Positions 1-64,000 of a DNA stretch of 64,000 nucleotides are shown piece by piece. Every line of letters starts with the position of its first letter. Within the stretch, counting starts at the first letter, position 1. The DNA comes from Salinispira sp. GTDB lineage: Bacteria > Spirochaetota > Spirochaetia > DSM-27196 > Salinispiraceae. The notes under the pieces were generated by a model, which saw nothing but the letters and a program-made list of their open reading frames with translations, had not been told where the DNA came from and ran no database searches. The translations under genes and the position numbers were made by a program. Location of the stretch: positions 32,001 to 96,000 of the forward strand of contig CBDDDG010000001.1 in the NCBI GenBank assembly GCA_965226555.1, in the 5' to 3' direction.

Positions 1-1554
1 GGTAAGCACCATAGACAGTACCGTTTTTCATATCAATAGGCGGGGAAGCGGGAGCGAGCAATATCATCCGAAAATGATGCTTGCCTTGCTGATATATAGC
101 TACACGGAAGGACGATTTAGCAGTCGCCGGATAGAACGGTCAACGTACGAGAATATCTGTGCGCTCTATCTGACCGGCAACACGCATCCCGATCACGATA
201 CTATTTGTCGCTTTCGCCGAAAAAATACAGAAGCGATACACAAAGCGTTTATCCGTATTCTGCTGCTTGCCAAAGAGATAGGCATTCTGAAGGTCGGGAC
301 GGTCAGTATAGATGGGACACACATTAAAGCCAATGCGAGTAAATTCGAAAATGTGAGCTATGATCGGGCTGAGGAGCTGGAGAAACGGCTTGATGAGGAC
401 ATTCAGAAATTGTTAGTGGAGGCAGAAGCGGCCGATACCGCAGACGATGAGGATGCGAACAGATTACCACAGGAGATTGCCCGAAGGCAGAAACTCCGCG
501 AAAAGATGATCCATGCGCGAGCTGAAGTGGAAAGACGCGCGCGTGTCCGCGAGGAAAGAGAACAGGAGAAAGCGGAGAAAAAAGATGGAGCAAATGATAC
601 GGAAGATGTTTCCCCGGCGGGGGAGCGAAGACAGACGCTCAGAGCGAAGGGCCTCCTGATCGGGCGATCCCGCCTGCGGACGGACAGAAAACACTTTTTG
701 CCGATGATGATCCTGAAGACATTTCAGCGAAGGCGCAGGAGATTCTGCCGAAGGGCGAGCAGGCATGCAACAACACTGATCCTGACAGCCGTATTATGAC
801 AAAGGGATCGGGAACACAGCAGGCCTATAATGCTCAGGCGGTAGTCGATGCCGATGGCACGCAATTAATTGTCGGGACGCGTGTTTCCCAGTGTTCATCT
901 GACCGGAATGAACTGGTAAACGATTGTCTCTCTGTTCCCCCAGATGTCGGGAAGCCCGAGCGAGCGCTTGCTGACGCGGGCTTTGTCAATGGCGATGAAG
1001 TGAAAACAGTAGAGGAAGAAATGGGGATAGATGTTCTGGTGTCTGTTCGGGCTGAAGAGACACATAATCCGCGAGAATACGACTATCGACCGGAAGAGAA
1101 GAAGGCCAACACCACGCCTCCAAAAGAATCCAAGCCATGGATAAAAGATATGAACGCCAAATTTCAGAAGTCCGAGAACCGAAAACTCTATGCCCGCAGG
1201 AAGCAGACGGTGGAACCGGTATTCGGGATTATTAAGCAGTGCATGGGATTTCGACAATTTCTCCACAGAGGCCTTGCACATGTTACGAGTGAATGGGAAC
1301 TTGTCGCGTTGGCTTATAATTGCAAGAGACTTCATCGACTGAAAATGACCTATGGATAATAGAAAAACTCCCCCCGTTGCGCCCGCGCATAGTTCCAACT
1401 GGCATCATCGAAGCGCGAATGGGTTCACGATGCCACCCCGCGCCTGAAGAAAACAACGCGATAACTGACGGCAATACTCATTCCCACCATCATTCCCACA
1501 TCCATCGACTCCACATCAAACAACATGAGGTATTTATGTACGACAGGCTCGTAG
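1..1554 (+). mobile_element. IS1182-family element, left part outside window; right end approximate
   Basis: Transposase ORFs below. CGACAGGCTCGTAG at 1541-1554 resembles IS1182-type ends (from recall), and Rpn-like coding sequence resumes right after it. Confidence 0.7.
2..1359 (+). pseudogene. IS1182 DDE transposase split by a 1-nt frameshift
   Basis: N-part has YHPKMMLALL..SSRRIE..PDHDTI..IDGTHIKANAS. C-part has NNTDPDSRIM..AYNAQ..ADAGF..RKQTVEPVFG and is open from 598 in the -1 frame. Likely shift at the G-run 619-623. Confidence 0.85.
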
Positions 1555-1619
1555 ACTTCGATACGCTAATGAACCAGTTAGAAAGAACAAAAGAACCGAG
1601 AGGTAAGGAGGTAGCAAAA

Positions 1620-2000
1620 ATGTTCAGAATGAATGCGGAAACATTCAGAGCGCGCATTGCGGAAATGGGTCGGCAGGAAGGACTGCAGAAGGGGCTACAG
1701 ACAGGTCGGCAGGAAGGACTTCAGACAGGTCGTGAAGAAGGACTTCAGAAGGGGCTACAGACAGGTCGGCAGGAAGGACTGCGAACAGGTCGTGAAGAAG
1801 GACTTCAAAAGGGGCTACAGGCAGGTCGGCAGGAAGGACTGCGAACAGGCCGTGAAGAAGGCATTCGAGAAACGGCCCGCAGTATGTTTTTGGAAGGGTT
1901 GTCGACCGAGGCTGTTCAGAGAATTACCGGGCTGAGCGATGAGGAAATGCGTGAGTTTCCAGAGTTTCCCAATACTGTGAATAAGACTTTACGGAGGTAA
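1620..2000 (+). CDS. C-terminal tail of an Rpn/YhgA-like protein with its own start (RpnS-like)
   Basis: AAGGAGG upstream of ATG 1620; GRQEG/GREEG repeats; ARSMFLEGLSTEAVQRITGLS helical tail. Confidence 0.65.
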   Translation: MFRMNAETFRARIAEMGRQEGLQKGLQTGRQEGLQTGREEGLQKGLQTGRQEGLRTGREEGLQKGLQAGRQEGLRTGREEGIRETARSMFLEGLSTEAVQRITGLSDEEMREFPEFPNTVNKTLRR

Positions 2001-2006
2001 TGTACG

Positions 2007-2582
2007 ATGCAAATAGATACGCCATACGCTCAAAGCTGGAAACAAGCTTTCGGGAATTCCAAGATATTCCGGGACTTCATACATTGGTACTTCAATAAGG
2101 AGCTCGCGCGGAGCATTGTTCCCGAGAGCATGGAGAGTATCAACACAGAACTTAGTCATACCGGTGACCCCACACATCCGGTCCCTGCTCTCATTTACAA
2201 AACACGCTGCAATTTCAAAGATAGCGCGCGGAAACCGTTCAATGTGTACTTCATCATTGAATTTCAGTCGGTAGATGATGACAACATGCCCGGGAAAATG
2301 TTGTCATATGCCAATCACTTATACGAACGCCTTCCCCGATTGAAGGATGATAAAAACGACTACCGAATAATCACGATTGTGATAAACGCCCAATCTGGCA
2401 TGCACATGATGGATCAGGACCCCCGCACAATAGATTTTCAATCATATTTTGACTCAGGTATTCCAATATCCCCCTATTATCAGGTCAACATTGAGAATTT
2501 CAGTGACGAGGAACTGATATCTGCCGGCGGGGTCATTTCGGCAATGATGTATATGGAGAGAATGTCGTGGCAGCCGAAATAG
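2007..2582 (+). pseudogene. Truncated Rpn-family PD-(D/E)XK nuclease domain
   Basis: YFIIEFQSVDDDNMPGKMLSY motif; GGAGG RBS. The usual Asp position reads PALIY and there is no C-terminal tail. Confidence 0.65.
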
Positions 2583-2757
2583 AAGAGTAACTGCGCAGCT
2601 TTCTGAATGATGGCTGCCCAATTGTGCCCGCGGTGCATAACTTCATAAGTGCTCACAGTCCATCAGTCCATGAACAGGTCTTGATAATCTTGCCGACTAT
2701 TAAGCGCTTTTCGTTTTTGCATGGGGAATGCGCGTGGCGCACAAAATGCAAAAATTT

Positions 2758-3642
2758 CTACGGCGCCTGTTTCTGATATGCCTGTTTCTGAATAAAGCGG
2801 TCAACCAGAAACCTTCCGACACTGAGCCGCGGCGGCATGGGGGGAATTTCATGGGCTTTAAACCATTGGGCATCAAGCAATTCTTCCTTTTGAATACATA
2901 CATTTCCCGCCACATAATCGGCAGTAAAGGCAAGCATCTGCGAGTTTGGAAAGGGCCAGGCCTGGCTTTTAATATATTGAACATTTGTAATTTTAACATT
3001 GGTTTCTTCCAGAACTTCCCGATGAACAGCATCTTCCACTGTTTCACCAGCCTCCACATAGCCTGCAACAAGTCCGTAAAATGAAGAAAGGCTGCGCGTG
3101 CTTTTTACCATGAGAAGTTCATCGTTTCGATGCACCGCAACAATAACAGCAGGGGATATCTGCGGATAATACAATTCAGTGCACGCAGGACACTGCATGG
3201 CAAGTTCTGTACCGAGAACCTGAAGTTCCATACCGCAGACGCCGCAAAACCGGGTTCTCCGTCTCCAATGGGCGATTATACGTGCCCGGCAGCAGGTTTC
3301 AAAATAGTCGGAATTGAGGAGCTGTAATCCATAACGCAGTTTTATGAAAAAATACTGTCCGGCAGGTAGGGAATTGAGCAGTGAGGAATCTTTCAGAAGC
3401 TCTATTCGGGAGGCAGAAACCTTCTGTTCCGATATGAACCCGCACCACACAGATCTGTTCTGAAACATCCCGATAAAACTCAATTCACGTGCTTCAAAAC
3501 CGCCGGCATGAGGAAAATGAGGAATGACAACCCGCTCACCCGTCCACTCAAGAAGAATAACATCACTGTGATCCGGGGCAAAAAGAATGAAAATATCATC
3601 ATCGCGCGGAACCGATTCTTTATTAAAGTTTATCGTCAGCAT
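2758..3642 (-). CDS. nudC: NAD(+)/NADH diphosphatase NudC
   Basis: FCGVCG..CPAC zinc ribbon, Nudix box GYVEAGETVEDAVHREVLEET, SQAWPFPNS. Confidence 0.93.
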   Translation of the reverse strand: MLTINFNKESVPRDDDIFILFAPDHSDVILLEWTGERVVIPHFPHAGGFEARELSFIGMFQNRSVWCGFISEQKVSASRIELLKDSSLLNSLPAGQYFFIKLRYGLQLLNSDYFETCCRARIIAHWRRRTRFCGVCGMELQVLGTELAMQCPACTELYYPQISPAVIVAVHRNDELLMVKSTRSLSSFYGLVAGYVEAGETVEDAVHREVLEETNVKITNVQYIKSQAWPFPNSQMLAFTADYVAGNVCIQKEELLDAQWFKAHEIPPMPPRLSVGRFLVDRFIQKQAYQKQAP

Positions 3643-3723
3643 AATACATTACTTCAGGTACTATCCGGCAACTCTGACCAGCGCGGCAACCCACTCCGGT
3701 AGCTCCGACCCGCGCGGCGGCAC

Positions 3724-4311
3724 CTACAGCTCAATACGACCCTTCAGACTTCGTGCCAGTGTGTAGCGGTCAGCATATTCAAGGTCGCCGCCCATTGGAA
3801 GGCCGAGGGCAGGGCGTGTTATCCGCAGCCCTGAATCCGCAAGCAGATTTTTCAGATAGAGGGCAGTCGCATCGCCTTCTACCGTTGGATTTGTCGCAAT
3901 AATAAGCTCTTCAAACGAAGCATTCTGAATGCGCGCGGCAAGATTTCCAAGGTTAAGATCGGCGGGTCCAATACCATCGAGCGGAGCAAGCGCGCCATGG
4001 AGAACATGATAATATCCGTAAAATTCATGGGCTGTTTCAAGAACAATAACATCCTGCGGCCGCTCAACAATACACAGTATGCGGGAGTCTCTTCGCGAAT
4101 CCCGACAAATTGCGCATTGTTCCTGCTCTGAGTAGTTACCGCAGACGGCGCAGCGGACAATTGAATGCGGGAGTGAGGTAATAAGCTCCCCCAATGTCCG
4201 CAAATAATCCCGATCGCATGTCAGCAGATAATACGTAAGGCGGCGCGCGCTTTTGCTTCCAATTCCCGGAAGACGAGAAAATGAATGTACAAGGCGTTCC
4301 AGATGATCCAT
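3724..4311 (-). CDS. recR: Recombination protein RecR
   Basis: LPGIGSKSARRL HhH, C4 zinc finger, ATNPTVEGDATA. Confidence 0.97.
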   Translation of the reverse strand: MDHLERLVHSFSRLPGIGSKSARRLTYYLLTCDRDYLRTLGELITSLPHSIVRCAVCGNYSEQEQCAICRDSRRDSRILCIVERPQDVIVLETAHEFYGYYHVLHGALAPLDGIGPADLNLGNLAARIQNASFEELIIATNPTVEGDATALYLKNLLADSGLRITRPALGLPMGGDLEYADRYTLARSLKGRIEL

Positions 4312-4318
4312 GCGGTAA

Positions 4319-4627
4319 TTAATTCATGAAACCGGGAGGAATGTTAAGCCCCATATTTCCAACCTGCGCAGATAGTTGTTCCTTAAGCAGCGCCATTGCG
4401 TTGGAATGAGCGGCCTTTACAAGATCCTGAAGTGTCTCAACATCATTAATGTCTATTGCGTCTTTGTTTATGTGAACATCAACAATTGACATATTGCCCG
4501 CAAGAACAATTTTCACCATGTCGCCTCCGGCCGAGCCGGTTACCTGTATGGAGGAAATTTGTTCCTGATAGTCTTTCAGTTTACCCTGAATGTTTTCAAA
4601 ATTTTTAAATAAATCCATTGGATTCAT
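4319..4627 (-). CDS. ybaB: YbaB/EbfC nucleoid-associated protein
   Basis: GSAGGDMVKI..LQDLVKAA; lies between dnaX and recR. Confidence 0.93.
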   Translation of the reverse strand: MNPMDLFKNFENIQGKLKDYQEQISSIQVTGSAGGDMVKIVLAGNMSIVDVHINKDAIDINDVETLQDLVKAAHSNAMALLKEQLSAQVGNMGLNIPPGFMN

Positions 4628-4660
4628 GCCGACACCTCTCTGTATCGCGGCTGTACGATG

Positions 4661-6304
4661 CTATTGTATTATCTCACCATTGAAAATTTCTTTGATCTTT
4701 TCAATGCGCGTATCTTCTGATACCTTCGTTTTCGGTATTTTTTGAATGGAAAGATCAATGCTGACAGTAATGTTATACAATTTTTTAATAGTTTTCGATA
4801 TGAGTTCCGTATTTTGGGTGAGTATTCCGAGCTGCATATCATTGTCGAGTTCTATTTTCAGCGATGTATCTTCATGCTTCCAGTGCCGGCAGCCTTTCAG
4901 AATGCTTGCCAGACTCGGACTCTCCGATTGAACTGTTTCAACCAACTGTTCCCACATATCTCGGGTTATGGTTGATCCGGTTGTGGGAGATGAGGGCGCT
5001 GGGGGGATCGCGGCGGCAGGCGCGGTGGGCGCGCGCGCGGCAGCGGCAGCAGACGGAGCGGGGCGCGCGGGCGCGGGGGGGGGCGCGGCGGATGCAGATG
5101 GGTCGGGATTGTTTGACGGGATTGCGCCGGTATGTTCGCTGCCGGATATTGATAGTATCGATTCCCGAAGATGTTTTATTTTGGTAATAATTTCTGCTGG
5201 TTCAAAATAGTGGCGGATTTTACCCAGACGGCTTATGAGAAGTTCAAGTTCTAGGCGGTCATTCAAGGTATAACGGATATCCCGGTATGCTTGGAGAAGG
5301 AGTTCGAGAATTTTTTCGAGCTGGGTTGTTGTGAAGGCCTGAATAACATTTTCAGGGAAGGTGCTGAGGGGGTGCCATAAAAGGCCTTCGCGCCGAATGC
5401 CCTGCTGTATGAATAAAATACTTCTGAAATAGTCGCTGAGATCAATTATCATCTGCTCCACTGTTGTGCCGCCGGCAAGAATGGAATCGAGATATTCCAT
5501 GCTTCCTGCCTGATCTTCATTGATTATGTATTCAGTAAGCGTGTTAATTTCATCAATTCCCGGCAGGTTTAGTTTATCTCTGATTTTTGCCAGCGTGATT
5601 TTGGTTTCCGAGAATGAACTTACCTGATCTAAGAGGGTATAGGCATCGCGCATTGAGCCGGCGGCCTCCCGGGCAATCCAGAAGAGGGCATCATCGTCGG
5701 CCTCTACGGGCGGTACCGCATCGGCGCAGGCTTCCTTGAGCAGGCTGATAATATCTTCCGGAGGAATGAGCCTGAAATTGAACTGCTGGCAGCGGGAACG
5801 GATGGTGGCAGGCACCTTATGTATCTCCGTAGTAGCAAATATGAAGATAATATACTGCGGCGGTTCTTCAATTGTTTTAAGCAGGGCATTAAATGCTGAG
5901 TTGGAAAGCATATGAACTTCATCAATTATGTAAATTTTATAGCGGCTATTCTGGGGCGGAAAGAGTATTTCATCCCGAATGGCGCGAATATCATTCACAG
6001 AAGTATTTGATGCTCCATCAATTTCAATGACATCGAGCGCAATGCCTCTGCTGATATCCTCCGCTCCCGAATAGTCAAAACAGGTATCGCTGCCCATGTT
6101 TTTTTCATCCGGACAGTTAAGCGCCCGAGCAAGAATGCGGGCGGTCGATGTTTTTCCAACGCCGCGCGCCCCCGAAAACAGATAGGCATGAGCAATTTGA
6201 CCGCTTTTGAGCGCATTCATGAGAGTAAGGGCAACAAAGTCCTGCCCAATGAGCCCCTTAAAGTTCCGGGGACGTTTTCGTATCGCGGTTACTTCATATT
6301 TCAT
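4661..6304 (-). CDS. dnaX: DNA polymerase III gamma/tau
   Basis: HAYLFSGARGVGKTS, EIDGASN, IIDEVHML, TIRSRC; Pro/Ala linker. Confidence 0.97.
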   Translation of the reverse strand: MKYEVTAIRKRPRNFKGLIGQDFVALTLMNALKSGQIAHAYLFSGARGVGKTSTARILARALNCPDEKNMGSDTCFDYSGAEDISRGIALDVIEIDGASNTSVNDIRAIRDEILFPPQNSRYKIYIIDEVHMLSNSAFNALLKTIEEPPQYIIFIFATTEIHKVPATIRSRCQQFNFRLIPPEDIISLLKEACADAVPPVEADDDALFWIAREAAGSMRDAYTLLDQVSSFSETKITLAKIRDKLNLPGIDEINTLTEYIINEDQAGSMEYLDSILAGGTTVEQMIIDLSDYFRSILFIQQGIRREGLLWHPLSTFPENVIQAFTTTQLEKILELLLQAYRDIRYTLNDRLELELLISRLGKIRHYFEPAEIITKIKHLRESILSISGSEHTGAIPSNNPDPSASAAPPPAPARPAPSAAAAARAPTAPAAAIPPAPSSPTTGSTITRDMWEQLVETVQSESPSLASILKGCRHWKHEDTSLKIELDNDMQLGILTQNTELISKTIKKLYNITVSIDLSIQKIPKTKVSEDTRIEKIKEIFNGEIIQ

Positions 6305-6374
6305 ACATCATCCACTGTCATTATCGTATGCCATTACTATCATAACAGACATATAAATAAACATACCAGAAAAA

Positions 6375-6502
6375 ACCCCTTCGGCTCCAATCAACCATAA
6401 CTGCAGCACATGCACCGATTACTTACCGCTGCTCCCTTCCAGGCCTGACGGGGTTAGGTAACGGTACATTGCGCAGCGCCTGATCTTCAACGCCGAAGGG
6501 GT
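6375..6502 (-). ncRNA. ffs: Signal recognition particle RNA
   Basis: Minus strand contains GTCAGGCCTGGAAGGGAGCAGC (domain IV-like); termini ACCCCTTCGGC/GCCGAAGGGGT pair; located upstream of dnaX. Confidence 0.88.
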
Positions 6503-6504
6503 AA

Positions 6505-6591
6505 CGGAGAGAGAGGGATTCGAACCCTCGGTACCCGTTAGAGCACACACGCGTTCCAGGCGTGCACCTTCAACCACTCGGTCACCTCTCC
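6505..6591 (-). tRNA. tRNA-Ser(GGA)
   Basis: Cloverleaf with long variable arm; anticodon arm CACGC-CTGGAAC-GCGTG. Confidence 0.95.
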
Positions 6592-6612
6592 AAAAAAATA
6601 TTTGGAGCCTGC

Positions 6613-6686
6613 CGATTCCGAGTGGATTCGAACCACCGACCTTCAGATCCGCAATCTGATGCTCTATCCAGCTGAGCTACGGAATC
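6613..6686 (-). tRNA. tRNA-Arg(GCG)
   Basis: Anticodon arm TCAGA-TTGCGGA-TCTGA; GGTTCGAATCC T-arm. Confidence 0.95.
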
Positions 6687-6691
6687 GTTAT

Positions 6692-6779
6692 CGGAGAGGG
6701 TGGGATTTGAACCCACGGTACCCGGTTAAGGCACAACTCCTTAGCAGGGAGCCCGATTCAACCGCTCTCGCACCTCTCC
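6692..6779 (-). tRNA. tRNA-Ser(GCT)
   Basis: Anticodon arm CTCC-CTGCTAA-GGAG; long variable arm. Confidence 0.95.
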
Positions 6780-6842
6780 AAACAACCGATAGTTATTCTA
6801 CATGACTTTAATAGTTTTTGCAATGAATGATTTTTTGATTTT

Positions 6843-8094
6843 TGGGATATTAAGGTTTGAACAGACCCCACTTTGACCTATTATGCGATCATTTCTTCCG
6901 AGTGCCAAGCCCTCCATCGCTCAAGCGTCGGCCGTGTGAGCCGTTGCTCCATTATGATCGGCTTGAGCCGGAGAATATCACTATCCACATTGGTATTCCG
7001 TTGCCTCAAAAGATCCAGCGGAGTCCCTTTTCGGTAGGTGTTGAACCGCCGGTAATTGAAATCTATCTGATACTCCTCGGCTTCCTTAAGAAACTCATTG
7101 AGCTTTGGATTCATCACCTGACTGTAGAACTCATCCTCAATGAGCCGGTGCGAGGACTCGACAGAACTGTTCCATGTGCAATGCCCGGGCGGAATACGCC
7201 GATACTCGACACCCGCCTGTATGAGCGCCTGCTCAAACCCCGATGTTCGGGTTTTGCTCAGATGTCGAACGGTGAACTCTGCCCCGTTATCGGTCTGAAC
7301 CGTTATGTCCTTGGCAAGGTCTCCGTCATGATTCCGCAGGTGCTCCAGCAGGTACTCGGCGAACAAGGTTGTTACCATACTGCTCTTCTCATTGGCAAAG
7401 GCGTACCACAGAGCCCCTGTCGCCCGATCCCGGGCAGTTATCTGGTACTTCGGAACGTCTAAACACTTCTGAGAAAACCGCATAGCGGGAATGTCCGTCA
7501 GATACTTGATATCAATCTGAATGCACTCGCCGAACTTCATCCTGTCGGTTACCTCCCGCAAATCTCTCTTGGGCCGCGCCTTCGGCTTCTTTGTTTTCTG
7601 CGCCCCTATCTGCTTTAGCGTCTTGATAATCGTCGGCAGGCTGTACTTCCCGCCAACTTCCGCCTTCAACTGCTTTTGCACCTGCGTTCCAATGATTTTG
7701 TTGTGATTCCGATTCTTGGTCTGGACAAGACTCTCGAGATGACACCGGTGCCCGAATTTCATCTTCATCGGATGATTGGTCGTGCCCCGCTTTTTGTCTT
7801 CAAGCCCCTCGCCGGATTCAAAGCGCCGAACCCACCGCCGCACCGTGTTGCGCGACACCTCGAACTCCCGAGCAGCCGCCTTGATCGAATGCTCCTGGGC
7901 ATACCGAACCATCCGCAACCGCCAATCATACATCGAAGCCGCCTGATACTTCCGAGACTTGAGATGATACTGAGAATATGTGATACTACTGTTCACTGTT
8001 TCCCTCCTTTTATGTTTTATACAACCCCCAGTGTATACGAATAACCTTCGTTTTACACTGGGGAGGAGGGGTCTGTCCAAAGGTTTATATCCCA
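6843..8094 (-). mobile_element. IS481-family element, copy 1
   Basis: Imperfect 27-bp IRs TGGGATATTAAGGTTTGAACAGACCCC / TGGGATATAAACCTTTGGACAGACCCC; flanked by TGATTTT on both sides. Confidence 0.9.
6881..7996 (-). CDS. IS481-family transposase (HTH + rve DDE)
   Basis: AAREFEVSRNTVRRW HTH; QIDIKY, QTDNGAEF, VESSHR; GTG start after AGGAGGG. Confidence 0.9.
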   Translation of the reverse strand: MNSSITYSQYHLKSRKYQAASMYDWRLRMVRYAQEHSIKAAAREFEVSRNTVRRWVRRFESGEGLEDKKRGTTNHPMKMKFGHRCHLESLVQTKNRNHNKIIGTQVQKQLKAEVGGKYSLPTIIKTLKQIGAQKTKKPKARPKRDLREVTDRMKFGECIQIDIKYLTDIPAMRFSQKCLDVPKYQITARDRATGALWYAFANEKSSMVTTLFAEYLLEHLRNHDGDLAKDITVQTDNGAEFTVRHLSKTRTSGFEQALIQAGVEYRRIPPGHCTWNSSVESSHRLIEDEFYSQVMNPKLNEFLKEAEEYQIDFNYRRFNTYRKGTPLDLLRQRNTNVDSDILRLKPIIMEQRLTRPTLERWRAWHSEEMIA

Positions 8095-8161
8095 TGATTT
8101 TTTGATTTTTTCCGAAATTTCTGGCGTAATGTGATAATGTGATGTACGAGCGAGGCGATGG

Positions 8162-8767
8162 TTGATATTAGAAAACAAATTACATATTAGCGATCAAATT
8201 GATCTGGCAAAAGCCGAAGAAAAAATAAGTAAACAAAAGGCCATGCAGCTTTTCGACTCTGGCGATATTCACCACATAGAAGTTGGCACCTTCTCCGGGC
8301 TTGCGGCGATTCACCGCCATCTTTTTGCCGATATTTACGATTTTGCTGGTAACATTCGCAATGTCAACATTGCCAAAGGCAGTTTCCGCTTTGCGCCGGT
8401 AATGTATTTGAAACAATCGCTGAAACACATCGACAGCATGCCGCAAAATACCTTCGACCGCATTATTGAAAAATACGTTGAAATGAACATTGCCCACCCC
8501 TTTCGGGAAGGGAACGGACGCGCCACTCGTATATGGTTAGATTTAATGCTGAAAAAAGGAATTACACAGGTAATTAATTGGAATTTGGTAGATAAGAAGG
8601 AGTATATCTCCGCTATGGAGCGCAGCGTTGTGAAAGACATTGAGATTAAAGCTGTGCTGAAAGAAGCTTTGACCGATCGAATTCATGACCGAGCGCTCTT
8701 CATGAAGGGCATTGACATCAGCTATTACTATGAGGGCTACAGCGAATTCAAAACAAAGGATTTGTAA
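8162..8767 (+). CDS. fic: Fic AMP-transferase, class III (NmFic-like)
   Basis: HPFREGNGRATR; C-terminal inhibitory SYYYEG. Confidence 0.92.
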   Translation: MILENKLHISDQIDLAKAEEKISKQKAMQLFDSGDIHHIEVGTFSGLAAIHRHLFADIYDFAGNIRNVNIAKGSFRFAPVMYLKQSLKHIDSMPQNTFDRIIEKYVEMNIAHPFREGNGRATRIWLDLMLKKGITQVINWNLVDKKEYISAMERSVVKDIEIKAVLKEALTDRIHDRALFMKGIDISYYYEGYSEFKTKDL

Positions 8768-8833
8768 TGAGCACAATTGATACATTGACCAATAAATGGA
8801 AACGGCCGTAGTGCCCGATTACTCATGAATATA
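8767..8833 (+). pseudogene. Collapsed Fic gene remnant
   Basis: Coupled ATG (TAATG), then INGNGRSARLLMNI at 8792-8833. Confidence 0.55.
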
Positions 8834-8960
8834 AATTTCTATAATATGATTTTTCCCTTAAAATGGAATTATAAATTTTTATAATATGATTTTACCCCCT
8901 GAAATGGAATTATAAGTTTTTATAATATGATTTTTCCCTTGAAATGGAATTATAAGTTTT
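8831..8960. repeat. About three tandem copies of a 40-41 bp AT-rich repeat
   Basis: TATAATATGATTTTTCCCTT(A/G)AAATGGAATTATAA(A/G)TTTT repeated with no spacers. Confidence 0.85.
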
Positions 8961-8980
8961 GTAATCTATTTCGGGGGTAC

Positions 8981-10141
8981 ATGAGAATGATCGCAAAGCA
9001 TTTTCCAGGAGAATGGAAAAAATCTTTTAATGATTATACCTATTTCCTGCCTGCGAGCTTAAAGCAGAGTCAGGAGATTCAGCTTTCTCCTCATATTTTC
9101 AGGCACATGCAGAATGCGGCTTTTGCTCTGGGTAAGTTTTCCTCATTGATAGAACGCATTCCTAATCCACATCAGTTTATTCATGCGTATGCCGTAAAAG
9201 AGGCTCAGCTTTCCAGCCGCATTGAGGGAACGCAAACAAATATAGAAGATGCCTTAAAGACCGAGACCGAAATAGAACCGGAAAAGCATGACGATTGGGC
9301 CGAGGTGCAGGCCTACATAAAAGCAATGAATGAGGCGCTTGATCAACGTAATGAATTACCTCTGTGCAATCGGTTGATAAAAAATGCCCACAAAACGCTC
9401 CTTTCTCAAGTGAGGGGGCAACACAAGTTCCCTGGAGAGTTTCGGACAAGCCAAAATTGGATTGGCGGGAGCCGTCCCGATAATGCCCATTATGTTCCGC
9501 CTGCCCATGAACACATTGGCGAGCTTATGAGTGATCTGGAAAAATTTATACAAGATAATACGCTTGTTATGCCGGAGCTTATTAATGCCGCATTTCTGCA
9601 TTATCAATTTGAAACCATTCATCCTTTTCTCGATGGTAACGGACGTATGGGCAGAATGCTTATTTCCCTGTATTTTCTGGAAAAAAAATTACTCAAACAC
9701 CCCATTCTCTATATTTCCACATTTTTTGAAGAACACAGAACAAATTATTATGCGGCGCTGGATAAGGCGCTGGAAGGTTCGGAAGGTGTCTCCAAGTGGG
9801 TTTCTTTCTTTCTGGATGCTGTAGAGCAAACTGCTCAAGACGGAATTGAGGTAACGCAGAAACTTTTAGATTACGATTTGAAGCTGAGGACTGAAATACT
9901 GCCCCAATTTGGCAGAAAAACGAAAGATACTTTACGAGTACTGGAATTTCTGTATCGGCGTCCTATACTGACGTCCAAGCAGTTACAGGAACAGTTGGAA
10001 TTTAGTCCGCAAGTCAGTCAAAATATGCTTAAACTATTGGCAGAACATAATATATTACAGGAGATAACAGGAAATAAGCGCAACCGTGTTTTTATGTTTC
10101 ATCAATATATCACCCTGCTGGAAGGAAAAAAAGAAACATGA
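8981..10141 (+). CDS. Fic family protein, class II, with C-terminal HTH
   Basis: SSRIEG inhibitory motif; HPFLDGNGRMGR; EITGNKRNRVF tail. Confidence 0.92.
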   Translation: MRMIAKHFPGEWKKSFNDYTYFLPASLKQSQEIQLSPHIFRHMQNAAFALGKFSSLIERIPNPHQFIHAYAVKEAQLSSRIEGTQTNIEDALKTETEIEPEKHDDWAEVQAYIKAMNEALDQRNELPLCNRLIKNAHKTLLSQVRGQHKFPGEFRTSQNWIGGSRPDNAHYVPPAHEHIGELMSDLEKFIQDNTLVMPELINAAFLHYQFETIHPFLDGNGRMGRMLISLYFLEKKLLKHPILYISTFFEEHRTNYYAALDKALEGSEGVSKWVSFFLDAVEQTAQDGIEVTQKLLDYDLKLRTEILPQFGRKTKDTLRVLEFLYRRPILTSKQLQEQLEFSPQVSQNMLKLLAEHNILQEITGNKRNRVFMFHQYITLLEGKKET

Positions 10142-10228
10142 GCACAAAGCCGAAGGTATCTGTGTTTTGAGTTTCGGGTCAATTTTCAGTTCCGGCGGGA
10201 ATTTGCCGTAGTGATATGTGATTCCCAT
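10140..10228 (-). pseudogene. N-terminal remnant of another Fic-type gene
   Basis: MGITYHYGKFPPELKID resembles the start of Fic/DOC N-terminal domain proteins; it collides with the 3' end of the convergent gene. Confidence 0.4.
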
Positions 10229-10254
10229 AGTGTAATGCCATACCTCATTAATAT

Positions 10255-10342
10255 CGGAGAGGGTGGGATTCGAACCCACGGTACGGGGCTACCGCACAAC
10301 GGTTTTCAAGACCGCCTCCTTAAACCGCTCGGACACCTCTCC
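10255..10342 (-). tRNA. tRNA-Ser(TGA)
   Basis: Anticodon arm GCGGT-CTTGAAA-ACCGT; long variable arm. Confidence 0.95.
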
Positions 10343-10429
10343 AGTAAGCCGTTCTGACTATAATTATATCTACCTACTGTATCAGTATTACATATATATT
10401 TCAAGCTATGAAGATTATATTGAGTGGGA

Positions 10430-11892
10430 CAGAACTTCCCCAACAATTTTTTTGACGGGATTTTGACAGAATAATGGAGGGAGATTTTGCCCCTTGAGCA
10501 GTGAGTATGTGGCGGGAATACCGGGCGCATAGACCACCCCCGCCGCAGAACCGCTGGTCTGCGTTGATTGTGTGTCGGTTATATGCAAGAAATCAACTCG
10601 GTAGACTGCCCTCGAAAACGACCGATTGTTCACTACTTAGCTCAACACAGACATCCCTCCTGTGCGAATCTGCCATTTTATTCCCTTCCATATCCACCGC
10701 CCTGTTATTTTCCATGTTCGCTTAACAGGAAGCGTTTTTGTTACGACGCTCGCCAGCACATGGTTGATACTGGTGAGAAAATTGACCCCCATGGCAATGC
10801 AGCACAACAAACACACAGCGGCGATCTTGTTATGCGTCCGCACTCTCTTGGTGCCGGTAAGATACGACATGCGCTTAAACTCATCATTCTCTATGCTCCA
10901 CCGCAGGTGCGCAGCTTCCCGCGCAGCAGGCAATGACAGATGTACATCACTCGTAATTACCCAGAACGTCTCCTTCCCTTCAGTGACCCGCAGCACCAGC
11001 ACCGGCACACCATGCCATTCGTCAGGCACTGCCTCAATCTGGTAACTCGTTGATCGTTGATAATCATACCCGCTCGCGGTTTGGACTGCATCACTATAGA
11101 ACCCCTGATGTTCCATATAGCGGGCTGCGCGATCAAGGAGCAACCGCTCATGTTTCCGCGGAGTGCCATCCCGCTTTACCGAACGAAATTTCACCAGAAT
11201 ATGACGCTTTAATTTTGCGCAGATCAGATGAAGAAAGGGCTCACACAGGTAGAGCCCATCGAAACTTAACAATTGCGGCAGGGTATCTCCTTCCCTCAAA
11301 AGCATTTCTTCAGACCCGCGCAGTTCGTGCCCTCTGCCCTTCATCGGTCTCACAACCTGCACATACGTTCCTGTCTTTGTCGGTCGCGCCAGCACGGTGA
11401 ACCAGACGCTCCCGAAGACACAGGTGCCATCGACAATACCGATACTCCGATGAACTCCCGTGTCCAAATAACACGATTCTTCAGTGTCACTCACTGACAA
11501 CTTCATACTGGTTCCCACCATCGTCGTCACTTCATCCGGTATGATCTGAGAAATCACCCGTTGTATGGTGCTGTCGGAACCGACCATATACCGTTTGCTG
11601 CCGAGTAACTTCCGAACATGTTTATTCCGAGCCAGATAATCGAGATCAAACAGACTCTTGCATGAAAATAATGGCATCGATATAATGAGAGCCATTATTT
11701 GTGATAGCTGAACAACCGGTCGTTTCCGAGGGTCGGTTAAATTGGTTGTTTTCAGCATCTGTCCGAGCCTTTGAATAAAGGTTCGGGCAACACTTTTTTT
11801 CTGAGAACACATAGTCCCCCTCCCATAGTAGATCATAAATGTGTATGAGAATTCCTGCAATGGTCTGAAAAAAACTTGTTGGGGAAGTTCTG
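10430..11892 (-). mobile_element. IS element with DDE transposase (IS4/ISAs1-like; family uncertain)
   Basis: IRs CAGAACTTCCCCAACAA(T/G)TTTTTT; perfect 9-bp target duplication TGAGTGGGA at 10421-10429 and 11893-11901. Confidence 0.9.
10637..11812 (-). CDS. DDE transposase
   Basis: GIVDGT, SFDGLY, HLRWSIENDEFK; ATG after GGGAGGGGG. Confidence 0.85.
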   Translation of the reverse strand: MCSQKKSVARTFIQRLGQMLKTTNLTDPRKRPVVQLSQIMALIISMPLFSCKSLFDLDYLARNKHVRKLLGSKRYMVGSDSTIQRVISQIIPDEVTTMVGTSMKLSVSDTEESCYLDTGVHRSIGIVDGTCVFGSVWFTVLARPTKTGTYVQVVRPMKGRGHELRGSEEMLLREGDTLPQLLSFDGLYLCEPFLHLICAKLKRHILVKFRSVKRDGTPRKHERLLLDRAARYMEHQGFYSDAVQTASGYDYQRSTSYQIEAVPDEWHGVPVLVLRVTEGKETFWVITSDVHLSLPAAREAAHLRWSIENDEFKRMSYLTGTKRVRTHNKIAAVCLLCCIAMGVNFLTSINHVLASVVTKTLPVKRTWKITGRWIWKGIKWQIRTGGMSVLS

Positions 11893-11903
11893 TGAGTGGG
11901 ATA

Positions 11904-11930
11904 TTAAGGTTTGCATTTTGCAAAACTTTG
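11904..11930. repeat. 27-bp palindromic mini-element with IS5-type ends
   Basis: TTAAGGTTTGC-ATTTT-GCAAAACTTTG, compare 35235-35261. Confidence 0.6.
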
Positions 11931-12130
11931 TGGTAGAATGTTCATACTTCATTTCGTGGAGGTATGTATTATCTAATGCAACATCAGAATCAAAATGAAC
12001 CGAACCTGTTGATTCATTATAAAAAACTCCGGTTGATGCTCGGATCGTTGGGACTTGCCTTCCCCCTAAAATTATTGAGAAAATTCATTATGGTTCCGCA
12101 TTTCAGAAATTATCTGATATACTTACTAGT

Positions 12131-12910
12131 ATGATACTATGCGTAAACATTGGAAATTCAAACATTGTACTCGGCCTGTATAATGGAACGTGGATATCTC
12201 GTTGGCGGCTGAGCACAATTCTCGAACGAACGCCCGATGAGTATGAATTTCTCATTCTTCCCTTCATCACGCGCGCGGGAATTACGCCGGACGATATTCA
12301 CGCAATGGCGCTTGCTTCGGTAGTGCCGATTCTCACGGAAACTTTTTCCCAACTCAGTCGGCACATGTTTCGGAGGAACCCGTTCTCTATTACTCCCATG
12401 GTCAAAACCGGACTTTCCTTTGCGAATGCAGCGAGTTCAGCGGAAATGGGAGCGGATCTTCTTGCCAATGCCGTGGCAGGATATACGCTTGTTAACACAG
12501 ACACACAGAAGCAGGGAGTTATTATTGTCGATTTCGGCACAGCCCTCACCTTTACCATGGTCAGCAGCGATGCCCGAATACTCGGGGTATCCATTGCCCC
12601 CGGGCTCCATGGAGCTGTGAAATCGCTCGCAGACGATGCCGCCCAACTTCCCCACGTTCAGCTTGCGGTACCGCCGCAGGCCATCGGCACCAATACCATC
12701 TATTCCATACAATCGGGAATTGTCTTCGGTTTCACCGGTCTGGTCGAATCCATGCTTACCCGCATCCGCAGTGAAATGGAAGATCCAATATCCGTCATCG
12801 CCACCGGCGGAATGCATCATATCATTGCCGTCAATACCGACTGTTTCCATTATCTGGAACCTTGGCTCCATCTCAAAGGAATTCAGCAAATTTACGCCCT
12901 GAATAATTAA
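12131..12910 (+). CDS. coaX: Type III pantothenate kinase
   Basis: VNIGNSNIV, MGADLLAN, IVDFGTALT, IAPG, VIATGG. Confidence 0.93.
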   Translation: MILCVNIGNSNIVLGLYNGTWISRWRLSTILERTPDEYEFLILPFITRAGITPDDIHAMALASVVPILTETFSQLSRHMFRRNPFSITPMVKTGLSFANAASSAEMGADLLANAVAGYTLVNTDTQKQGVIIVDFGTALTFTMVSSDARILGVSIAPGLHGAVKSLADDAAQLPHVQLAVPPQAIGTNTIYSIQSGIVFGFTGLVESMLTRIRSEMEDPISVIATGGMHHIIAVNTDCFHYLEPWLHLKGIQQIYALNN

Positions 12911-12954
12911 CCTCCTCACAGCGCCCACTCACCAGCATTGCGGAACGGATCGCA

Positions 12955-14358
12955 TTAGTTCAGAATAATAACTTCAACGCGCCGGTTCTTCGCCCGCCCC
13001 TGTGCTGTCGCATTGTCGGCAACAGGCTCTGTTGCGCCCCGTCCCTCATAGCGGATTGCGCCGGGCGGAATGCCCCCCCTAACTACGCGCTGCGCAATAC
13101 TGGCTGCCCGTTCCTCAGAAAGCTTCTGCTGCCCCTCGGGACGCCCCACATCGGCGCTGTGCCCAATTATCAGAAAACGGCGCTCACCAGCCTGTTTGAG
13201 AATGCCGATCAGCGCCAGCACCCGTTCATCCTCTCCTGCTGTTAGCTCGGTACTGTCTGGCATAAACCGAATATCCGGCAAATTAATTTTAAGCCCCAGA
13301 GGATCATAATCAAACTCAATAATACCGGCATCCGCACTGTCATCCGCACTGGCATCCACCCTGATACGCTCCGGTAAGGCATTTTCGGCAACATCAGCAA
13401 TATCGGCAGCATCAGCAATATCGGCAACATCAGCAATATCGGCAACATCAGCAATATCGGCAGCATCAGCAATATCGGCAGCATCAGCATCAGCAATAAC
13501 ACCGGGAAGGGAACGCAATGAACGGACAAAAACAGCGTCATTGTAGACCGGCATTGAATTGCGAAGCCAGCTCAGACCAAAGCCCTCAATGCTCAGCTCC
13601 GTACCGTCCTGCAAACGATACTGCTCGGAAATGGTATTATTCATAAAAATGCGGATATCATTGCCGGGAAAAATGGTAATGCGAACCGCGTTCCTTCCCT
13701 GAACTGCCGGCCTGTTTGATCTCCCGTCATCGCGGAGCGCAAAATCCGCATCAAAAAAATGGACAGCCTCCCCAAGATACTCCCCAATACCGCGGTACAC
13801 ATAGCGCACATATACCTGAATTGGTATAAAGTGCCCATCGGCATCCGGATCAACGAGCCGGTAGGCATGGGCATGATAGCTCATCCCCTCTGCCGGAATA
13901 TCGGGGCCCTCAAGACGAGTCAGAACAGCCGACGGCAAAAGCGGGAAATTCCGATATTCGGGAAATGAATGGAGATGTCCGGTCTCGGTTCCCGACAAGG
14001 ATTTCTGCGAATACCGCAGTTCCTCCGCTGTGAATTCCTGCTGCTGAAAATTGTCAACCGGAAGAGCCACACTGCGTAAATCGTGCTTCGTTTCCGAAAT
14101 CTGCCAGAATACTGCCTCATAGATACCTGCGCTGTTTCTGTCTACCTGGCCGGATATTTCCACATACCGAAGCCCTCTATACTTTCCGCCTTCCCGTATT
14201 CTCACATTATACCGGCTCAGATAGGTGCCAGCCACAGGAACGATAAGAGAAATGTCGTCCGATTGTACTGTCTCTGCCGATATATGGCTCAAACAGAGGA
14301 TAATGCCCATAAAGCATAGTGTTTTCATTAGTGGGCTCCTACCAGCTATCCAGCTCAT
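12955..14358 (-). CDS. OmpA-domain (peptidoglycan-binding) protein
   Basis: Signal peptide; IGHSAD..LSEERA..GRAKNRRVEV; internal D(A/V)ADIA 18-bp repeats. Confidence 0.88.
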   Translation of the reverse strand: MSWIAGRSPLMKTLCFMGIILCLSHISAETVQSDDISLIVPVAGTYLSRYNVRIREGGKYRGLRYVEISGQVDRNSAGIYEAVFWQISETKHDLRSVALPVDNFQQQEFTAEELRYSQKSLSGTETGHLHSFPEYRNFPLLPSAVLTRLEGPDIPAEGMSYHAHAYRLVDPDADGHFIPIQVYVRYVYRGIGEYLGEAVHFFDADFALRDDGRSNRPAVQGRNAVRITIFPGNDIRIFMNNTISEQYRLQDGTELSIEGFGLSWLRNSMPVYNDAVFVRSLRSLPGVIADADAADIADAADIADVADIADVADIADAADIADVAENALPERIRVDASADDSADAGIIEFDYDPLGLKINLPDIRFMPDSTELTAGEDERVLALIGILKQAGERRFLIIGHSADVGRPEGQQKLSEERAASIAQRVVRGGIPPGAIRYEGRGATEPVADNATAQGRAKNRRVEVIILN

Positions 14359-14418
14359 TTTCGGGAACCCAGCGATTGAGAGGGCTGTCCGGAAATTGTT
14401 CTCGTATTTCTCCCCGAG

Positions 14419-15267
14419 TCATAGTGCCGCGCTGTTTAGGCTTTTCTGCAGATGCTTTTTGTTTACAAAATCGGCAACAGTATTCAGGCTGTACACCGTA
14501 AGAGCGAGCGCAATTCCAGGCGGAAGAATCATCCAAGGATCCGAAAGAAGGTAGGCGCGGGCCTCAGCTAACATGATGCCCCAACTTGCCTGCGGCGGTT
14601 GAATTCCAATGCCCAGAAAACTGAGGCTCGCCTCAATGCTTATGGCTACAGCAAAGAGACTGGTAAGCTGAACAAGAAGCGGAGGAAGCACCTGCGGAAG
14701 AATCGCAGTGCTGAATACCCTCAGCGGGGGAGTATTAAAAAGAGTTTCTATTTCCACATAATCTTCCCGAATGGCCTTCTGTACCTCTGCGCTTATCAGC
14801 CGGGCAATAAGGGGTGAGAAAACAATTCCCAAAGCATACATGACCTGAACAAGCCCGTACCCAAACACTGCCATAACGGCAATGCTCATAAGAATGGCGG
14901 GTATGGACAGGAGGCTGTCCATACTCAGCATGAGTACGGTATGTAACCACCGGGGGCCGTATACTGCAGCTAGGCCAATCGCTGTTCCGATAATAAAGGC
15001 AACGAGACAACTGACAATTCCCACAATGAAGGTTGAACGGGCGCCATATATGAGGCGGCTAAGAATGTCGCGCCCGAGACTATCGGTTCCAAGGAGATGT
15101 TCCGGCGAAAGGGGAGCAAGAAATCGGTTATTCAGATCCTGTTCATAGGGCTCGTACGGGGAAATAACTGCAGCCCCGAGCGCAAACAGAAGCAGAAGAA
15201 CTAAAAAAACATAACTGAATGTAACGGTTTTCACCTGCCCCCCTGTCGGCGCACGCCTGCCGGACAA
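14419..15267 (-). CDS. Peptide/nickel ABC permease (DppC/OppC-like); start uncertain
   Basis: HLLGTDSLGRDILSRLIYGAR; EASLSFLGIGIQPPQASWG. Confidence 0.9.
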   Translation of the reverse strand: MSGRRAPTGGQVKTVTFSYVFLVLLLLFALGAAVISPYEPYEQDLNNRFLAPLSPEHLLGTDSLGRDILSRLIYGARSTFIVGIVSCLVAFIIGTAIGLAAVYGPRWLHTVLMLSMDSLLSIPAILMSIAVMAVFGYGLVQVMYALGIVFSPLIARLISAEVQKAIREDYVEIETLFNTPPLRVFSTAILPQVLPPLLVQLTSLFAVAISIEASLSFLGIGIQPPQASWGIMLAEARAYLLSDPWMILPPGIALALTVYSLNTVADFVNKKHLQKSLNSAAL

Positions 15268-15288
15268 CGCCTGCCGCGCCCCGCGCGC

Positions 15289-16788
15289 CTATCTGACTCT
15301 CCGCACCTGCCGAAAATCGAAGGTATCAAGAGCAGGAGTCATAATAAAGCCTTCAATATCCGACCGGTACGCAATGTGCCGTATCGGGCTGCCAACAAAG
15401 ACATAGGGAACCTCTTCGGCAAAAATACGCTGTACCTCGCGGTAAATTTCACGGCGTTCGGCAATATTAATAACCCTGCTTCCCTGTTCTATGAGCGGGA
15501 GCACTTCTTCATTGTTCCAGCGTACGTAGCTTTCTCCCCTTCCGTGACCGCTGAAACGGCCGTCGGGATCAAGTTTGCCGGTATGTCCGATAACCGTGAG
15601 GTCATAGTCCGCCTTTCCGTATACATCGCTTAACCAAGTCGGCCAGTCAACAAGGCGAATCTGAGTGTGAATACCAGCCTTTCTGAGCATTTCCTGATAG
15701 AGTTTTCCTGCCTGAACATGGAGGGCAAAGTTCTGGGGAAGTACAAGATCAAGCACTTGCCCGGCCTCGTAGCCTGTTTCCCCGATAAGCTGCGCCGCAG
15801 CTTCAGGATCATAGGGATAGAGATCGCTAAAGTCGGCATAAAATGCGTTACCGGCATCATTAAAGGTACCGACAACCGTCCCGCCTCCATAGGCAACATC
15901 CAATACACTCTGTTTGTCAACGGCAAAATTCAAGGCCCGACGAAACCGCAGGTCCGAAAGCGGCGCACGGCTATTATTTATGGCCATGACCACAACAAGT
16001 GATGAGTCCAGCGTTTCAATTGTGATATCCTCCGATGCTTCAAGAATGGGGATATATTCTTCGTTAACGATGTAGAGAATGTCAGCCTGTCCTGAGATAA
16101 GCGACTGCACCTGTATAGAGGGCACCGGAATAATCTGGAATACGATCTGCTCTGCCTCACCCGTTGCGCTCCAGTAATCCGTGTTTTTGCTGAGAGATAT
16201 CTGCTCATCAGTAATCCATTCATCGAATACAAAGGGGCCTGTCCCGATTGGATTGTTCGCAAAATTGTGTCCTGAATCAATTGCTTCTGAAGGGAGAATT
16301 GCCGCCCAGCCGCTCGCAAGTGTGTAGAGCAGCGATGCCTTCGGTACCTTAAGAACAATGCGGATGGTAAAGTCATCCACGAGAACGATGTCTTCAATAG
16401 CTTCAAATTCACCGCTGCTCGGCGATGCAAATTCCGGCGACTGGAGGCGCTTGATGCTCCAGATAACATCGTTCCCGTCAAAAGGGCTTCCATCGTGAAA
16501 ACTCACATCCTTTCGAAGGTTCAAAATGATTGAAAGATTGTCGGGAGATATTTCCCAACTCCGCGCAAGAGCCGGCTGAAGTTGTCCCTGCTCATCGGGT
16601 TCAAGCAGGGTATCATAGATGCTTCGAAGCACCTGAAAGGTAAGGGTTTCGGTAGTCGCATGAGGATCCAATGTTGATGGATTTCCCGAGAGAGCCAGAC
16701 GGATCGAAAATAGTTCATCCTGCGGAAAACAAGCGGAAAACAATGCGAAAATTATACATACCATTATAAATTGTAAGAACTTGTACAT
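15289..16788 (-). CDS. ABC substrate-binding lipoprotein, family 5
   Basis: FSAC lipobox; TLDPH, PALARSW, PIGTGPF. Confidence 0.92.
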   Translation of the reverse strand: MYKFLQFIMVCIIFALFSACFPQDELFSIRLALSGNPSTLDPHATTETLTFQVLRSIYDTLLEPDEQGQLQPALARSWEISPDNLSIILNLRKDVSFHDGSPFDGNDVIWSIKRLQSPEFASPSSGEFEAIEDIVLVDDFTIRIVLKVPKASLLYTLASGWAAILPSEAIDSGHNFANNPIGTGPFVFDEWITDEQISLSKNTDYWSATGEAEQIVFQIIPVPSIQVQSLISGQADILYIVNEEYIPILEASEDITIETLDSSLVVVMAINNSRAPLSDLRFRRALNFAVDKQSVLDVAYGGGTVVGTFNDAGNAFYADFSDLYPYDPEAAAQLIGETGYEAGQVLDLVLPQNFALHVQAGKLYQEMLRKAGIHTQIRLVDWPTWLSDVYGKADYDLTVIGHTGKLDPDGRFSGHGRGESYVRWNNEEVLPLIEQGSRVINIAERREIYREVQRIFAEEVPYVFVGSPIRHIAYRSDIEGFIMTPALDTFDFRQVRRVR

Positions 16789-16798
16789 AATTCCTTCC

Positions 16799-18004
16799 TT
16801 ATGTAATTGCTGAACGGAGCAGGCTTATGGCATCTTCTTCCACACTGGCAATTTTTCGGAACTGTTCTGCAACCGGCTCAAGAATCTTTTCGGCATTTTC
16901 ACATACTTCCCGGCCCGATCTGGAAATAGCGCCTTCGATCTTTTGATCCAGAACCTGCAAGTCAGCAATTGCAGCAGCCCCTTTGTTAATAAACAGATTG
17001 TTCCGTTCATTCATCAATGAGCGGAGAGCGGCGAGTTCGGGGATACTCTCCGGTAACAGGAGTCCGGCAAGGTTTTGCCATAATTCGGCAGCTTTTGCGA
17101 ATTGTCCGCCTACTTCGCGTAATGCCGTATTTTCCAGAATTTCCGCCGCCTCATTGAGAAAATCCCTAAAAAGCATACGGTCGGATCCTTCGCTCGCGTC
17201 TTTCCAGAACAGGCTGCTGTGTTTGTACGCGGTGAGGAGGGCAGAACTCAGCTCTCCTGAATTCGTAAAACGTTTGTTCCACGCGTTCCTGCCCTTCATT
17301 TCCAGATCGTTAATGATAGCCTCATAGGCCTTGAGGCCAAAGTTGTTGGCAGATCCCTTTGGCGGTTTCTCGGTAAATAGGGAAACAGTTTCCTGTAGTC
17401 CGGTGAGAACTGCTTCCTTAAGACTATTCTCATCGGGTAAAGAAAGCACAAACATGCGGTAGCGGTATTTTTTTACCCGTCCTCTGGCCTTATGAAGAAG
17501 CTGCGCTGAAAATTCATGAGGACAGAGTGATCTGTCGGCCGTGAGCGCCCGATCACTTTCGGGGCTGTATTCAATAACCGTCATTGGTTGCATTGCCCAC
17601 ATATCTTCACCAAATTCCGAGTGTTCGTAGGCAAGTGTGAAGACATCGGCCATAATGATCGGAACAAGACCCTCCTCAAGTGTTTCAATAAGCTTTTCCT
17701 CGGCTTTCTGCGGATTTGTGGAATTAATGACATCCTGCCCTATTTTCAAACGGCTGACAATGGCATCCCAGCCGTAGGTGTGAAACGTATTTCGTGTGAG
17801 AATGTTAACCTGAGGATTATATCCTTTGTAGTGAAAAATAAAATATCCAAAGGATATTCCACCCGCAACACCGGCGAGTAATGCCTCAGAGTAGGGTAAT
17901 CCGGTATGTGGAGCGCGAACTCCCTGATAGTCCAGCGCGTGTGCTATTGACGCGCTCACAGGAGCCCTGCCGGAGAATTGCCGATAATTTTCGAGCTTTG
18001 CCAT
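16799..18004 (-). CDS. BtrH_N/DUF4872-like protein
   Basis: PHTGLPYSEALLAGVAGGISFGY; GSDRMLFRDFLNEAA. Confidence 0.6.
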   Translation of the reverse strand: MAKLENYRQFSGRAPVSASIAHALDYQGVRAPHTGLPYSEALLAGVAGGISFGYFIFHYKGYNPQVNILTRNTFHTYGWDAIVSRLKIGQDVINSTNPQKAEEKLIETLEEGLVPIIMADVFTLAYEHSEFGEDMWAMQPMTVIEYSPESDRALTADRSLCPHEFSAQLLHKARGRVKKYRYRMFVLSLPDENSLKEAVLTGLQETVSLFTEKPPKGSANNFGLKAYEAIINDLEMKGRNAWNKRFTNSGELSSALLTAYKHSSLFWKDASEGSDRMLFRDFLNEAAEILENTALREVGGQFAKAAELWQNLAGLLLPESIPELAALRSLMNERNNLFINKGAAAIADLQVLDQKIEGAISRSGREVCENAEKILEPVAEQFRKIASVEEDAISLLRSAIT

Positions 18005-18082
18005 GAGTATCTCCTTTACTTTTCCGTAGTATACACCCTGATATCAGATTCTGAAAAAAGTGCGGCATAGTCCGCAGCGGAT

Positions 18083-18523
18083 CTACTGTTCAGCAAATTC
18101 CTTAAAGCGATTCATATCGTTGAGTGTCTGCTTCCTGAACATGCCGGGGGCAATAATACTCATGAGTCCCCAAAAACCCTTCATCTTAAATGTATTTTCC
18201 TGCTTCCAGATGGTGTTGCCGTCTTCTGTTCGGGAAAAGAAATTTTTATTATCATTCACTGTTTCCATTGTTTTCCCCGATCGATAGATAAAATGTATGG
18301 ATTCCGGGAGTTTATTTTCAATTATTTCTTCCTCCATAATAAACTCGCCCTTTCCCATTTGATAAACCAAGCGGCTTTTTGCCCCTGCCTTTCCGGGCTG
18401 CCCCTCAATGGTTTCCATACTCAGTAATCCGACCTGCCATTTTTTAAGGTTCTCTACGCTATCGAATAGTTCAATAGTCTTTTCAAGCGGACAGTTAATG
18501 ATTATCTCTGTTGTGTACTGCAT
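18083..18523 (-). CDS. SRPBCC family protein
   Basis: MQYTTEIIIN..ENLKKWQ..MFRKQTLNDMNRFKEFAE; GGAGG RBS. Confidence 0.85.
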   Translation of the reverse strand: MQYTTEIIINCPLEKTIELFDSVENLKKWQVGLLSMETIEGQPGKAGAKSRLVYQMGKGEFIMEEEIIENKLPESIHFIYRSGKTMETVNDNKNFFSRTEDGNTIWKQENTFKMKGFWGLMSIIAPGMFRKQTLNDMNRFKEFAEQ

Positions 18524-18558
18524 ATTCCCTCCAGTGTAACACGGTAAAAATATTATAG

Positions 18559-18620
18559 CAAAGTTTTGCATTTTGTAAATGCTTTATTAGAAACTTTTGC
18601 ATTGGAAAATTGCGCTTGCG
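18559..18620. repeat. Degenerate/truncated mini-element pair
   Basis: CAAAGTTTTGCATTTTG.. followed by GAAACTTTTGCATTGGAAAATTGCGCTTGCG (left half of the 54-bp unit). Confidence 0.7.
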
Positions 18621-18659
18621 TAAAAAAATGTCTGCCCGTATACTCACTGAACAGGATAT

Positions 18660-21600
18660 ATGAGCGGTCGAATACTGGACAACAGGAAGAGAAGGGTTGG
18701 GGATTTTCTGCGGGAAAACATTGTCGGGGGGACTTCGCTTGACATTGTGTCTGCCTATTTCTCAATTTATGCCTATGAGGCGCTGCAGAGTGAATTGGCA
18801 GGCATTGATTCGCTGCGGTTTTTATTTGGCGACCCGGCATCTGTGAACACAGTCGATCCGCAGGACGGTCAGGCTGCCGCCTTCTCGCTCAATGATGAAG
18901 GCATTGCGCTGGAAAATGTTCTCAGGAAAAAGCCGGTTGCGGCTTCCTGCGCCAAATGGATTCGTAACAAGGCAGAACTGCGTACAATTCGCCGCGCCAA
19001 TTTTCTGCACGGGAAAATGTATTCCTGCGCGCCGCCCGGCGGCCCCCGCGCGGCTGTTATGGGCAGTTCAAATTTTACGGCGCGCGGGCTTGGGTTCACA
19101 CGAAACAGCAACATTGAATTGAACATGCAGGTTGATGATGCCGCCTGCGCCGAGCTCAGCGAGTGGTTTGAAGAACTGTGGAACAGCCCCGACGTCCGTG
19201 ACGCCAAACAGGAAGTTCTGGAAGCGCTGGAAAAATTAACAAAAGATTACGCACCCGCAGATCTGTACTTTAAATCGCTGCTGCATATTTTTCAGGAAAA
19301 GCTGGAAGACCGCCGTGACCGTGAGAAACTCATTGGCGATACGAATCTTTTCGATACAGACATATGGAAACACCTGTATGAGTTTCAGCGGCACGGGGTA
19401 ACTGGCGCCATTAACCGCCTAGAGGACTACGGGGGCTGCATTATTGCCGACAGCGTTGGCCTCGGTAAAACATTTGAGGCCCTTGCAATTATTAAGTTTT
19501 ATGAACTGCGGGGCAAACGGGTGCTGGTGCTCTGTCCTAAACGGCTGTCGGCAAACTGGCTGCTTTATCCGGCAGCGGAGGCGCAAAAGGGCAACCCCTT
19601 CCTGCGCGATAATTTTTCTTATACCTGCCTCGCTCATACCGATTTAACGCGGAAAACCGGCGCCGCCGGAAATGTTCACGAATTGGGGCAACTCAACTGG
19701 GGCATTTTCGATGTGGTGGTCATTGACGAATCGCATAATTTTCGCAGAGACTCGCGCGATTCATACAATGAACAAACCGGAAAATGGCGCCTCAGCCGGT
19801 ACGACAACCTCCTGCGACGCATTATTGCAAAATCCGACTCCCGGAACGCCAAAGTGCTCATGTTGTCTGCCACTCCGGTCAACACCTCGCTGCTTGATCT
19901 TAAAAATCAGGTGTATGTAATAACCAACAGAAAAGACGATTCGTTTCGGGAGAATCTCGGCATCGGCAACATCAAAACCCTCTTTCATCAGGCAGCCAGA
20001 GATGTAGAAAAATGCGGGAACAATAAAACAAAAATTCTGCGCGCCCTCGATGGTGATTTCATGCGCCTCTTAGACGCCCTCAGCATTGCCCGCTCGCGGC
20101 GGCATGTGAAGGAATATTATCCTCAATTCATTAAGGAATACGGCGATTTTCCTGTTCATGACCCCCCCCAGAATGTTTATGCCTCCACCGACTCAGAGAA
20201 AATACTGTCTTATAAGGATATGAGCAGCCGTATTGGTGAATTCAACCTTGCCATTTATAACCCCTCGGAATTTGTAAAAGACACGAGAACACTGGAAGAG
20301 ACCAGAAAGCAGACGAAGATGGACCAGCGCGATCGTGAGCGGTACCTTATTTCCATGATGCGGGTTAATTTTATGAAGCGGCTGGAAAGCTCGGTGTATT
20401 CGTTCTGCCTCACGCTGAAGCGAATCATTGGTAAAATGGATGAGCAAATACGAAAGATTCACGAGTTTCAGGACAGAGACAGAGATAGCGCGGTGAATAA
20501 TACTGCGGATGCGGAGGACTTTAACGATGAAGATGAATGGAGTATAGGGGAAGGGGAGCGGAAATATCATCTGCGCGATCTGAATGCGGATGAATGGCTG
20601 ACTGCCATAACCCGGGACCGGGAAACCTTACGCGGAGCGCTGGCGCGGGCAGAGCAGGTGACACCGGAACGGGACGAGAAACTGCGCCGCCTGCGCGACA
20701 TTCTTACCCAAAAAATAGAGCACCCAACTCTGGACAAAAACGGCAGACCCAACCGCAAGGTTTTAATTTTTACTTCATATTCCGACACGGCAGAGTATGT
20801 GTACACTAACCTTGACAGCCTGCGGGATCGGCATAGTGTTAATATGGCGCGTGTGGCCGGCGGAGATAAGACTAGCAGCAGCGCAGGCAGCGGAAAATTT
20901 ATTGACATTCTCAATGCCTTCTCGCCGCGGGCGCGCAATGCGGAGGCACATGGCGGGGAAATAGACATTCTCATCGGCACCGACTGTATTTCCGAAGGGC
21001 AGAACCTGCAGGACTGCGACATGGTCGTTAACTACGACATTCACTGGAACCCTGTGCGCATTGTGCAGCGATTTGGACGCATTGACCGGCTTGGCAGTCA
21101 GAACAAAAGCGTGCGCATGGTTAACTTCTGGCCCACTGCCGATTTGGACTCCTATCTTAACCTCAAAAGCCGCGTGCTGCACCGTATGATACTTTCCGAT
21201 ATAACAGCTTCCGGCGGCGGTTATGCGCTGGATGCATCATCGAATACACGTGAAGAAAACCCTGCCCTGCAGCGGGAACTCGATTTCCGCGCCGAACAAC
21301 TGCGGCGGCTGACGGAGGAAGTGCTTAATCTGGACGATATGGAAGATGGATTGTCGATGAGCGATTTAACCTTAGATGATTTTCTGGCGGAATTGATGGC
21401 GTATCTTGAAGCAAACCGTGAAAAACTGGAGGCCATACCGAACGGTGTGTATGCCGTTGCCGACAGCACAGCGAAATCTGGCCGCAGCCCCAGCAACCCC
21501 CGCGGCTCCCGCAGCCCCGGCAGCCCCGGCAGCCCCGGCGCCGACAAAGCCGCGCAGCCGGGCGTGATATTCTGCCTCAGGCAGCGCAATGCCGATACCG

Positions 21601-21950
21601 CGAAGGAGCGCGCCGTCAACAACGCCATTCATCCGTATTATCTGCTGTATGTGCGCGACAGCGGCGAGGTGTATTGCAATTATGCCAATGCCAAGGAGGT
21701 CATGAGTTTGTTTGGCGCGCTCTGCCGAAATGTACGGGAACCCATTGCCCGCCTGTGCCGCGAAGTGAGGATTGAAACCGACTCTTCGCCCTATAATGAA
21801 CTGGCAAAAAAAGCGATTAGCGCTGTGCTGAAAGGACACCAGAATGCCGACATGGCACATCTGCGAAAAGGACAACTGGCAACGAGGGAGAAGCACAAAC
21901 CCACATCGGCAGATGACTTTGAACTTATTACCTGGTTGATTATCACATAA
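18660..21950 (+). CDS. PLD-nuclease + SNF2/SF2 helicase fusion
   Basis: LHGKMY..GSSNFT (PLD); ADSVGLGKT, DESH, LSATP, SEGQNLQ, QRFGRIDR. Confidence 0.9.
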   Translation: MSGRILDNRKRRVGDFLRENIVGGTSLDIVSAYFSIYAYEALQSELAGIDSLRFLFGDPASVNTVDPQDGQAAAFSLNDEGIALENVLRKKPVAASCAKWIRNKAELRTIRRANFLHGKMYSCAPPGGPRAAVMGSSNFTARGLGFTRNSNIELNMQVDDAACAELSEWFEELWNSPDVRDAKQEVLEALEKLTKDYAPADLYFKSLLHIFQEKLEDRRDREKLIGDTNLFDTDIWKHLYEFQRHGVTGAINRLEDYGGCIIADSVGLGKTFEALAIIKFYELRGKRVLVLCPKRLSANWLLYPAAEAQKGNPFLRDNFSYTCLAHTDLTRKTGAAGNVHELGQLNWGIFDVVVIDESHNFRRDSRDSYNEQTGKWRLSRYDNLLRRIIAKSDSRNAKVLMLSATPVNTSLLDLKNQVYVITNRKDDSFRENLGIGNIKTLFHQAARDVEKCGNNKTKILRALDGDFMRLLDALSIARSRRHVKEYYPQFIKEYGDFPVHDPPQNVYASTDSEKILSYKDMSSRIGEFNLAIYNPSEFVKDTRTLEETRKQTKMDQRDRERYLISMMRVNFMKRLESSVYSFCLTLKRIIGKMDEQIRKIHEFQDRDRDSAVNNTADAEDFNDEDEWSIGEGERKYHLRDLNADEWLTAITRDRETLRGALARAEQVTPERDEKLRRLRDILTQKIEHPTLDKNGRPNRKVLIFTSYSDTAEYVYTNLDSLRDRHSVNMARVAGGDKTSSSAGSGKFIDILNAFSPRARNAEAHGGEIDILIGTDCISEGQNLQDCDMVVNYDIHWNPVRIVQRFGRIDRLGSQNKSVRMVNFWPTADLDSYLNLKSRVLHRMILSDITASGGGYALDASSNTREENPALQRELDFRAEQLRRLTEEVLNLDDMEDGLSMSDLTLDDFLAELMAYLEANREKLEAIPNGVYAVADSTAKSGRSPSNPRGSRSPGSPGSPGADKAAQPGVIFCLRQRNADTAKERAVNNAIHPYYLLYVRDSGEVYCNYANAKEVMSLFGALCRNVREPIARLCREVRIETDSSPYNELAKKAISAVLKGHQNADMAHLRKGQLATREKHKPTSADDFELITWLIIT

Positions 21951-24900
21951 CAAAAAAATAACGAGAGAATAACGAGAGAATAACGGAAAAATAGCGCGAA
22001 CGCAGAGGAAAGAAGACGAATGGAAGATCGGGAAGAAATACAAATACGAAAGCGCAAAATTGTGAATGCGCTGAAAGAACTGGCGGCAGCTCCGCGGCTG
22101 CATGACTCCGCCCGCGCCTTTTATGCCGCAATGGGCTATGAAAGCGATATTCAGCCCGAATTGCCCAATGATAGCCCTGAGGTGTTCTTTCAGGAATTCC
22201 TGCCTGTTAACAATTCCTTCGGCATTTCAAGCGGAGAGCAGACCCAGAAGACCCGGAGCGAAAAGGAGACCACTGAGGCCATTCGGTCTCTGCGCATTGT
22301 TTTTCAACTGGGGGCTGAACACATAACAGAGCACATAACAGAGCAGTCTGCCCTTCCAACACTTCCCGCGCATTCTCCGGCGAATACATTTACGGCCGGG
22401 CGGCATACATCTTTTTTGTTTATTGCGGCAGATCTGAAAGATACGGCGCATTCAACCTATTCCCGCAGCAGGTATGCGAATATGACCCGGGAAATAAGCA
22501 GGCGTTTTCCAATGCCGGTTTTTGTTCTTTTCCGCTGCGGCAGGTTTGTTTCGCTGGCCTTTGCCGATCGCCGCGACAGCAGGAGGCCGGGAGATAATGA
22601 TCGGGAAGTGCTGGGCAAAGTGTCTCTGGCGCGTGAAATTGATTGTCAGAATCCTCATGCGGGACATATTCACATTCTCGCTGCCCTGTCTCTGCCATCC
22701 CGCCTGAAATGGATACAGAGCAATAAGGAACAGCAGGATTTTGAGGGTCTGCGCAGGGCCCTGCTCAGCGAACTGAATTCCGAGGAGCTGAACAAAAGGT
22801 TTTACAATGACCTCTTTGCGTGGTTTGAATGGGCGAGTCAGGAGGCGCGGTTCCCGCAGCGGCAGCATTACACACAGCCTGTTGAAAGACACATTATTCG
22901 CCTTATTACCCGCATGCTATTTATTTGGTTTCTGAAAGAAAAAAACCTTGTTGCCAATGAATTATTCACCCAAACATCCGCCGCGCAACTGCTCAAAAAC
23001 TTTGATATTGAGCATGGCGCCGATTTTTACCGGGCCATTTTGCAGAATTTGTTTTTTGCCGTCCTCAACACCGAAATTGGCCAGCGCGCATTCAGCGAAA
23101 AATCGAACAACACACACCGCAATTTTAATTGTTACCGCTATGCCGATTTACTGAATGACGGGAAAGAATTGCGCCGTTTAATGGACAGAACGCCCTTTAT
23201 TAATGGGGGCTTGTTCGATTGTCTGGACAGCATAGATGCAACGGGCGACGGCGGCTACCGTCTGGACTGCTTTACCGACAACAAGGAGCATCGCAAAAAT
23301 TTATGTGTCCCCGACAAGTTGTTTTTTGACCCCGAGCGCGGGCTCCTGCCCTTATTCAGCAAATACAAATTCACGGTGGAAGAAAACACACCCATTGATC
23401 AGGATGTGGCATTAGACCCCGAGCTGCTGGGCAGGGTTTTTGAGAACCTGCTCGCCGCCTGTGTGCCGGAAACACACGAAAACGCCCGCAAGAAAACAGG
23501 TTCCTATTACACGCCTCGCGCGGTTGTCGATTACATGGTCAATGAATCGCTCCTTGCGTATGTATCTGAAAATGTCAGTCCTGAAGATGGGGACGCGGCT
23601 TTCTGGCAGGATCGGCTCAGGTATCTGTTAGATTATGCGGATGCCTTTAACGATGCGCAGGGCTTATTTAAAAAGCAGGAGAGGGAGGACATTGTGCATG
23701 CCATTGCCGATGTTAAGACGCTCGACCCGGCGGTCGGCAGCGGCGCCTTCCCCATGGGTATGCTGCATAAACTGGTTCTGGTGTTGTCGAGGTTGGATGA
23801 TGATAATGCGCTATGGCGGAACATACAAAAGGAGAGAGCAAAACAGCGCGCGGCAGATGCCTTTGACCACGAAACCAATGCGCAGCAACGCCGGGAACGC
23901 CTGCAGGAAATTAACGATACGTTTGAAAGCTACTCCTCCGATTTCGGGCGCAAACTTCTTCTTATTCAAAACAGCATTTTCGGGGTGGATATTCAACCGG
24001 TGGCATGCCAAATTGCCAAACTGCGGGTATTCATTTCTCTGGTAATTGAGCAGGAAGCAAGCACCAACAAAAACGAAAACTACGGCATTAAACCCCTTCC
24101 CAATTTGGAGACGCGCTTTGTGGCTGCCAATTCACTTCTGGGGCTGGGCCAAAAGAACGAAGCTTTTGATCTTATTGGCAATGAGGGAAAGAACATTCAA
24201 AAGGAACTCAAAAACATTATGGAGCGCCACTTTAACGCGCATACGCGGCGGGAAAAGTTGAAATACATTGCGCAGTTTAAGGAAAAACAAAGGGCGCTCG
24301 CCAACGAATTGAAAGAAATTGGGTTTGGAAAATATGAGGCAGACAAAATTGCCCAGTGGAATCCCTACGATCTCAGCAGCCCCGCCGACTGGTTTGACCC
24401 TGAATATATGTTTGGCGAAAAAGATGGCTTCGACATTGTCATTGGCAACCCGCCATATGTGCGGCAGGAGCGTATTACAGAATACAAACCACAATTCAGG
24501 AAAATCTACGAAGATACCTATGCAGGCACTGCCGATATGTATGTGTATTTTTATGAAGCGGGCATGAAACTTCTCAACAGCAGGGGACATCTCTGCTACA
24601 TTACTTCAAATAAATGGATGCGGGCAAAGTACGGAGAAAAACTCCGCCATTTTCTGAAGAAAAAGGCTCACATTGAACAAATTATTGATTTTGGAGGCCA
24701 GCAAATTTTTGAGGCTACCGTCGACACCAACATTCTCCTCTGCTGCAAAAGCACTGTCCACGCATCCCCCCATTTTTCCTACGGCTCCCACCTGCCCGCC
24801 CCGAAGCGCCCGCTGTACACCATGCCGCATACTGATCTGGACGCCACAGCCTACATTCTGCAACCGCCACCTGTTCTTGCCCTCAAAAAGAAAATAGAAG

Positions 24901-25372
24901 CAGTGGGTACGCCCCTGAAAGAGTGGGATGTAAATATTTATTTTGGTATTAAGACAGGCTATAACGAAGCCTTTATTATTGACACCGCCACACGCGATGA
25001 GCTCATTGCCCAAGATCCGAAAAGCGCGGAAATTATAAAACCCATTTTACGGGGGAGAGATATTCAAGCCTATGAAGCTCATTGGGCGGGACTGTGGATC
25101 ATTGCAACATTCCCCGTTCTGAACATAAACATTGATAATTATGTTGCCGTTAAAAATCATTTATTGACCTTTGGTAAAAATCGTCTGGAACAATCGGGGA
25201 TGACAACTAATGGCATAAAAGCCCGTAAAAAGACACATAATAAATGGTTTGAGACACAGGACCAAATTGCTTACTACCCTGAATTTGAGAAAGAAAAAAT
25301 TGCATGGCAAAGGGTTACGCAAGAACCTATGTTTTGTTTAGTTGAGCCAAATATTTATATCCAAGATAGTAT

Positions 25373-26825
25373 GAGACCATTGCATAATCCATGGTTTTAT
25401 TGATGTAGGGAAGGATGATAAAAAATTTGAGATAAAGTGATGGGATGATGCGGGAAAAACGGGGTGATAACACCATCTGAGTGCCTGCAAAGGATCGCAT
25501 TTCGCTCATTTTCGACCGTTTCTCCGCTGGTTTTCGTCTTTCGGGCGTCTGTTGCCGGTCGGCTTCTGCCGTTTGTCCCGAATGCGGTCGCTAAGCCGCC
25601 CATTTTCCCTGTTTCTGCAATTCCAAAATCTTCGGTACCCGTTTCAAATTATACGCAATAGCAGACAACAGATGTTGCGTATGCGCTTTTGCTATCCCGA
25701 CATAGCGGGTTCTCCCCCCGCCAAACCATTGGTGCATTCCTCCGAATGTGCGTTCTATTTTGTACCGTCCGCGCTGTATCTCTTTGTTCCTCAGTTTCTG
25801 CTCCGCGGTCAATTGCTTCTTCTTCTCACCCTTCTTCGCTCTGGCTACCTTCCACATAATGCCGTCTTTCAGCTTTCTCTTCTTCAGCGCCGCTCGGTTC
25901 TTCGTGCTTGTATATCCTTTGTCCGCCTGCACTTCTACGTTCTCATCCAATTGCCCCTTATCGAGTAGCGTTTCAAACACCGTACTGTCATGGACATTCG
26001 CCGGGGTGGTCTCGACCGCTACCATAAGCCCATTGTCATCGGCAAGACAATGCTTCTTCGCTCCAAAATGAAATTCCCCATTCTTTTTCGTCCACCTCAT
26101 ATCGGTATCTACTCTGTCCGCAAACTTCTCCGGTTCCCGCTCTAAGGATTTATTATCCGATTGAGCGCATTCATCACTGTCTGTGCGATCAACGATCCCG
26201 CGGGGTTTTCTCGGACTTCTGGTAATGCTCGCATCAACTTTAACCGCTTTCTTAATCATAATCCCCCGCGTTTCAAGCTGTCGGTTTATTTCATTAAGCA
26301 GTCGGTCAAAGATTCCCGCTTTCGTCATGGCTGTGCGAAAACGGCTGAGAACACTGTGATCCGGCACATCATCTTCCACAATAAGACCGCAGAAATTCGA
26401 TGCTCCCATGCTGTCATTCACCATATCTTCCACACCATAATCGCTGAGATCATTCCACATTCCCAATAGAAGCATTTTGAACAGCAGCAGGCCAGGGTAG
26501 GCAGCCCTGCCGACCGCGCTGCTTCCTCGGGTATCGTGTTCTGTAATAATTTCCTCAATGGGCTTCCAGTCGATAATCTGGTCAATTTTCCGATAGAAGG
26601 TGTTTTTCCGTGTACGTCTTTCCATACTGTCTGCGACAAATGACATAGTGTGCTCCTGAGATTTGATCATGGTAAGGATCATAACATATATATGAGGACT
26701 GATTACAGCCAGAAAGCAAAAAATCGAAAGAAAAATTCAAAAAAGTTCATATGGGATGTTGACACTCTGGATAAATGAACGGTACTATAATATCACCGAT
26801 GAGACTGTTGCCATGCAATGATCTC
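25373..26825 (-). mobile_element. IS5-family element (IS1106/IS1126-like ends)
   Basis: IR GAGACCATTGCA / TGCAATGATCTC; 5-bp target duplication AGTAT. Confidence 0.92.
25591..26646 (-). CDS. IS5 transposase
   Basis: GRAAYP..LSD..PDHSVLSRFR, VDAS, QADKGY, RYKIERTFG. Confidence 0.92.
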   Translation of the reverse strand: MSFVADSMERRTRKNTFYRKIDQIIDWKPIEEIITEHDTRGSSAVGRAAYPGLLLFKMLLLGMWNDLSDYGVEDMVNDSMGASNFCGLIVEDDVPDHSVLSRFRTAMTKAGIFDRLLNEINRQLETRGIMIKKAVKVDASITRSPRKPRGIVDRTDSDECAQSDNKSLEREPEKFADRVDTDMRWTKKNGEFHFGAKKHCLADDNGLMVAVETTPANVHDSTVFETLLDKGQLDENVEVQADKGYTSTKNRAALKKRKLKDGIMWKVARAKKGEKKKQLTAEQKLRNKEIQRGRYKIERTFGGMHQWFGGGRTRYVGIAKAHTQHLLSAIAYNLKRVPKILELQKQGKWAA

Positions 26826-27215
26826 AGTATGGCATTTATTACTACAAGGCAAAATGTACGGTATTTAATAGCCGTCCTTAACTCTCAATTAATTAAAGCC
26901 TTGGTTGAAATGTTTGTACATAAATATGGCGATTCAGGTTATCTACTATCTAATCAATATGTAGAACGCCTCCCCATTCCACAAATTCCCGAGGAAGCGC
27001 AGCAGCCGTTTATTCATCTGGCTAATGAAATAATTGCGGGCAAACAAAACAACACCAACACCACAGCCTTAGAGCAGGAAATAAACACGCTCGTTTATGC
27101 CCTGTACGAACTGACGGATGATGAAATAGCCATAGTGGAAAAAGTAGCAAAACAGCAAAGACATTAACCCGCATTTCTCACCAATATTGATCTTATGCTG
27201 GGGATGTAAGATAAT

Positions 27216-27240
27216 GAGACTGTTGCCGGGCAATAATCTC
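27216..27240. mobile_element. 25-bp micro-element made of two abutted IS5-type ends
   Basis: GAGACTGTTGC-CGG-GCAATAATCTC flanked by TAAT/TAAT. Confidence 0.65.
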
Positions 27241-27248
27241 TAATTATA

Positions 27249-28588
27249 GAAACCTTTGCACATCATCGGGAATAATGGTATTTTGAAGAAAATTCACACA
27301 GAGAGCTGGGAATGAGCAATCGGGTTGTATTGTGCGCTGTCCGGCGCTGAAACAGGAGAACGCAATGGGAAATAATTGGAAAGAACATCATGGATCGCTG
27401 ATCAATCAGGGTATTCAGGAAAGTAAAGCGCTGAAACGCTTCGATAGTCTGTATGAACTGATCAATTGGAAGGAAATTGGGGAGATGCTCTGTGCTATCA
27501 ACAACAAATCGATGGGCGCGAAAGGATATCATCCGGTTATGATGTTCAAAGTGCTGTTGCTGCAATCGTGGCAGAATCTCAGCGATGAAGGCATGGAAAA
27601 TGCGCTTGCCTGCGACTTGGCATACAAGCGTTTTGTGGGGCTCAATGTTCTCGATGATACTCCCGATCATTCCACGATATGGCGGTTTCGGGAACAACTG
27701 ACCCGTAAGAATATTCTCAGCGCGCTCTTGGACACGGTGAATGCGCAGTTGGACACGCAGGATTGTGAAGTGCACCGGGGCACAGTCAGCATAATTGATG
27801 CGAGTGTCATACAGGCTTCGCGGCATCGGAAGAAAAAAAATGACGCAGGAGAATCGACACAGGATCCTGAAGCGGCCTACGCGAGTAAGAGGGGAGGCGA
27901 TGGAACGGTACGAACAACCTACGGTTTCAAGATACACGTGACGGTAAATGAGAAGGGACGGGCGAAGAAACTGCTGGTGACTGCGGCCAATATTCATGAC
28001 AGCAAACTATTTGGCGAATTGATTATGGGAAATGAGACGGTGGTGTACGCGGATGCCGCGTACCGGAGTAAAGCGATTGCTGCGATGCTTGAGGAGATGG
28101 GCATAGAGAATCAGATACATGAGCGGGCGTATCGGAACACACCGTTAACCGATGAACAGAAGCAGGCGAATTACGGGCGGTCGCGCGTAAGGAATACGGT
28201 GGAGCGGTTTTTTGGTCTGAGCAAACTCCATTGCGGCGCAAGAAAGGCGCGGTATATGGGAGTTCAGAGGAATCAGAGTCGGTTTATGTGTATGGCGATT
28301 ATGTATAATCTGAAACAGATGATCGGCATGAAACGGCGAATGGGGAACATGGCGCTGGAAAACTCTGCGGTTGCGGCATAACAACAGGATAGCTGTGCCC
28401 TTATGGCGGTACTGCTGCCGGAAATGAGGGAAATACTGAAAAAAGATGAAAAAAAGAACGAATATAGCGCGTATCGCGCCGAAAAAAGACGGAGGATGCT
28501 GAAGAGAATAACGTGAAAAACGATGAATAATTTTTTCTGCGTGGAAAAAAGACTACCGGCAGATATAATGGAGTTATTCAAAGGTTTC
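27249..28588 (+). mobile_element. IS5-family element (second type)
   Basis: IR GAAACCTTTG / CAAAGGTTTC; 5-bp target duplication TTATA. Confidence 0.92.
27365..28381 (+). CDS. IS5 transposase
   Basis: PDHSTIWRFRE, IIDAS, YADAAY, RNTVERFFG; AGGAG RBS. Confidence 0.92.
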   Translation: MGNNWKEHHGSLINQGIQESKALKRFDSLYELINWKEIGEMLCAINNKSMGAKGYHPVMMFKVLLLQSWQNLSDEGMENALACDLAYKRFVGLNVLDDTPDHSTIWRFREQLTRKNILSALLDTVNAQLDTQDCEVHRGTVSIIDASVIQASRHRKKKNDAGESTQDPEAAYASKRGGDGTVRTTYGFKIHVTVNEKGRAKKLLVTAANIHDSKLFGELIMGNETVVYADAAYRSKAIAAMLEEMGIENQIHERAYRNTPLTDEQKQANYGRSRVRNTVERFFGLSKLHCGARKARYMGVQRNQSRFMCMAIMYNLKQMIGMKRRMGNMALENSAVAA

Positions 28589-28679
28589 TTATAATATTCT
28601 GCGTATTCTACTACCGACGGGGACTCCCGCTGGCTACAGTGACGCAGGCAAAACCGCAGACGTATGGAGGAAATTCGCC

Positions 28680-30683
28680 GTGAATTTGCAGAATGATAAA
28701 TCAGAACAAGAAAAGATCACGACCTTGGACGATTATGCCAACTGGCTAAAACAATTTCAAACCGAACAATTGAAAGGAGATTATGTGTTCAGGGGGCTTG
28801 CTCGTTCAGATTATAAACTTGAATCCTCAGCTTACCGCCGATTGAAGCTGGAACTGGAGCTGGATGAGGGAGATTTTGTATTTCAAAAATTGTTGGAGTA
28901 TAATAAAAATTTGTTACAAGATGCCCGATTTGCGGGCCATGGTGTCCAAGATGGCAGGGAAATACCTGATTTGGAACTTCTTGCAGAGCTCCAGCATTAT
29001 GGAGCTGCAACCTGCTTTATCGATTTTACCTACAATGCTTATGTTGCTCTCTGGTTTGCCTGTAAGGATGAGGGAGATGAGGATGATGGCAAGGTTGTTG
29101 TGACACAAATCAAAACTGATAAGTTTCGTAAAGTTAAATCATTAAAGCAAGAGTTAAGTGCTTTTTTTCAGAACAAATCCCAGAACATCGGGGAGTATTC
29201 CTTGCCTCCCCAAAGAGACAATAAACCCATCTCTTATCACTGGACTCCGCCGGTCATGCAAAACAACCGCATACTTGCTCAGAATTCTGTATTTATCTTT
29301 GGTGCTGGTAGTATCAGCATTATTTCAACATGTATAATCGAAAAAGAAAGCAAATCTGAACTTCGGAGAAAACTCAAATCGATAATGGGCCTTACCGAGA
29401 ACAGCATCTTTCCAGATTTTGCAGGCTTTGCTCGGTCTAATGCACATGACGCACACTATGCCCATGATTTACTGCACTATTTTGCACGTGCTAGGAGATC
29501 GTACATGAGTGGACAATTAGATAATGCCATTGAACAGTACACTCAAGTAATAAACCTCAATCCTGATCATGCTGAGGCCTATTACAATCGCGGTTGTGCT
29601 TATGCTGATAAAGGCAAATATGACAAAGCCATTGAAGATTGTACTAGAGCAATAGAACTTGACCCCAACGTTGCTGGGTATTATAACACCCGTGGTAATT
29701 GTTATAATTATCAGGGTAAATATGACATGGCCATTGAAGATTACAGCAAGGCAATAGAATTTCAACCCAATTTTGCACCTGCCTATGGCAGTCGTGGAAA
29801 TGCTCATCTTGCCAAAGGTAAATACGATAAAGCCATTGAAGATTGTACTAGAGCAATAGAACTTGACCCCAACGTTGCTTGGTATTATAACACCCGTGGT
29901 AATTGTTATCAGGGTAAATATGACAAAGCCATTGAAGATTTCAGCAAGGTAATAGAACTTCAACCCAATTTTGCACCTGCCTATGGCAGTCGTGGAAATG
30001 TTTATTTGTTCACAGGTGAACGCGGTAAAGCCATTGAAGATTTTAGTAAGCAAATAAAATTAAGACCTCATGATGCAATGGCCTACTTTAATCGTGGTAA
30101 TGCTTATCTTATTACTCGTAAGTTAGAAGAATCCATTGCAGATTATACTAGAGCAATAGAACTTCGACCCAATTTTGCATCTGCCTACAGCAGTCGTGGA
30201 AATGCTCATTTTGTCAAAGGTGAACGCGGTAAAGCCATTGAAGATTACAGCAAGGCAATAGAGCTTGACCCCAACGTTGCTTGGTATTATAACGCCCGTG
30301 GTAATTGTTATAATTATCAGGGTAAATATGACATGGCTATTGAAGATTACAGCAGGGAAATAGAACTTCGACCCAATCTTGCATCTGCCTACAGCAGTCG
30401 TGGAAATGTTCATTTTGTCAAAGGAAAATATGACAAAGCCATTGAAGATTTTACAATGGCAATAGAACTTGATCACACTCTTACTAATATCTATTACAAC
30501 CGAGGAACCGCATATCTCATTCTGCAGCAATGGTCCGAAGCCCGTGCCGATCTACACACCACCAAAGAGAAGAACATAAATTTTTCCAAGGAGTTCCATG
30601 ACAATTTTGGAAGCATAACAGCGTTTGAGAAGCAATACGACGTAACCCTGCCAGCCGATATCAAAAAACTTCTCGAAGAGTAA
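28680..30683 (+). CDS. FRG-domain protein with about 11 TPR repeats
   Basis: YVFRGL..LQHYGAATCFIDFT..ALWFAC..NRILAQNSVF; 34-aa TPR units. Confidence 0.9.
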   Translation: MNLQNDKSEQEKITTLDDYANWLKQFQTEQLKGDYVFRGLARSDYKLESSAYRRLKLELELDEGDFVFQKLLEYNKNLLQDARFAGHGVQDGREIPDLELLAELQHYGAATCFIDFTYNAYVALWFACKDEGDEDDGKVVVTQIKTDKFRKVKSLKQELSAFFQNKSQNIGEYSLPPQRDNKPISYHWTPPVMQNNRILAQNSVFIFGAGSISIISTCIIEKESKSELRRKLKSIMGLTENSIFPDFAGFARSNAHDAHYAHDLLHYFARARRSYMSGQLDNAIEQYTQVINLNPDHAEAYYNRGCAYADKGKYDKAIEDCTRAIELDPNVAGYYNTRGNCYNYQGKYDMAIEDYSKAIEFQPNFAPAYGSRGNAHLAKGKYDKAIEDCTRAIELDPNVAWYYNTRGNCYQGKYDKAIEDFSKVIELQPNFAPAYGSRGNVYLFTGERGKAIEDFSKQIKLRPHDAMAYFNRGNAYLITRKLEESIADYTRAIELRPNFASAYSSRGNAHFVKGERGKAIEDYSKAIELDPNVAWYYNARGNCYNYQGKYDMAIEDYSREIELRPNLASAYSSRGNVHFVKGKYDKAIEDFTMAIELDHTLTNIYYNRGTAYLILQQWSEARADLHTTKEKNINFSKEFHDNFGSITAFEKQYDVTLPADIKKLLEE

Positions 30684-31610
30684 GTCGGAAAGTAGATTAT
30701 TTGTAGAAATTCCCCGACAAATTTTTTGAGCATAATGAGGGTGTTCAAAGATCATCTGTTTTTTATCCAAGTTGAGCGCTCTCGCAATAGTTTTTTGTAT
30801 TGCAGTCACAAAAGGTTCAGCATTTTCAGATATTAGCCCCCGTGCCTTGGCTTCAGAAAACAACTTGCCCACTTCACCCTTTCCGTTTTTTCCCTTCGTG
30901 CCAACAAGAATTTGCAGAAACCGCTGTACAGTACTATGGGCTTTGGTTATGGCTTCTGCGTACTTTTTTTCGCGGTAATCCTCAAACATTCGCGCTAAAT
31001 CATTACTAACATCTTTCCATTGAGGATTTGCGAGAATCTGAATCGTTGGAACGTAAACATCCTCTGTGATTCTGTCATCTTGCCGTGGCACAAAACCGTT
31101 TCGGGTTAGCATTTGATTTACCACAAATTGTTCAAAAATGTGATTGAGAATCTTTGCAAAAGTATCAAATGTTTCGTAGGCTTGGGCAATGTATTCCTGC
31201 TGTTTCCCTTCATCGTTTTCTTTAACTGCCAAATTATAATACTGCTCGTTGATAAGATTTTTTGCAAATTTGCTCAGCATAAGGAGAACCCAATCTTCCG
31301 ATTCATACATGAAGATATTTTCAAAGTCTCTTTCGGCTGCTGCCGCAGGACTATCATTAATACTCTCAGTATAATTGCGTAATTCCCCGCCGGGAGATAT
31401 CCGCATAAAATGGTGATTCAGATACTCTATAGTTTGAATAATATTATCATAATCTATAAAAAAATTTTTTGATAAATAGAAAAATATCTCTTCCTTTTCC
31501 TCCCGCTCAAGAGCACCCCAATTCCGTATGGGCAGCCTTGGCTGAATGCGTTCTTCAATTTCTGGATTCCCTTCTCCATATAACAAAAATTTAGGAATTT
31601 TTCTACTCAT
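30552..31610 (-). CDS. AbiJ/Abi_C-like protein, probably C-terminally truncated or fused
   Basis: YAEAITKAHSTVQRFLQIL..VGKLFSEAK; the tail overlaps the convergent gene by 132 bp. Confidence 0.45.
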   Translation of the reverse strand: MSRKIPKFLLYGEGNPEIEERIQPRLPIRNWGALEREEKEEIFFYLSKNFFIDYDNIIQTIEYLNHHFMRISPGGELRNYTESINDSPAAAAERDFENIFMYESEDWVLLMLSKFAKNLINEQYYNLAVKENDEGKQQEYIAQAYETFDTFAKILNHIFEQFVVNQMLTRNGFVPRQDDRITEDVYVPTIQILANPQWKDVSNDLARMFEDYREKKYAEAITKAHSTVQRFLQILVGTKGKNGKGEVGKLFSEAKARGLISENAEPFVTAIQKTIARALNLDKKQMIFEHPHYAQKICRGISTNNLLSDLLFEKFFDIGWQGYVVLLLKRCYASKIVMELLGKIYVLLFGGV

Positions 31611-31679
31611 ACCAACCCCCGCCCACACTCATCCAATATTTCGGTATTCTATTCATACATAAAATATAACATATCTTTG

Positions 31680-31929
31680 CTACGACATTCTCTCCATATA
31701 CATCATTGCCGAAATGACCCCTCCGGCAGAGATCAGTTCCTCGTCACTGAAATTCTCAATGTTGACCTGATAATAGGGGGATATTGGAATACCCGAGTCA
31801 AAATATGATTGAAAATCTATTGTGCGGGGGTCAGGATCCATCATGTGCATGCCAGATTGCGCGTTTATCACAATCGTGATTATTCGGTAGTCGTTTTTAT
31901 CATCCTTCAATCGGGGAAGGCGTTCGTAT
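31680..31929 (-). pseudogene. Near-identical inverted copy of about 250 bp of the Rpn gene at 2321-2570
   Basis: Direct sequence match; KDDKNDYRIITIV..MYMERMS. Confidence 0.9.
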
Positions 31930-32009
31930 GCAAAACTTTCTTATGGTTAAATTCACACTGGCGTCAAAAAGGACTTGAAATTATTCAATTATAGTATGAT
32001 ATTATAAGC

Positions 32010-32585
32010 ATGGAAACTCTCAGCATTATTCAGCTCTTGTTCGCATTTGGAGTTTTTACTCTGCTGAACATAGTAATTGCTCTTATTATACGGCCGTCTC
32101 AAAAGCAATTTGATGAAACCCGAGCGGAAAACAGGGAATTCATACAGGAATTCAAAACAGAAACCCGTGAATTCATACAGGAATTCATGAAGCTGTCTCA
32201 AAAGCAATTTGATGATTTCAAAACAGAAACCCGAGAATCCATACAGGAATTTAAAACAGAAACCAAGGAATCCATACGAGAACTCAGGGAAACAATACAG
32301 GAATCTCAAAAGCAGTTTGATGATTTCAAAACAGAAACCCGAGAATCCATACAGGAATCTCTGAAGCTGTCTCAAAAGCAGTTTGATGATTTCAAAACAG
32401 AAACCAAGGAATCCATACAGGAAATAAAAGGGGAAATGCGCGAGCTAAAGGCCGACAACCGAGACATTAAACGTGGTCTGGATCATCTCATGTTTTCATT
32501 AATTGCCCGTACTGACCATGAGCTTCAACTTTCGGGAGAAATTCACCATCCGCTGAAGAAAAAATCAGAAAGAGTATCTGGGTAA
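32010..32585 (+). CDS. Membrane-anchored coiled-coil repeat protein, copy A
   Basis: N-terminal hydrophobic helix followed by 7/11-aa modules; four paralogues. Confidence 0.8.
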   Translation: METLSIIQLLFAFGVFTLLNIVIALIIRPSQKQFDETRAENREFIQEFKTETREFIQEFMKLSQKQFDDFKTETRESIQEFKTETKESIRELRETIQESQKQFDDFKTETRESIQESLKLSQKQFDDFKTETKESIQEIKGEMRELKADNRDIKRGLDHLMFSLIARTDHELQLSGEIHHPLKKKSERVSG

Positions 32586-32721
32586 ATAAAACAGCAAAGA
32601 CAGTAACGGCAGCCTGTCACAGAGGTGAATTCAACGGCGAAAGGCGGCGCAGGTATGGTTGAATTCGCAGTGGCGTCAAAAAGGACTTGAAATTATTCAA
32701 TTATAGTAGGATAGTATAAGC

Positions 32722-33222
32722 ATGGAAACTCTCAGCATCATTCAGCTCTTGTTCGCATTTGGAGTTTTTACTCTGCTGAACATAGTAATTGCTCTTATTA
32801 TACGGCCGTCTCAAAAGCAATTTGATGAAACCCGAGCGGAAAACAGGGAATTCATACAAGAATTTATGAAGCTGTCTCAAAAGCAGTTTGATGAAACCCG
32901 TGCGGAAAACAGGGAATTCATACAGGAATTCAAAACAGAAACCCGAGAATCCATACAGGAATTCAAAACAGAAACCCGAGAATCCATACAGGAATTCAAA
33001 ACAGAAACCCGAGAATCCATACAAGAATTCAAAACAGAAACCAAGGAATCCATACAGGAAATAAAAGGGGAAATGCGCGAGCTAAAGGCCGACAACCGAG
33101 ACATTAAACGTGGTCTGGATCATCTCATGTTTTCATTAATTGCCCGTACTGACCATGAGCTTCAACTTTCGGGAGAAATTCACCATCCGCTGAAGAAAAA
33201 ATCAGAAAGAGTATCTGGGTAA
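32722..33222 (+). CDS. Membrane-anchored coiled-coil repeat protein, copy B
   Basis: Same termini as copy A, different module string. Confidence 0.8.
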   Translation: METLSIIQLLFAFGVFTLLNIVIALIIRPSQKQFDETRAENREFIQEFMKLSQKQFDETRAENREFIQEFKTETRESIQEFKTETRESIQEFKTETRESIQEFKTETKESIQEIKGEMRELKADNRDIKRGLDHLMFSLIARTDHELQLSGEIHHPLKKKSERVSG

Positions 33223-33234
33223 ATAAAACCATAA

Positions 33235-33304
33235 GAAACTTTTGCATTGATAAAGGTTTGCTACTGGAAATTGTGCAAGCACAATTTTCCAATGCAAAAC
33301 TTTC
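33235..33304. repeat. 70-bp palindromic element (extra left end + 54-bp unit)
   Basis: GAAACTTTTGCATTGA-TAAAGGTTTGC..GCAAAACTTTC; repeated at 35372-35441. Confidence 0.85.
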
Positions 33305-33334
33305 TTATGGTTAAATTCACACTGGCGTCAAAAA

Positions 33335-34586
33335 TGGGATATTAAGGTTTGAACAGACCCCACTTTGACCTATTATGCGATCATTTCTTCCGAGTGCCAA
33401 GCCCTCCATCGCTCAAGCGTCGGCCGTGTGAGCCGTTGCTCCATTATGATCGGCTTGAGCCGGAGAATATCACTATCCACATTGGTATTCCGCTGCCTCA
33501 AAAGATCCAGCGGAGTCCCTTTGCGGTAGGTGTTGAACCGCCGGTAATTGAAATCTATCTGATACTCCTCGGCTTCCTTAAGAAACTCATTGAGCTTTGG
33601 ATTCATCACCTGACTGTAGAACTCATCCTCAATGAGCCGGTGCGAGGACTCGACAGAACTGTTCCATGTGCACTGCCCGGGCGGAATACGCAGATACTCG
33701 ACACCCGCCTGTATGAGCGCCTGCTCAAACCCCGATGTTCGGGTTTTGCTCAGATGTCGAACGGTGAACTCTGCCCCGTTATCGGTCTGAACCGTTATGT
33801 CCTTGGCAAGGTCTCCGTCATGATTCCGCAGGTGCTCCAGCAGGTACTCGGCGAACAAGGTTGTTACCATACTGCTCTTCTCATTGGCGAAGGCGTACCA
33901 CAGAGCCCCTGTCGCCCGATCCCGGGCGGTTATCTGGTACTTCGGAACGTCTAAACACTTCTGAGAAAACCGCATAGCGGGAATGTCCGTCAGATACTTG
34001 ATATCAATCTGAATGCACTCGCCGAACTTCATCCTGTCGGTTACCTCCCGCAAATCTCTCTTGGGTAGCGCCTTCGGCTTCTTTGTTTTCTGCGCCCCTA
34101 TCTGCTTTAGCGTCTTGATAATCGTCGGCAGGCTGTACTTCCCGCCAACTTCCGTCTGCAACTGCTTTTGCACCTGAGTTCCAATGATTTTGTTGTGATT
34201 CCGATTCTTGGTCTGGGCAAGACTCTCGAGATGACACCGGTGCCCGAATTTCATCTTCATCGGATGATTGGTCGTGCCCCGCTTTTTGTCTTCAAGCCCC
34301 TCGCCGGATTCAAAGCGCCGAACCCACCGCCGCACCGTGTTGCGCGACACCTCGAACTCCCGAGCAGCCGCCTTGATCGAATGCTCCTGGGCATACCGAA
34401 CCATCCGCAACCGCCAATCATACATCGAAGCCGCCTGATACTTCCGAGACTTGAGATGATACTGAGAATATGTGATACTACTGTTCACTGTTTCCCTCCT
34501 TTTATGTTTTATACAACCCCCAGTGTATACGAATAACCTTCGTTTTACACTGGGGAGGAGGGGTCTGTCCAAAGGTTTATATCCCA
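33335..34586 (-). mobile_element. IS481-family element, copy 2 (transposase 33373-34488)
   Basis: Near-identical to 6843-8094. The 6-bp duplication CAAAAA is confirmed by the empty sister site at 35461-35480. Confidence 0.95.
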
Positions 34587-34631
34587 CAAAAAGGACTTGA
34601 AATTATTCAATTATAGTATGATAGTATAAGC

Positions 34632-35359
34632 ATGGAAACTCTCAGCATCATTCAGCTCATATTCGCATTTGGAGTTTTTACTCTGCTGAACATAGTAATT
34701 GCTCTTATTATACGGCCGTCTCAAAAGCAATTTGATGAAACTCGAGCGGAAAACAGGGAATCCATACAGGAATTTATGAAGCTGTCTCAAAAGCAGTTTG
34801 ATGAAACCCGAGCGGAAAACAGGGAATCCATACAGGAACTCAGGGAAACAATACAGGAATCTCTGAAACTGTCTCAAAAGCAGTTTGATGATTTCAAAAC
34901 AGAAACCCGAGAATCCATACAGGAATTTAAAACAGAAACCAAGGAATCCATACGAGAACTCAGGGAAACAATACAGGAATCTCAAAAGCAATTTGATGAT
35001 TTCAAAACAGAAACCCGAGAATCCATACAGGAATTTAAAACAGAAACCAAGGAATCCATACAGGAAATAAAAGGGGAAATGCGCGAGCTAAAGGCCGACA
35101 ACCGAGACATTAAACGTGGTCTGGATCATCTCATAGAAACTTTTGCATAGGAAAATTGCGCTTGCGCAATTTCCAGTAGCAAAAGTTTCCAATACGGGTT
35201 CTCTCATTTATATTCTTGATTCTCTCAAGGTATAGAAAGTTTTGCCACAGGCAAAACTTTGTCATGTTTTCATTAATTGCCCGTACTGACCATGAGCTTC
35301 AACTTTCGGGAGAAATTCACCATCCGCTGAAGAAAAAATCAGAAAGAGTATCTGGGTAA
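34632..35359 (+). pseudogene. Repeat protein copy C, truncated at 35150 by a cassette insertion
   Basis: Native 3' end resumes at 35262; native stop at 35357-35359. Confidence 0.8.
35136..35261. mobile_element. Composite mini-element: 54-bp palindrome + 45-bp cargo + 27-bp palindrome
   Basis: Absent from copies A and B; flanked by TCAT(A)/TCAT(G). Confidence 0.85.
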
Positions 35360-35371
35360 ATAAAACCATAA

Positions 35372-35441
35372 GAAACTTTTGCATTGATAAAGGTTTGCTA
35401 CTGGAAATTGTGCAAGCACAATTTTCCAATGCAAAACTTTC
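35372..35441. repeat. 70-bp palindromic element, second copy
   Basis: Matches 33235-33304. Confidence 0.85.
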
Positions 35442-35510
35442 TTATGGTTAAATTCACACTGGCGTCAAAAAGGACTTGAAATTATTCAATTATAGTATGA
35501 TATTATAAAC

Positions 35511-36295
35511 ATGGAAACTCTCAGCATCATTCAGCTCTTGTTCGCATTTGGAGTTTTTACTCTGCTGAACATAGTAATTGCTCTTATTATACGGCCGTCT
35601 CAAAAGCAATTTGATGAAACTCGAGCGGAAAACAGGGAATCCATACAGGAATTTATGAAGCTGTCTCAAAAGCAATTTGATGAAACTCGAGCGGAAAACA
35701 GGGAATCCATACAGGAATTTATGAAGCTGTCTCAAAAGCAGTTTGATGAAACCCGAGCGGAAAACAGGGAATCCATACAGGAATTTAAAACAGAAACCCG
35801 AGAATCCATACGAGAATTCAGGGAAACAATACAGGAATCTCTGAAACTGTCTCAAAAGCAGTTTGATGATTTCAAAACAGAAACCCGAGAATCCATACAA
35901 GAATTCAAAACAGAAACCAGAGAATCCATACAGGAATCTCTGAAGCTGTCTCAAAAGCAGTTTGATGATTTCAAAACAGAAACCAAGGAATCCATACAGG
36001 AAATAAAAGGGGAAATGCGCGAGCTAAAGGCCGACAACCGAGACATTAAACGTGGTCTGGATCATCTCATAGAAACTTTTGCATAGGAAAATTGCGCTTG
36101 CGCAATTTCCAGTAGCAAAAGTTTCCAATACGGGTTCTCTCATTTATATTCTTGATTCTCTCAAGGTATAGAAAGTTTTGCCACAGGCAAAACTTTGTCA
36201 TGTTTTCATTAATTGCCCGTACTGACCATGAGCTTCAACTTTCGGGAGAAATTCACCATCCGCTGAAGAAAAAATCAGAAAGAGTATCTGGGTAA
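35511..36295 (+). pseudogene. Repeat protein copy D, truncated at 36086 by the same insertion
   Basis: Native stop at 36293-36295. Confidence 0.8.
36072..36197. mobile_element. Composite mini-element, duplicate of 35136-35261
   Basis: Same sequence at the same position within the gene. Confidence 0.85.
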
Positions 36296-36400
36296 ATAAA
36301 GCAACAAAGACATTAAAGGAAGCCTGTCACCGATTGATGTTGCCAAATATCTGTAAACTTTTGACATTCAATAAATCATATGTGAAGGGAGGACAAGATC

Positions 36401-37114
36401 ATGGGGAGAGGAGCTTTCTCAGGCAAAAAACTCAAAAGGGAAAAATTTCTTCGGAAGTATCTAGGGCGTATCCTTATGATTCTTGCCACCATAGTAATTT
36501 TTGTCATGTCAATATGTTCTTGGACTTGGTTATCGAAAGAAACGAATGGCAATACTGTGCGCAATGTTGCCTTAACAATTGGCGGATTATGGACTGCCTA
36601 TGCTGTGTCGTTAGCTGCAACGCGAATCAAAATCATGCAGCAGCAGCAAGTGTCCGAAAACCTTGCGCGAGCCTCCGAACAATTATCAAGCACGGTAATG
36701 TCTATCCGCATATTGGCTATCTTGTCGCTTGAGAAAATTGCCATAGAAGTGCAAGATGAAATACGCCAAGATGTTGTTAAGGTTTTGTGTGCGCATATCC
36801 GTGAGAAGCATTCGATTGATAATGGTAAGTCTCTAGTAGTAGATGATGACATTAAAGAAATAATATATGTGTTGGGTAACGTGCAAATTCAGAAAGATAA
36901 AGACATCAACATAAATTTGTCCAAAATAAGTTTGTTAAATGTTCAATTTTCAGGTGTTATTTTAAAATATGCAGTTTTGTCGGGCGCAAACTTGTTGGGT
37001 GCAGTTTTGTTGGAAGTTAGGGGGCTTGGAACTGCTAAAAATTTAGAAACCGTAAAAAATTCTCCGCAAGAAATTATCCTCGAAGTGCAAGATGGAAATA
37101 GAGGTGATGAGTAA
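36401..37114 (+). CDS. Two-TM protein with short pentapeptide-repeat tail
   Basis: ASEQLSS..IRILAILSLEKIA..VLCAHIRE; AVLSGANLLGAVL. Confidence 0.75.
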   Translation: MGRGAFSGKKLKREKFLRKYLGRILMILATIVIFVMSICSWTWLSKETNGNTVRNVALTIGGLWTAYAVSLAATRIKIMQQQQVSENLARASEQLSSTVMSIRILAILSLEKIAIEVQDEIRQDVVKVLCAHIREKHSIDNGKSLVVDDDIKEIIYVLGNVQIQKDKDININLSKISLLNVQFSGVILKYAVLSGANLLGAVLLEVRGLGTAKNLETVKNSPQEIILEVQDGNRGDE

Positions 37115-37208
37115 TGCCAATTTATTCCATTGATCAGAGATTGACAAAGAGGGAAAAAGCGTTATAATTCTAAATGAATTTTGCATACTATGAAAAAGGA
37201 GGCAAGAC

Positions 37209-37469
37209 ATGCCAAAAGAACAAGCAGTATGGGACAAAGCAAAACCGCTGAAGGGACGAGACCCCGATAACGTTAGGCAGGACCCTTACGGAAACGAAAT
37301 TCACCGTCGCCAATATGGGCAGGATACCAAACATGGCTGGGAGATTGACCATATAACCCCTAAAAGTCGTGGCGGCAGCGACCACATCGGGAATTTGCAG
37401 GCTTTGCAAACAGACACCAATCGCACAAAGGGCGATTCACTGGTAAAGAAAAGCCGGCATAATCAGTAG
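37209..37469 (+). CDS. Small HNH endonuclease-signature protein
   Basis: GWEIDHITPKSRGGSDHIGNLQALQTDTNRTKG; AGGAGG RBS. Confidence 0.9.
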   Translation: MPKEQAVWDKAKPLKGRDPDNVRQDPYGNEIHRRQYGQDTKHGWEIDHITPKSRGGSDHIGNLQALQTDTNRTKGDSLVKKSRHNQ

Positions 37470-37569
37470 TAAACTTTATCCTCTATCACGTATGAAGCGA
37501 ATACGAGCTTTGGATAAACCAACGTAATTCTTGACAGAGTTCCCTAACATTTTAAGGTTTATATCCCCT

Positions 37570-38259
37570 TCATTCCGATCTGAATCGGTAGCCGATACTC
37601 CGCACTGTTTCAATAAGCGCGGAATCTTCCCTGAGTTTTTTCCGCAGGCCGAATATCTGAACATCAATGGAGCGTTCGGTTACCGAATAATCACTGCCCT
37701 TTATAGCGTCTATAATCTGCTTCCGGGAAAATACCCACCCAGGATTCCTCGCGAGAAATTCCAGAATGGCAAACTCGGTAATTGAAAGCTCCAACTTTTC
37801 CCCTCCCCGTAAGACCGAGTACATCTGCCTGTTTATGGTAATGTTATGGATACTAAAGGGAGTATCCGTGCTTTTCAAATTCTTCTGCGATCTTCTCAGA
37901 ACCGACTGCACCCGCGCGATCAGAACCCGGGGCGAAAAGGGTTTTGTAAAATAATCGTCTGCGCCCGCTTCCAGTCCCCCAACAATATCCGACTCCTCAG
38001 ATCTCGCTGTGAGTATAATTATCGGAATGTCGGCGCTCGGCTTTTCGAGTCTCACCATTCTGCAAATTTCAAAACCGTTCAGACCAATGCCCGGAAGCAT
38101 AATGTCGAGGAGAATGATATCAGGGTTCTTCTCCCGTACAAGCCGAAGTCCCTCCCGTCCATTGTCTGTCAGAATAACCGTATGCCCTGCCTGCTGCAAA
38201 TTATAACGGATAAGTTCCTGAATATCCCTGTCATCTTCAATACTCAATATACGCGCCAT
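37570..38259 (-). CDS. phoB: OmpR/PhoB-family response regulator
   Basis: Receiver (EDD, LLDIMLP, KPFS) plus winged helix; adjacent to phoU. Confidence 0.85.
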   Translation of the reverse strand: MARILSIEDDRDIQELIRYNLQQAGHTVILTDNGREGLRLVREKNPDIILLDIMLPGIGLNGFEICRMVRLEKPSADIPIIILTARSEESDIVGGLEAGADDYFTKPFSPRVLIARVQSVLRRSQKNLKSTDTPFSIHNITINRQMYSVLRGGEKLELSITEFAILEFLARNPGWVFSRKQIIDAIKGSDYSVTERSIDVQIFGLRKKLREDSALIETVRSIGYRFRSE

Positions 38260-38270
38260 CTCATTTCCCC

Positions 38271-38924
38271 TTACAATTCCCGCATTGATCCGGTGTCGGC
38301 ATATATTATTGCGCTGCAGATCATAAGCACATGGTCGCCGAGGCGCTCAAGAAATCGGCTGATAAAAAGCACCGTACTTCCCTGTTCAACAGTTTCAGGA
38401 TCATCTTTCATCATATTGATAATTTTATTGTAGAGAAGACCATGATAATTTTCCAGATTATTGTTTATCTCCGATATCGATTCTGCCAGCTCAGGACTGG
38501 ATCGGGAAAATGCGGTGAGCGATATATGGAGCATTTCAATACCTGCCTTCGATATTTTCTGAATATCGCTGAGCACATAGTCCATTATTTTCCTGTCTAC
38601 CGTAATGAGACTGCCGGCAAGATGCCGGGCATGATCCCCAATGCGTTCCAAATGCGAAACAATTTTAATAACGGTAATAATTCTGCGAAGGTCTCCCGCA
38701 ACAGGCTGTTCAAGAGCAATAATTTTCGTGCAGGCATTTTCTATCTGCTTCTGATACGTATCGATGAGCACATCCTCTTCAACAACCTGCAGGGCAAGGG
38801 TTCTGTCCTGATTCACAAGGGCAGTAACAGCCTTCTGTAGCGATTCCTCTACCAGACTGCCCATTTTAAGCACCTGCTGATATATATCTTCAAATTCATT
38901 ACGTAACTTTACGCGGCTTTCCAT
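38271..38924 (-). CDS. phoU: Phosphate regulator PhoU
   Basis: EQPVAGDLR..LERIGDHA, LERLGDH. Confidence 0.93.
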   Translation of the reverse strand: MESRVKLRNEFEDIYQQVLKMGSLVEESLQKAVTALVNQDRTLALQVVEEDVLIDTYQKQIENACTKIIALEQPVAGDLRRIITVIKIVSHLERIGDHARHLAGSLITVDRKIMDYVLSDIQKISKAGIEMLHISLTAFSRSSPELAESISEINNNLENYHGLLYNKIINMMKDDPETVEQGSTVLFISRFLERLGDHVLMICSAIIYADTGSMREL

Positions 38925-38928
38925 CTTC

Positions 38929-39813
38929 CTACCGTGAAAATTCTTCTGTGAACCAATTGTACAATGCAACCATGCGGTTATAGAAGCTATTCCGTACCTT
39001 TTCCTGAATACCAAATATTTCCGGAGCCTTCATACTGGAGAAGGCGGAGAAGAGAAGATAATTTTCCGCCCGATGAACCCGGATCTGAAGTTCAAGATCG
39101 CCCGGATCTGCGATCTGAATAATGTGGTAAAACATGGGGTCGATGTTGCGGATACTGATTGTGCCCGGCGATGCAGCAACCTCATAGAGATTCTCGCCAA
39201 AGCTGGCATCTACTTGTTTCATAACAAAGCGGTACGAGGGACGGATAGCGGCGAATACCGGATCCGGCAGAACAATGGTATTGTCAGCGCTGTCTACTAT
39301 TGCTGAACTCAGATAAAATTCACGCTTATATCCCCTGCTGGCAGAAAAGTAGTGAATGCCGGTGAGGGTGGATATGCGGTGAAGAACATTGAAAATGCGG
39401 AGGTCTATTTCTTCGTTGCTCAGTGAGTCCCGCAGGTTCTCGGGTATGTCGAGGGCCATGAGAATTTCAATGGCAAAGTTATTGTTCTTTTGCTGATGCT
39501 CGCGTGTATAGCGCCGGTGCTCCGATGTTCTGCCGACAGGCGATGGCGGAAGAAGCCGTGGAATAAATTCCGTACCATGGAGATAAATAATCTCCCCCCG
39601 GCTCCGAAAGATTTCAGCATCATCCACAGAAGAAAGAAACAATCCAACACTGCCCGGGAGAGGAAGAGACGCTTCCACAGCAAATTCACCTCGGGGGAGC
39701 TGATCGCCAGATACCCGTGTTGCCGATTCTGCCGAAATATGTCCGGGTATGAGGAAAAATAAGGGAAGAATGATGAACAGCCGTATTCGGCGGGGACGGA
39801 AGCCAATCCACAT
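38929..39813 (-). CDS. Exported conserved hypothetical protein (DUF6675-like)
   Basis: Signal peptide; ISTLTGIHYFSASR..SFYNRMVALYNWF; TAATG coupling. Confidence 0.6.
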   Translation of the reverse strand: MWIGFRPRRIRLFIILPLFFLIPGHISAESATRVSGDQLPRGEFAVEASLPLPGSVGLFLSSVDDAEIFRSRGEIIYLHGTEFIPRLLPPSPVGRTSEHRRYTREHQQKNNNFAIEILMALDIPENLRDSLSNEEIDLRIFNVLHRISTLTGIHYFSASRGYKREFYLSSAIVDSADNTIVLPDPVFAAIRPSYRFVMKQVDASFGENLYEVAASPGTISIRNIDPMFYHIIQIADPGDLELQIRVHRAENYLLFSAFSSMKAPEIFGIQEKVRNSFYNRMVALYNWFTEEFSR

Positions 39814-40580
39814 TACAGCAGGAATTTGAGGAGACTCGGCCATGCTGGCGAATTTGGCGTGAGGGGCGCGCTTTGAACCCATTTTTGGTCATAAATTACA
39901 ACATTCTCCTCCGGGGTAAGGTTCCAGATTCTCTTACTGCGGGTAATTATAATACATGCCGTGTCTTCTCTGGCGCGCTGCAGCGCATATTCCCGTACAA
40001 AACTTCTTATCATCTGGCTTGATGGAAGATCATGTACTACATCATAATTTCCGTTGAATGTCTTTGAATGATACGCCACAAGTTCCAGAGTTGCAATTTT
40101 TTGCGATATCTCAAAAACTGCATTTTCGCGCGATATATTCTTTTGCTCGGCAACATGCTCAATAATTCTTCTGAGCTTCTTCATCCACCACACCCCGGCA
40201 GGTGTATCATCATGCTGCGGAGATATAAACGGAAAGGGATATTCATTTTTGCCATTCTGCCGCAGTCCGTTCACAAACAGTTGAAAATACCCCTTTCTTT
40301 CACGCTCAGCAGCATAATCATCATGACAAAATCCAGGATTCAGATAAAGCAAATATACTTTTGCATTTTGAATATCACCATAATACGGAACCGGCATAAG
40401 CGATGTATGAAAATAGGTATCGTAGCGGGAAATATCGCTCTCAGGAATTTTTTTATATTCCTCGTAGGATAAGCATCGGGGTAAATATAGACGGTCACGC
40501 GGATGCACAAAGGGAGGAGTTTTGGTATTCAGCTCCTGCCAGAAATCAATAATTGTCTTTACTTGGGGATGAAAATTCAT
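39813..40580 (-). CDS. Hypothetical protein
   Basis: 255-aa ORF with RBS; PVPYYGDIQNAKVYLLYLNPG, ELVAYHS. Confidence 0.7.
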   Translation of the reverse strand: MNFHPQVKTIIDFWQELNTKTPPFVHPRDRLYLPRCLSYEEYKKIPESDISRYDTYFHTSLMPVPYYGDIQNAKVYLLYLNPGFCHDDYAAERERKGYFQLFVNGLRQNGKNEYPFPFISPQHDDTPAGVWWMKKLRRIIEHVAEQKNISRENAVFEISQKIATLELVAYHSKTFNGNYDVVHDLPSSQMIRSFVREYALQRAREDTACIIITRSKRIWNLTPEENVVIYDQKWVQSAPLTPNSPAWPSLLKFLL

Positions 40581-40748
40581 ATTTCCTCTCTTTAATTAGG
40601 AACTTCCATTACTCTGAAATTTCCCTGTCAAACCATAATCCAGCATATTATGAAGCGCGACTCCATATATAGTCAAGATAAAAAATTTCACTGGTGGATT
40701 TTGTGGTTGACAGATTTTCTGAGCGCAAGTATACTCCACTATATTCAC

Positions 40749-40773
40749 GAGACCGTTGCCGCGCAACGATCTC
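40749..40773. repeat. 25-bp micro-element
   Basis: GAGACCGTTGC-CGC-GCAACGATCTC; no clear target duplication. Confidence 0.6.
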
Positions 40774-40795
40774 TATTACTGTGAGGAGTGAAAGT

Positions 40796-43440
40796 ATGAG
40801 AATCAAATTTATGGGGGTGGGGGGGTAACTCTCTTCGCATTCTGCTCAATTTTTATTGTATTGATGGCGGGATGTCCCATACCGGAACCGGTGGTGGAAC
40901 CAACGCCGGAACCAACTGTGCCGGGCACCATGGCTGCCCCAAGCCTCGAAGCGGGAGATGGGCAACTCATTGCGACATGGACTGCGCCAACAAATAACGG
41001 CGCCATTACCGGCTATGAGCTGCAATATAGACAATATAGCTCAGACGGCGGAACCACATGGTCGGATCCTCCTATTGAAGTCGCCGCGCCAACCTCAAAG
41101 ACCGTCATTACCGGCCTGAGCAACGGCAGCAGTTATGAAGTACAGGTACGCGCCATAGGCGCGCAGGGCGCAGGCGGCTGGTCGGACAGCGCATTAGCAA
41201 GCCCTGTTGCCGTTCCCGGTGCTCCCGACTTGCCAAGCCTCACCGTGGAAAATGAGCAACTTCGCATTTCATGGGTAGCGCCGACCAACACCGGCGGCAG
41301 CGACATTACCGGCTATGAGCTGCGCTACGCACTAAACAACTCACCCCTGCCGGACGAGCCGCAAATTAGCAACACAAGCAATACCTCTACCATTATGCAA
41401 CTGGAAATTGGCAGCCGCTACACCGTACAGGTGCGAGGCATCAACGCGCAGGGCAGGGGTCCGTGGTCAGAATCCGCAGCGAAAACATTCCCGCTCATTG
41501 CGGCACAGGTGCCGGAGGGTACGGAGGTGTTTGTCATTCTTTCGACTGTTGACAACGCAATTGCCAATGCCGCAAACCCAAACATTACTGTGGTTCCAGT
41601 TACTTCCCCAGCATCAACGGTTGTCTTGCCGACAATTGATGCGGCTACCGGAATTATTATGGTTACCGCAAGCACAAGCCCCGGAACATATACGGTATCG
41701 GGCGCAGACGGAGGAAGCGAACTGTTCACCCCCGAAAAGTTCTCTGTTACCCTGAGTCCTCCTACTAACGCTGAACTGAAAACAGCGGTAACTAATGGAA
41801 TATCAAACTGGGGACAAACTGCCGACCTCAACTACATTCTTACTACGGCAATAACGGACATGTCCGAAGTGTTCAAAGATAAAACCGCATTCAATGGCGA
41901 TATCTCGGGTTGGACTGTCAGTTCGGTAACGGATATGTCGGAAATGTTCCGTGGCGCAGACGCATTCAATCGTGATCTTAATAATTGGACTGTCAGCGCG
42001 GTAACAGATATGTCGGGGATGTTCAATAACGCAGACGCATTCAATCGTGATCTTAATGGCTGGACTGTCAGCGCGGTAACGGATATGTCGGAGATGTTCC
42101 GTGGCGCACGCGCATTCAATGGAAATATCTCGGGCTGGACTGTCAGCGCGGTAACGGATATGTCGGGGATGTTCAATAACGCAAACGCATTCAATGGCGA
42201 CATTTCCGGCTGGACTGTCAGCTCGGTAACGAATATGTCCGATATGTTCCGTGGCGCAGACGCATTCAATGGCAATATCTCGGGCTGGACTGTCAGCGCG
42301 GTAACGGACATGTCGGGGATGTTCAACGGCGCAGGCGCATTCAATGGCGATATCTCGGGCTGGACTGTCAGCGCGGTAACGGATATGTCGGAAATGTTCA
42401 ACGGCGCAACCGCATTCAATCGTGATCTTAATGGCTGGACTGTCAGCGCGGTAACGGATATGTCGGAAATGTTCAACGGCGCAACCGCATTCAATCGTGA
42501 TCTTAATGGCTGGACTGTCAGCGCGGTAACGGATATGTCGGGGATGTTCTATGGCGCAAACACATTCAATGGCGATATCTCAAGCTGGACTGTCAGCGCG
42601 GTAACAGATATGTCGTCGATGTTCAGGAACGCAAACTCATTCAATGGAAATATCTCGGGCTGGACTGTCAGCGCGGTAACGGATATGTCGGGGATGTTCA
42701 GTGACGCAGGCGCATTCAATGGAAATATCTCGGGTTGGGATGTCAGCGCGGTAACAGATATGTCCGATATGTTCCGTGACGCAGACGCATTCAATCGTGA
42801 TCTTAATAATTGGAATGTCAGTAAGGTAACGGATATGTCCTATATGTTCATTGACACAAACACATTCAATGGCGATATCTCAAGCTGGAATGTCAGTTCG
42901 GTAACGGATATGTCGGGGATGTTCACTGCCACAAGCGCATTCAATGGCAATATCTCGGGATGGGATGTCAGTAAGGTAACGGATATGTCGGGGATGTTCT
43001 TTTCCACAGGCGCATTCAATGGCGACATCTCGGGTTGGGATGTCAGTAAGGTAACGGATATGTCGGGGATGTTCGCTATCGCAACCGCATTCAATGGCGA
43101 CATCTCGGGCTGGGATGTCAGTAAGGTAACGAATATGAACAGTATGTTCCTTTTTGCAAGCGCATTCAATGGCAACATTTCCGGTTGGAATGTCAGTTCG
43201 GTAACGACTATGCAGGAGATGTTCTTTTTCGCAAGTGCATTCAATCAGAATCTTACTGCATGGGGCGGGACAGATGCAGGGAGCTTACGGCGTGATCCTA
43301 ATGATAATAGCAAATATGGAGTAACGGTAACGAATATGTTTACGAGTTCCGGCGTAGATACGAATACGGACGGGTCGGATACGTCTAAGCCTACGGGCGT
43401 GGGTGTTCCCAATTGGTATACTGAGATTATTGCCTATTAA
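40796..43440 (+). CDS. Surface lipoprotein with 2 FN3 domains and 19 DUF285/BspA-type 25-aa repeats; frameshifted in a signal-peptide G-tract
   Basis: GAGGAG RBS and ATG 40796; G5-T-G7 at 40813-40825 then TAA. One extra G gives MRIKFMGVGGVTLFAFCSIFIVLMAGC in frame with 40861-43440. Confidence 0.85.
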
Positions 43441-43559
43441 CGAGTTGCGCTCCACCTCAGGCAGGCGCGGGGCTTGCGACTCCTGCTCGCCATGCGAGTG
43501 TGCACTACTTATGAGACAGCCCCTTACCGGATAATCACCCTTGCAATATACACCCAATA

Positions 43560-44509
43560 ATGACTTTTGCCCGTTATAGATGTAGGAAGAACATTTATGT
43601 GCTTAAAACGTGCACATGGGATAAAACTCATAAGTTCCTGTTTGGCGATGCGGAATCCATATATCAACTGCTGCAATTTGTCGATGATGACTGGATACGG
43701 TATGTTCGCCCTGAGAACATTACTATTGTGAGCAATGAGTTTATCGCCCGGGAGCTCGGAGGCAAGAAGCTGACGAAGCTCATGCGCAAAATATCGGATA
43801 TTGTTGCGAAAATTTCCTTCCGCACCGGGAAGGAAGAGAAAACCGTCTATATCATTCTGGAACATCAATCGACTGTCGATTATTCCATGAGCAGGCGCCT
43901 ATTCTTTTTGAACATTCTCCAGCATGACACTGGCGAAAAGGTGAAGGAGTCCTTGTTAATTATGAGCGATGTGCTCTATAATACACACATCTCAGGGGTG
44001 AATGTTAACGATTACACTATAATTGATACAAAGTTTTGCTCCTGGAAATTGCGCAAGCGCAATTTTCCAATGCAAAACTTTCTATAAAATAGGAGAATGC
44101 TAAGCACAAAGAAAACATTCCAGATCGGAAACTTTTGCTACTGGAAATTGTGCAAGCACAATTTTCCAATGCAAAAGTTTCTGATATGATCACAAAAGAA
44201 GGGATAGAAATACTGTTCCCGTGGCAACTGACCATTTACAAAGAGGTCAAAGCCCAGGTCAAGCAGGAAGTACAGGAAGAAACGAAGGAAGCGCGGCAGG
44301 AAATGCAGGAAGCGCGGCAGGAAATACAGCGGGAAGCGCGGCAGGAAGGGATTCGAGAAGGTCGCGCGGAGGGGCATATTGAGGAGCGGAGAAAAAATGC
44401 CCGCAGTATGTTTTCCAAAGGATTTTCAGCCCATGACATTCAGGATGTTACCGGGCTGAGCGAGGATGAAATTCGAGCATTTCAGCAAAACGAAAACGGT
44501 AAAGCATAA
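43560..44509 (+). pseudogene. Rpn-family gene interrupted by a composite mini-element
   Basis: SDIVAK..YIILEHQSTVDYSMSRR; EARQEG tail. Removing 158 bp restores the frame (TIIDMITKEG). Confidence 0.85.
44029..44181. mobile_element. Composite mini-element: 54 bp + 45-bp cargo + 54 bp
   Basis: 5-bp duplication TGATA at 44024-44028 and 44182-44186. Confidence 0.88.
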
Positions 44510-44589
44510 AAGTGTAGCCGCGCGGGCGGCGCAACCCGTGCCGATTCGCCATGCCCCGCGGTCAGGTCAGTCTCGGTCACATACAAGTA

Positions 44590-44609
44590 GAAACTTTTGC
44601 AAAAGTTTC
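44590..44609. repeat. Minimal 20-bp perfect palindrome of the mini-element ends
   Basis: TA-GAAACTTTTGCAAAAGTTTC-TA. Confidence 0.7.
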
Positions 44610-44746
44610 TACACTACTATAATGAGATTACCAATTTGGGATTGCCAATGAACAAATGGTATGGCATACTACGAAGTAATGAAAATTCCCTTGTTATACG
44701 CGCATTCAACCTGCAGAAAATACAGCGGAATTGTTGAGGAGGATTA

Positions 44747-45721
44747 GTGGCAGTAGTCTCTATGAAGAATCTCCTGGAATCAGGAGTACATTTTGGGCAT
44801 CAGACCAGACGCTGGGACCCGAGAATGAAGAAATTTATTTTTGCCGAACGAAACGGCATTCATATTATCGATTTGCAGAAAACAATTGTCTGCGTCAAAA
44901 CGGCCTACAACGAAATTCGTAAGACGGTACTTCAGAATAAATCTGTTCTCTTTGTCGGTACAAAGCGGCAGGCACAGGAAGCAATTCGGGATCAGGCGGA
45001 ACGCTGCGGTATGTACTTTGTTAACAACCGCTGGCTCGGTGGTATGCTTACAAACTTTTCCACGATAAAACGCTCGCTTGTTCGTCTCAAGAAACTTGAG
45101 AAAATGGAAGTAGACGGTACCTTTGAAAGCCTTACCAAGAAGGAAATAGCTCGGTTCAATAAAAAAACTGCCAAGCTTGAAAAAACTCTCGGCGGCATAA
45201 AGGATATGAAGGAACTGCCCGGTATCATTTTCATTGTTGATACTATGAAGGAATCCATAGCCGTTGCTGAAGCGCGCCGTATGAACATTCCAATAGTTGC
45301 TATAGTCGATACAAACACTAATCCTGAGGGCATTACCTATCCCATACCGGGAAATGATGATGCTATCCGTGCCATTACTCTGTTTACCGAGATTATTGCC
45401 AATGCTGTTATAGAGGCCGATAATGAAGCGGGTCTGCAGATCATTGAAAATCTTGGTGATGATGAAGATATTGTCGAAACAGGAATAAGTATCGATGGCG
45501 AGGAAAAAAGCAGTGAAATTACCATGCCGCTTGCGCAGGTGACTATTTCAGATGAGAAAGCAGATTCAAAAGATGAAAAAACAAGTTTTACTGCCGAAGA
45601 TTACTCCGATTATACCCCAACGGATGATGCAAGTCCTGAACCAGAGCCAAAGCCCCCCAGTGAAATGGCAGTGGTGGATGAGGTCGGCATAGACGAAGAT
45701 AAGCTTTACGAGGACGATTAA
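44747..45721 (+). CDS. rpsB: 30S ribosomal protein S2 with acidic C-terminal tail
   Basis: [28 protein letters not shown]. Confidence 0.98.
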
Positions 45722-45754
45722 AAAGTTTTGCAAAATGCAAAATGCAAAACGTTC
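45721..45754. repeat. Mini-element-like palindrome between rpsB and tsf
   Basis: AAAAGTTTTGC-AAAATGCAAAAT-GCAAAACGTTC. Confidence 0.5.
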
Positions 45755-45779
45755 ATAGATTTTGTGAGGAGAATAACGA

Positions 45780-46634
45780 GTGGCAATTAGTGCTGATGAT
45801 GTGAAAAGACTCCGGGAAAAAACCGGAGCAGGTATTATGGACTGCAAACGCGCGTTGAAGGAATCGAATGGCGATTTCGTCAGAGCGGAGGAAATACTCA
45901 AGGAGCTCGGACTTGCGGCAGTGGCCAAACGTTCAGGCCGCGCTGCCAAAGAGGGGCGGGTATTTGCCTATGTGGGTGAGAATTCTGCCGGTCTTATGGA
46001 AATAAACTGTGAAACCGATTTTGTTGCGCGCAATGCGGCCTTTATTCGCGCCGGAAATGACCTTGTGAAAACCGCAGTGGAAAACTCCCTTACCATGCAG
46101 GATGCGGCATGTACGGATATTATTTCCAAACTGGCAGCGACCCTTAAGGAGAACATTGCCTTAGGCCGACTGGAAACAATAAAAATTGCCGATAATCAGC
46201 TGGCCTTTCGGTATATTCATGGCGATTCCGGGAATCCGGGAGTGCTCATTGTTCTGGAATTATCGCCAATGAAGAAGGATGAAGCGGTGCTCACTCTGGG
46301 AAAGGAACTTGCCATGCATGCTGCCGCCTTCAATCCGCTGTATATGAATTCTGAAGCTGTCGATGCATCCTACATGAAGGATCAGGAAAAAATCTTCAAG
46401 GCTCAGGCAGAGCAGATGGATAAGCCGCCCACTGTTACTGAAGGTATTATCAAAGGAAAGATGAAAAAACATCTCAAAGAAATTTGTTTTACCGAACAGG
46501 GTTTTGTAAAAGATGAAAAACGTTCAGTTGCCCAAGTGTTAAAAGATACTTCAAAGGATGTTGGGGTTGAAATTACGCTGACATACTATCGGGTGTTCAG
46601 AGTCGGCGAATCACTATCAGAATGTGGAGAATAA
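45780..46634 (+). CDS. tsf: Elongation factor Ts
   Basis: LREKTGAGIMDCK, EINCETDFVA. Confidence 0.97.
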   Translation: MAISADDVKRLREKTGAGIMDCKRALKESNGDFVRAEEILKELGLAAVAKRSGRAAKEGRVFAYVGENSAGLMEINCETDFVARNAAFIRAGNDLVKTAVENSLTMQDAACTDIISKLAATLKENIALGRLETIKIADNQLAFRYIHGDSGNPGVLIVLELSPMKKDEAVLTLGKELAMHAAAFNPLYMNSEAVDASYMKDQEKIFKAQAEQMDKPPTVTEGIIKGKMKKHLKEICFTEQGFVKDEKRSVAQVLKDTSKDVGVEITLTYYRVFRVGESLSECGE

Positions 46635-46636
46635 CG

Positions 46637-47182
46637 ATGGACGGCACCCTGAAATCATGTGAAGAAAGAATGAAGAGAGCTGTTCTGAATTTAGAAGGCG
46701 AGTTCAATAATCTCCGTACCGGACGGGCCAGCACCGCAATTTTTGAGAGGGTAAAGGTCAATTATTACGGCAATCCGACTCCGCTGAACCAAGTTGCAAA
46801 CATTTCCGCTCCTGAAGCTCGCCTAATTGTTATTCAGCCCTGGGATACCAGTCTTATTGGCGAAATTGAGAAGGTTATTCAGAAATCCGAGCTTTCCCTT
46901 AATCCGTCCAGCGATGGAAAAATTATCCGCATTTCCATACCTCCGCTTACCGAAGAACGGCGAAAGGAACTTGTTAAGCATGCAAAGCACATTGCCGAAC
47001 AATCGCGGGTTGCTGTTCGTAACATCCGCCGCGACAGCAACGACGCTCTCAGAAAACTTGATGGTACCAGTGAAGACAGCGTGAAGCGTGCCGAGGAGAA
47101 AATTCAGGAGCTTACCGGTGAGTATATAAAAGAAATTGCTCATCTCCTCAATGTCAAGGAAAAGGAGATTCTGGAGGTTTGA
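46637..47182 (+). CDS. frr: Ribosome recycling factor
   Basis: RTGRAS, PPLTEERRKEL, RNIRRD. Confidence 0.97.
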   Translation: MDGTLKSCEERMKRAVLNLEGEFNNLRTGRASTAIFERVKVNYYGNPTPLNQVANISAPEARLIVIQPWDTSLIGEIEKVIQKSELSLNPSSDGKIIRISIPPLTEERRKELVKHAKHIAEQSRVAVRNIRRDSNDALRKLDGTSEDSVKRAEEKIQELTGEYIKEIAHLLNVKEKEILEV

Positions 47183-47880
47183 AGCAGAATCCTCCGCGGC
47201 ATATTGGTATTATTATGGATGGCAACGGCCGCTGGGCGCAAAGTCGGGGACTTCCCCGTACGCAGGGGCATCAGGAAGGCTTGGTTGCAGCCAAATCAAT
47301 TGTTAAGGCAGCCCGCTTTGCAGGTGTTTCATACATCACACTGTATACTTTTTCTACTGAGAACTGGAAAAGAACAAAGGAAGAAGTTGCTTTTCTCATG
47401 GGGCTGATAAAAAAAAATCTCCGAAAAGAATACCAATTTTATAAGAGCAATGGTATTCGTGTTGTACATTCCGGCGATATTTCCTCACTTCCGGGAGAAA
47501 TTCAGAATGAAATATGTCTGGTTGAGGAAGAGACAGCCGGTTTTTCATCGCTCATTGTGAATCTGGCAATAAACTATGGCGGAAGAGATGAGATTCTGCG
47601 GGCATGCAGGAAGGCTCTGGAAAGTGGGGTTGCTCTTGATAATGTCGGTGAGCAGGATATCAATAGATATCTGGATCAGCCGATGATTCCTGATCTGGAT
47701 CTGGTAATCCGTACGGGCGGAGAACAGCGCCTGAGTAATTTTATGCTGTGGCGATCTTCCTATGCGGAACTGTATTTCACTGAAACACTGTGGCCCGATT
47801 TTTCTCCCGATGAGTTCAATGGTATACTGGAATGGTTTCTGAGCAGAACACGGCGTTTTGGAGGCGGTAATGAACACTGA
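47179..47880 (+). CDS. uppS: Undecaprenyl diphosphate synthase
   Basis: HIGIIMDGNGRWA, FSTENWKR, RTGGEQRLSNF. Confidence 0.97.
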   Translation: MKQNPPRHIGIIMDGNGRWAQSRGLPRTQGHQEGLVAAKSIVKAARFAGVSYITLYTFSTENWKRTKEEVAFLMGLIKKNLRKEYQFYKSNGIRVVHSGDISSLPGEIQNEICLVEEETAGFSSLIVNLAINYGGRDEILRACRKALESGVALDNVGEQDINRYLDQPMIPDLDLVIRTGGEQRLSNFMLWRSSYAELYFTETLWPDFSPDEFNGILEWFLSRTRRFGGGNEH

Positions 47881-48796
47881 TAGTGCCAGCAAGGGGCGCA
47901 TGGGCGATCCGGATGCGCAGCCTCCGACCAGCCACGGACGCAATTTTTTTCAACGAATCATTCTTTTTATTATCTCTGTGCCCGCAATTTTTGTGCTTGT
48001 CAGCCTTGCCCCGGAAAAGGGGCACTGGCCACTCAATATCACGCTCATTCTCATTTCCATTCCCTGCGCCTTTGAGGCGAGCAGGCTTTTTGCCATGAAC
48101 CCCCACAAGACAGCTCACAGGACATTTGGAATTGTTGTCAACAGCATTGCCTATCCGGTGGTTTCATTTTTGTGGGTTCTGAATGTTATTGAAACACGCC
48201 TGTTGCTTCCCGCCTATATGGCATTGGTAATGAGTGTCATGTTTGTTCAGGTCTTCAATCAACAGCATACGCTGCATAAAATTTCCCGAAACATCGGCAA
48301 GCATCTTGCAATCATAGCCTATCCCAGCCTTTTTATTGCTCATCTCATCATGATCAGTAAAATACCCGGTGCCTCGCAGCTCTATATTGTTCTTCTTCTG
48401 GGAGTGATATTAAATGATACTATGGCCTTTCTCTCGGGAAAGCTGTATAAGCGCTATCATACCTATCCGACAGCGTTGAGCCCGAATAAGACCACCGCAG
48501 GTTTCATTGTTGGTTTTATATTTAGTCCAATTGGTTTTCTCATTGGATATTATATGTTTCCGGAACTCTTCCCCGGGGGGGTACCCGTTGTTCTGATACT
48601 CGGGCTGATGGTTGGCTTTACCACCATCAGCGGCGATCTTATTGAATCGGGCTTGAAGCGTTCAGCCCGGCGCAAGGATTCAGGAGAGGTCATTCTCGGC
48701 CGCGGAGGAATGTTGGACAGTCTTGACAGTATTCTCTATTCGGCGCCGATAGTATTTTATGTGTACCAGCTTACGAACGGTATCTGGGTTATCTAG
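47870..48796 (+). CDS. cdsA: Phosphatidate cytidylyltransferase
   Basis: SPNKT, GDLIESGLKR..KDSG..GRGGMLDSLDS. Confidence 0.95.
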   Translation: MNTDSASKGRMGDPDAQPPTSHGRNFFQRIILFIISVPAIFVLVSLAPEKGHWPLNITLILISIPCAFEASRLFAMNPHKTAHRTFGIVVNSIAYPVVSFLWVLNVIETRLLLPAYMALVMSVMFVQVFNQQHTLHKISRNIGKHLAIIAYPSLFIAHLIMISKIPGASQLYIVLLLGVILNDTMAFLSGKLYKRYHTYPTALSPNKTTAGFIVGFIFSPIGFLIGYYMFPELFPGGVPVVLILGLMVGFTTISGDLIESGLKRSARRKDSGEVILGRGGMLDSLDSILYSAPIVFYVYQLTNGIWVI

Positions 48797-48810
48797 GAAG
48801 GGAGAAATAC

Positions 48811-50301
48811 ATGGCCATACTATATGGGATTATTGGACTTGGGCTTGTGGTCATTATTCACGAAGCGGGGCATTTTTTTGCGGCGCGCGCCTGCGGGATC
48901 GATGTTGAAGTATTTTCAGTCGGCTGGGGCAGGAAACTCATTGGGTTTAAGAAGGGAAACACGGAATACCGAATTTCAATGATTCCCCTTGGCGGCTTCG
49001 CAAAAATGAAGGGTGAATCTGCGTATAGAGATGCCATTAGCGAGGGGCACACGCGCATTCAGCCTGAGCCCCATTCTTTTTTCAGCGCAACACCTCTGCA
49101 GAGAATTTTTGTGGCGGCAGCCGGCCCGGGAATGAATCTCCTTTTTGCGGTGATATGCTTTTCAATCATTAATCTTGTTGGATATGAATATGCGAGCTTC
49201 CCAAATAAAATTATTCTCAGCGATGATTTTCCTCAATACTATACCCTGCCGACTGATGAACCGGATGCACAGGCACAGGCGGATGCGCAGGCGCAGGCGG
49301 ATGCGCAGCCTCCGACCAGCCCCGGACGCATGGGCGAGCAGGAGGCGCAGCCTCCGACCAGCCCCAGCCCTGCTGCGCGGGCGGGTCTTCGCAGCGGGGA
49401 TCATATCATTGCAGTGAACGGCATTGAAATTGAGAATTTCAACAGGCTCCAGCAGGAAATTTCTCCCCGAGCCCTCGAAGAAGTTACCCTGAGTATTGAC
49501 CGCGGCGGAACGCTGATGCAAACTACCGCATCACTCACACTCGATAATGAGAGCGGTTCAGGTATTCTTGGAGTCTTCCCCTATATTGAGCCAATCATTT
49601 CCCAACCCCAGGAGGCGCAGCCCGATGAAACCGCTTCCTTCAGTCTTCAGTCGGGCGACAAAATTGTTATGATCAACGGACAGAATGTGAATCATATCTA
49701 CGACATACAGATGGTTCTGGACAGTATTCCCCTTAGCAGAGAACAGTCATTTGTTCAGTTGAATATAGAACGGAATGGTTCACAGCGCACTATTCAGCAT
49801 CCCCTCCTGTATGAAGAGGGAGAATTTTCACTGGGTTATTATTTTCAGCAGGATACATACAAAAAACAGTCGGAGGGCCTTCTGAAAGCCATTTCCAGGG
49901 GATGGAAGGAAACAATTTCGGTACTTACGACAACCGTTAAGGGAATCGGTCTCCTTTTCAGAGGACTTGACGCTAATGCCGCATTATCGGGTCCCCTTCG
50001 TATTACCGTCCTTGTCGGAGAGGTTACCGCCCAGAGCTTACAAAGCGGAATTGCCGAGGGTCTGCGCGCCTTTTTTTATCTTCTCAGCCTTATTAGTGTT
50101 GCGCTTGCGTTTGGAAATCTCCTGCCCATACCCATTCTTGACGGCGGACAAATTCTCATATCACTTGTTGAATTATGTAAACGATCACCCGTATCTCCGA
50201 AAATGTTTCTCCGTTATCAAACTGTCGGAGTTATCATCATCATCGGACTCATTGCGTTTGTATTGTTTAATGACCTGCTGTTCATTTTAGGCAGGGCATG
50301 A
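48811..50301 (+). CDS. rseP: RIP metalloprotease RseP
   Basis: HEAGH, PDZ domains, NLLPIPILDGG. Confidence 0.96.
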   Translation: MAILYGIIGLGLVVIIHEAGHFFAARACGIDVEVFSVGWGRKLIGFKKGNTEYRISMIPLGGFAKMKGESAYRDAISEGHTRIQPEPHSFFSATPLQRIFVAAAGPGMNLLFAVICFSIINLVGYEYASFPNKIILSDDFPQYYTLPTDEPDAQAQADAQAQADAQPPTSPGRMGEQEAQPPTSPSPAARAGLRSGDHIIAVNGIEIENFNRLQQEISPRALEEVTLSIDRGGTLMQTTASLTLDNESGSGILGVFPYIEPIISQPQEAQPDETASFSLQSGDKIVMINGQNVNHIYDIQMVLDSIPLSREQSFVQLNIERNGSQRTIQHPLLYEEGEFSLGYYFQQDTYKKQSEGLLKAISRGWKETISVLTTTVKGIGLLFRGLDANAALSGPLRITVLVGEVTAQSLQSGIAEGLRAFFYLLSLISVALAFGNLLPIPILDGGQILISLVELCKRSPVSPKMFLRYQTVGVIIIIGLIAFVLFNDLLFILGRA

Positions 50302-52592
50302 AGCAGGGCATGAAGATGCGCGGTGAAGGGTTCATCAGGATCATACGATTTTCTCCCATTGTTCTCCTGTTGATTTTGATTTTTGCGCAACATTACATTA
50401 CTGCTTCTCCTGAGGGTTTTCTCCTTACGAATCAGACTCACGATGGCATTGTTACTGCCATTGCAATAGATGCTCAGGGGCAGACAGGATTTTCCGGCGA
50501 TAGTCGGGGGGTGATCCGTGTGTGGGACTCCAATACACGGACAATCATTCAGCTTCTCCGCATTGGTACGGATCCCATTGTCAAACTTGCGGCGCATCCT
50601 GAAAAAACCGAAATTGCGGTAGTTGTGGAACAGGATGCCGGTTCATACCGCCTGTCGATATGGGATTGGAAAAGCAGAAGTATTCGATCCACCCACAATA
50701 TAGATAATTTTCCTTCATTTATGACCTACAGTCCGCAGGGGAATTTTCTTGCCCTTTCCTTTCCGCAGCGGCCTTCGCTGTACTTTTATGATACCGAACA
50801 ATCTCTGAAAATACCCTGGCTTGAAGAGGGCTTCGGCATTGTTACCTCATTTGTTATATCCAATAGCGAAATCCGATTAATGGCCTACAATGCCGCTGAG
50901 GGAAGCATCAAGTATGTTGAGCTTGAGACCGCTGTCCTCGCGCATGAGGTTCAGACAGAAAGAGGATTTAATCATCTTACTCTGCTCAAAAATCGACGCT
51001 ATGCGCTCGGATATAAAAACCGGGAACTATATCTTATTGATCTATTAAACGGCGCCATCCTCGCACGCAGGGCGAGCGGTGAAATTGGGGCTATTCTCCC
51101 CTTCAATAGTGATAAAAACCAATTCTATGTCGTTGAACAGAGAGATCGGGAGCATCAGCTCAGAATAGTCAACGTGAACATCGACAATGTTTTTTCCATA
51201 ACAATACAAACGAGAACTGCTGTTACTATCAGGGGAATAGATATCTCCTACGCGGCGAGCGGAGGAAGAATTTTTCTTACCCGTAACAGGCATGAAACAG
51301 CGCTGCTTGAAAACAACAAAAATCATATTCTCAGCGTGGTTGAAACTCAGAAGATTCAGAATATTCTCATTCAGGATGAATGGCTGTACCTGCAGACCGC
51401 TGCGGGAATGAGCCGAATTCTGCTTGCGCTGCTGCAGGATCCTGTTCAGCAGAATATATACATTGCGCCGGAGGAGGGCGAAGTTGTAGAGGAGATGAAA
51501 CTGCCGTTTTCAAACCCCGCAGGCATTACCGGACTCGGTAACGGAAAATTTATTACCTGGCCGCGCAACGAAATTGGGCATATCTATATATATGATGATG
51601 TGCAGGCAGAGTTCAGGCAAATTCCCATTCCCCTACGCGCCCCAATAAAGCATGCGCATTCCGGCAACAGATATATCAGTATCCTCGATTATTCTGACGG
51701 CCTGTATCTTTTGGATAGGCTCACATATGAGCAGGTATTGATCTATGAAAACCTGGGAATGAACGATGTCATTGAACTCTCGGATGGACATATTGTTATT
51801 GGAAAAAATAAGACAAATTTTCTTAATACCAGCCTCATTGAGGTTGATACGGTCACTGCCGAAACGAGCATCCGTCACGGCGATGATGATGTTGTTCTTG
51901 CTCTGGAACCATACCCGCGGGGCTTTTTTACACTTGGGATCGAAAATTTGCAGGAATCTTTTACAACAATTCGGCAATTCAGTGAGAACAATGCAGGGGA
52001 AGGGGAACCGCTGGAACCTCCGGAACCGCCGCGTCTGATCATGCGCTTTGCGGCCGACAGCGAGGGGAACGATTTCCATTTTATTCCAGAAACCGAAACT
52101 CTGGTAGTCAGTAATGGGCTTTCAGGATTACGAATGTATCGGAACAGGAGCCTAGAAACCCTGAAAGCCGATAATGATTTTCCCCTGAAAATATACGGAA
52201 ACAAACAGTTCATCATTACCGTAAATATCGATGGAAGTACTGCGGTATGGGATCTCAGTACAAAACAATTAAAATACCGGCACATTATCCTATCGGATAA
52301 TACTATTGTGCAATTATTTTCCAATTATTCGTACATTTCTCTGAATGCCGATTCTCCCAGCGATGATGGTACTGGGAGCGGTGGGAATGCTGTGAGCGGC
52401 GTGAGTGCCGGGAGTGGGAATGGAAATTCTCGGGAGATCAATTTTTCCCGCATTCTCAGTATACCGACCGGAGCGGATACCGGACGCTCGGGCGAGCAGG
52501 AGGCGGAGTCTCCGCCCAGCCCCGGGGGCGCGGGCGATCCTGTGTTTAACGTTCCAGTGCAACAAACTCTGCGTAGGGCGGGAGAAAATTGA
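50298..52592 (+). CDS. WD40/beta-propeller exported protein
   Basis: Signal peptide; HDGIVTAIA..SGDSRGVIRVWD. Confidence 0.7.
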   Translation: MKQGMKMRGEGFIRIIRFSPIVLLLILIFAQHYITASPEGFLLTNQTHDGIVTAIAIDAQGQTGFSGDSRGVIRVWDSNTRTIIQLLRIGTDPIVKLAAHPEKTEIAVVVEQDAGSYRLSIWDWKSRSIRSTHNIDNFPSFMTYSPQGNFLALSFPQRPSLYFYDTEQSLKIPWLEEGFGIVTSFVISNSEIRLMAYNAAEGSIKYVELETAVLAHEVQTERGFNHLTLLKNRRYALGYKNRELYLIDLLNGAILARRASGEIGAILPFNSDKNQFYVVEQRDREHQLRIVNVNIDNVFSITIQTRTAVTIRGIDISYAASGGRIFLTRNRHETALLENNKNHILSVVETQKIQNILIQDEWLYLQTAAGMSRILLALLQDPVQQNIYIAPEEGEVVEEMKLPFSNPAGITGLGNGKFITWPRNEIGHIYIYDDVQAEFRQIPIPLRAPIKHAHSGNRYISILDYSDGLYLLDRLTYEQVLIYENLGMNDVIELSDGHIVIGKNKTNFLNTSLIEVDTVTAETSIRHGDDDVVLALEPYPRGFFTLGIENLQESFTTIRQFSENNAGEGEPLEPPEPPRLIMRFAADSEGNDFHFIPETETLVVSNGLSGLRMYRNRSLETLKADNDFPLKIYGNKQFIITVNIDGSTAVWDLSTKQLKYRHIILSDNTIVQLFSNYSYISLNADSPSDDGTGSGGNAVSGVSAGSGNGNSREINFSRILSIPTGADTGRSGEQEAESPPSPGGAGDPVFNVPVQQTLRRAGEN

Positions 52593-53871
52593 TATCGATC
52601 TTTCCGACCGGACCATTCCGGTTTTTCGCAACAATGAGTTGGGTTTCAACTGCGCTGACTTCATTATCTTGGCTTCTGTCGCGGTGGAGGAAGATAACCA
52701 CATCGGCATCCTGTTCAATGGCGCCCGATTCCCTGATACTTGCCAGATGAGGTTCCTTACCCTCTGTATCCCGGCTTACCTGACTGAGCGCAACTATCGG
52801 AATGTTGAGTTCGCGCGCGAGGGCTTTCAGATTTCTGCTCACTTCTGCGACCTGAAGATGACGGTCGCGTCCGTCATTTTCAGGAGTAATAATGGAAAGA
52901 TAATCAATAAAAATTATTTCCACATTGTGGAGCGCCTTCATGCGCCGCGATTGCGCCTTGAGATCCAGAAGACGCATGTTGGGAGTATCGGAGATAAAAA
53001 GAGGAGCCTCATATATCCTGCCGGCAACATCCATGAGGGCATGAAAGTCCGATTGCCGTATTTTTCCCTTGCGCAGCAGGTTGCTGGGGATGTGCGTTTC
53101 GAGGGAGATGAGTCGGAGCATGAGCTGCATGTCGGCCATCTCAAGGCTGAAAAATCCTGCAGTTTGCTTGTCTTTTCGCAGACAGATGTTACGGATCATG
53201 GAAAGCGCGAGGGCAGTTTTTCCAATTGATGGGCGGGCTCCAATGATAATGAACTCCGATTTTTGAAATCCGTCAGTCATGTTGTCGAGTTCAGTAAAGC
53301 CGCTTGCTACCCCGGTATGCTGCCACGGATTATTGTAATGATCTTCAATTGTTGCAATAGCCCGGGAAATAGTCTCCCTGACCTGTCGGAAATTTCCCGC
53401 AAATTGCGTATTTGTAACATCAAAAATCTTCTGTTCGGACCTGTCGAGAATCTGCTCAATGTTACCCGATGTGTCATAGGCATCATCACTAATATCTACC
53501 GCCAAGCGCAGGAGAGTTCTTCTCATGCTATTTTCCCAGACAATACCGACATAATACTGAACATTACTGCTGGTCGGTACTGTTGAGGTAAGCGTGGAAA
53601 TATACGAGGCGCCTCCAATCTCATTGAGAAGATTTTGAGATTGAAGTTCGTCCGTCAGGGTAATAATGTCAACAGCTTCACCCTTACTGAAAAGATTCAG
53701 TATGGCGGTATATATTTTCTGATGCGCCTGACGGTAGAAGTCCTCGGATCGTAAACGGACATGTACTTCGTCCATTACGGTATCCTTCGGATTCAGTAAA
53801 ATTGCTCCGAGACATGCCTGTTCCGCTTCAATGTTATGGGGAGGCACCCGCCCGGGTGAGGAACTGGGCAC
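52546..53871 (-). CDS. dnaB: Replicative helicase DnaB
   Basis: PPHNIEAEQ, GARPSIGKT, IDYL, ESGAIEQDAD, KNRNGP. Confidence 0.98.
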   Translation of the reverse strand: MPSSSPGRVPPHNIEAEQACLGAILLNPKDTVMDEVHVRLRSEDFYRQAHQKIYTAILNLFSKGEAVDIITLTDELQSQNLLNEIGGASYISTLTSTVPTSSNVQYYVGIVWENSMRRTLLRLAVDISDDAYDTSGNIEQILDRSEQKIFDVTNTQFAGNFRQVRETISRAIATIEDHYNNPWQHTGVASGFTELDNMTDGFQKSEFIIIGARPSIGKTALALSMIRNICLRKDKQTAGFFSLEMADMQLMLRLISLETHIPSNLLRKGKIRQSDFHALMDVAGRIYEAPLFISDTPNMRLLDLKAQSRRMKALHNVEIIFIDYLSIITPENDGRDRHLQVAEVSRNLKALARELNIPIVALSQVSRDTEGKEPHLASIRESGAIEQDADVVIFLHRDRSQDNEVSAVETQLIVAKNRNGPVGKIDINFLPPYAEFVALER

Positions 53872-53877
53872 GTTGTG

Positions 53878-54330
53878 TTATTCTCCTTCCTTCAGGACGC
53901 TCACTGCGAGAATAGCTTCTTCATCATTATACAGATGAATGGTGATATTATAGTTTCCAAGATATTTCAGCGTATGCCCCGGAATATCAATTTTTTTCCG
54001 TTCAACAGTAATGTCTCTGGCTTCGAGGGCATCAATAATCATGTGCGCAGTTACGGCTCCGAAGAGTTTACCCTTATCTCCCGCGGGCATACGAAATTCA
54101 AGGGGAGTATCGGCAATACGCTCTTTTACCGAAAGTGCCTGTCGGCGCTTTTCTTCCTTATTCTTTGCGATGAGATTTTTTCTGCTTTCGAAAAAAGACA
54201 GATTTGCCTTATTGTACATGGAGACCAGTTTCTTCGGCAGGAGATAGTTACGCGCATAGCCTGCGGATACTTCAAGAATATCCCCCTCCTCACCAAGCTC
54301 TGCAATATCAGTGTTCAGGATCACTTTCAT
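53878..54330 (-). CDS. rplI: 50S ribosomal protein L9
   Basis: GYARNYLLP, GKLFGAVT. Confidence 0.97.
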   Translation of the reverse strand: MKVILNTDIAELGEEGDILEVSAGYARNYLLPKKLVSMYNKANLSFFESRKNLIAKNKEEKRRQALSVKERIADTPLEFRMPAGDKGKLFGAVTAHMIIDALEARDITVERKKIDIPGHTLKYLGNYNITIHLYNDEEAILAVSVLKEGE

Positions 54331-55217
54331 ATTTTTTCCTCGTGTGTATTTTTATTCAATTGTGGAATCCAGATTGATGCAATACCTAAAATAACTAGCC
54401 CTAGGATAAAGATTGCATTTACTCCGGGCACCAAAATAGCCAATATCAGCAATGCTGGTATAAAGGGTTTTTTCCCCAATAAACCGGCCAGAATACCAAA
54501 ACCTTTAAGGAAGTATAGCAGGGCAGCAAAAAGAAAACAATTCCACCCAATGTAGGAAAGGGGAATAATGGTAAGAATTTCTCCTGCCATGAGTACTATT
54601 GCAGATACAATAAATACCCATATGAACCATTCTGGAAAGTTGAGGCGAATCCGCAGTAATGATGATACACCGCTGCCCAATGCTCGTCCAAGTCCGTATC
54701 CGAGAATGAGAGACAGGGTTGAGCTGAGTACGATTGCGCGCAGGGCCAGATCGAATATGAAGTTGATCTGCTGTTCAAGACCCTGACGCGGTACGATTGC
54801 TGCAAAAAGTTCTTCAATTTCTGGACTTCCTTCCAGCGCGGAGATGATGCCTGTGATCAGCGTATCCCGTCCAGTAATGCCTAATACCAGTATCGTGCCA
54901 AGGGTACAGAAAAGAGATGCAATGATAAGCCTCTTCCACCCTTCGTTGAACTGAAGCATATTAAGCGCAGCAAGTCCCGCAAGCAGCCCGAGGGGAATGA
55001 GTATCTCCTGTCCAATACCCCGAAAAACGGAAAGAAGCAGGCCAGTGCACAGGGAAATGACAGAACTCAGCAGAAATTCCTGTCGTCCATACTTCGACCA
55101 TGTGAATTGAAGAGGCGCAAGGTAGAAAATACTCAGTGAGTACATGAACAATCCGCTGAAAACTCCGGCAATTACGGTGGGAATACATATGCGGGGGGGT
55201 GGAATCTCAATTTTCAT
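54327..55217 (-). CDS. DUF2232/YybS-like membrane protein
   Basis: Multi-TM protein at the conserved position between rpsR and rplI. Confidence 0.75.
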   Translation of the reverse strand: MKIEIPPPRICIPTVIAGVFSGLFMYSLSIFYLAPLQFTWSKYGRQEFLLSSVISLCTGLLLSVFRGIGQEILIPLGLLAGLAALNMLQFNEGWKRLIIASLFCTLGTILVLGITGRDTLITGIISALEGSPEIEELFAAIVPRQGLEQQINFIFDLALRAIVLSSTLSLILGYGLGRALGSGVSSLLRIRLNFPEWFIWVFIVSAIVLMAGEILTIIPLSYIGWNCFLFAALLYFLKGFGILAGLLGKKPFIPALLILAILVPGVNAIFILGLVILGIASIWIPQLNKNTHEEKI

Positions 55218-55221
55218 AATC

Positions 55222-57072
55222 TCAGCCCATTGGCAGGAGGCCAAGGTAACGTGCCCGCTTTATTTCTCTTACCAGAAGGCGCTGATTCTTTGCTGAGGTT
55301 CCGGTATTTCTCCGGGCAAGGATGCGTCCCTTTTCGGTAACGAATCGGCGGAGTATATCCGGCTGTTTATAGTTGATAGTAAGGTTCTGTGTTTTGATCC
55401 TATCGACTTTTTTCTTGAAAAAAAGCTTTCCGGTTCTGCGCTTCATTGGTCGGCGCATGTCACGGTCGTTGTTTTCGACGCTGGTAGTGTCTCTGTTGGC
55501 CGGGGATTTGCCTTTGTCGGGCGGAGTAGTGTCAGCCTTTTCCTGCTTGGGTGCTTCCTGCTTGGGCGCTTCCTGTTTAGGTGCTTCCTGTTTAGGTGCT
55601 TCCTGCTTGGGCGCTTCCTGCTTGGGCGCTTCCTGCTTTGGCGCTTCTTGCTGAGGCGTTTCCTGCTTGGGCGCTTCCTGCTTGGGTGCTTCCTGCTTGG
55701 GCGCTTCTTGCTTGGGCGCTTCCTGCTGAGGCGCTTCTTGCTTGGGTGCTTCCTGCTTCGGTGTTTCTTGCTTTGGCGTTTCCTGCTTGGGTGCTTCCTG
55801 CTTGGGCGCTTCCTGCTTGGGCGCTTCTTGCTGAGGCGTTTCCTGCTTGGGCGCTTCCCGCTTCTTAGGTACTACCTTCTTCTTTGGTGTTTCTTGCTTG
55901 GGCGTTTCCTGCTGAGGCGTTTCTTGCTTTGGCGCTTCTTGCTTGGGCGCTTCCCGCTTGGGTGTTTCTTGCTTGGGCGCTTCCCGCTTTGGCGTTTCCT
56001 GCTTCGGTGTTTCTGGCTTTGGCGCTTCTTGCTTCGGTGTTTCTGGCTTTGGCGCTTCTTGCTTCGGTGCTTCCTGTTTAGGTGCTTCCTGCTTGGGTGT
56101 TTCTTGCTTGGGCGCTTCCTGTTTAGGTGCTTCCTGCTTGGGCGTTTCTGGCTTAGGCGCTTCCCGCTTCTTAGGTACTACCTTCTTCTTTGGTGTTTCT
56201 GGCTTTGGCGTTTCCTGCTTGGGCGCTTCTTGCTTGGGCGCTTCCTGTTTAGGTGCTTCCTGCTTGGGCGCTTCCTGTTTGGGTGCTTCCTGCTTGGGCG
56301 GAGTGCTGTCTTTGTCGGGCGGAGTAGTGTCAGCCTTTTCCTGCTTGGGTGCTTCCTGCTGAGGCGCTTCTTGCTTTGGTGTTTCTTGCTTGGGTGCTTC
56401 CTGCTGAGGCGCTTCCTGTTTAGGTACTACCTTCTTCTTTGGTGCTTCTTGCTTGGGCGTTTCCTGCTTGGGTGCTTCTTGCTGAGGCGTTTCCTGCTTG
56501 GGTACTACCTTCTTCTTTGGTGTTTCTTGCTTGGGCGCTTCCCGCTTGGGCGCTTCCCGCTTGGGTGTTTCTGGCTTAGGCGCTTCCTGTTTAGGTGCTT
56601 CCTGCTGAGGCGCCTCCTGTTTAGGTGCTTCCTGCTTGGGCGCTTCTTGCTTGGGCGCTTCCTGTTTAGGTGCTTCCTGCTTGGGCGCTTCCTGCTTTGG
56701 CGCTTCTTGCTGAGGCGCTTCCTGCTTGGGCGCTTCCCGCTTCTTAGGTACTACCTTCTTCTTTGGTGCTTCCTGCTTGGGCGCTTCCTGCTTGGGTGCT
56801 TCCCGCTTGGGCGTTTCCTGCTGAGGCGTTTCCTGCTTTGGCGCTTCCTGCTTGGGCGTTTCCTGCTTGGGCGCTTCTTGCTTGGGCGCTTCCTGTTTAG
56901 GTGCTTCCTGCTTGGGCGCTTCCTGCTTTGGCGCTTCTTGCTGAGGCGCTTCCTGCTTGGGCGTTTCCTGCTTGGGCGTTTCCCGCTTGGGCGTTTCCTG
57001 CTGAGGCGTTTCCTGCTTGGGTGTTTCTGGCTTTGGCGTTTCCTGCTTAGGTATGTCTGGTTTTTCGTTCAT
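55222..57072 (-). CDS. rpsR: 30S ribosomal protein S18 with giant repeat extension
   Basis: C-terminus [52 protein letters not shown] before ATG 57072; lies after ssb. Confidence 0.9.
55540..57050 (-). repeat. 15-bp degenerate tandem repeat encoding P(K/Q)(Q/R/P)E(A/T), roughly 90-100 units
   Basis: Seen directly; punctuated by KKKVVP and two KADTTPPDK blocks. Confidence 0.95.
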
Positions 57073-57083
57073 ATGATCCTCCA

Positions 57084-57548
57084 TTAAAAGGGAATATCGT
57101 CATCAAAACTGCTGTCAAATGATTCTGGTGATTCTGGCGCAGCAGTACTTCCATTGCCGGTATTGGCATTTGTTTGTTGATGTGCGCGTTGATCGTTTCG
57201 TTGATCGTTTCGAGAAGAACCGCCGATGAGTTGAATATCGTTTACAAAAATTTCAACCCTGCTGCGGTTCTGTGATGTCTGCTTATCCTGCCAGCGATTC
57301 TGCTGAAGCGTTCCCTGAAGTGCAACCTGCTTTCCTTTCAGCAGATAACGCTGAAGAGCGTCGGCTCTGCGCCCCAGCATAACGGCATCGAAGAAATGGC
57401 TTTCTTCAACCCATTGGTCGCCGTCTTTTCTGCTTTGCGTATTCGCAATGGAAAAACGGACAATTGCGGTTCCTGATGCGCTGTATTTTGCTTCCGAATC
57501 GCGGGTAAGGCGGCCGATAATTAATACGGAATTAATGTCTGTTACCAT
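57084..57548 (-). CDS. ssb: Single-stranded DNA-binding protein
   Basis: IGRLTRD; DDDIPF tail. Confidence 0.97.
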
Positions 57549-57559
57549 AAGTTTCTCCT

Positions 57560-57841
57560 TTATTCGTTGCAGCGGATTACAAGAATGCGGATTAAATTCT
57601 CAATGAGAGCGACATTCTTTTCAATTTGATGAGCCTTGTCAGGCTCCATGGTAAATTTGAATACAAGATAGTGTGCATCAAGCTGATTTTTTATGGGATA
57701 GGACAGCATCCGAACACCCATGTCATGTTCCGAGATTGATTCTGCCCCCAGTTCTGTAATGTGGGAAAGAATCTCTTTTTTGCCGCTGGTGAACAGATCT
57801 TCTTCAGACCTGAATACACAGGCTGCTTCATAGGTTCGCAT
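57560..57841 (-). CDS. rpsF: 30S ribosomal protein S6
   Basis: MRTYE..MGVRMLSYPIK; AAGGAGG RBS. Confidence 0.93.
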   Translation of the reverse strand: MRTYEAACVFRSEEDLFTSGKKEILSHITELGAESISEHDMGVRMLSYPIKNQLDAHYLVFKFTMEPDKAHQIEKNVALIENLIRILVIRCNE

Positions 57842-58053
57842 GTTTCCTCCTTGCGGACCAATCGGCGAAGCTTCAGACCTCACCGAAATTGACTATCCTG
57901 TATCCATCCTCTTTTCAGGTCAGGAACAGCCAGAATAGTAAAGAGACAGGAATATCATCCTGCAATATATATCGTGTATTGAATGATTATTACACAATAA
58001 GAATCATCCTACTACAGAAAAAATAGTGTGTCAATTCATTGTCAAGTTATTTT

Positions 58054-58169
58054 TGGGAAATAAACACGGATGGAAACAGTGAACAGCAGTATCACATATT
58101 CTCAGTATCATCGCAAGTCTCGGAAGTATCAGGCTGCGGCTGCGATGTATGATTGGCGATTTAATATCA
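58054..58169 (+). mobile_element. Internally deleted, degenerate IS481 derivative
   Basis: 58072-58158 matches the start of the IS481 transposase (GGAAACAGTGAACAG..GATTGGCG); IR-like TGGGAAATAAAC and TTAATATC at the edges. Confidence 0.7.
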
Positions 58170-58223
58170 TTAATTACAATTGCCTGATCTATTTTTTCTT
58201 TCACAATTATACCTTATCATCAC

Positions 58224-59414
58224 TCATTTCAGTGCATTGATAATTTCCACCACCTGCTTTACTTTCTGCCCAGACCCCTGCCTGCTTATAAGCAGGGCAT
58301 CTTCTGTTTCTACAACGATTAGGTCGTCTATGTCAATAAGCGCGATCTGTTTTTTCGGATGCTGTTGAGTAATGACCATGTTTCGCTGCGCATCAATGTG
58401 GATCGGCGTGGCGGTATGGGGTGTATTGGGCGGCTGCGGAGCCGAAGCCTGCGGAGCTGAAACAAACAGGTTATCCCCGGATGTCCGCGTAAGGGCATTT
58501 TCATTTCCGCTTTCGGGGCTGCGGTAGTACTCGTACAGGGAATCTAGGCTGCCGAGGTCGCTCCAGCCGAAACTGCAGGGCAGTACGGTAATGCGGTTAC
58601 TGTGCTCCATGACTGCGTAGTCGATGGAGACCGATGGAATTGCCTCCATGAGCTCAGTCTGCGGCTGCCAGAATTGACGCCCGGGCTGGCTGTTGGGCGA
58701 GGCGGCGGGCGGCGGAGCGAATGCAGTGCCGGCACTATCTGCCTGAACAGCGCGGGCGCAGGCATCATGAACTTCGGGGGCATGAAGGCTCAGTTCTTCC
58801 AGCAGAACGCCTGCTTTGAAGCAGAACATGCCGCTGTTCCAGTAATAGTTGCCGGCCCGCAGGTACTCGGCGGCAGTTGCCTCATTGGGTTTTTCACGGA
58901 ATGACCTGACCGCATAGGAGTTCTGCGGGGAGCTGACCGCGGTATCCGCTTCAATGTAGCCGTAGCCTGTTTCCGGGCGGGTCGGAGTAATTCCGAAGGT
59001 TACGATACGTCCGGCTCCTGCTATATCGATGGCGCAGGTAAGCGTTTCGCAGTAGGCTTTCACCCGAGTAATTATATGATCCGAGGGAAGCACAATGAAT
59101 ATATCGTGCGGATCGGCGAGCATGGCTGCAAGCGCAATGGCAGGAGCAGTGTTTCGGGCAATCGGCTCAATGATGGAGAAATACTCGTCAATGCCCAGCC
59201 TCTGCAGCTGCTCACATGCCAGAGTAGTCTGCTGACTGTTTGCGGCGATCATGAGCTGCGATGTTAGCATGCGGTTCCTTTCCACCGTGCGTTCGAAGAG
59301 CGTCTGCCCGGGCAGAATGGGGGCAAACTGCTTCGGCAGCTCAGGCCGGGAAAGCGGCCAGAGGCGGGTGCCCATGCCGCCGCAGAGTATGAGCGTGATA
59401 ACTTTACCGATCAT
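58224..59414 (-). CDS. manC: Mannose-1-phosphate guanylyltransferase
   Basis: GGMGTRLWPLSR..PKQF, RNTAPAI, WNSGMF, SIDYAVME, WSDLGS. Confidence 0.93.
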   Translation of the reverse strand: MIGKVITLILCGGMGTRLWPLSRPELPKQFAPILPGQTLFERTVERNRMLTSQLMIAANSQQTTLACEQLQRLGIDEYFSIIEPIARNTAPAIALAAMLADPHDIFIVLPSDHIITRVKAYCETLTCAIDIAGAGRIVTFGITPTRPETGYGYIEADTAVSSPQNSYAVRSFREKPNEATAAEYLRAGNYYWNSGMFCFKAGVLLEELSLHAPEVHDACARAVQADSAGTAFAPPPAASPNSQPGRQFWQPQTELMEAIPSVSIDYAVMEHSNRITVLPCSFGWSDLGSLDSLYEYYRSPESGNENALTRTSGDNLFVSAPQASAPQPPNTPHTATPIHIDAQRNMVITQQHPKKQIALIDIDDLIVVETEDALLISRQGSGQKVKQVVEIINALK

Positions 59415-60409
59415 CCTTCAGAAACCGTATTTCCTTCAGGAATAAGGTCGGCAATTGTGCGGCGTATTCCCTCCGCCAAGCTCACCTCCGGCGTAAAATG
59501 CAGTTCTTTTCGCTTCTCTGAAGCAACCTGAGTGTTTGCGCAGAATTTTTTTATGCGGATGGCGCTGATGGCAAATTTCTTTGATGTAATGCCTGCGATA
59601 ACATCGCAGAGCATACCACCCATATATACCAGCCAGTACGGCATTCTCAGAAAACCGGAAGAGATGCCCATCTCCCTCCTCACCAGAGTAACAAATTCAT
59701 TCATATCCATATCCGGCTGATCGGCATAATTATATAGATGGATTCCCGCGGGCAACGCGAAATTGGAGGCGGGCTGCGCTGAATGAGCGCAGTGCTCCAG
59801 AAAGGAAGCAATGTTTTCAACATAACTCATAGATTTTCTGTTTCTGCCATTACCCACCATAATAAAAAAACCGGAAATTATTTGTCTGAGCAGATTATAC
59901 ACATTACCCCTGTTGCCTTCACCGAATACCACTGAGGGCCGTACGATAATGAGCCTGCGAGTCTGCGGTTTTTCTTTCTGCCAGTTACTGTATATCTGTT
60001 CGGCCTGCAGCTTTGTTCGTCCGTATTCATTGAATGGTTCCGGTGTATCGTTCTCACTGGTACAGCTCCCCGAGAGGCTGTACACAGCAACCGAAGATGT
60101 AAACACTATGGTCTGTATATCATGTCGGCGCGCTGCCTCACAGACATTGCGCGCGCCGTCAACATTTACCTCCGTATAAAGACTCACGGGGGTAACATTA
60201 TCTTTGTGCTCGGCCGCAAGATTAACAATAACCGAAGTTCCCGCAAGCGCAGACGAAAGTTCATCGGCACTTCTGACATCCGCAGAGATCACTTCATAGC
60301 CCCGAGCGGATTGTTGAATATCAATAATACGGAATTGTTTTTTATGTTCTGTTAAACGCTTTGCCAGACGGGAGCCAATGAATCCCGACCCGCCGATAAC
60401 TGCAATCAT
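59411..60409 (-). CDS. NAD-dependent epimerase/dehydratase
   Basis: GGSGFIG, SSVAVY, YGRTK. Confidence 0.92.
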   Translation of the reverse strand: MIAVIGGSGFIGSRLAKRLTEHKKQFRIIDIQQSARGYEVISADVRSADELSSALAGTSVIVNLAAEHKDNVTPVSLYTEVNVDGARNVCEAARRHDIQTIVFTSSVAVYSLSGSCTSENDTPEPFNEYGRTKLQAEQIYSNWQKEKPQTRRLIIVRPSVVFGEGNRGNVYNLLRQIISGFFIMVGNGRNRKSMSYVENIASFLEHCAHSAQPASNFALPAGIHLYNYADQPDMDMNEFVTLVRREMGISSGFLRMPYWLVYMGGMLCDVIAGITSKKFAISAIRIKKFCANTQVASEKRKELHFTPEVSLAEGIRRTIADLIPEGNTVSEG

Positions 60410-60495
60410 AACTGCCTCTGTATGTCTCTTCTCATATCCCTTTACTATAGCACACAACATATAAGTAGTCAGCCCAGGAGGCGCAGCCTCCGCCA

Positions 60496-61305
60496 TCAAT
60501 CATCATCACTACCGCCGCCCAACTCCAACTGAGGCACCGACTGAACGGCATTCCCTGCAATGCCCTTATTCAGAACAAGTAGGTGCCGAGCTTCGCGCAG
60601 AAAGGGTACTTCAAGGGGGAGGAGCTGGTGCCCCTGTGGGAGCGGGCCGCCGAAATTTTCAAGAATTGTATTTTTGCGCCCTGTGTATGCGGCTATCCAG
60701 CCGCCGGAGTTCAGCAGGCGCATCTGTAGCCGACATTGTTCGGGGGTGAAGGGGCGGAAGGCGCGGGATGTTACTACATCGAAGCGCCGTTCGGCGAGGT
60801 CTTCAGCGCGCTGTTCATGTATGTGTACCATGTTTTTCAGTCCGAGGATTGGGATGATGTTATGCAGGAATGCGCATCGCCTACGCTGCTTTTCAATGAG
60901 GTGCATGCGAAATTCCGCGCGGGTGCCGACTTCTGGGGGGGCGCCGGCTTTCGCGCTGTCGCGAAATTCTGGGGAGGCGCCGGCTTCTGTGGAGGCGCCG
61001 GCTTCCATATGGTCGCGGAATGTCAGCGCGAGTACAATGCCCGGGAGACCTGCCCCGCTCCCTAAGTCGGCAACGGAAATCTTCCTGCGGATATTCAGAA
61101 GATCGCCGAACCAGAAAAAGGCTGCTGCTGAATCGAGAATGTGCCTGACCACAAGCTCTCTTTCCGTGGCTTTTACAAGTCCGGCGCGGGAATTCCAGAG
61201 CAGAATTTCATCAATGTAACGTTTGAGAGATATGAACAGCGAGTCCGAGTATAGAGCGAGTTGGCGAAGTCCATGTGCGAGCAGGCGCTCATTGTTCTGA
61301 GTCAT
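60496..61305 (-). CDS. rsmG: 16S rRNA m7G527 methyltransferase
   Basis: RHILDS, DLGSGAGLPGI, RAE, VTSRAF; downstream of mnmG. Confidence 0.93.
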   Translation of the reverse strand: MTQNNERLLAHGLRQLALYSDSLFISLKRYIDEILLWNSRAGLVKATERELVVRHILDSAAAFFWFGDLLNIRRKISVADLGSGAGLPGIVLALTFRDHMEAGASTEAGASPEFRDSAKAGAPPEVGTRAEFRMHLIEKQRRRCAFLHNIIPILGLKNMVHIHEQRAEDLAERRFDVVTSRAFRPFTPEQCRLQMRLLNSGGWIAAYTGRKNTILENFGGPLPQGHQLLPLEVPFLREARHLLVLNKGIAGNAVQSVPQLELGGGSDDD

Positions 61306-61380
61306 GCTGATGTTCCGCCTAATGCGCTTCCCGCTGCGTTGCGCGGGCGCGGGGAAGCCGGCGGGCGCGGGGAAGTCGGT

Positions 61381-63441
61381 TTATATTTCAAGTGTAGTGG
61401 TATTGAGCATGGATTCGCTCAGTTTTTTCTGAGATGGGCTCTGATCGGCGCGGCGGGCTGCTGCAACCATAAGAATGGCAAGGTCGGAGCTGCGGACGCC
61501 GCTGATGCGCCCCGCCTGCCCTATTGAAAGGGGGCGAATGTTCTTGAATTTTTCACGGGCCTCATTGGACAAGCCCCGTACTCCATCATAATTGAAGCTC
61601 TGAGGAATTTTCATATTCTCCATCTTGGTAAAGCGGAGAATCTGTTCTTCCTGCCGAGCGACATAGCCTTCGTATTTTATATCAATTTCAACTTGGCGGA
61701 GCCATTCAAGGGGATGGTCACTGAGGAGATCAGGATCAATCTGCATAAGATTTTCAATGGATACGGTCGGATTTTTCAATATCTGCATAAATGTTTTTCC
61801 CGGAAGCCGAGCGGAATTGCCGGTGGGCGGTCTGGCAGAATGGCGCGGGGTGGAAATGCTCATGGCCGACTGCGCTCTGTCGAGTTCATGCGCCGAGAGG
61901 CGGCGGTGGGCGAGGAGTTCCTTAATTGCCGCTATGCCCTGTTGCTTGTCTCTGAATTGTTGCCAGGCGGCAGCGCTGTGCAATCCGATATCCCGCCCGC
62001 GGGCGTACAGGCGCATGTCTGAGGAATCGTGGCGGAGGCTGATGCGATGTTCCGCGCGTGAAGTGAACATTCGGTAGGGTTCCTTTGTGCCAAGGGTTAC
62101 CAAATCGTCTATGAGTACGCCGATGTAGGCCTCTGCCCGTGAGAGGATGAGAGGGTCGCGTCCTCTCAGGCTCAAGGCGGCGTTAATACCTGCCATAAGC
62201 CCCTGGGCGGCGGCTTCTTCATATCCGCTTGTTCCGTTTGTCTGCCCGGCAATGTACAGGCCCCGGCAGAGTTTTGCCTCAAGACTGGGATACAGCTGGC
62301 TCGGATCAATATGGTCGTATTCAACTGCATAGCCCGGGCGCATGATGACGGCATGCTCCAGTCCGGGGATGCTGTGAATAAAATGTTCCTGAACATCCTC
62401 CGGGAGCGATGTGGAAATACCGTTCAGGTACATCTCCTTTGTTTCAAGTCCTTCCGGTTCTACAAAAATCTGATGACGTTCCCGCTGGGGAAATTTTACG
62501 ACCTTATCTTCTATGGACGGACAGTAACGCGGGCCGACTCCTTCTATGGCGCCGGAAAAAAGGGGCGAGCGGTGCATGTTTTCGTTAATGATTCGATGTG
62601 TTTCAGGAGTTGTGAAGGTGATGTAACAGGGCTCATTCGGGCGGTTGGGCCGTTCACGGGTGAAGGAGAAGGGGAGCATTTCATCGTCTCCAAACTGCGG
62701 CTGCATTTTGCCAAGGTCGAGGCTGTCGCGGTGAACCCGGGCGGGGGTGCCGGTTTTCATGCGGCCCATGCGGAAGCCGAGCCCGCAGAGGGTGCTTTCC
62801 AGACCCCGTGCGGCAGGTTCGCCAATGCGCCCCGCGCTCGCGCTGAACTCCCCAATGTGAATTTTACCGTTCAGGAAGGTTCCTGTTGTAAGTACGACCC
62901 GGGATGCGCTCATGCGCCGGCCCCGTTCGGTTATAACTCCGCGGATCGCGCTCCCATCAACATCCTGCTTGCTCCCGCCCGCATTCTGTCCATCAGCATC
63001 CTGCTTGCTCCCGCCCGCATTCTGTCCATCAGCATTCTGTCCGTCTGAATCCAGCAGAAAGTCGATGACCGTATCCTGAAAAAGCTGAAGATTTTTCTCG
63101 TTTTCCAGCGTTTTTTTCGCTTCTATCTGGTAGCGCATTTTGTCGGCCTGCGCCCGCGGCGCCTGCACCGAAGGTCCCTTGCGCCGGTTGAGCACCCGAT
63201 ACTGAATCATGGTCTTGTCGATGAGCCTGCCCATTTCTCCGCCAAGAGCATCAATTTCCCTGACCATATTGCCCTTCGCGAGTCCGCCAACGGCAGGGTT
63301 GCACGATAATTTTCCAATGCAGTCGAGGTTCATGGTAATGAGAAGGGTGCGGAAGCCCAGCCGTGCCGAAGCAAGCGAGGCTTCAATGCCCGCGTGACCG
63401 CCGCCGACAACAATAATGTCAAAATCAGTATTCATCTTCAT
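61381..63441 (-). CDS. mnmG: tRNA modification enzyme MnmG/GidA
   Basis: [34 protein letters not shown]. Confidence 0.98.
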
Positions 63442-64000
63442 AGCATCGTATTCGCCTTCGCCTTCACATTGCTACTGCGCTTTTTTCGGCGGCCCTTCCT
63501 GCCAATCCAACCCTTGAGTCTGAAAAATAATCCCAGACCGGCGGCAATGGCGAGCATAACAAACAATACAAGCGGATATACCCAGGGAATACTCAGCTCA
63601 GGCATGTTTTGAAAATTCATTCCATACACACCGGATATGAATGTCAGTGGTATAAAAATAGTAGAGATAATCGCGAGCACCTTCATAATCTCATTCATTC
63701 TGTTACCCTGAAGAGCGGCATAAAGCCCAAGCTGATCACTGAGCATTTCACGGTAGCTGTCTACGGCATCGCGTACCTGCCGAATCTGATCCCGCAAATC
63801 CTGATAAAACGGATAACTCGCCTCCTGAATAATGCGATGATCCGACTTCAGAATCTGCTCAATAATTCCGATGACAGGGCGGGTAAAACGGCGAACCTCG
63901 GCAAAATCGCGCTTAAGCTTTCGTACAAAACGAATAATGTATTCATCGTGGTAACGGAATATTTCATCTTCAAATATTTCCACCTGCTCCCCCAGCGTTT
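63438..64000 (-). CDS. corA: Mg/Co transporter CorA (5' end outside window)
   Basis: [25 protein letters not shown]. Confidence 0.93.

Follow-up and report, generated by a model that had tools for sequence, protein, structure and literature searches.

Within the 64,000 nucleotide window analyzed here (Salinispira sp., assembly GCA_965226555.1, contig CBDDDG010000001.1, positions 32,001 to 96,000), a 153 bp insert at 44029-44181, two palindromes around a 45 bp middle, interrupts an Rpn gene (YhgA-like, PF04754; 43560..44509, forward strand), raising the question of whether that middle was captured from elsewhere or belongs to the element that carries it. We consider the insert, with a probability of roughly 0.8, to be one copy of a genome-wide, gene-less family of 'dumbbell' elements that make 5 bp target duplications and have a fixed 45 bp middle in two subfamilies, likely a miniature inverted-repeat element (MITE) moved in trans by a resident IS5-family transposase. 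This reading starts from direct observations of family size, two linker clusters, 5 bp duplications with empty paralogous sites, a C-TANNA-G-like target bias, and ends similar to those of one resident insertion sequence, IS-a.

The insert and its relatives in the window

The layout described by the sequence-only reading was confirmed. Reading along the forward strand, the element consists of a left TGATA copy of the target duplication (44024..44028); unit 1, a 54 bp imperfect palindrome of four 11 bp end motifs with the outer-left end CAAAGTTTTGC (44029..44082); a fixed 45 bp internal segment of linker family A, which has 22 copies within 1 mismatch in the genome (44083..44127); unit 2, a 54 bp palindrome that is a direct repeat of unit 1 and bears the outer-right end, matching the left end of an IS5 element at 11 of 12 positions (44128..44181); and the right TGATA copy (44182..44186). 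The two units are 91% identical and lie 99 bp apart. The insertion is positioned just before the ATG of a C-terminal small ORF in the Rpn gene. Excising the insert in silico does open the Rpn frame, as had been proposed, but the gene is still not intact when compared with its paralogues: about 306 bp are missing internally, as is a 9 bp stretch, just before the insertion point, that contains the Shine-Dalgarno sequence of the internal small-ORF start, so this copy has been altered in other ways besides the insert. A 20 bp perfect palindrome of two end motifs (44590..44609) has no duplication and is likely a remnant.

A second element, on the reverse strand at 35136..35261, joins a 27 bp unit, a 45 bp linker of family B and a 54 bp unit. 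Its 45 bp middle is enclosed, as described, by the same four end variants and matches that of the Rpn insert at 24 of 45 ungapped positions as counted earlier by hand; the element's site is indeed empty in sister genes (32010-32585, 32722-33222 and one on contig C12), against which it represents a net insertion of 126+5 bp with target copies matching at 4 of 5 positions. The copy at 36072..36197 (reverse strand) is identical, having arisen from a tandem gene duplication (300 bp repeat, 99%). A 70 bp linker-less family member at 35372..35441 (reverse strand) has an identical copy at 33235-33304; the flanks of these two are inverted, not direct, repeats of each other. The surrounding region (32010-33222 and 34632-36086) holds four tandem paralogues, each encoding a small protein whose N-terminus is hydrophobic and whose 33 bp coiled-coil repeats vary in number; two of the four are cut short by a dumbbell element, and an IS481-like element (33373-34587) divides the array.

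The 45 bp middle is a repeated part of the element

Scanning the genome for the end motif gave 1482 matches, and 126 of 131 gaps from an inner right end to the next left end measured 43-45 bp. The proposed spacing peak thus exists genome-wide, and examples, of which only two independent ones had been visible in the window, number well over a hundred. A looser pattern recovered 213 inner gaps of 41-48 bp; 103 fall into cluster A and 87 into cluster B (190 of 213), and the remaining 23 either read the same modules in reverse or are single-copy. The genome contains 110 complete two-unit elements and 190 linker copies, in forms spanning 97-225 bp. The elements are short, present in many copies and contain no transposase gene, as expected of MITEs. 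Taking the 25 two-unit elements with perfect 5 bp duplications as the best proxy for recent independent insertions, linker A occupies 24 (13 of them identical) and linker B one. Linker B, too, moves as a component of a unit, with one perfect duplication at C10:427572 and a net gain of 5 bp at three sites with empty paralogues.

The sequence-only reading had seen in the insert a micro-composite that takes up DNA, foreign or from the flanks, in a measured length of 45 bp. The sharp 43-45 bp peak and two dissimilar middles of equal length speak for such capture, as does the start of linker A (which also contains TATAAAAT) with TATAA, a favoured target, so that the first dumbbell may stem, once, from two neighbouring insertions. 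The census nevertheless largely refutes capture, and we regard it as very improbable: the 213 gaps yield only two linker families, likely homologous and held together in the 225 bp forms, and no peak appears among unique gaps between neighbouring elements (6 of 57 at 41-48 bp, compared with 9 at 9-16 bp and 5 at 57-64 bp, all small numbers), which also goes against insertion at a fixed distance beside an existing end. The six unique gaps of 41-45 bp are single-copy. Moreover, a 168/169 bp form with an 87/88 bp linker lies in five different perfect 5 bp duplications, so 45 bp is not a measured length; together with the repetition of the linkers across the census, this indicates that the middle is an inherited part of the element whose length is not enforced. 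What sets the 87 bp variant apart is a 42 bp GC-rich piece, the 14-base start of which occurs 26 more times away from linker A, a point that could be counted in favour of capture. This piece belongs to a GC-rich repeat (51 genome-wide matches to the 14-base seed) found 3' of many Rpn genes; related sequence lies at 44510-44580.

Several comparisons bear on the origin of the two linkers. Their consensus sequences are identical at 23 of 45 positions (P ~0.01 against shuffles or genomic 45-mers starting with TATA), the comparisons as a whole give modest values of 23-26 of 45 and P ~0.004-0.013, each family's profile scores the other above 99.4% of controls, variants of A and B share pieces in both directions, and the 225 bp forms carry A and an inverted B, one on either side of a central palindrome. 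Single linkage did not join A and B even at 60%. We read this, with moderate strength, as suggesting that A and B are probably homologous, diverged arms of an old duplication; descent of the middles from one ancestor is what the sequence-only reading had itself named as evidence for an ordinary MITE family. Linker A, the one searched there, had no match in phage or plasmid collections. Matches of either linker to the interiors of IS-a and of a second IS5-family element, IS-b, were no better than shuffles, and derivation from those interiors was rejected. A promoter scan returned 2 sites (1.0 expected), and an Rfam search two matches, at chance level.

Target duplication and insertion sites

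Of the 139 non-redundant elements whose ends are of the outer type, 48 lie in a perfect 5 bp duplication, whereas 2000 shuffles gave a mean of 1.7 and a maximum of 7; no other duplication length stands out. The other 91 lack a perfect duplication, and 25 of these have one mismatch. Comparison with paralogous sites gave a net gain of 5 bp at six of the eight examined, mostly 5 bp at a seventh (S1), and 4 bp at one. The target is symmetric, roughly C-TANNA-G, with C at -1 in 25 of the 48 duplicated sites and G at +1 in 27; a symmetric target is expected of a dimeric DDE enzyme. Elements terminate in 11 bp imperfect inverted repeats, and the right end is invariant in all 25 elements with perfect duplications.

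The same observations bear on whether these are REPIN-, BIME- or PATE-type elements mobilized by an HUH (Y1) enzyme that leaves the target unduplicated. A palindrome-spacer-palindrome layout, singlets that look like remnants, the strong hairpins predicted for one folded copy (z=-5.3) and the site that adds only 4 bp (C1:133944, a decayed junction with no clean duplication) would all suit such an enzyme. Against it are the genome-wide 5 bp duplication, ends matching those of a DDE insertion sequence, the folding of the two units separately instead of as one hairpin, and the lack of any match to PF01797 (RAYT/Y1) in this genome, which is 93.5% complete, in a search whose controls were positive in 6 of 14. 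We therefore give this explanation very little credence.

Insertion at ribosome-binding sites was also considered: 10 of the 48 lie within 30 bp of one, compared with 2.0 in an AT-matched control, but the preference is unproven; with non-coding controls the figures were 4 of 29 and 2.1 (P=0.16), and orientation was unbiased (5 and 5). At C10:181898-183310 and C14:98462-100086, MITE and IS copies sit in tandem on a single target. More generally, an end already in place often has a further MITE or IS5 copy inserted 5-7 bp away, which reuses the duplicated target and so builds a tandem array, as at C10:562234-562576, C10:427540-427668, C14:98462-100086 and C21:351180-353936.

Resident IS5-family elements

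The genome is rich in insertion sequences, with 35 DDE_Tnp_1 matches. The likely mobilizing element, IS-a, is a 1340 bp IS5-family element at 27249..28588 (forward strand) with a TTATA duplication, whose transposase (27332-28381) scores 228 bits to NF033581 (cut-off 140) and whose ends are GAAACCTTTGC and GAAAC[C/T]TTTGA; the similar ends and 5 bp duplication previously ascribed to it were borne out. Several copies have an open frame, and seven have perfect 5 bp duplications. Of 13 IS-a right ends, 6 agree with that of the dumbbell, GAAACTTTTG, at every one of 10 bases. The dumbbell right end also matches the IS-a left end at 11 of 12 positions, and the dumbbell left end matches IS-a at 8-9 of 11. 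Best plasmid matches to the IS5-family (NF033581) protein include ISAba23-family transposases at 46%; the two ISAba23 records compared differ internally. A homologue from a different genome within the phylum terminates in GAGACCCTTGCA. Such ends presumably also resemble those of IS1106.

Candidate parents other than IS-a fit less well. IS-b (25373..26825, reverse strand; AGTAT duplication, NF033581 above cut-off) has a poorer end match, and dumbbell ends have no counterpart at the termini of four other IS families. The earlier proposal of a non-autonomous, IS5-mobilized element thus stands as to its ends, most like those of IS-a, and its duplication length, but not as to DNA capture. The match in ends makes IS-a the likely mobilizing enzyme; the left end agrees at only 8-9 of 11 positions and IS-b also makes 5 bp duplications, so the enzyme is not pinned down. 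A DDE transposase would pair the outermost 11 bp ends and insert the whole dumbbell with a 5 bp stagger.

Two further kinds of repeat are associated with these elements. The left end of IS-b is itself a 25 bp palindrome, and solo 25 bp GAGA-type palindromes form a separate family of about 20 sites genome-wide (e.g. 27216-27240), placed at many genes between a TATAAT-like box and the ribosome-binding site, with no obvious duplications; they could be a second family of MITE remnants or an operator. Orphan IS-a right ends (70-240 bp) with a TATAAT box occur directly upstream of ribosome-binding sites of genes (C1:329196, C1:218509, C2:84360, C2:107066, C12:84724, C18:18349, C23:24699) and have possibly been retained as outward promoters.

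Shortened forms at the same sites

Paralogous sites preserve several states of the same insertion. Site S1 is empty in 16 copies, has a 6 bp footprint in three, a 25 bp solo palindrome in one, 54/55 bp solos in three, partial forms in five and dumbbells in two; site S2 has 30 copies without an element, nine 54 bp solos, one truncated solo and four dumbbells. The presence of empty sites, 54 and 25 bp solos and 6 bp footprints beside dumbbells implies that the 27 and 54 bp solos are likely remnants of collapse, most simply by deletion between direct repeats after insertion, much as solo LTRs arise. With the two palindromic units doubling as direct repeats, the linker is likely lost by slippage or recombination, which would leave 54, 40, 27 or 25 bp solos or a 6 bp footprint within the same duplication. 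Arms and loops are found in both orientations, and recombination across the inner inverted repeats would likely flip them. Unit-1-type solos are enriched for the TATAA target (3 of 5, compared with 2 of 23; Fisher P=0.027, in a test chosen post hoc on five cases), a target that extends the homology into the linker.

Alternatively, the 27 and 54 bp palindromes may themselves transpose, dumbbells being secondary assemblies. Perfect duplications flank 11 hybrid-end 27 bp solos and 11 solos of 54/55 bp, and at S3 and S4 a 27 bp insert faces cleanly empty paralogues, with no dumbbell present at either site. Perfectly duplicated solos, however, are mainly of the type with hybrid outer-left/outer-right ends that collapse would produce (23 of the 76 hybrid-end solos), and those matching unit 1 or unit 2 as found in dumbbells are rarely duplicated (6 of 97 and 1 of 30, rates lowered by half-decayed dumbbells within the 'solo' classes). 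The same-site series show shortening in place, and pairing of two ends 5 bp apart is sterically doubtful. We consider this alternative unlikely, though less remote than capture or an HUH enzyme, and extend the same doubt to its smallest form, a 27 bp hairpin of two 11 bp ends, 5 bp apart, cut and pasted by an IS5-family DDE transposase.

Copies in Rpn genes

About 128 Rpn (YhgA-like) C-terminal tails were found in the genome, their paralogues belonging to several subfamilies. Gene conversion seems to have shuffled the Rpn haplotypes, and broken copies are numerous. The regions within 1.3 kb of an Rpn tail make up 6% of the genome and hold 50 of the 110 two-unit elements; of the 58 elements that have perfect duplications, however, just 3 lie there. 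Identical decayed junctions recur across different Rpn paralogue haplotypes, which argues for passive copying; element copies in the ~128 paralogues likely multiplied by duplication or gene conversion. The examined paralogues have a clear internal Shine-Dalgarno sequence and ATG before the C-terminal domain, and several elements adjoin this internal start, which, by analogy with the Rpn systems treated in parts of bioRxiv 10.1101/2023.05.02.539157, would make a small antitoxin. Contigs from four sequencing runs all contained the element, with a high summed depth, and those from two runs also contained an Rpn join that has the Shine-Dalgarno sequence but no element and may be an allele or a paralogue.

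Distribution and relation to known mobile repeats

Ribosomal protein S2 of the host is closest, at 73-74%, to that of genomes labelled Salinispira, which makes the host a spirochaete. The dumbbell family had no match in 40 relatives or in 7 genomes of the family, and the linker-A pattern had 0 matches in a collection of genome contigs. A pattern allowing any spacer found 51 metagenome, 10 genome and 0 viral loci, with flanking palindromes absent throughout. Some 40 of those in metagenomes come from a single set of related assemblies and represent an unrelated dispersed repeat with the same two 11-mers 42-44 bp apart and no flanking palindromes. The palindrome pattern with GAGACC-type ends occurred at 5 scattered loci. 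The literature searched, largely outside subscription journals, held no description of the family and nothing on minimal end spacing.

Type II MITEs (QMITE1/2, Chunjie, Correia), as outlined in sections of PMC10969869, are short, non-coding, high-copy elements with target duplications and similarity to insertion sequences at their ends alone; QMITE1 ranges over 39-400 bp, and the size series of such MITEs reaches REP-like remnants. Dumbbells share all of these traits, including a size series, and have only ~11 terminal bases, and nothing internal, in common with IS5-family elements. They differ in that each end is a 25-55 bp palindrome of repeated 11 bp end motifs, the ends are direct repeats, and remnants down to 27 bp remain in intact duplications. 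In the passages available from PMC3116915 and bioRxiv 10.1101/2021.07.10.451892, REPINs and BIMEs are palindrome doublets with a set spacer, the doublet being the likely mobile unit and singlets being read as remnants. Dumbbells resemble REPINs in this layout only: they lack an identifiable RAYT/Y1 gene in the genome and a single long hairpin, have a 5 bp duplication and IS5-like ends, and are confined to a single lineage of those searched. Neisserial NIMEs (dRS3 and RS elements) are portrayed, in the part of PMC3898611 available, as short palindromes flanking few families of 30-160 bp spacers in mosaic arrays. The likeness to dumbbells again lies in layout only, short palindromes around limited spacer families; dRS3 is a phage integration site, whereas the whole dumbbell unit has a transposase-type duplication. 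Spirochaete genomes have already been noted as MITE-rich in portions of PMC11602168. Dumbbells show every MITE feature that could be tested here and are best classed with this known kind of mobile repeat, as an IS5-type MITE family that is specific to its lineage and has palindromic ends.

The striking reading of a DNA-capturing cassette is thereby removed as a candidate. In its place, the natural series of empty, dumbbell, solo and footprint states at the same paralogous sites illustrates a likely route by which palindrome-ended MITEs decay to REP-like palindromes that keep the target duplication. The family also lends itself to testing the minimum length of an IS5 substrate; if the 27 bp hairpin does move, it would be an exceptionally small transposing element, and dumbbells, assembled from such units, would parallel REPINs but be driven by a DDE enzyme. 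In this spirochaete, whose Rpn gene family is greatly expanded, dumbbells have interrupted many of the Rpn copies.

Follow-up and report, generated by a model that had tools for sequence, protein, structure and literature searches.

Each ribosome is made with a single copy of protein S18, one of its smallest proteins. The window studied here (the whole stretch of 64,000 nucleotides from a Salinispira sp. contig) carries an rpsR gene that appears to encode an S18 of 616 amino acids, which raises the question of whether such a protein is real, is made, and is carried by the ribosome. The preliminary description of this locus had claimed an S18 of about 616 aa with a PKQEA-type arm, read from an ATG led by a ribosome-binding site at the normal rpsF-ssb-rpsR position. 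These claims held: a single stop-free frame runs through the repeats into a PF01084 domain, a Shine-Dalgarno (SD) sequence precedes the start, and the adjacent ssb and rpsF are identified by domain matches of their own (Table 1).

Table 1. Features of the rpsR region and of the infB locus. Coordinates are window positions, except for the two IF2 rows, which lie outside the window on another contig.
Feature	Coordinates	Strand	Details
rplI (L9)	53878..54330	-	150 aa, normal size
DUF2232/YybS-like membrane protein	54327..55217	-	Downstream of rpsR; E 0.002, under cut-off
rpsR CDS	55222..57072	-	616 aa; 620 aa from ATG 57084
S18 core, cysteine-free	55234..55386	-	PF01084, 72.8 bits versus cut-off 21
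Linker and basic pre-core segment	55387..55512	-	Internal Mets 55458 and 55446
Tandem array	55513..57051	-	15-bp unit, 1,539 bp, 513 aa; 87 P[KQ][QRP]E[AT] units and 8 interrupting blocks
Internal copy of 13-residue block	56311..56349	-	Exact match to array-end block 55513-55551
Shine-Dalgarno GGAGG	57078..57082	-	5 nt upstream of ATG 57072
Antisense shadow frame	55648..57087	+	479 aa, RFLLG repeats; not taken as a gene
ssb	57084..57548	-	PF00436
rpsF (S6)	57560..57841	-	PF01250; 93 aa, normal size
Candidate operon promoter	58006..58034	-	Upstream of rpsF; sigma-70-like, 10/12; consensus match only
IF2	G000:C21:364947-368975	+	1,342 aa
IF2 array	G000:C21:367504-368967	+	18-bp unit, ~81 copies, 1,464 bp

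One open frame joins a repeat array to the S18 core

Read on the minus strand, the frame 57084..55222 comprises 620 codons from its first ATG, which overlaps the ssb stop codon (TAATG). Starting at ATG 57072 gives a 616-aa protein of 69.9 kDa, and the repeats follow from either start. Pairing of the GGAGG with the genome's own anti-SD sequence yields -9.3 kcal/mol at ATG 57072, within the range calculated for ssb, rpsF and dnaB (-8.8 to -11.2 kcal/mol). The two internal methionines, for which no obvious ribosome-binding site had been seen, indeed have no usable SD (-0.3 kcal/mol at 55458 and -3.8 kcal/mol at 55446). The gene order, rpsF-ssb-rpsR-DUF2232-like-rplI-dnaB, places rpsR as in the rpsF-ssb-rpsR(-rplI) operon layout outlined in PMC10931766. 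No promoter-like site was found on the minus strand inside the array, and a search of 54000-58500 against Rfam was empty (0 matches). Across the array, 5-18 stops interrupt four of the five remaining frames; the codon-aligned antisense frame is open, and we rejected it as a real gene because the variable third positions of the sense codons are its first positions. The genome (2.98 Mb in 26 contigs, 93.5% complete, 6.7% contaminated) was checked for a second rpsR, and the gene described here was the only match among 26 scored candidates.

Judged by its sequence, the protein is a bS18 of the cysteine-free type. PF01084 spans roughly the last 55 residues, and the rRNA-binding core residues YK, QR and EIKRAR are retained. 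The GKILPRRITG motif carries the private changes K587R, P590A and I593N (620-aa numbering), shared by none of the 68 order-level loci compared, some of which come from the same genome; the same columns vary in other phyla. The preliminary description had also pointed to missing zinc-binding cysteines. It is true that the protein has no cysteine and is not of the Zn-binding (C+) type, but the cysteine-free K(V/I)D form is common to all 67 order-level loci covering that column, and we therefore dropped the absence as a special trait. Since this form is the norm in the order, it gives no reason to regard rpsR as an alternative paralogue. Private changes affect 7 of the 65 core columns, compared with a background of 165 in 4,294 (3.8%) over 27 frames of the tuf-S10-spc-alpha region, with Spirochaeta africana as the reference. 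A decaying rpsR was considered and rejected, as S19 (7/88) and L14 (10/122) are nearly as changed and no core difference between populations is listed.

Anatomy and composition of the arm

The arm of about 540 residues and the ~1.5 kb of heterogeneous 15-bp repeats reported earlier are both borne out. Up to the first internal Met, the arm consists of 7 leading residues, the array (residues 8-520) and 18 linker residues. The array is made of 95 blocks of 35 DNA types, all with lengths that are multiples of 3: 87 five-residue units, 5 KKKVV-containing blocks, two 13-residue blocks, and one DSTP. The two 13-residue blocks are exact copies at an offset of 798 bp, a trace of block duplication, and the inner one also occurs in contig record 2 of sequencing run X1. 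After the 18-residue linker the sequence becomes basic and D/R-rich, similar to the short N-terminal tail that Salinispira S18 carries.

The stretch of 538 residues that precedes the first internal Met contains 20% Pro, 13 hydrophobic residues and no aromatic ones, with a fraction of charged residues (FCR) of 0.41, a net charge of +0.02 per residue and a kappa of 0.055. This composition supports a disordered arm; a single-sequence AlphaFold2 model, which is weak evidence, shows the arm without secondary structure (mean pLDDT 35, low even in the core). By standard coil scaling the arm would have a radius of gyration of 6.8 nm and a contour length of 194 nm. The arm had no Pfam match at E up to 1, and the ESM Atlas yielded no usable match. 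Two units in tandem were found nowhere else in the six frames of all 26 contigs. We thus rejected an origin from a dispersed hairpin element or from another gene, there being no second unit copy in the genome, and an RPE-like dispersed palindromic or mobile insert fits no better, as the unit tandem is unique to the rpsR locus.

Evidence for translation and for the assembly

Among single changes from the consensus unit, 7 of 9 synonymous ones are seen in the S18 array, against 4 of 36 others (4/33 non-synonymous and 0/3 stops; Fisher p=2e-4). The bias persists within transitions (5/5 synonymous versus 2/10 others), and mean pairwise differences between units are 0.14, 0.05 and 0.36 at codon positions 1, 2 and 3. 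The array of IF2, described below, lacks a synonymous bias, so that the bias in S18 is not a general property of arrays in this genome. Taken with the sole good SD and 95 of 95 in-frame blocks, these patterns make it almost certain that the arm is translated, and they demonstrate, at the level of sequence, that selection maintains its reading frame and residue make-up.

The preliminary description named two outcomes that would overturn it, an expansion introduced by assembly and a start at an internal Met. The latter is now unlikely, given the SD energies and the synonymous bias. To assess the former, we compared 54300-55570 (core, linker and array edge) with sequencing runs. Run X1, which may be the source sample, covers 54300-55562 in one contig with zero differences, and another X1 contig, 200 bp long, agrees in register with 56331-56530 within the array at the pieces checked. 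Runs X4 and X5, from a second study, differ at 27 of 1,039 and 21 of 894 bases (about 2.3-2.6% divergence), with no difference listed within 55222-55458. Their contigs cross the core and linker and then continue for 77 letters. The 30 of these that are shown read as in-frame repeat units, and their DNA is absent from this genome. This sister population thus has different units at the array junction, within those 77 letters beyond the linker, and these in-frame units of its own on the same core place an arm in an independent population and point to turnover since the split. In addition, no exact repeat inside the array exceeds its longest one of 104 bp and every 127-mer is unique, which makes the array resolvable in assembly. 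By these comparisons the arm is not an assembly artefact; its full length, 1,539 bp, comes from the assembly alone.

S18 length in relatives

Comparison with relatives sets 616 aa against 92-101 aa for the members of the family. An S18 match was found in 38 of 40 relatives, with open frames of up to 207 aa, and the 27 of 30 relative loci that gave a start encode S18 proteins of 92-193 aa. Across the order, 90 of 99 genomes matched, with S18 frames of 101-219 aa; four order-level open frames above 243 aa are other frames and not S18. In a sample of the phylum 390 of 401 genomes matched, and frames at the 150 places listed reached at most 259 aa. Protein searches, which were word-limited and biased toward spirochaetes, returned 16 candidates of 338-1,078 aa, among them one S18 (P0001, 393 aa), as well as other long S18 proteins of 307, 301, 248, 226 and 214 aa. 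The S18 described here is the longest found in these searches, more than 1.5 times the longest other.

Exact S18 matches to the relatives' loci place Salinispira pacifica in the family and Spirochaeta africana in the order, and their S18 proteins (94 and 99 aa) share the core type and the variable tail with the one here. The tails of usual spirochaete S18 proteins (92-193 aa in all) are D/R/G-rich, unlike the P/K/Q/E/A arm. P0001 has its own 11-12-residue Pro/Thr/His repeat, which is unrelated to this arm, and P0088 has a 50-residue duplication. In a tree of S18 cores (82 rows and 66 columns, mostly unresolved), the 7 rows of at least 200 aa need 6 changes, at least 3 of them required by the starred branches; an equally low number was reached in 68 of 500 shuffles. 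Long S18 arms have evolved in spirochaetes on more than one occasion, and the tree, although too weak for a count of origins, suggests several.

P0001, P0088 and P0095 form a separate spirochaete group with the core motif HKVDKIRL and S18 proteins of 301-393 aa; their arms are mutually unrelated, and two of them lie on contigs of 1.15 and 1.88 Mb. Another long entry, P0024 (204 aa), lies on a 1.2-kb contig and consists of a Bacteroidota-type S18 repeated exactly in tandem; it is probably an assembly artefact. The long acidic tail noted earlier on S2 is indeed long, but it is not special, and a link to the arm is not supported: the open frame of 327 is among the shorter ones, full-length relatives having 303-485, and the tail is ordinary for the order. 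We therefore discarded S2 as a companion oddity.

A second giant array in IF2

The genome contains 92 arrays with periods of up to 45 bp, 84 of them with a period divisible by 3, and two exceed 650 bp: those of S18 and IF2. They are also the only two low-complexity runs of more than 260 aa in the genome, and they are nearly equal in length (1,509 and 1,464 bp). The IF2 array encodes a 495-aa Ala/Thr/Lys C-terminal tail with a net charge of +39, beginning within the normal short tail and finishing just before the stop. Its third codon positions are almost invariant and its second positions vary; 1 of 14 synonymous changes is seen versus 10 of 40 others (p=0.25). IF2 was matched in 38 of 41 genomes, relatives' frames reach at most 1,076 aa, and in 16 of 16 relative loci examined no more than about 30 residues follow the last domain. 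The 495-aa IF2 tail as a companion of the S18 arm is new here.

Pfam was searched with 20 of the 92 array-bearing frames. Other genes identified include those for PNPase, FlaA, TatD, UvrD and a type I restriction subunit, whose arrays measure 72-214 bp; among the housekeeping-type genes of these 20, the next-longest array has 183 bp. The S10-to-S11 ribosomal proteins of the S10-spc-alpha cluster, S21, L27, S16 and IF3 are of normal size. It is striking that two of two giant arrays fall on 30S initiation components in a genome of ~2,600 genes, although this is one genome and the category was chosen afterwards.

On the contig of IF2 the gene order is rearranged, with rbfA following rplU-prp and not infB (G000:C21:374483-376468). 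The rpmA gene for L27 is on another contig (C10:458665-458901), before an Obg-like gene, and its 91-aa frame appears to start at MAHKK, without the N-terminal extension on which Prp normally acts.

Lineage and genome context

Private changes in the tuf-S10-spc-alpha region are more numerous in family member G001 (208, or 4.8%) than in this genome and number 34-56 (0.8-1.3%) in three other family members; topology may contribute to these counts. G001 has a normal S18 and IF2 despite its longer branch, so that a long branch is insufficient and the arm is not predicted from drift alone. Loss of mismatch repair or RecA was rejected as a cause, as the mutS, mutL and recA frames are open.

Within the window, in-frame tandem duplications occur in RsmG (60907-61029), a GidA/MnmG-like gene (62954-63039) and RseP (49262-49308), and such small duplications are part of a genome-wide habit. 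A short dispersed element, GRMG...AQPPTS in translation, lies in frame inside a CdsA-like gene, RseP and a WD40-like protein (47858-52592); the pattern occurs 17 times in the six-frame translation of the genome. The genome is rich in FN3, ankyrin-like, WD40-like, TPR-like and 25-residue-repeat proteins, most of them labeled by eye, and these dozens of repeat and surface proteins suggest host association. Examples in the window are TPR-like 102-bp repeats (29610-30472), a surface protein with FN3 and 25-residue repeats (40861-43440), and clusters of small coiled-coil proteins with 33-bp repeats (32096-35937).

Comparison with known systems

The S18 described here is a real, extreme variant of a protein for which repeat extension is already known from grass plastids, where chloroplast bS18c carries an N-terminal heptapeptide repeat, SKQPFRK (PMC2695775). 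The two share a short tandem repeat at the N terminus of S18. The plastid extension, however, is about 19-55 residues in 1-7 copies and is basic and aromatic, whereas the bacterial arm exceeds it roughly tenfold in length (~540 residues, 87 units) and is charge-neutral and free of aromatic residues; the basic-aromatic seven-residue motif does not occur in it, and there is no sign of homology. According to a preprint, the N terminus of bS18 becomes ordered on mRNA as initiation proceeds, the extension of the plastid protein reaches into the cavity of the platform, and repeat growth in grass plastids is proposed to be adaptive (bioRxiv 10.64898/2026.07.03.736309). bS18 forms the 30S platform together with bS6 (PMC10931766) and lines the anti-SD pocket (PMC10618245, PMC7797042). 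Disordered terminal segments that coat the ribosome surface and are missing from structures have been described for 36 solved ribosomes, with the longest fragments in mitoribosomes; S18 and repeats go unmentioned in that survey (bioRxiv 10.64898/2026.06.18.733196). A literature search over titles and abstract openings, with subscription papers mostly outside its scope, returned no bacterial S18 of this size and no C-terminal repeat tail on IF2.

Near-identical units of the PKQEA/PKVEA type serve as linkers in unrelated surface and secreted proteins, among them a TbpB-domain lipoprotein and lectin, G5 and LRR proteins, where they may act as extended spacers. Similar Pro-Lys-Glu-type spacers are found in titin PEVK and neurofilament tails. 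Most of these proteins are extracellular or eukaryotic, and they contain no S18 domain; the likeness of the arm to them is one of composition and probably convergent.

Tolerated growth or selected length

We lean, if not strongly, toward the view that the arm is a disordered, charge-balanced bristle on the 30S platform, tolerated under drift, the length of which is not needed. The arm occupies what is normally the short, variable, low-complexity N-terminal tail of spirochaete S18, and it would have grown there by local slippage and unequal exchange. The working S18 of the cell would then be made with a disordered N-terminal arm of ~540 residues, the core binding S6 and 16S rRNA as usual and the basic segment beside it keeping the usual mRNA contact, while the arm reaches out from the platform, close to where mRNA exits, as an expanded coil of ~7 nm radius, an inert entropic bristle. 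Its length would be tolerated because the lineage is under weak selection and accumulates in-frame repeats, and the IF2 tail would be the same process at another exposed terminus. The exact copies of interrupting blocks, the neutral-looking IF2 array and the unrelated arms elsewhere favor drift; the old unit diversity and the cost of synthesis favor function. Several observations weigh against a bristle. Ribosomal proteins total about 7,300 aa, and the arm adds ~7% to their mass, which is large for a neutral trait; with recA, mutS and mutL open, in-frame loss of units should be easy; and both giant arrays, of nearly the same length, are in 30S initiation components. It is doubtful, though a serious possibility, that the arm was selected for its length, working as a spacer or tether where mRNA leaves the ribosome, and belongs, with the IF2 tail, to a lineage-specific change in initiation. 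It might keep ribosomes, RNA polymerase or nucleases apart or block 100S pairing, and the Lys-rich IF2 tail would hold IF2 on RNA or ribosomes. The confinement of long low-complexity runs to S18 and IF2, the absence of the tail from all 16 relatives' IF2 loci and the normal size of IF3 and the other ribosomal proteins seen are as expected under selection. So are unit types that are old, their third-position diversity (0.36) far exceeding the population split (~0.025), and the mRNA contact of the bS18 N terminus with the plastid growth proposed as adaptive (bioRxiv 10.64898/2026.07.03.736309). Yet the arm, with no aromatic residue and almost no net charge, is unlike the plastid motif, the IF2 array has no synonymous bias, and arms of other spirochaetes share no sequence with it. 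Much of its length may also be recent, since the interrupting blocks are exact DNA copies, and the S18-IF2 pairing is a category picked post hoc in one genome. The reading in the preliminary description of a translated, disordered Pro/Lys/Glu arm is supported, on a real and sole S18, and of the two explanations offered there tolerated expansion is better supported than a functional tether.

Two further readings would give mature ribosomes a smaller S18. The arm could be translated and then cut off or trimmed, which we regard as improbable. Trimming would explain why the arm is tolerated, and a gene for the cysteine protease Prp is present, though L27 appears to start directly at MAHKK; but that gene needs no link to S18, no L27-type cleavage motif was recognized in the linker by eye, and the cost of synthesis remains after cutting. 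It is very unlikely that S18 is instead made from an internal Met (74-78 aa) with the array untranslated, or that the array is shorter in vivo and inflated by assembly. Two Mets do lie just ahead of the core, exact proteins of 616, 620, 78 and 74 aa are absent from a collection of 15 billion, and the total length is known from the assembly only. Set against these points are the lack of an SD at the internal Mets and of a minus-strand promoter-like site in the array, the synonymous bias in the S18 frame, the resolvable repeat structure, and the in-frame units at the junction in the sister population.

Implications

Proteins of this kind may be hidden by start-site callers and short-read assemblies. 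We think it unlikely that the lineage has rebuilt initiation with two matched disordered arms of ~500 residues, neutral on S18 and basic on IF2; if it has, each ribosome would bear a polymer arm of ~190 nm contour, with the IF2 arm at the end that binds fMet-tRNA, and the arms would set ribosome spacing, tether a factor or organize translation in the cell. On any reading, a second tail of ~500 residues in the same genome makes function versus drift of disorder at the ribosome surface testable, and the arm offers a test object that can be grafted or trimmed to follow initiation, polysome spacing and hibernation. At six times the size usual in its family, this S18 is a gauge of how much disordered cargo the 30S platform tolerates near the mRNA exit.
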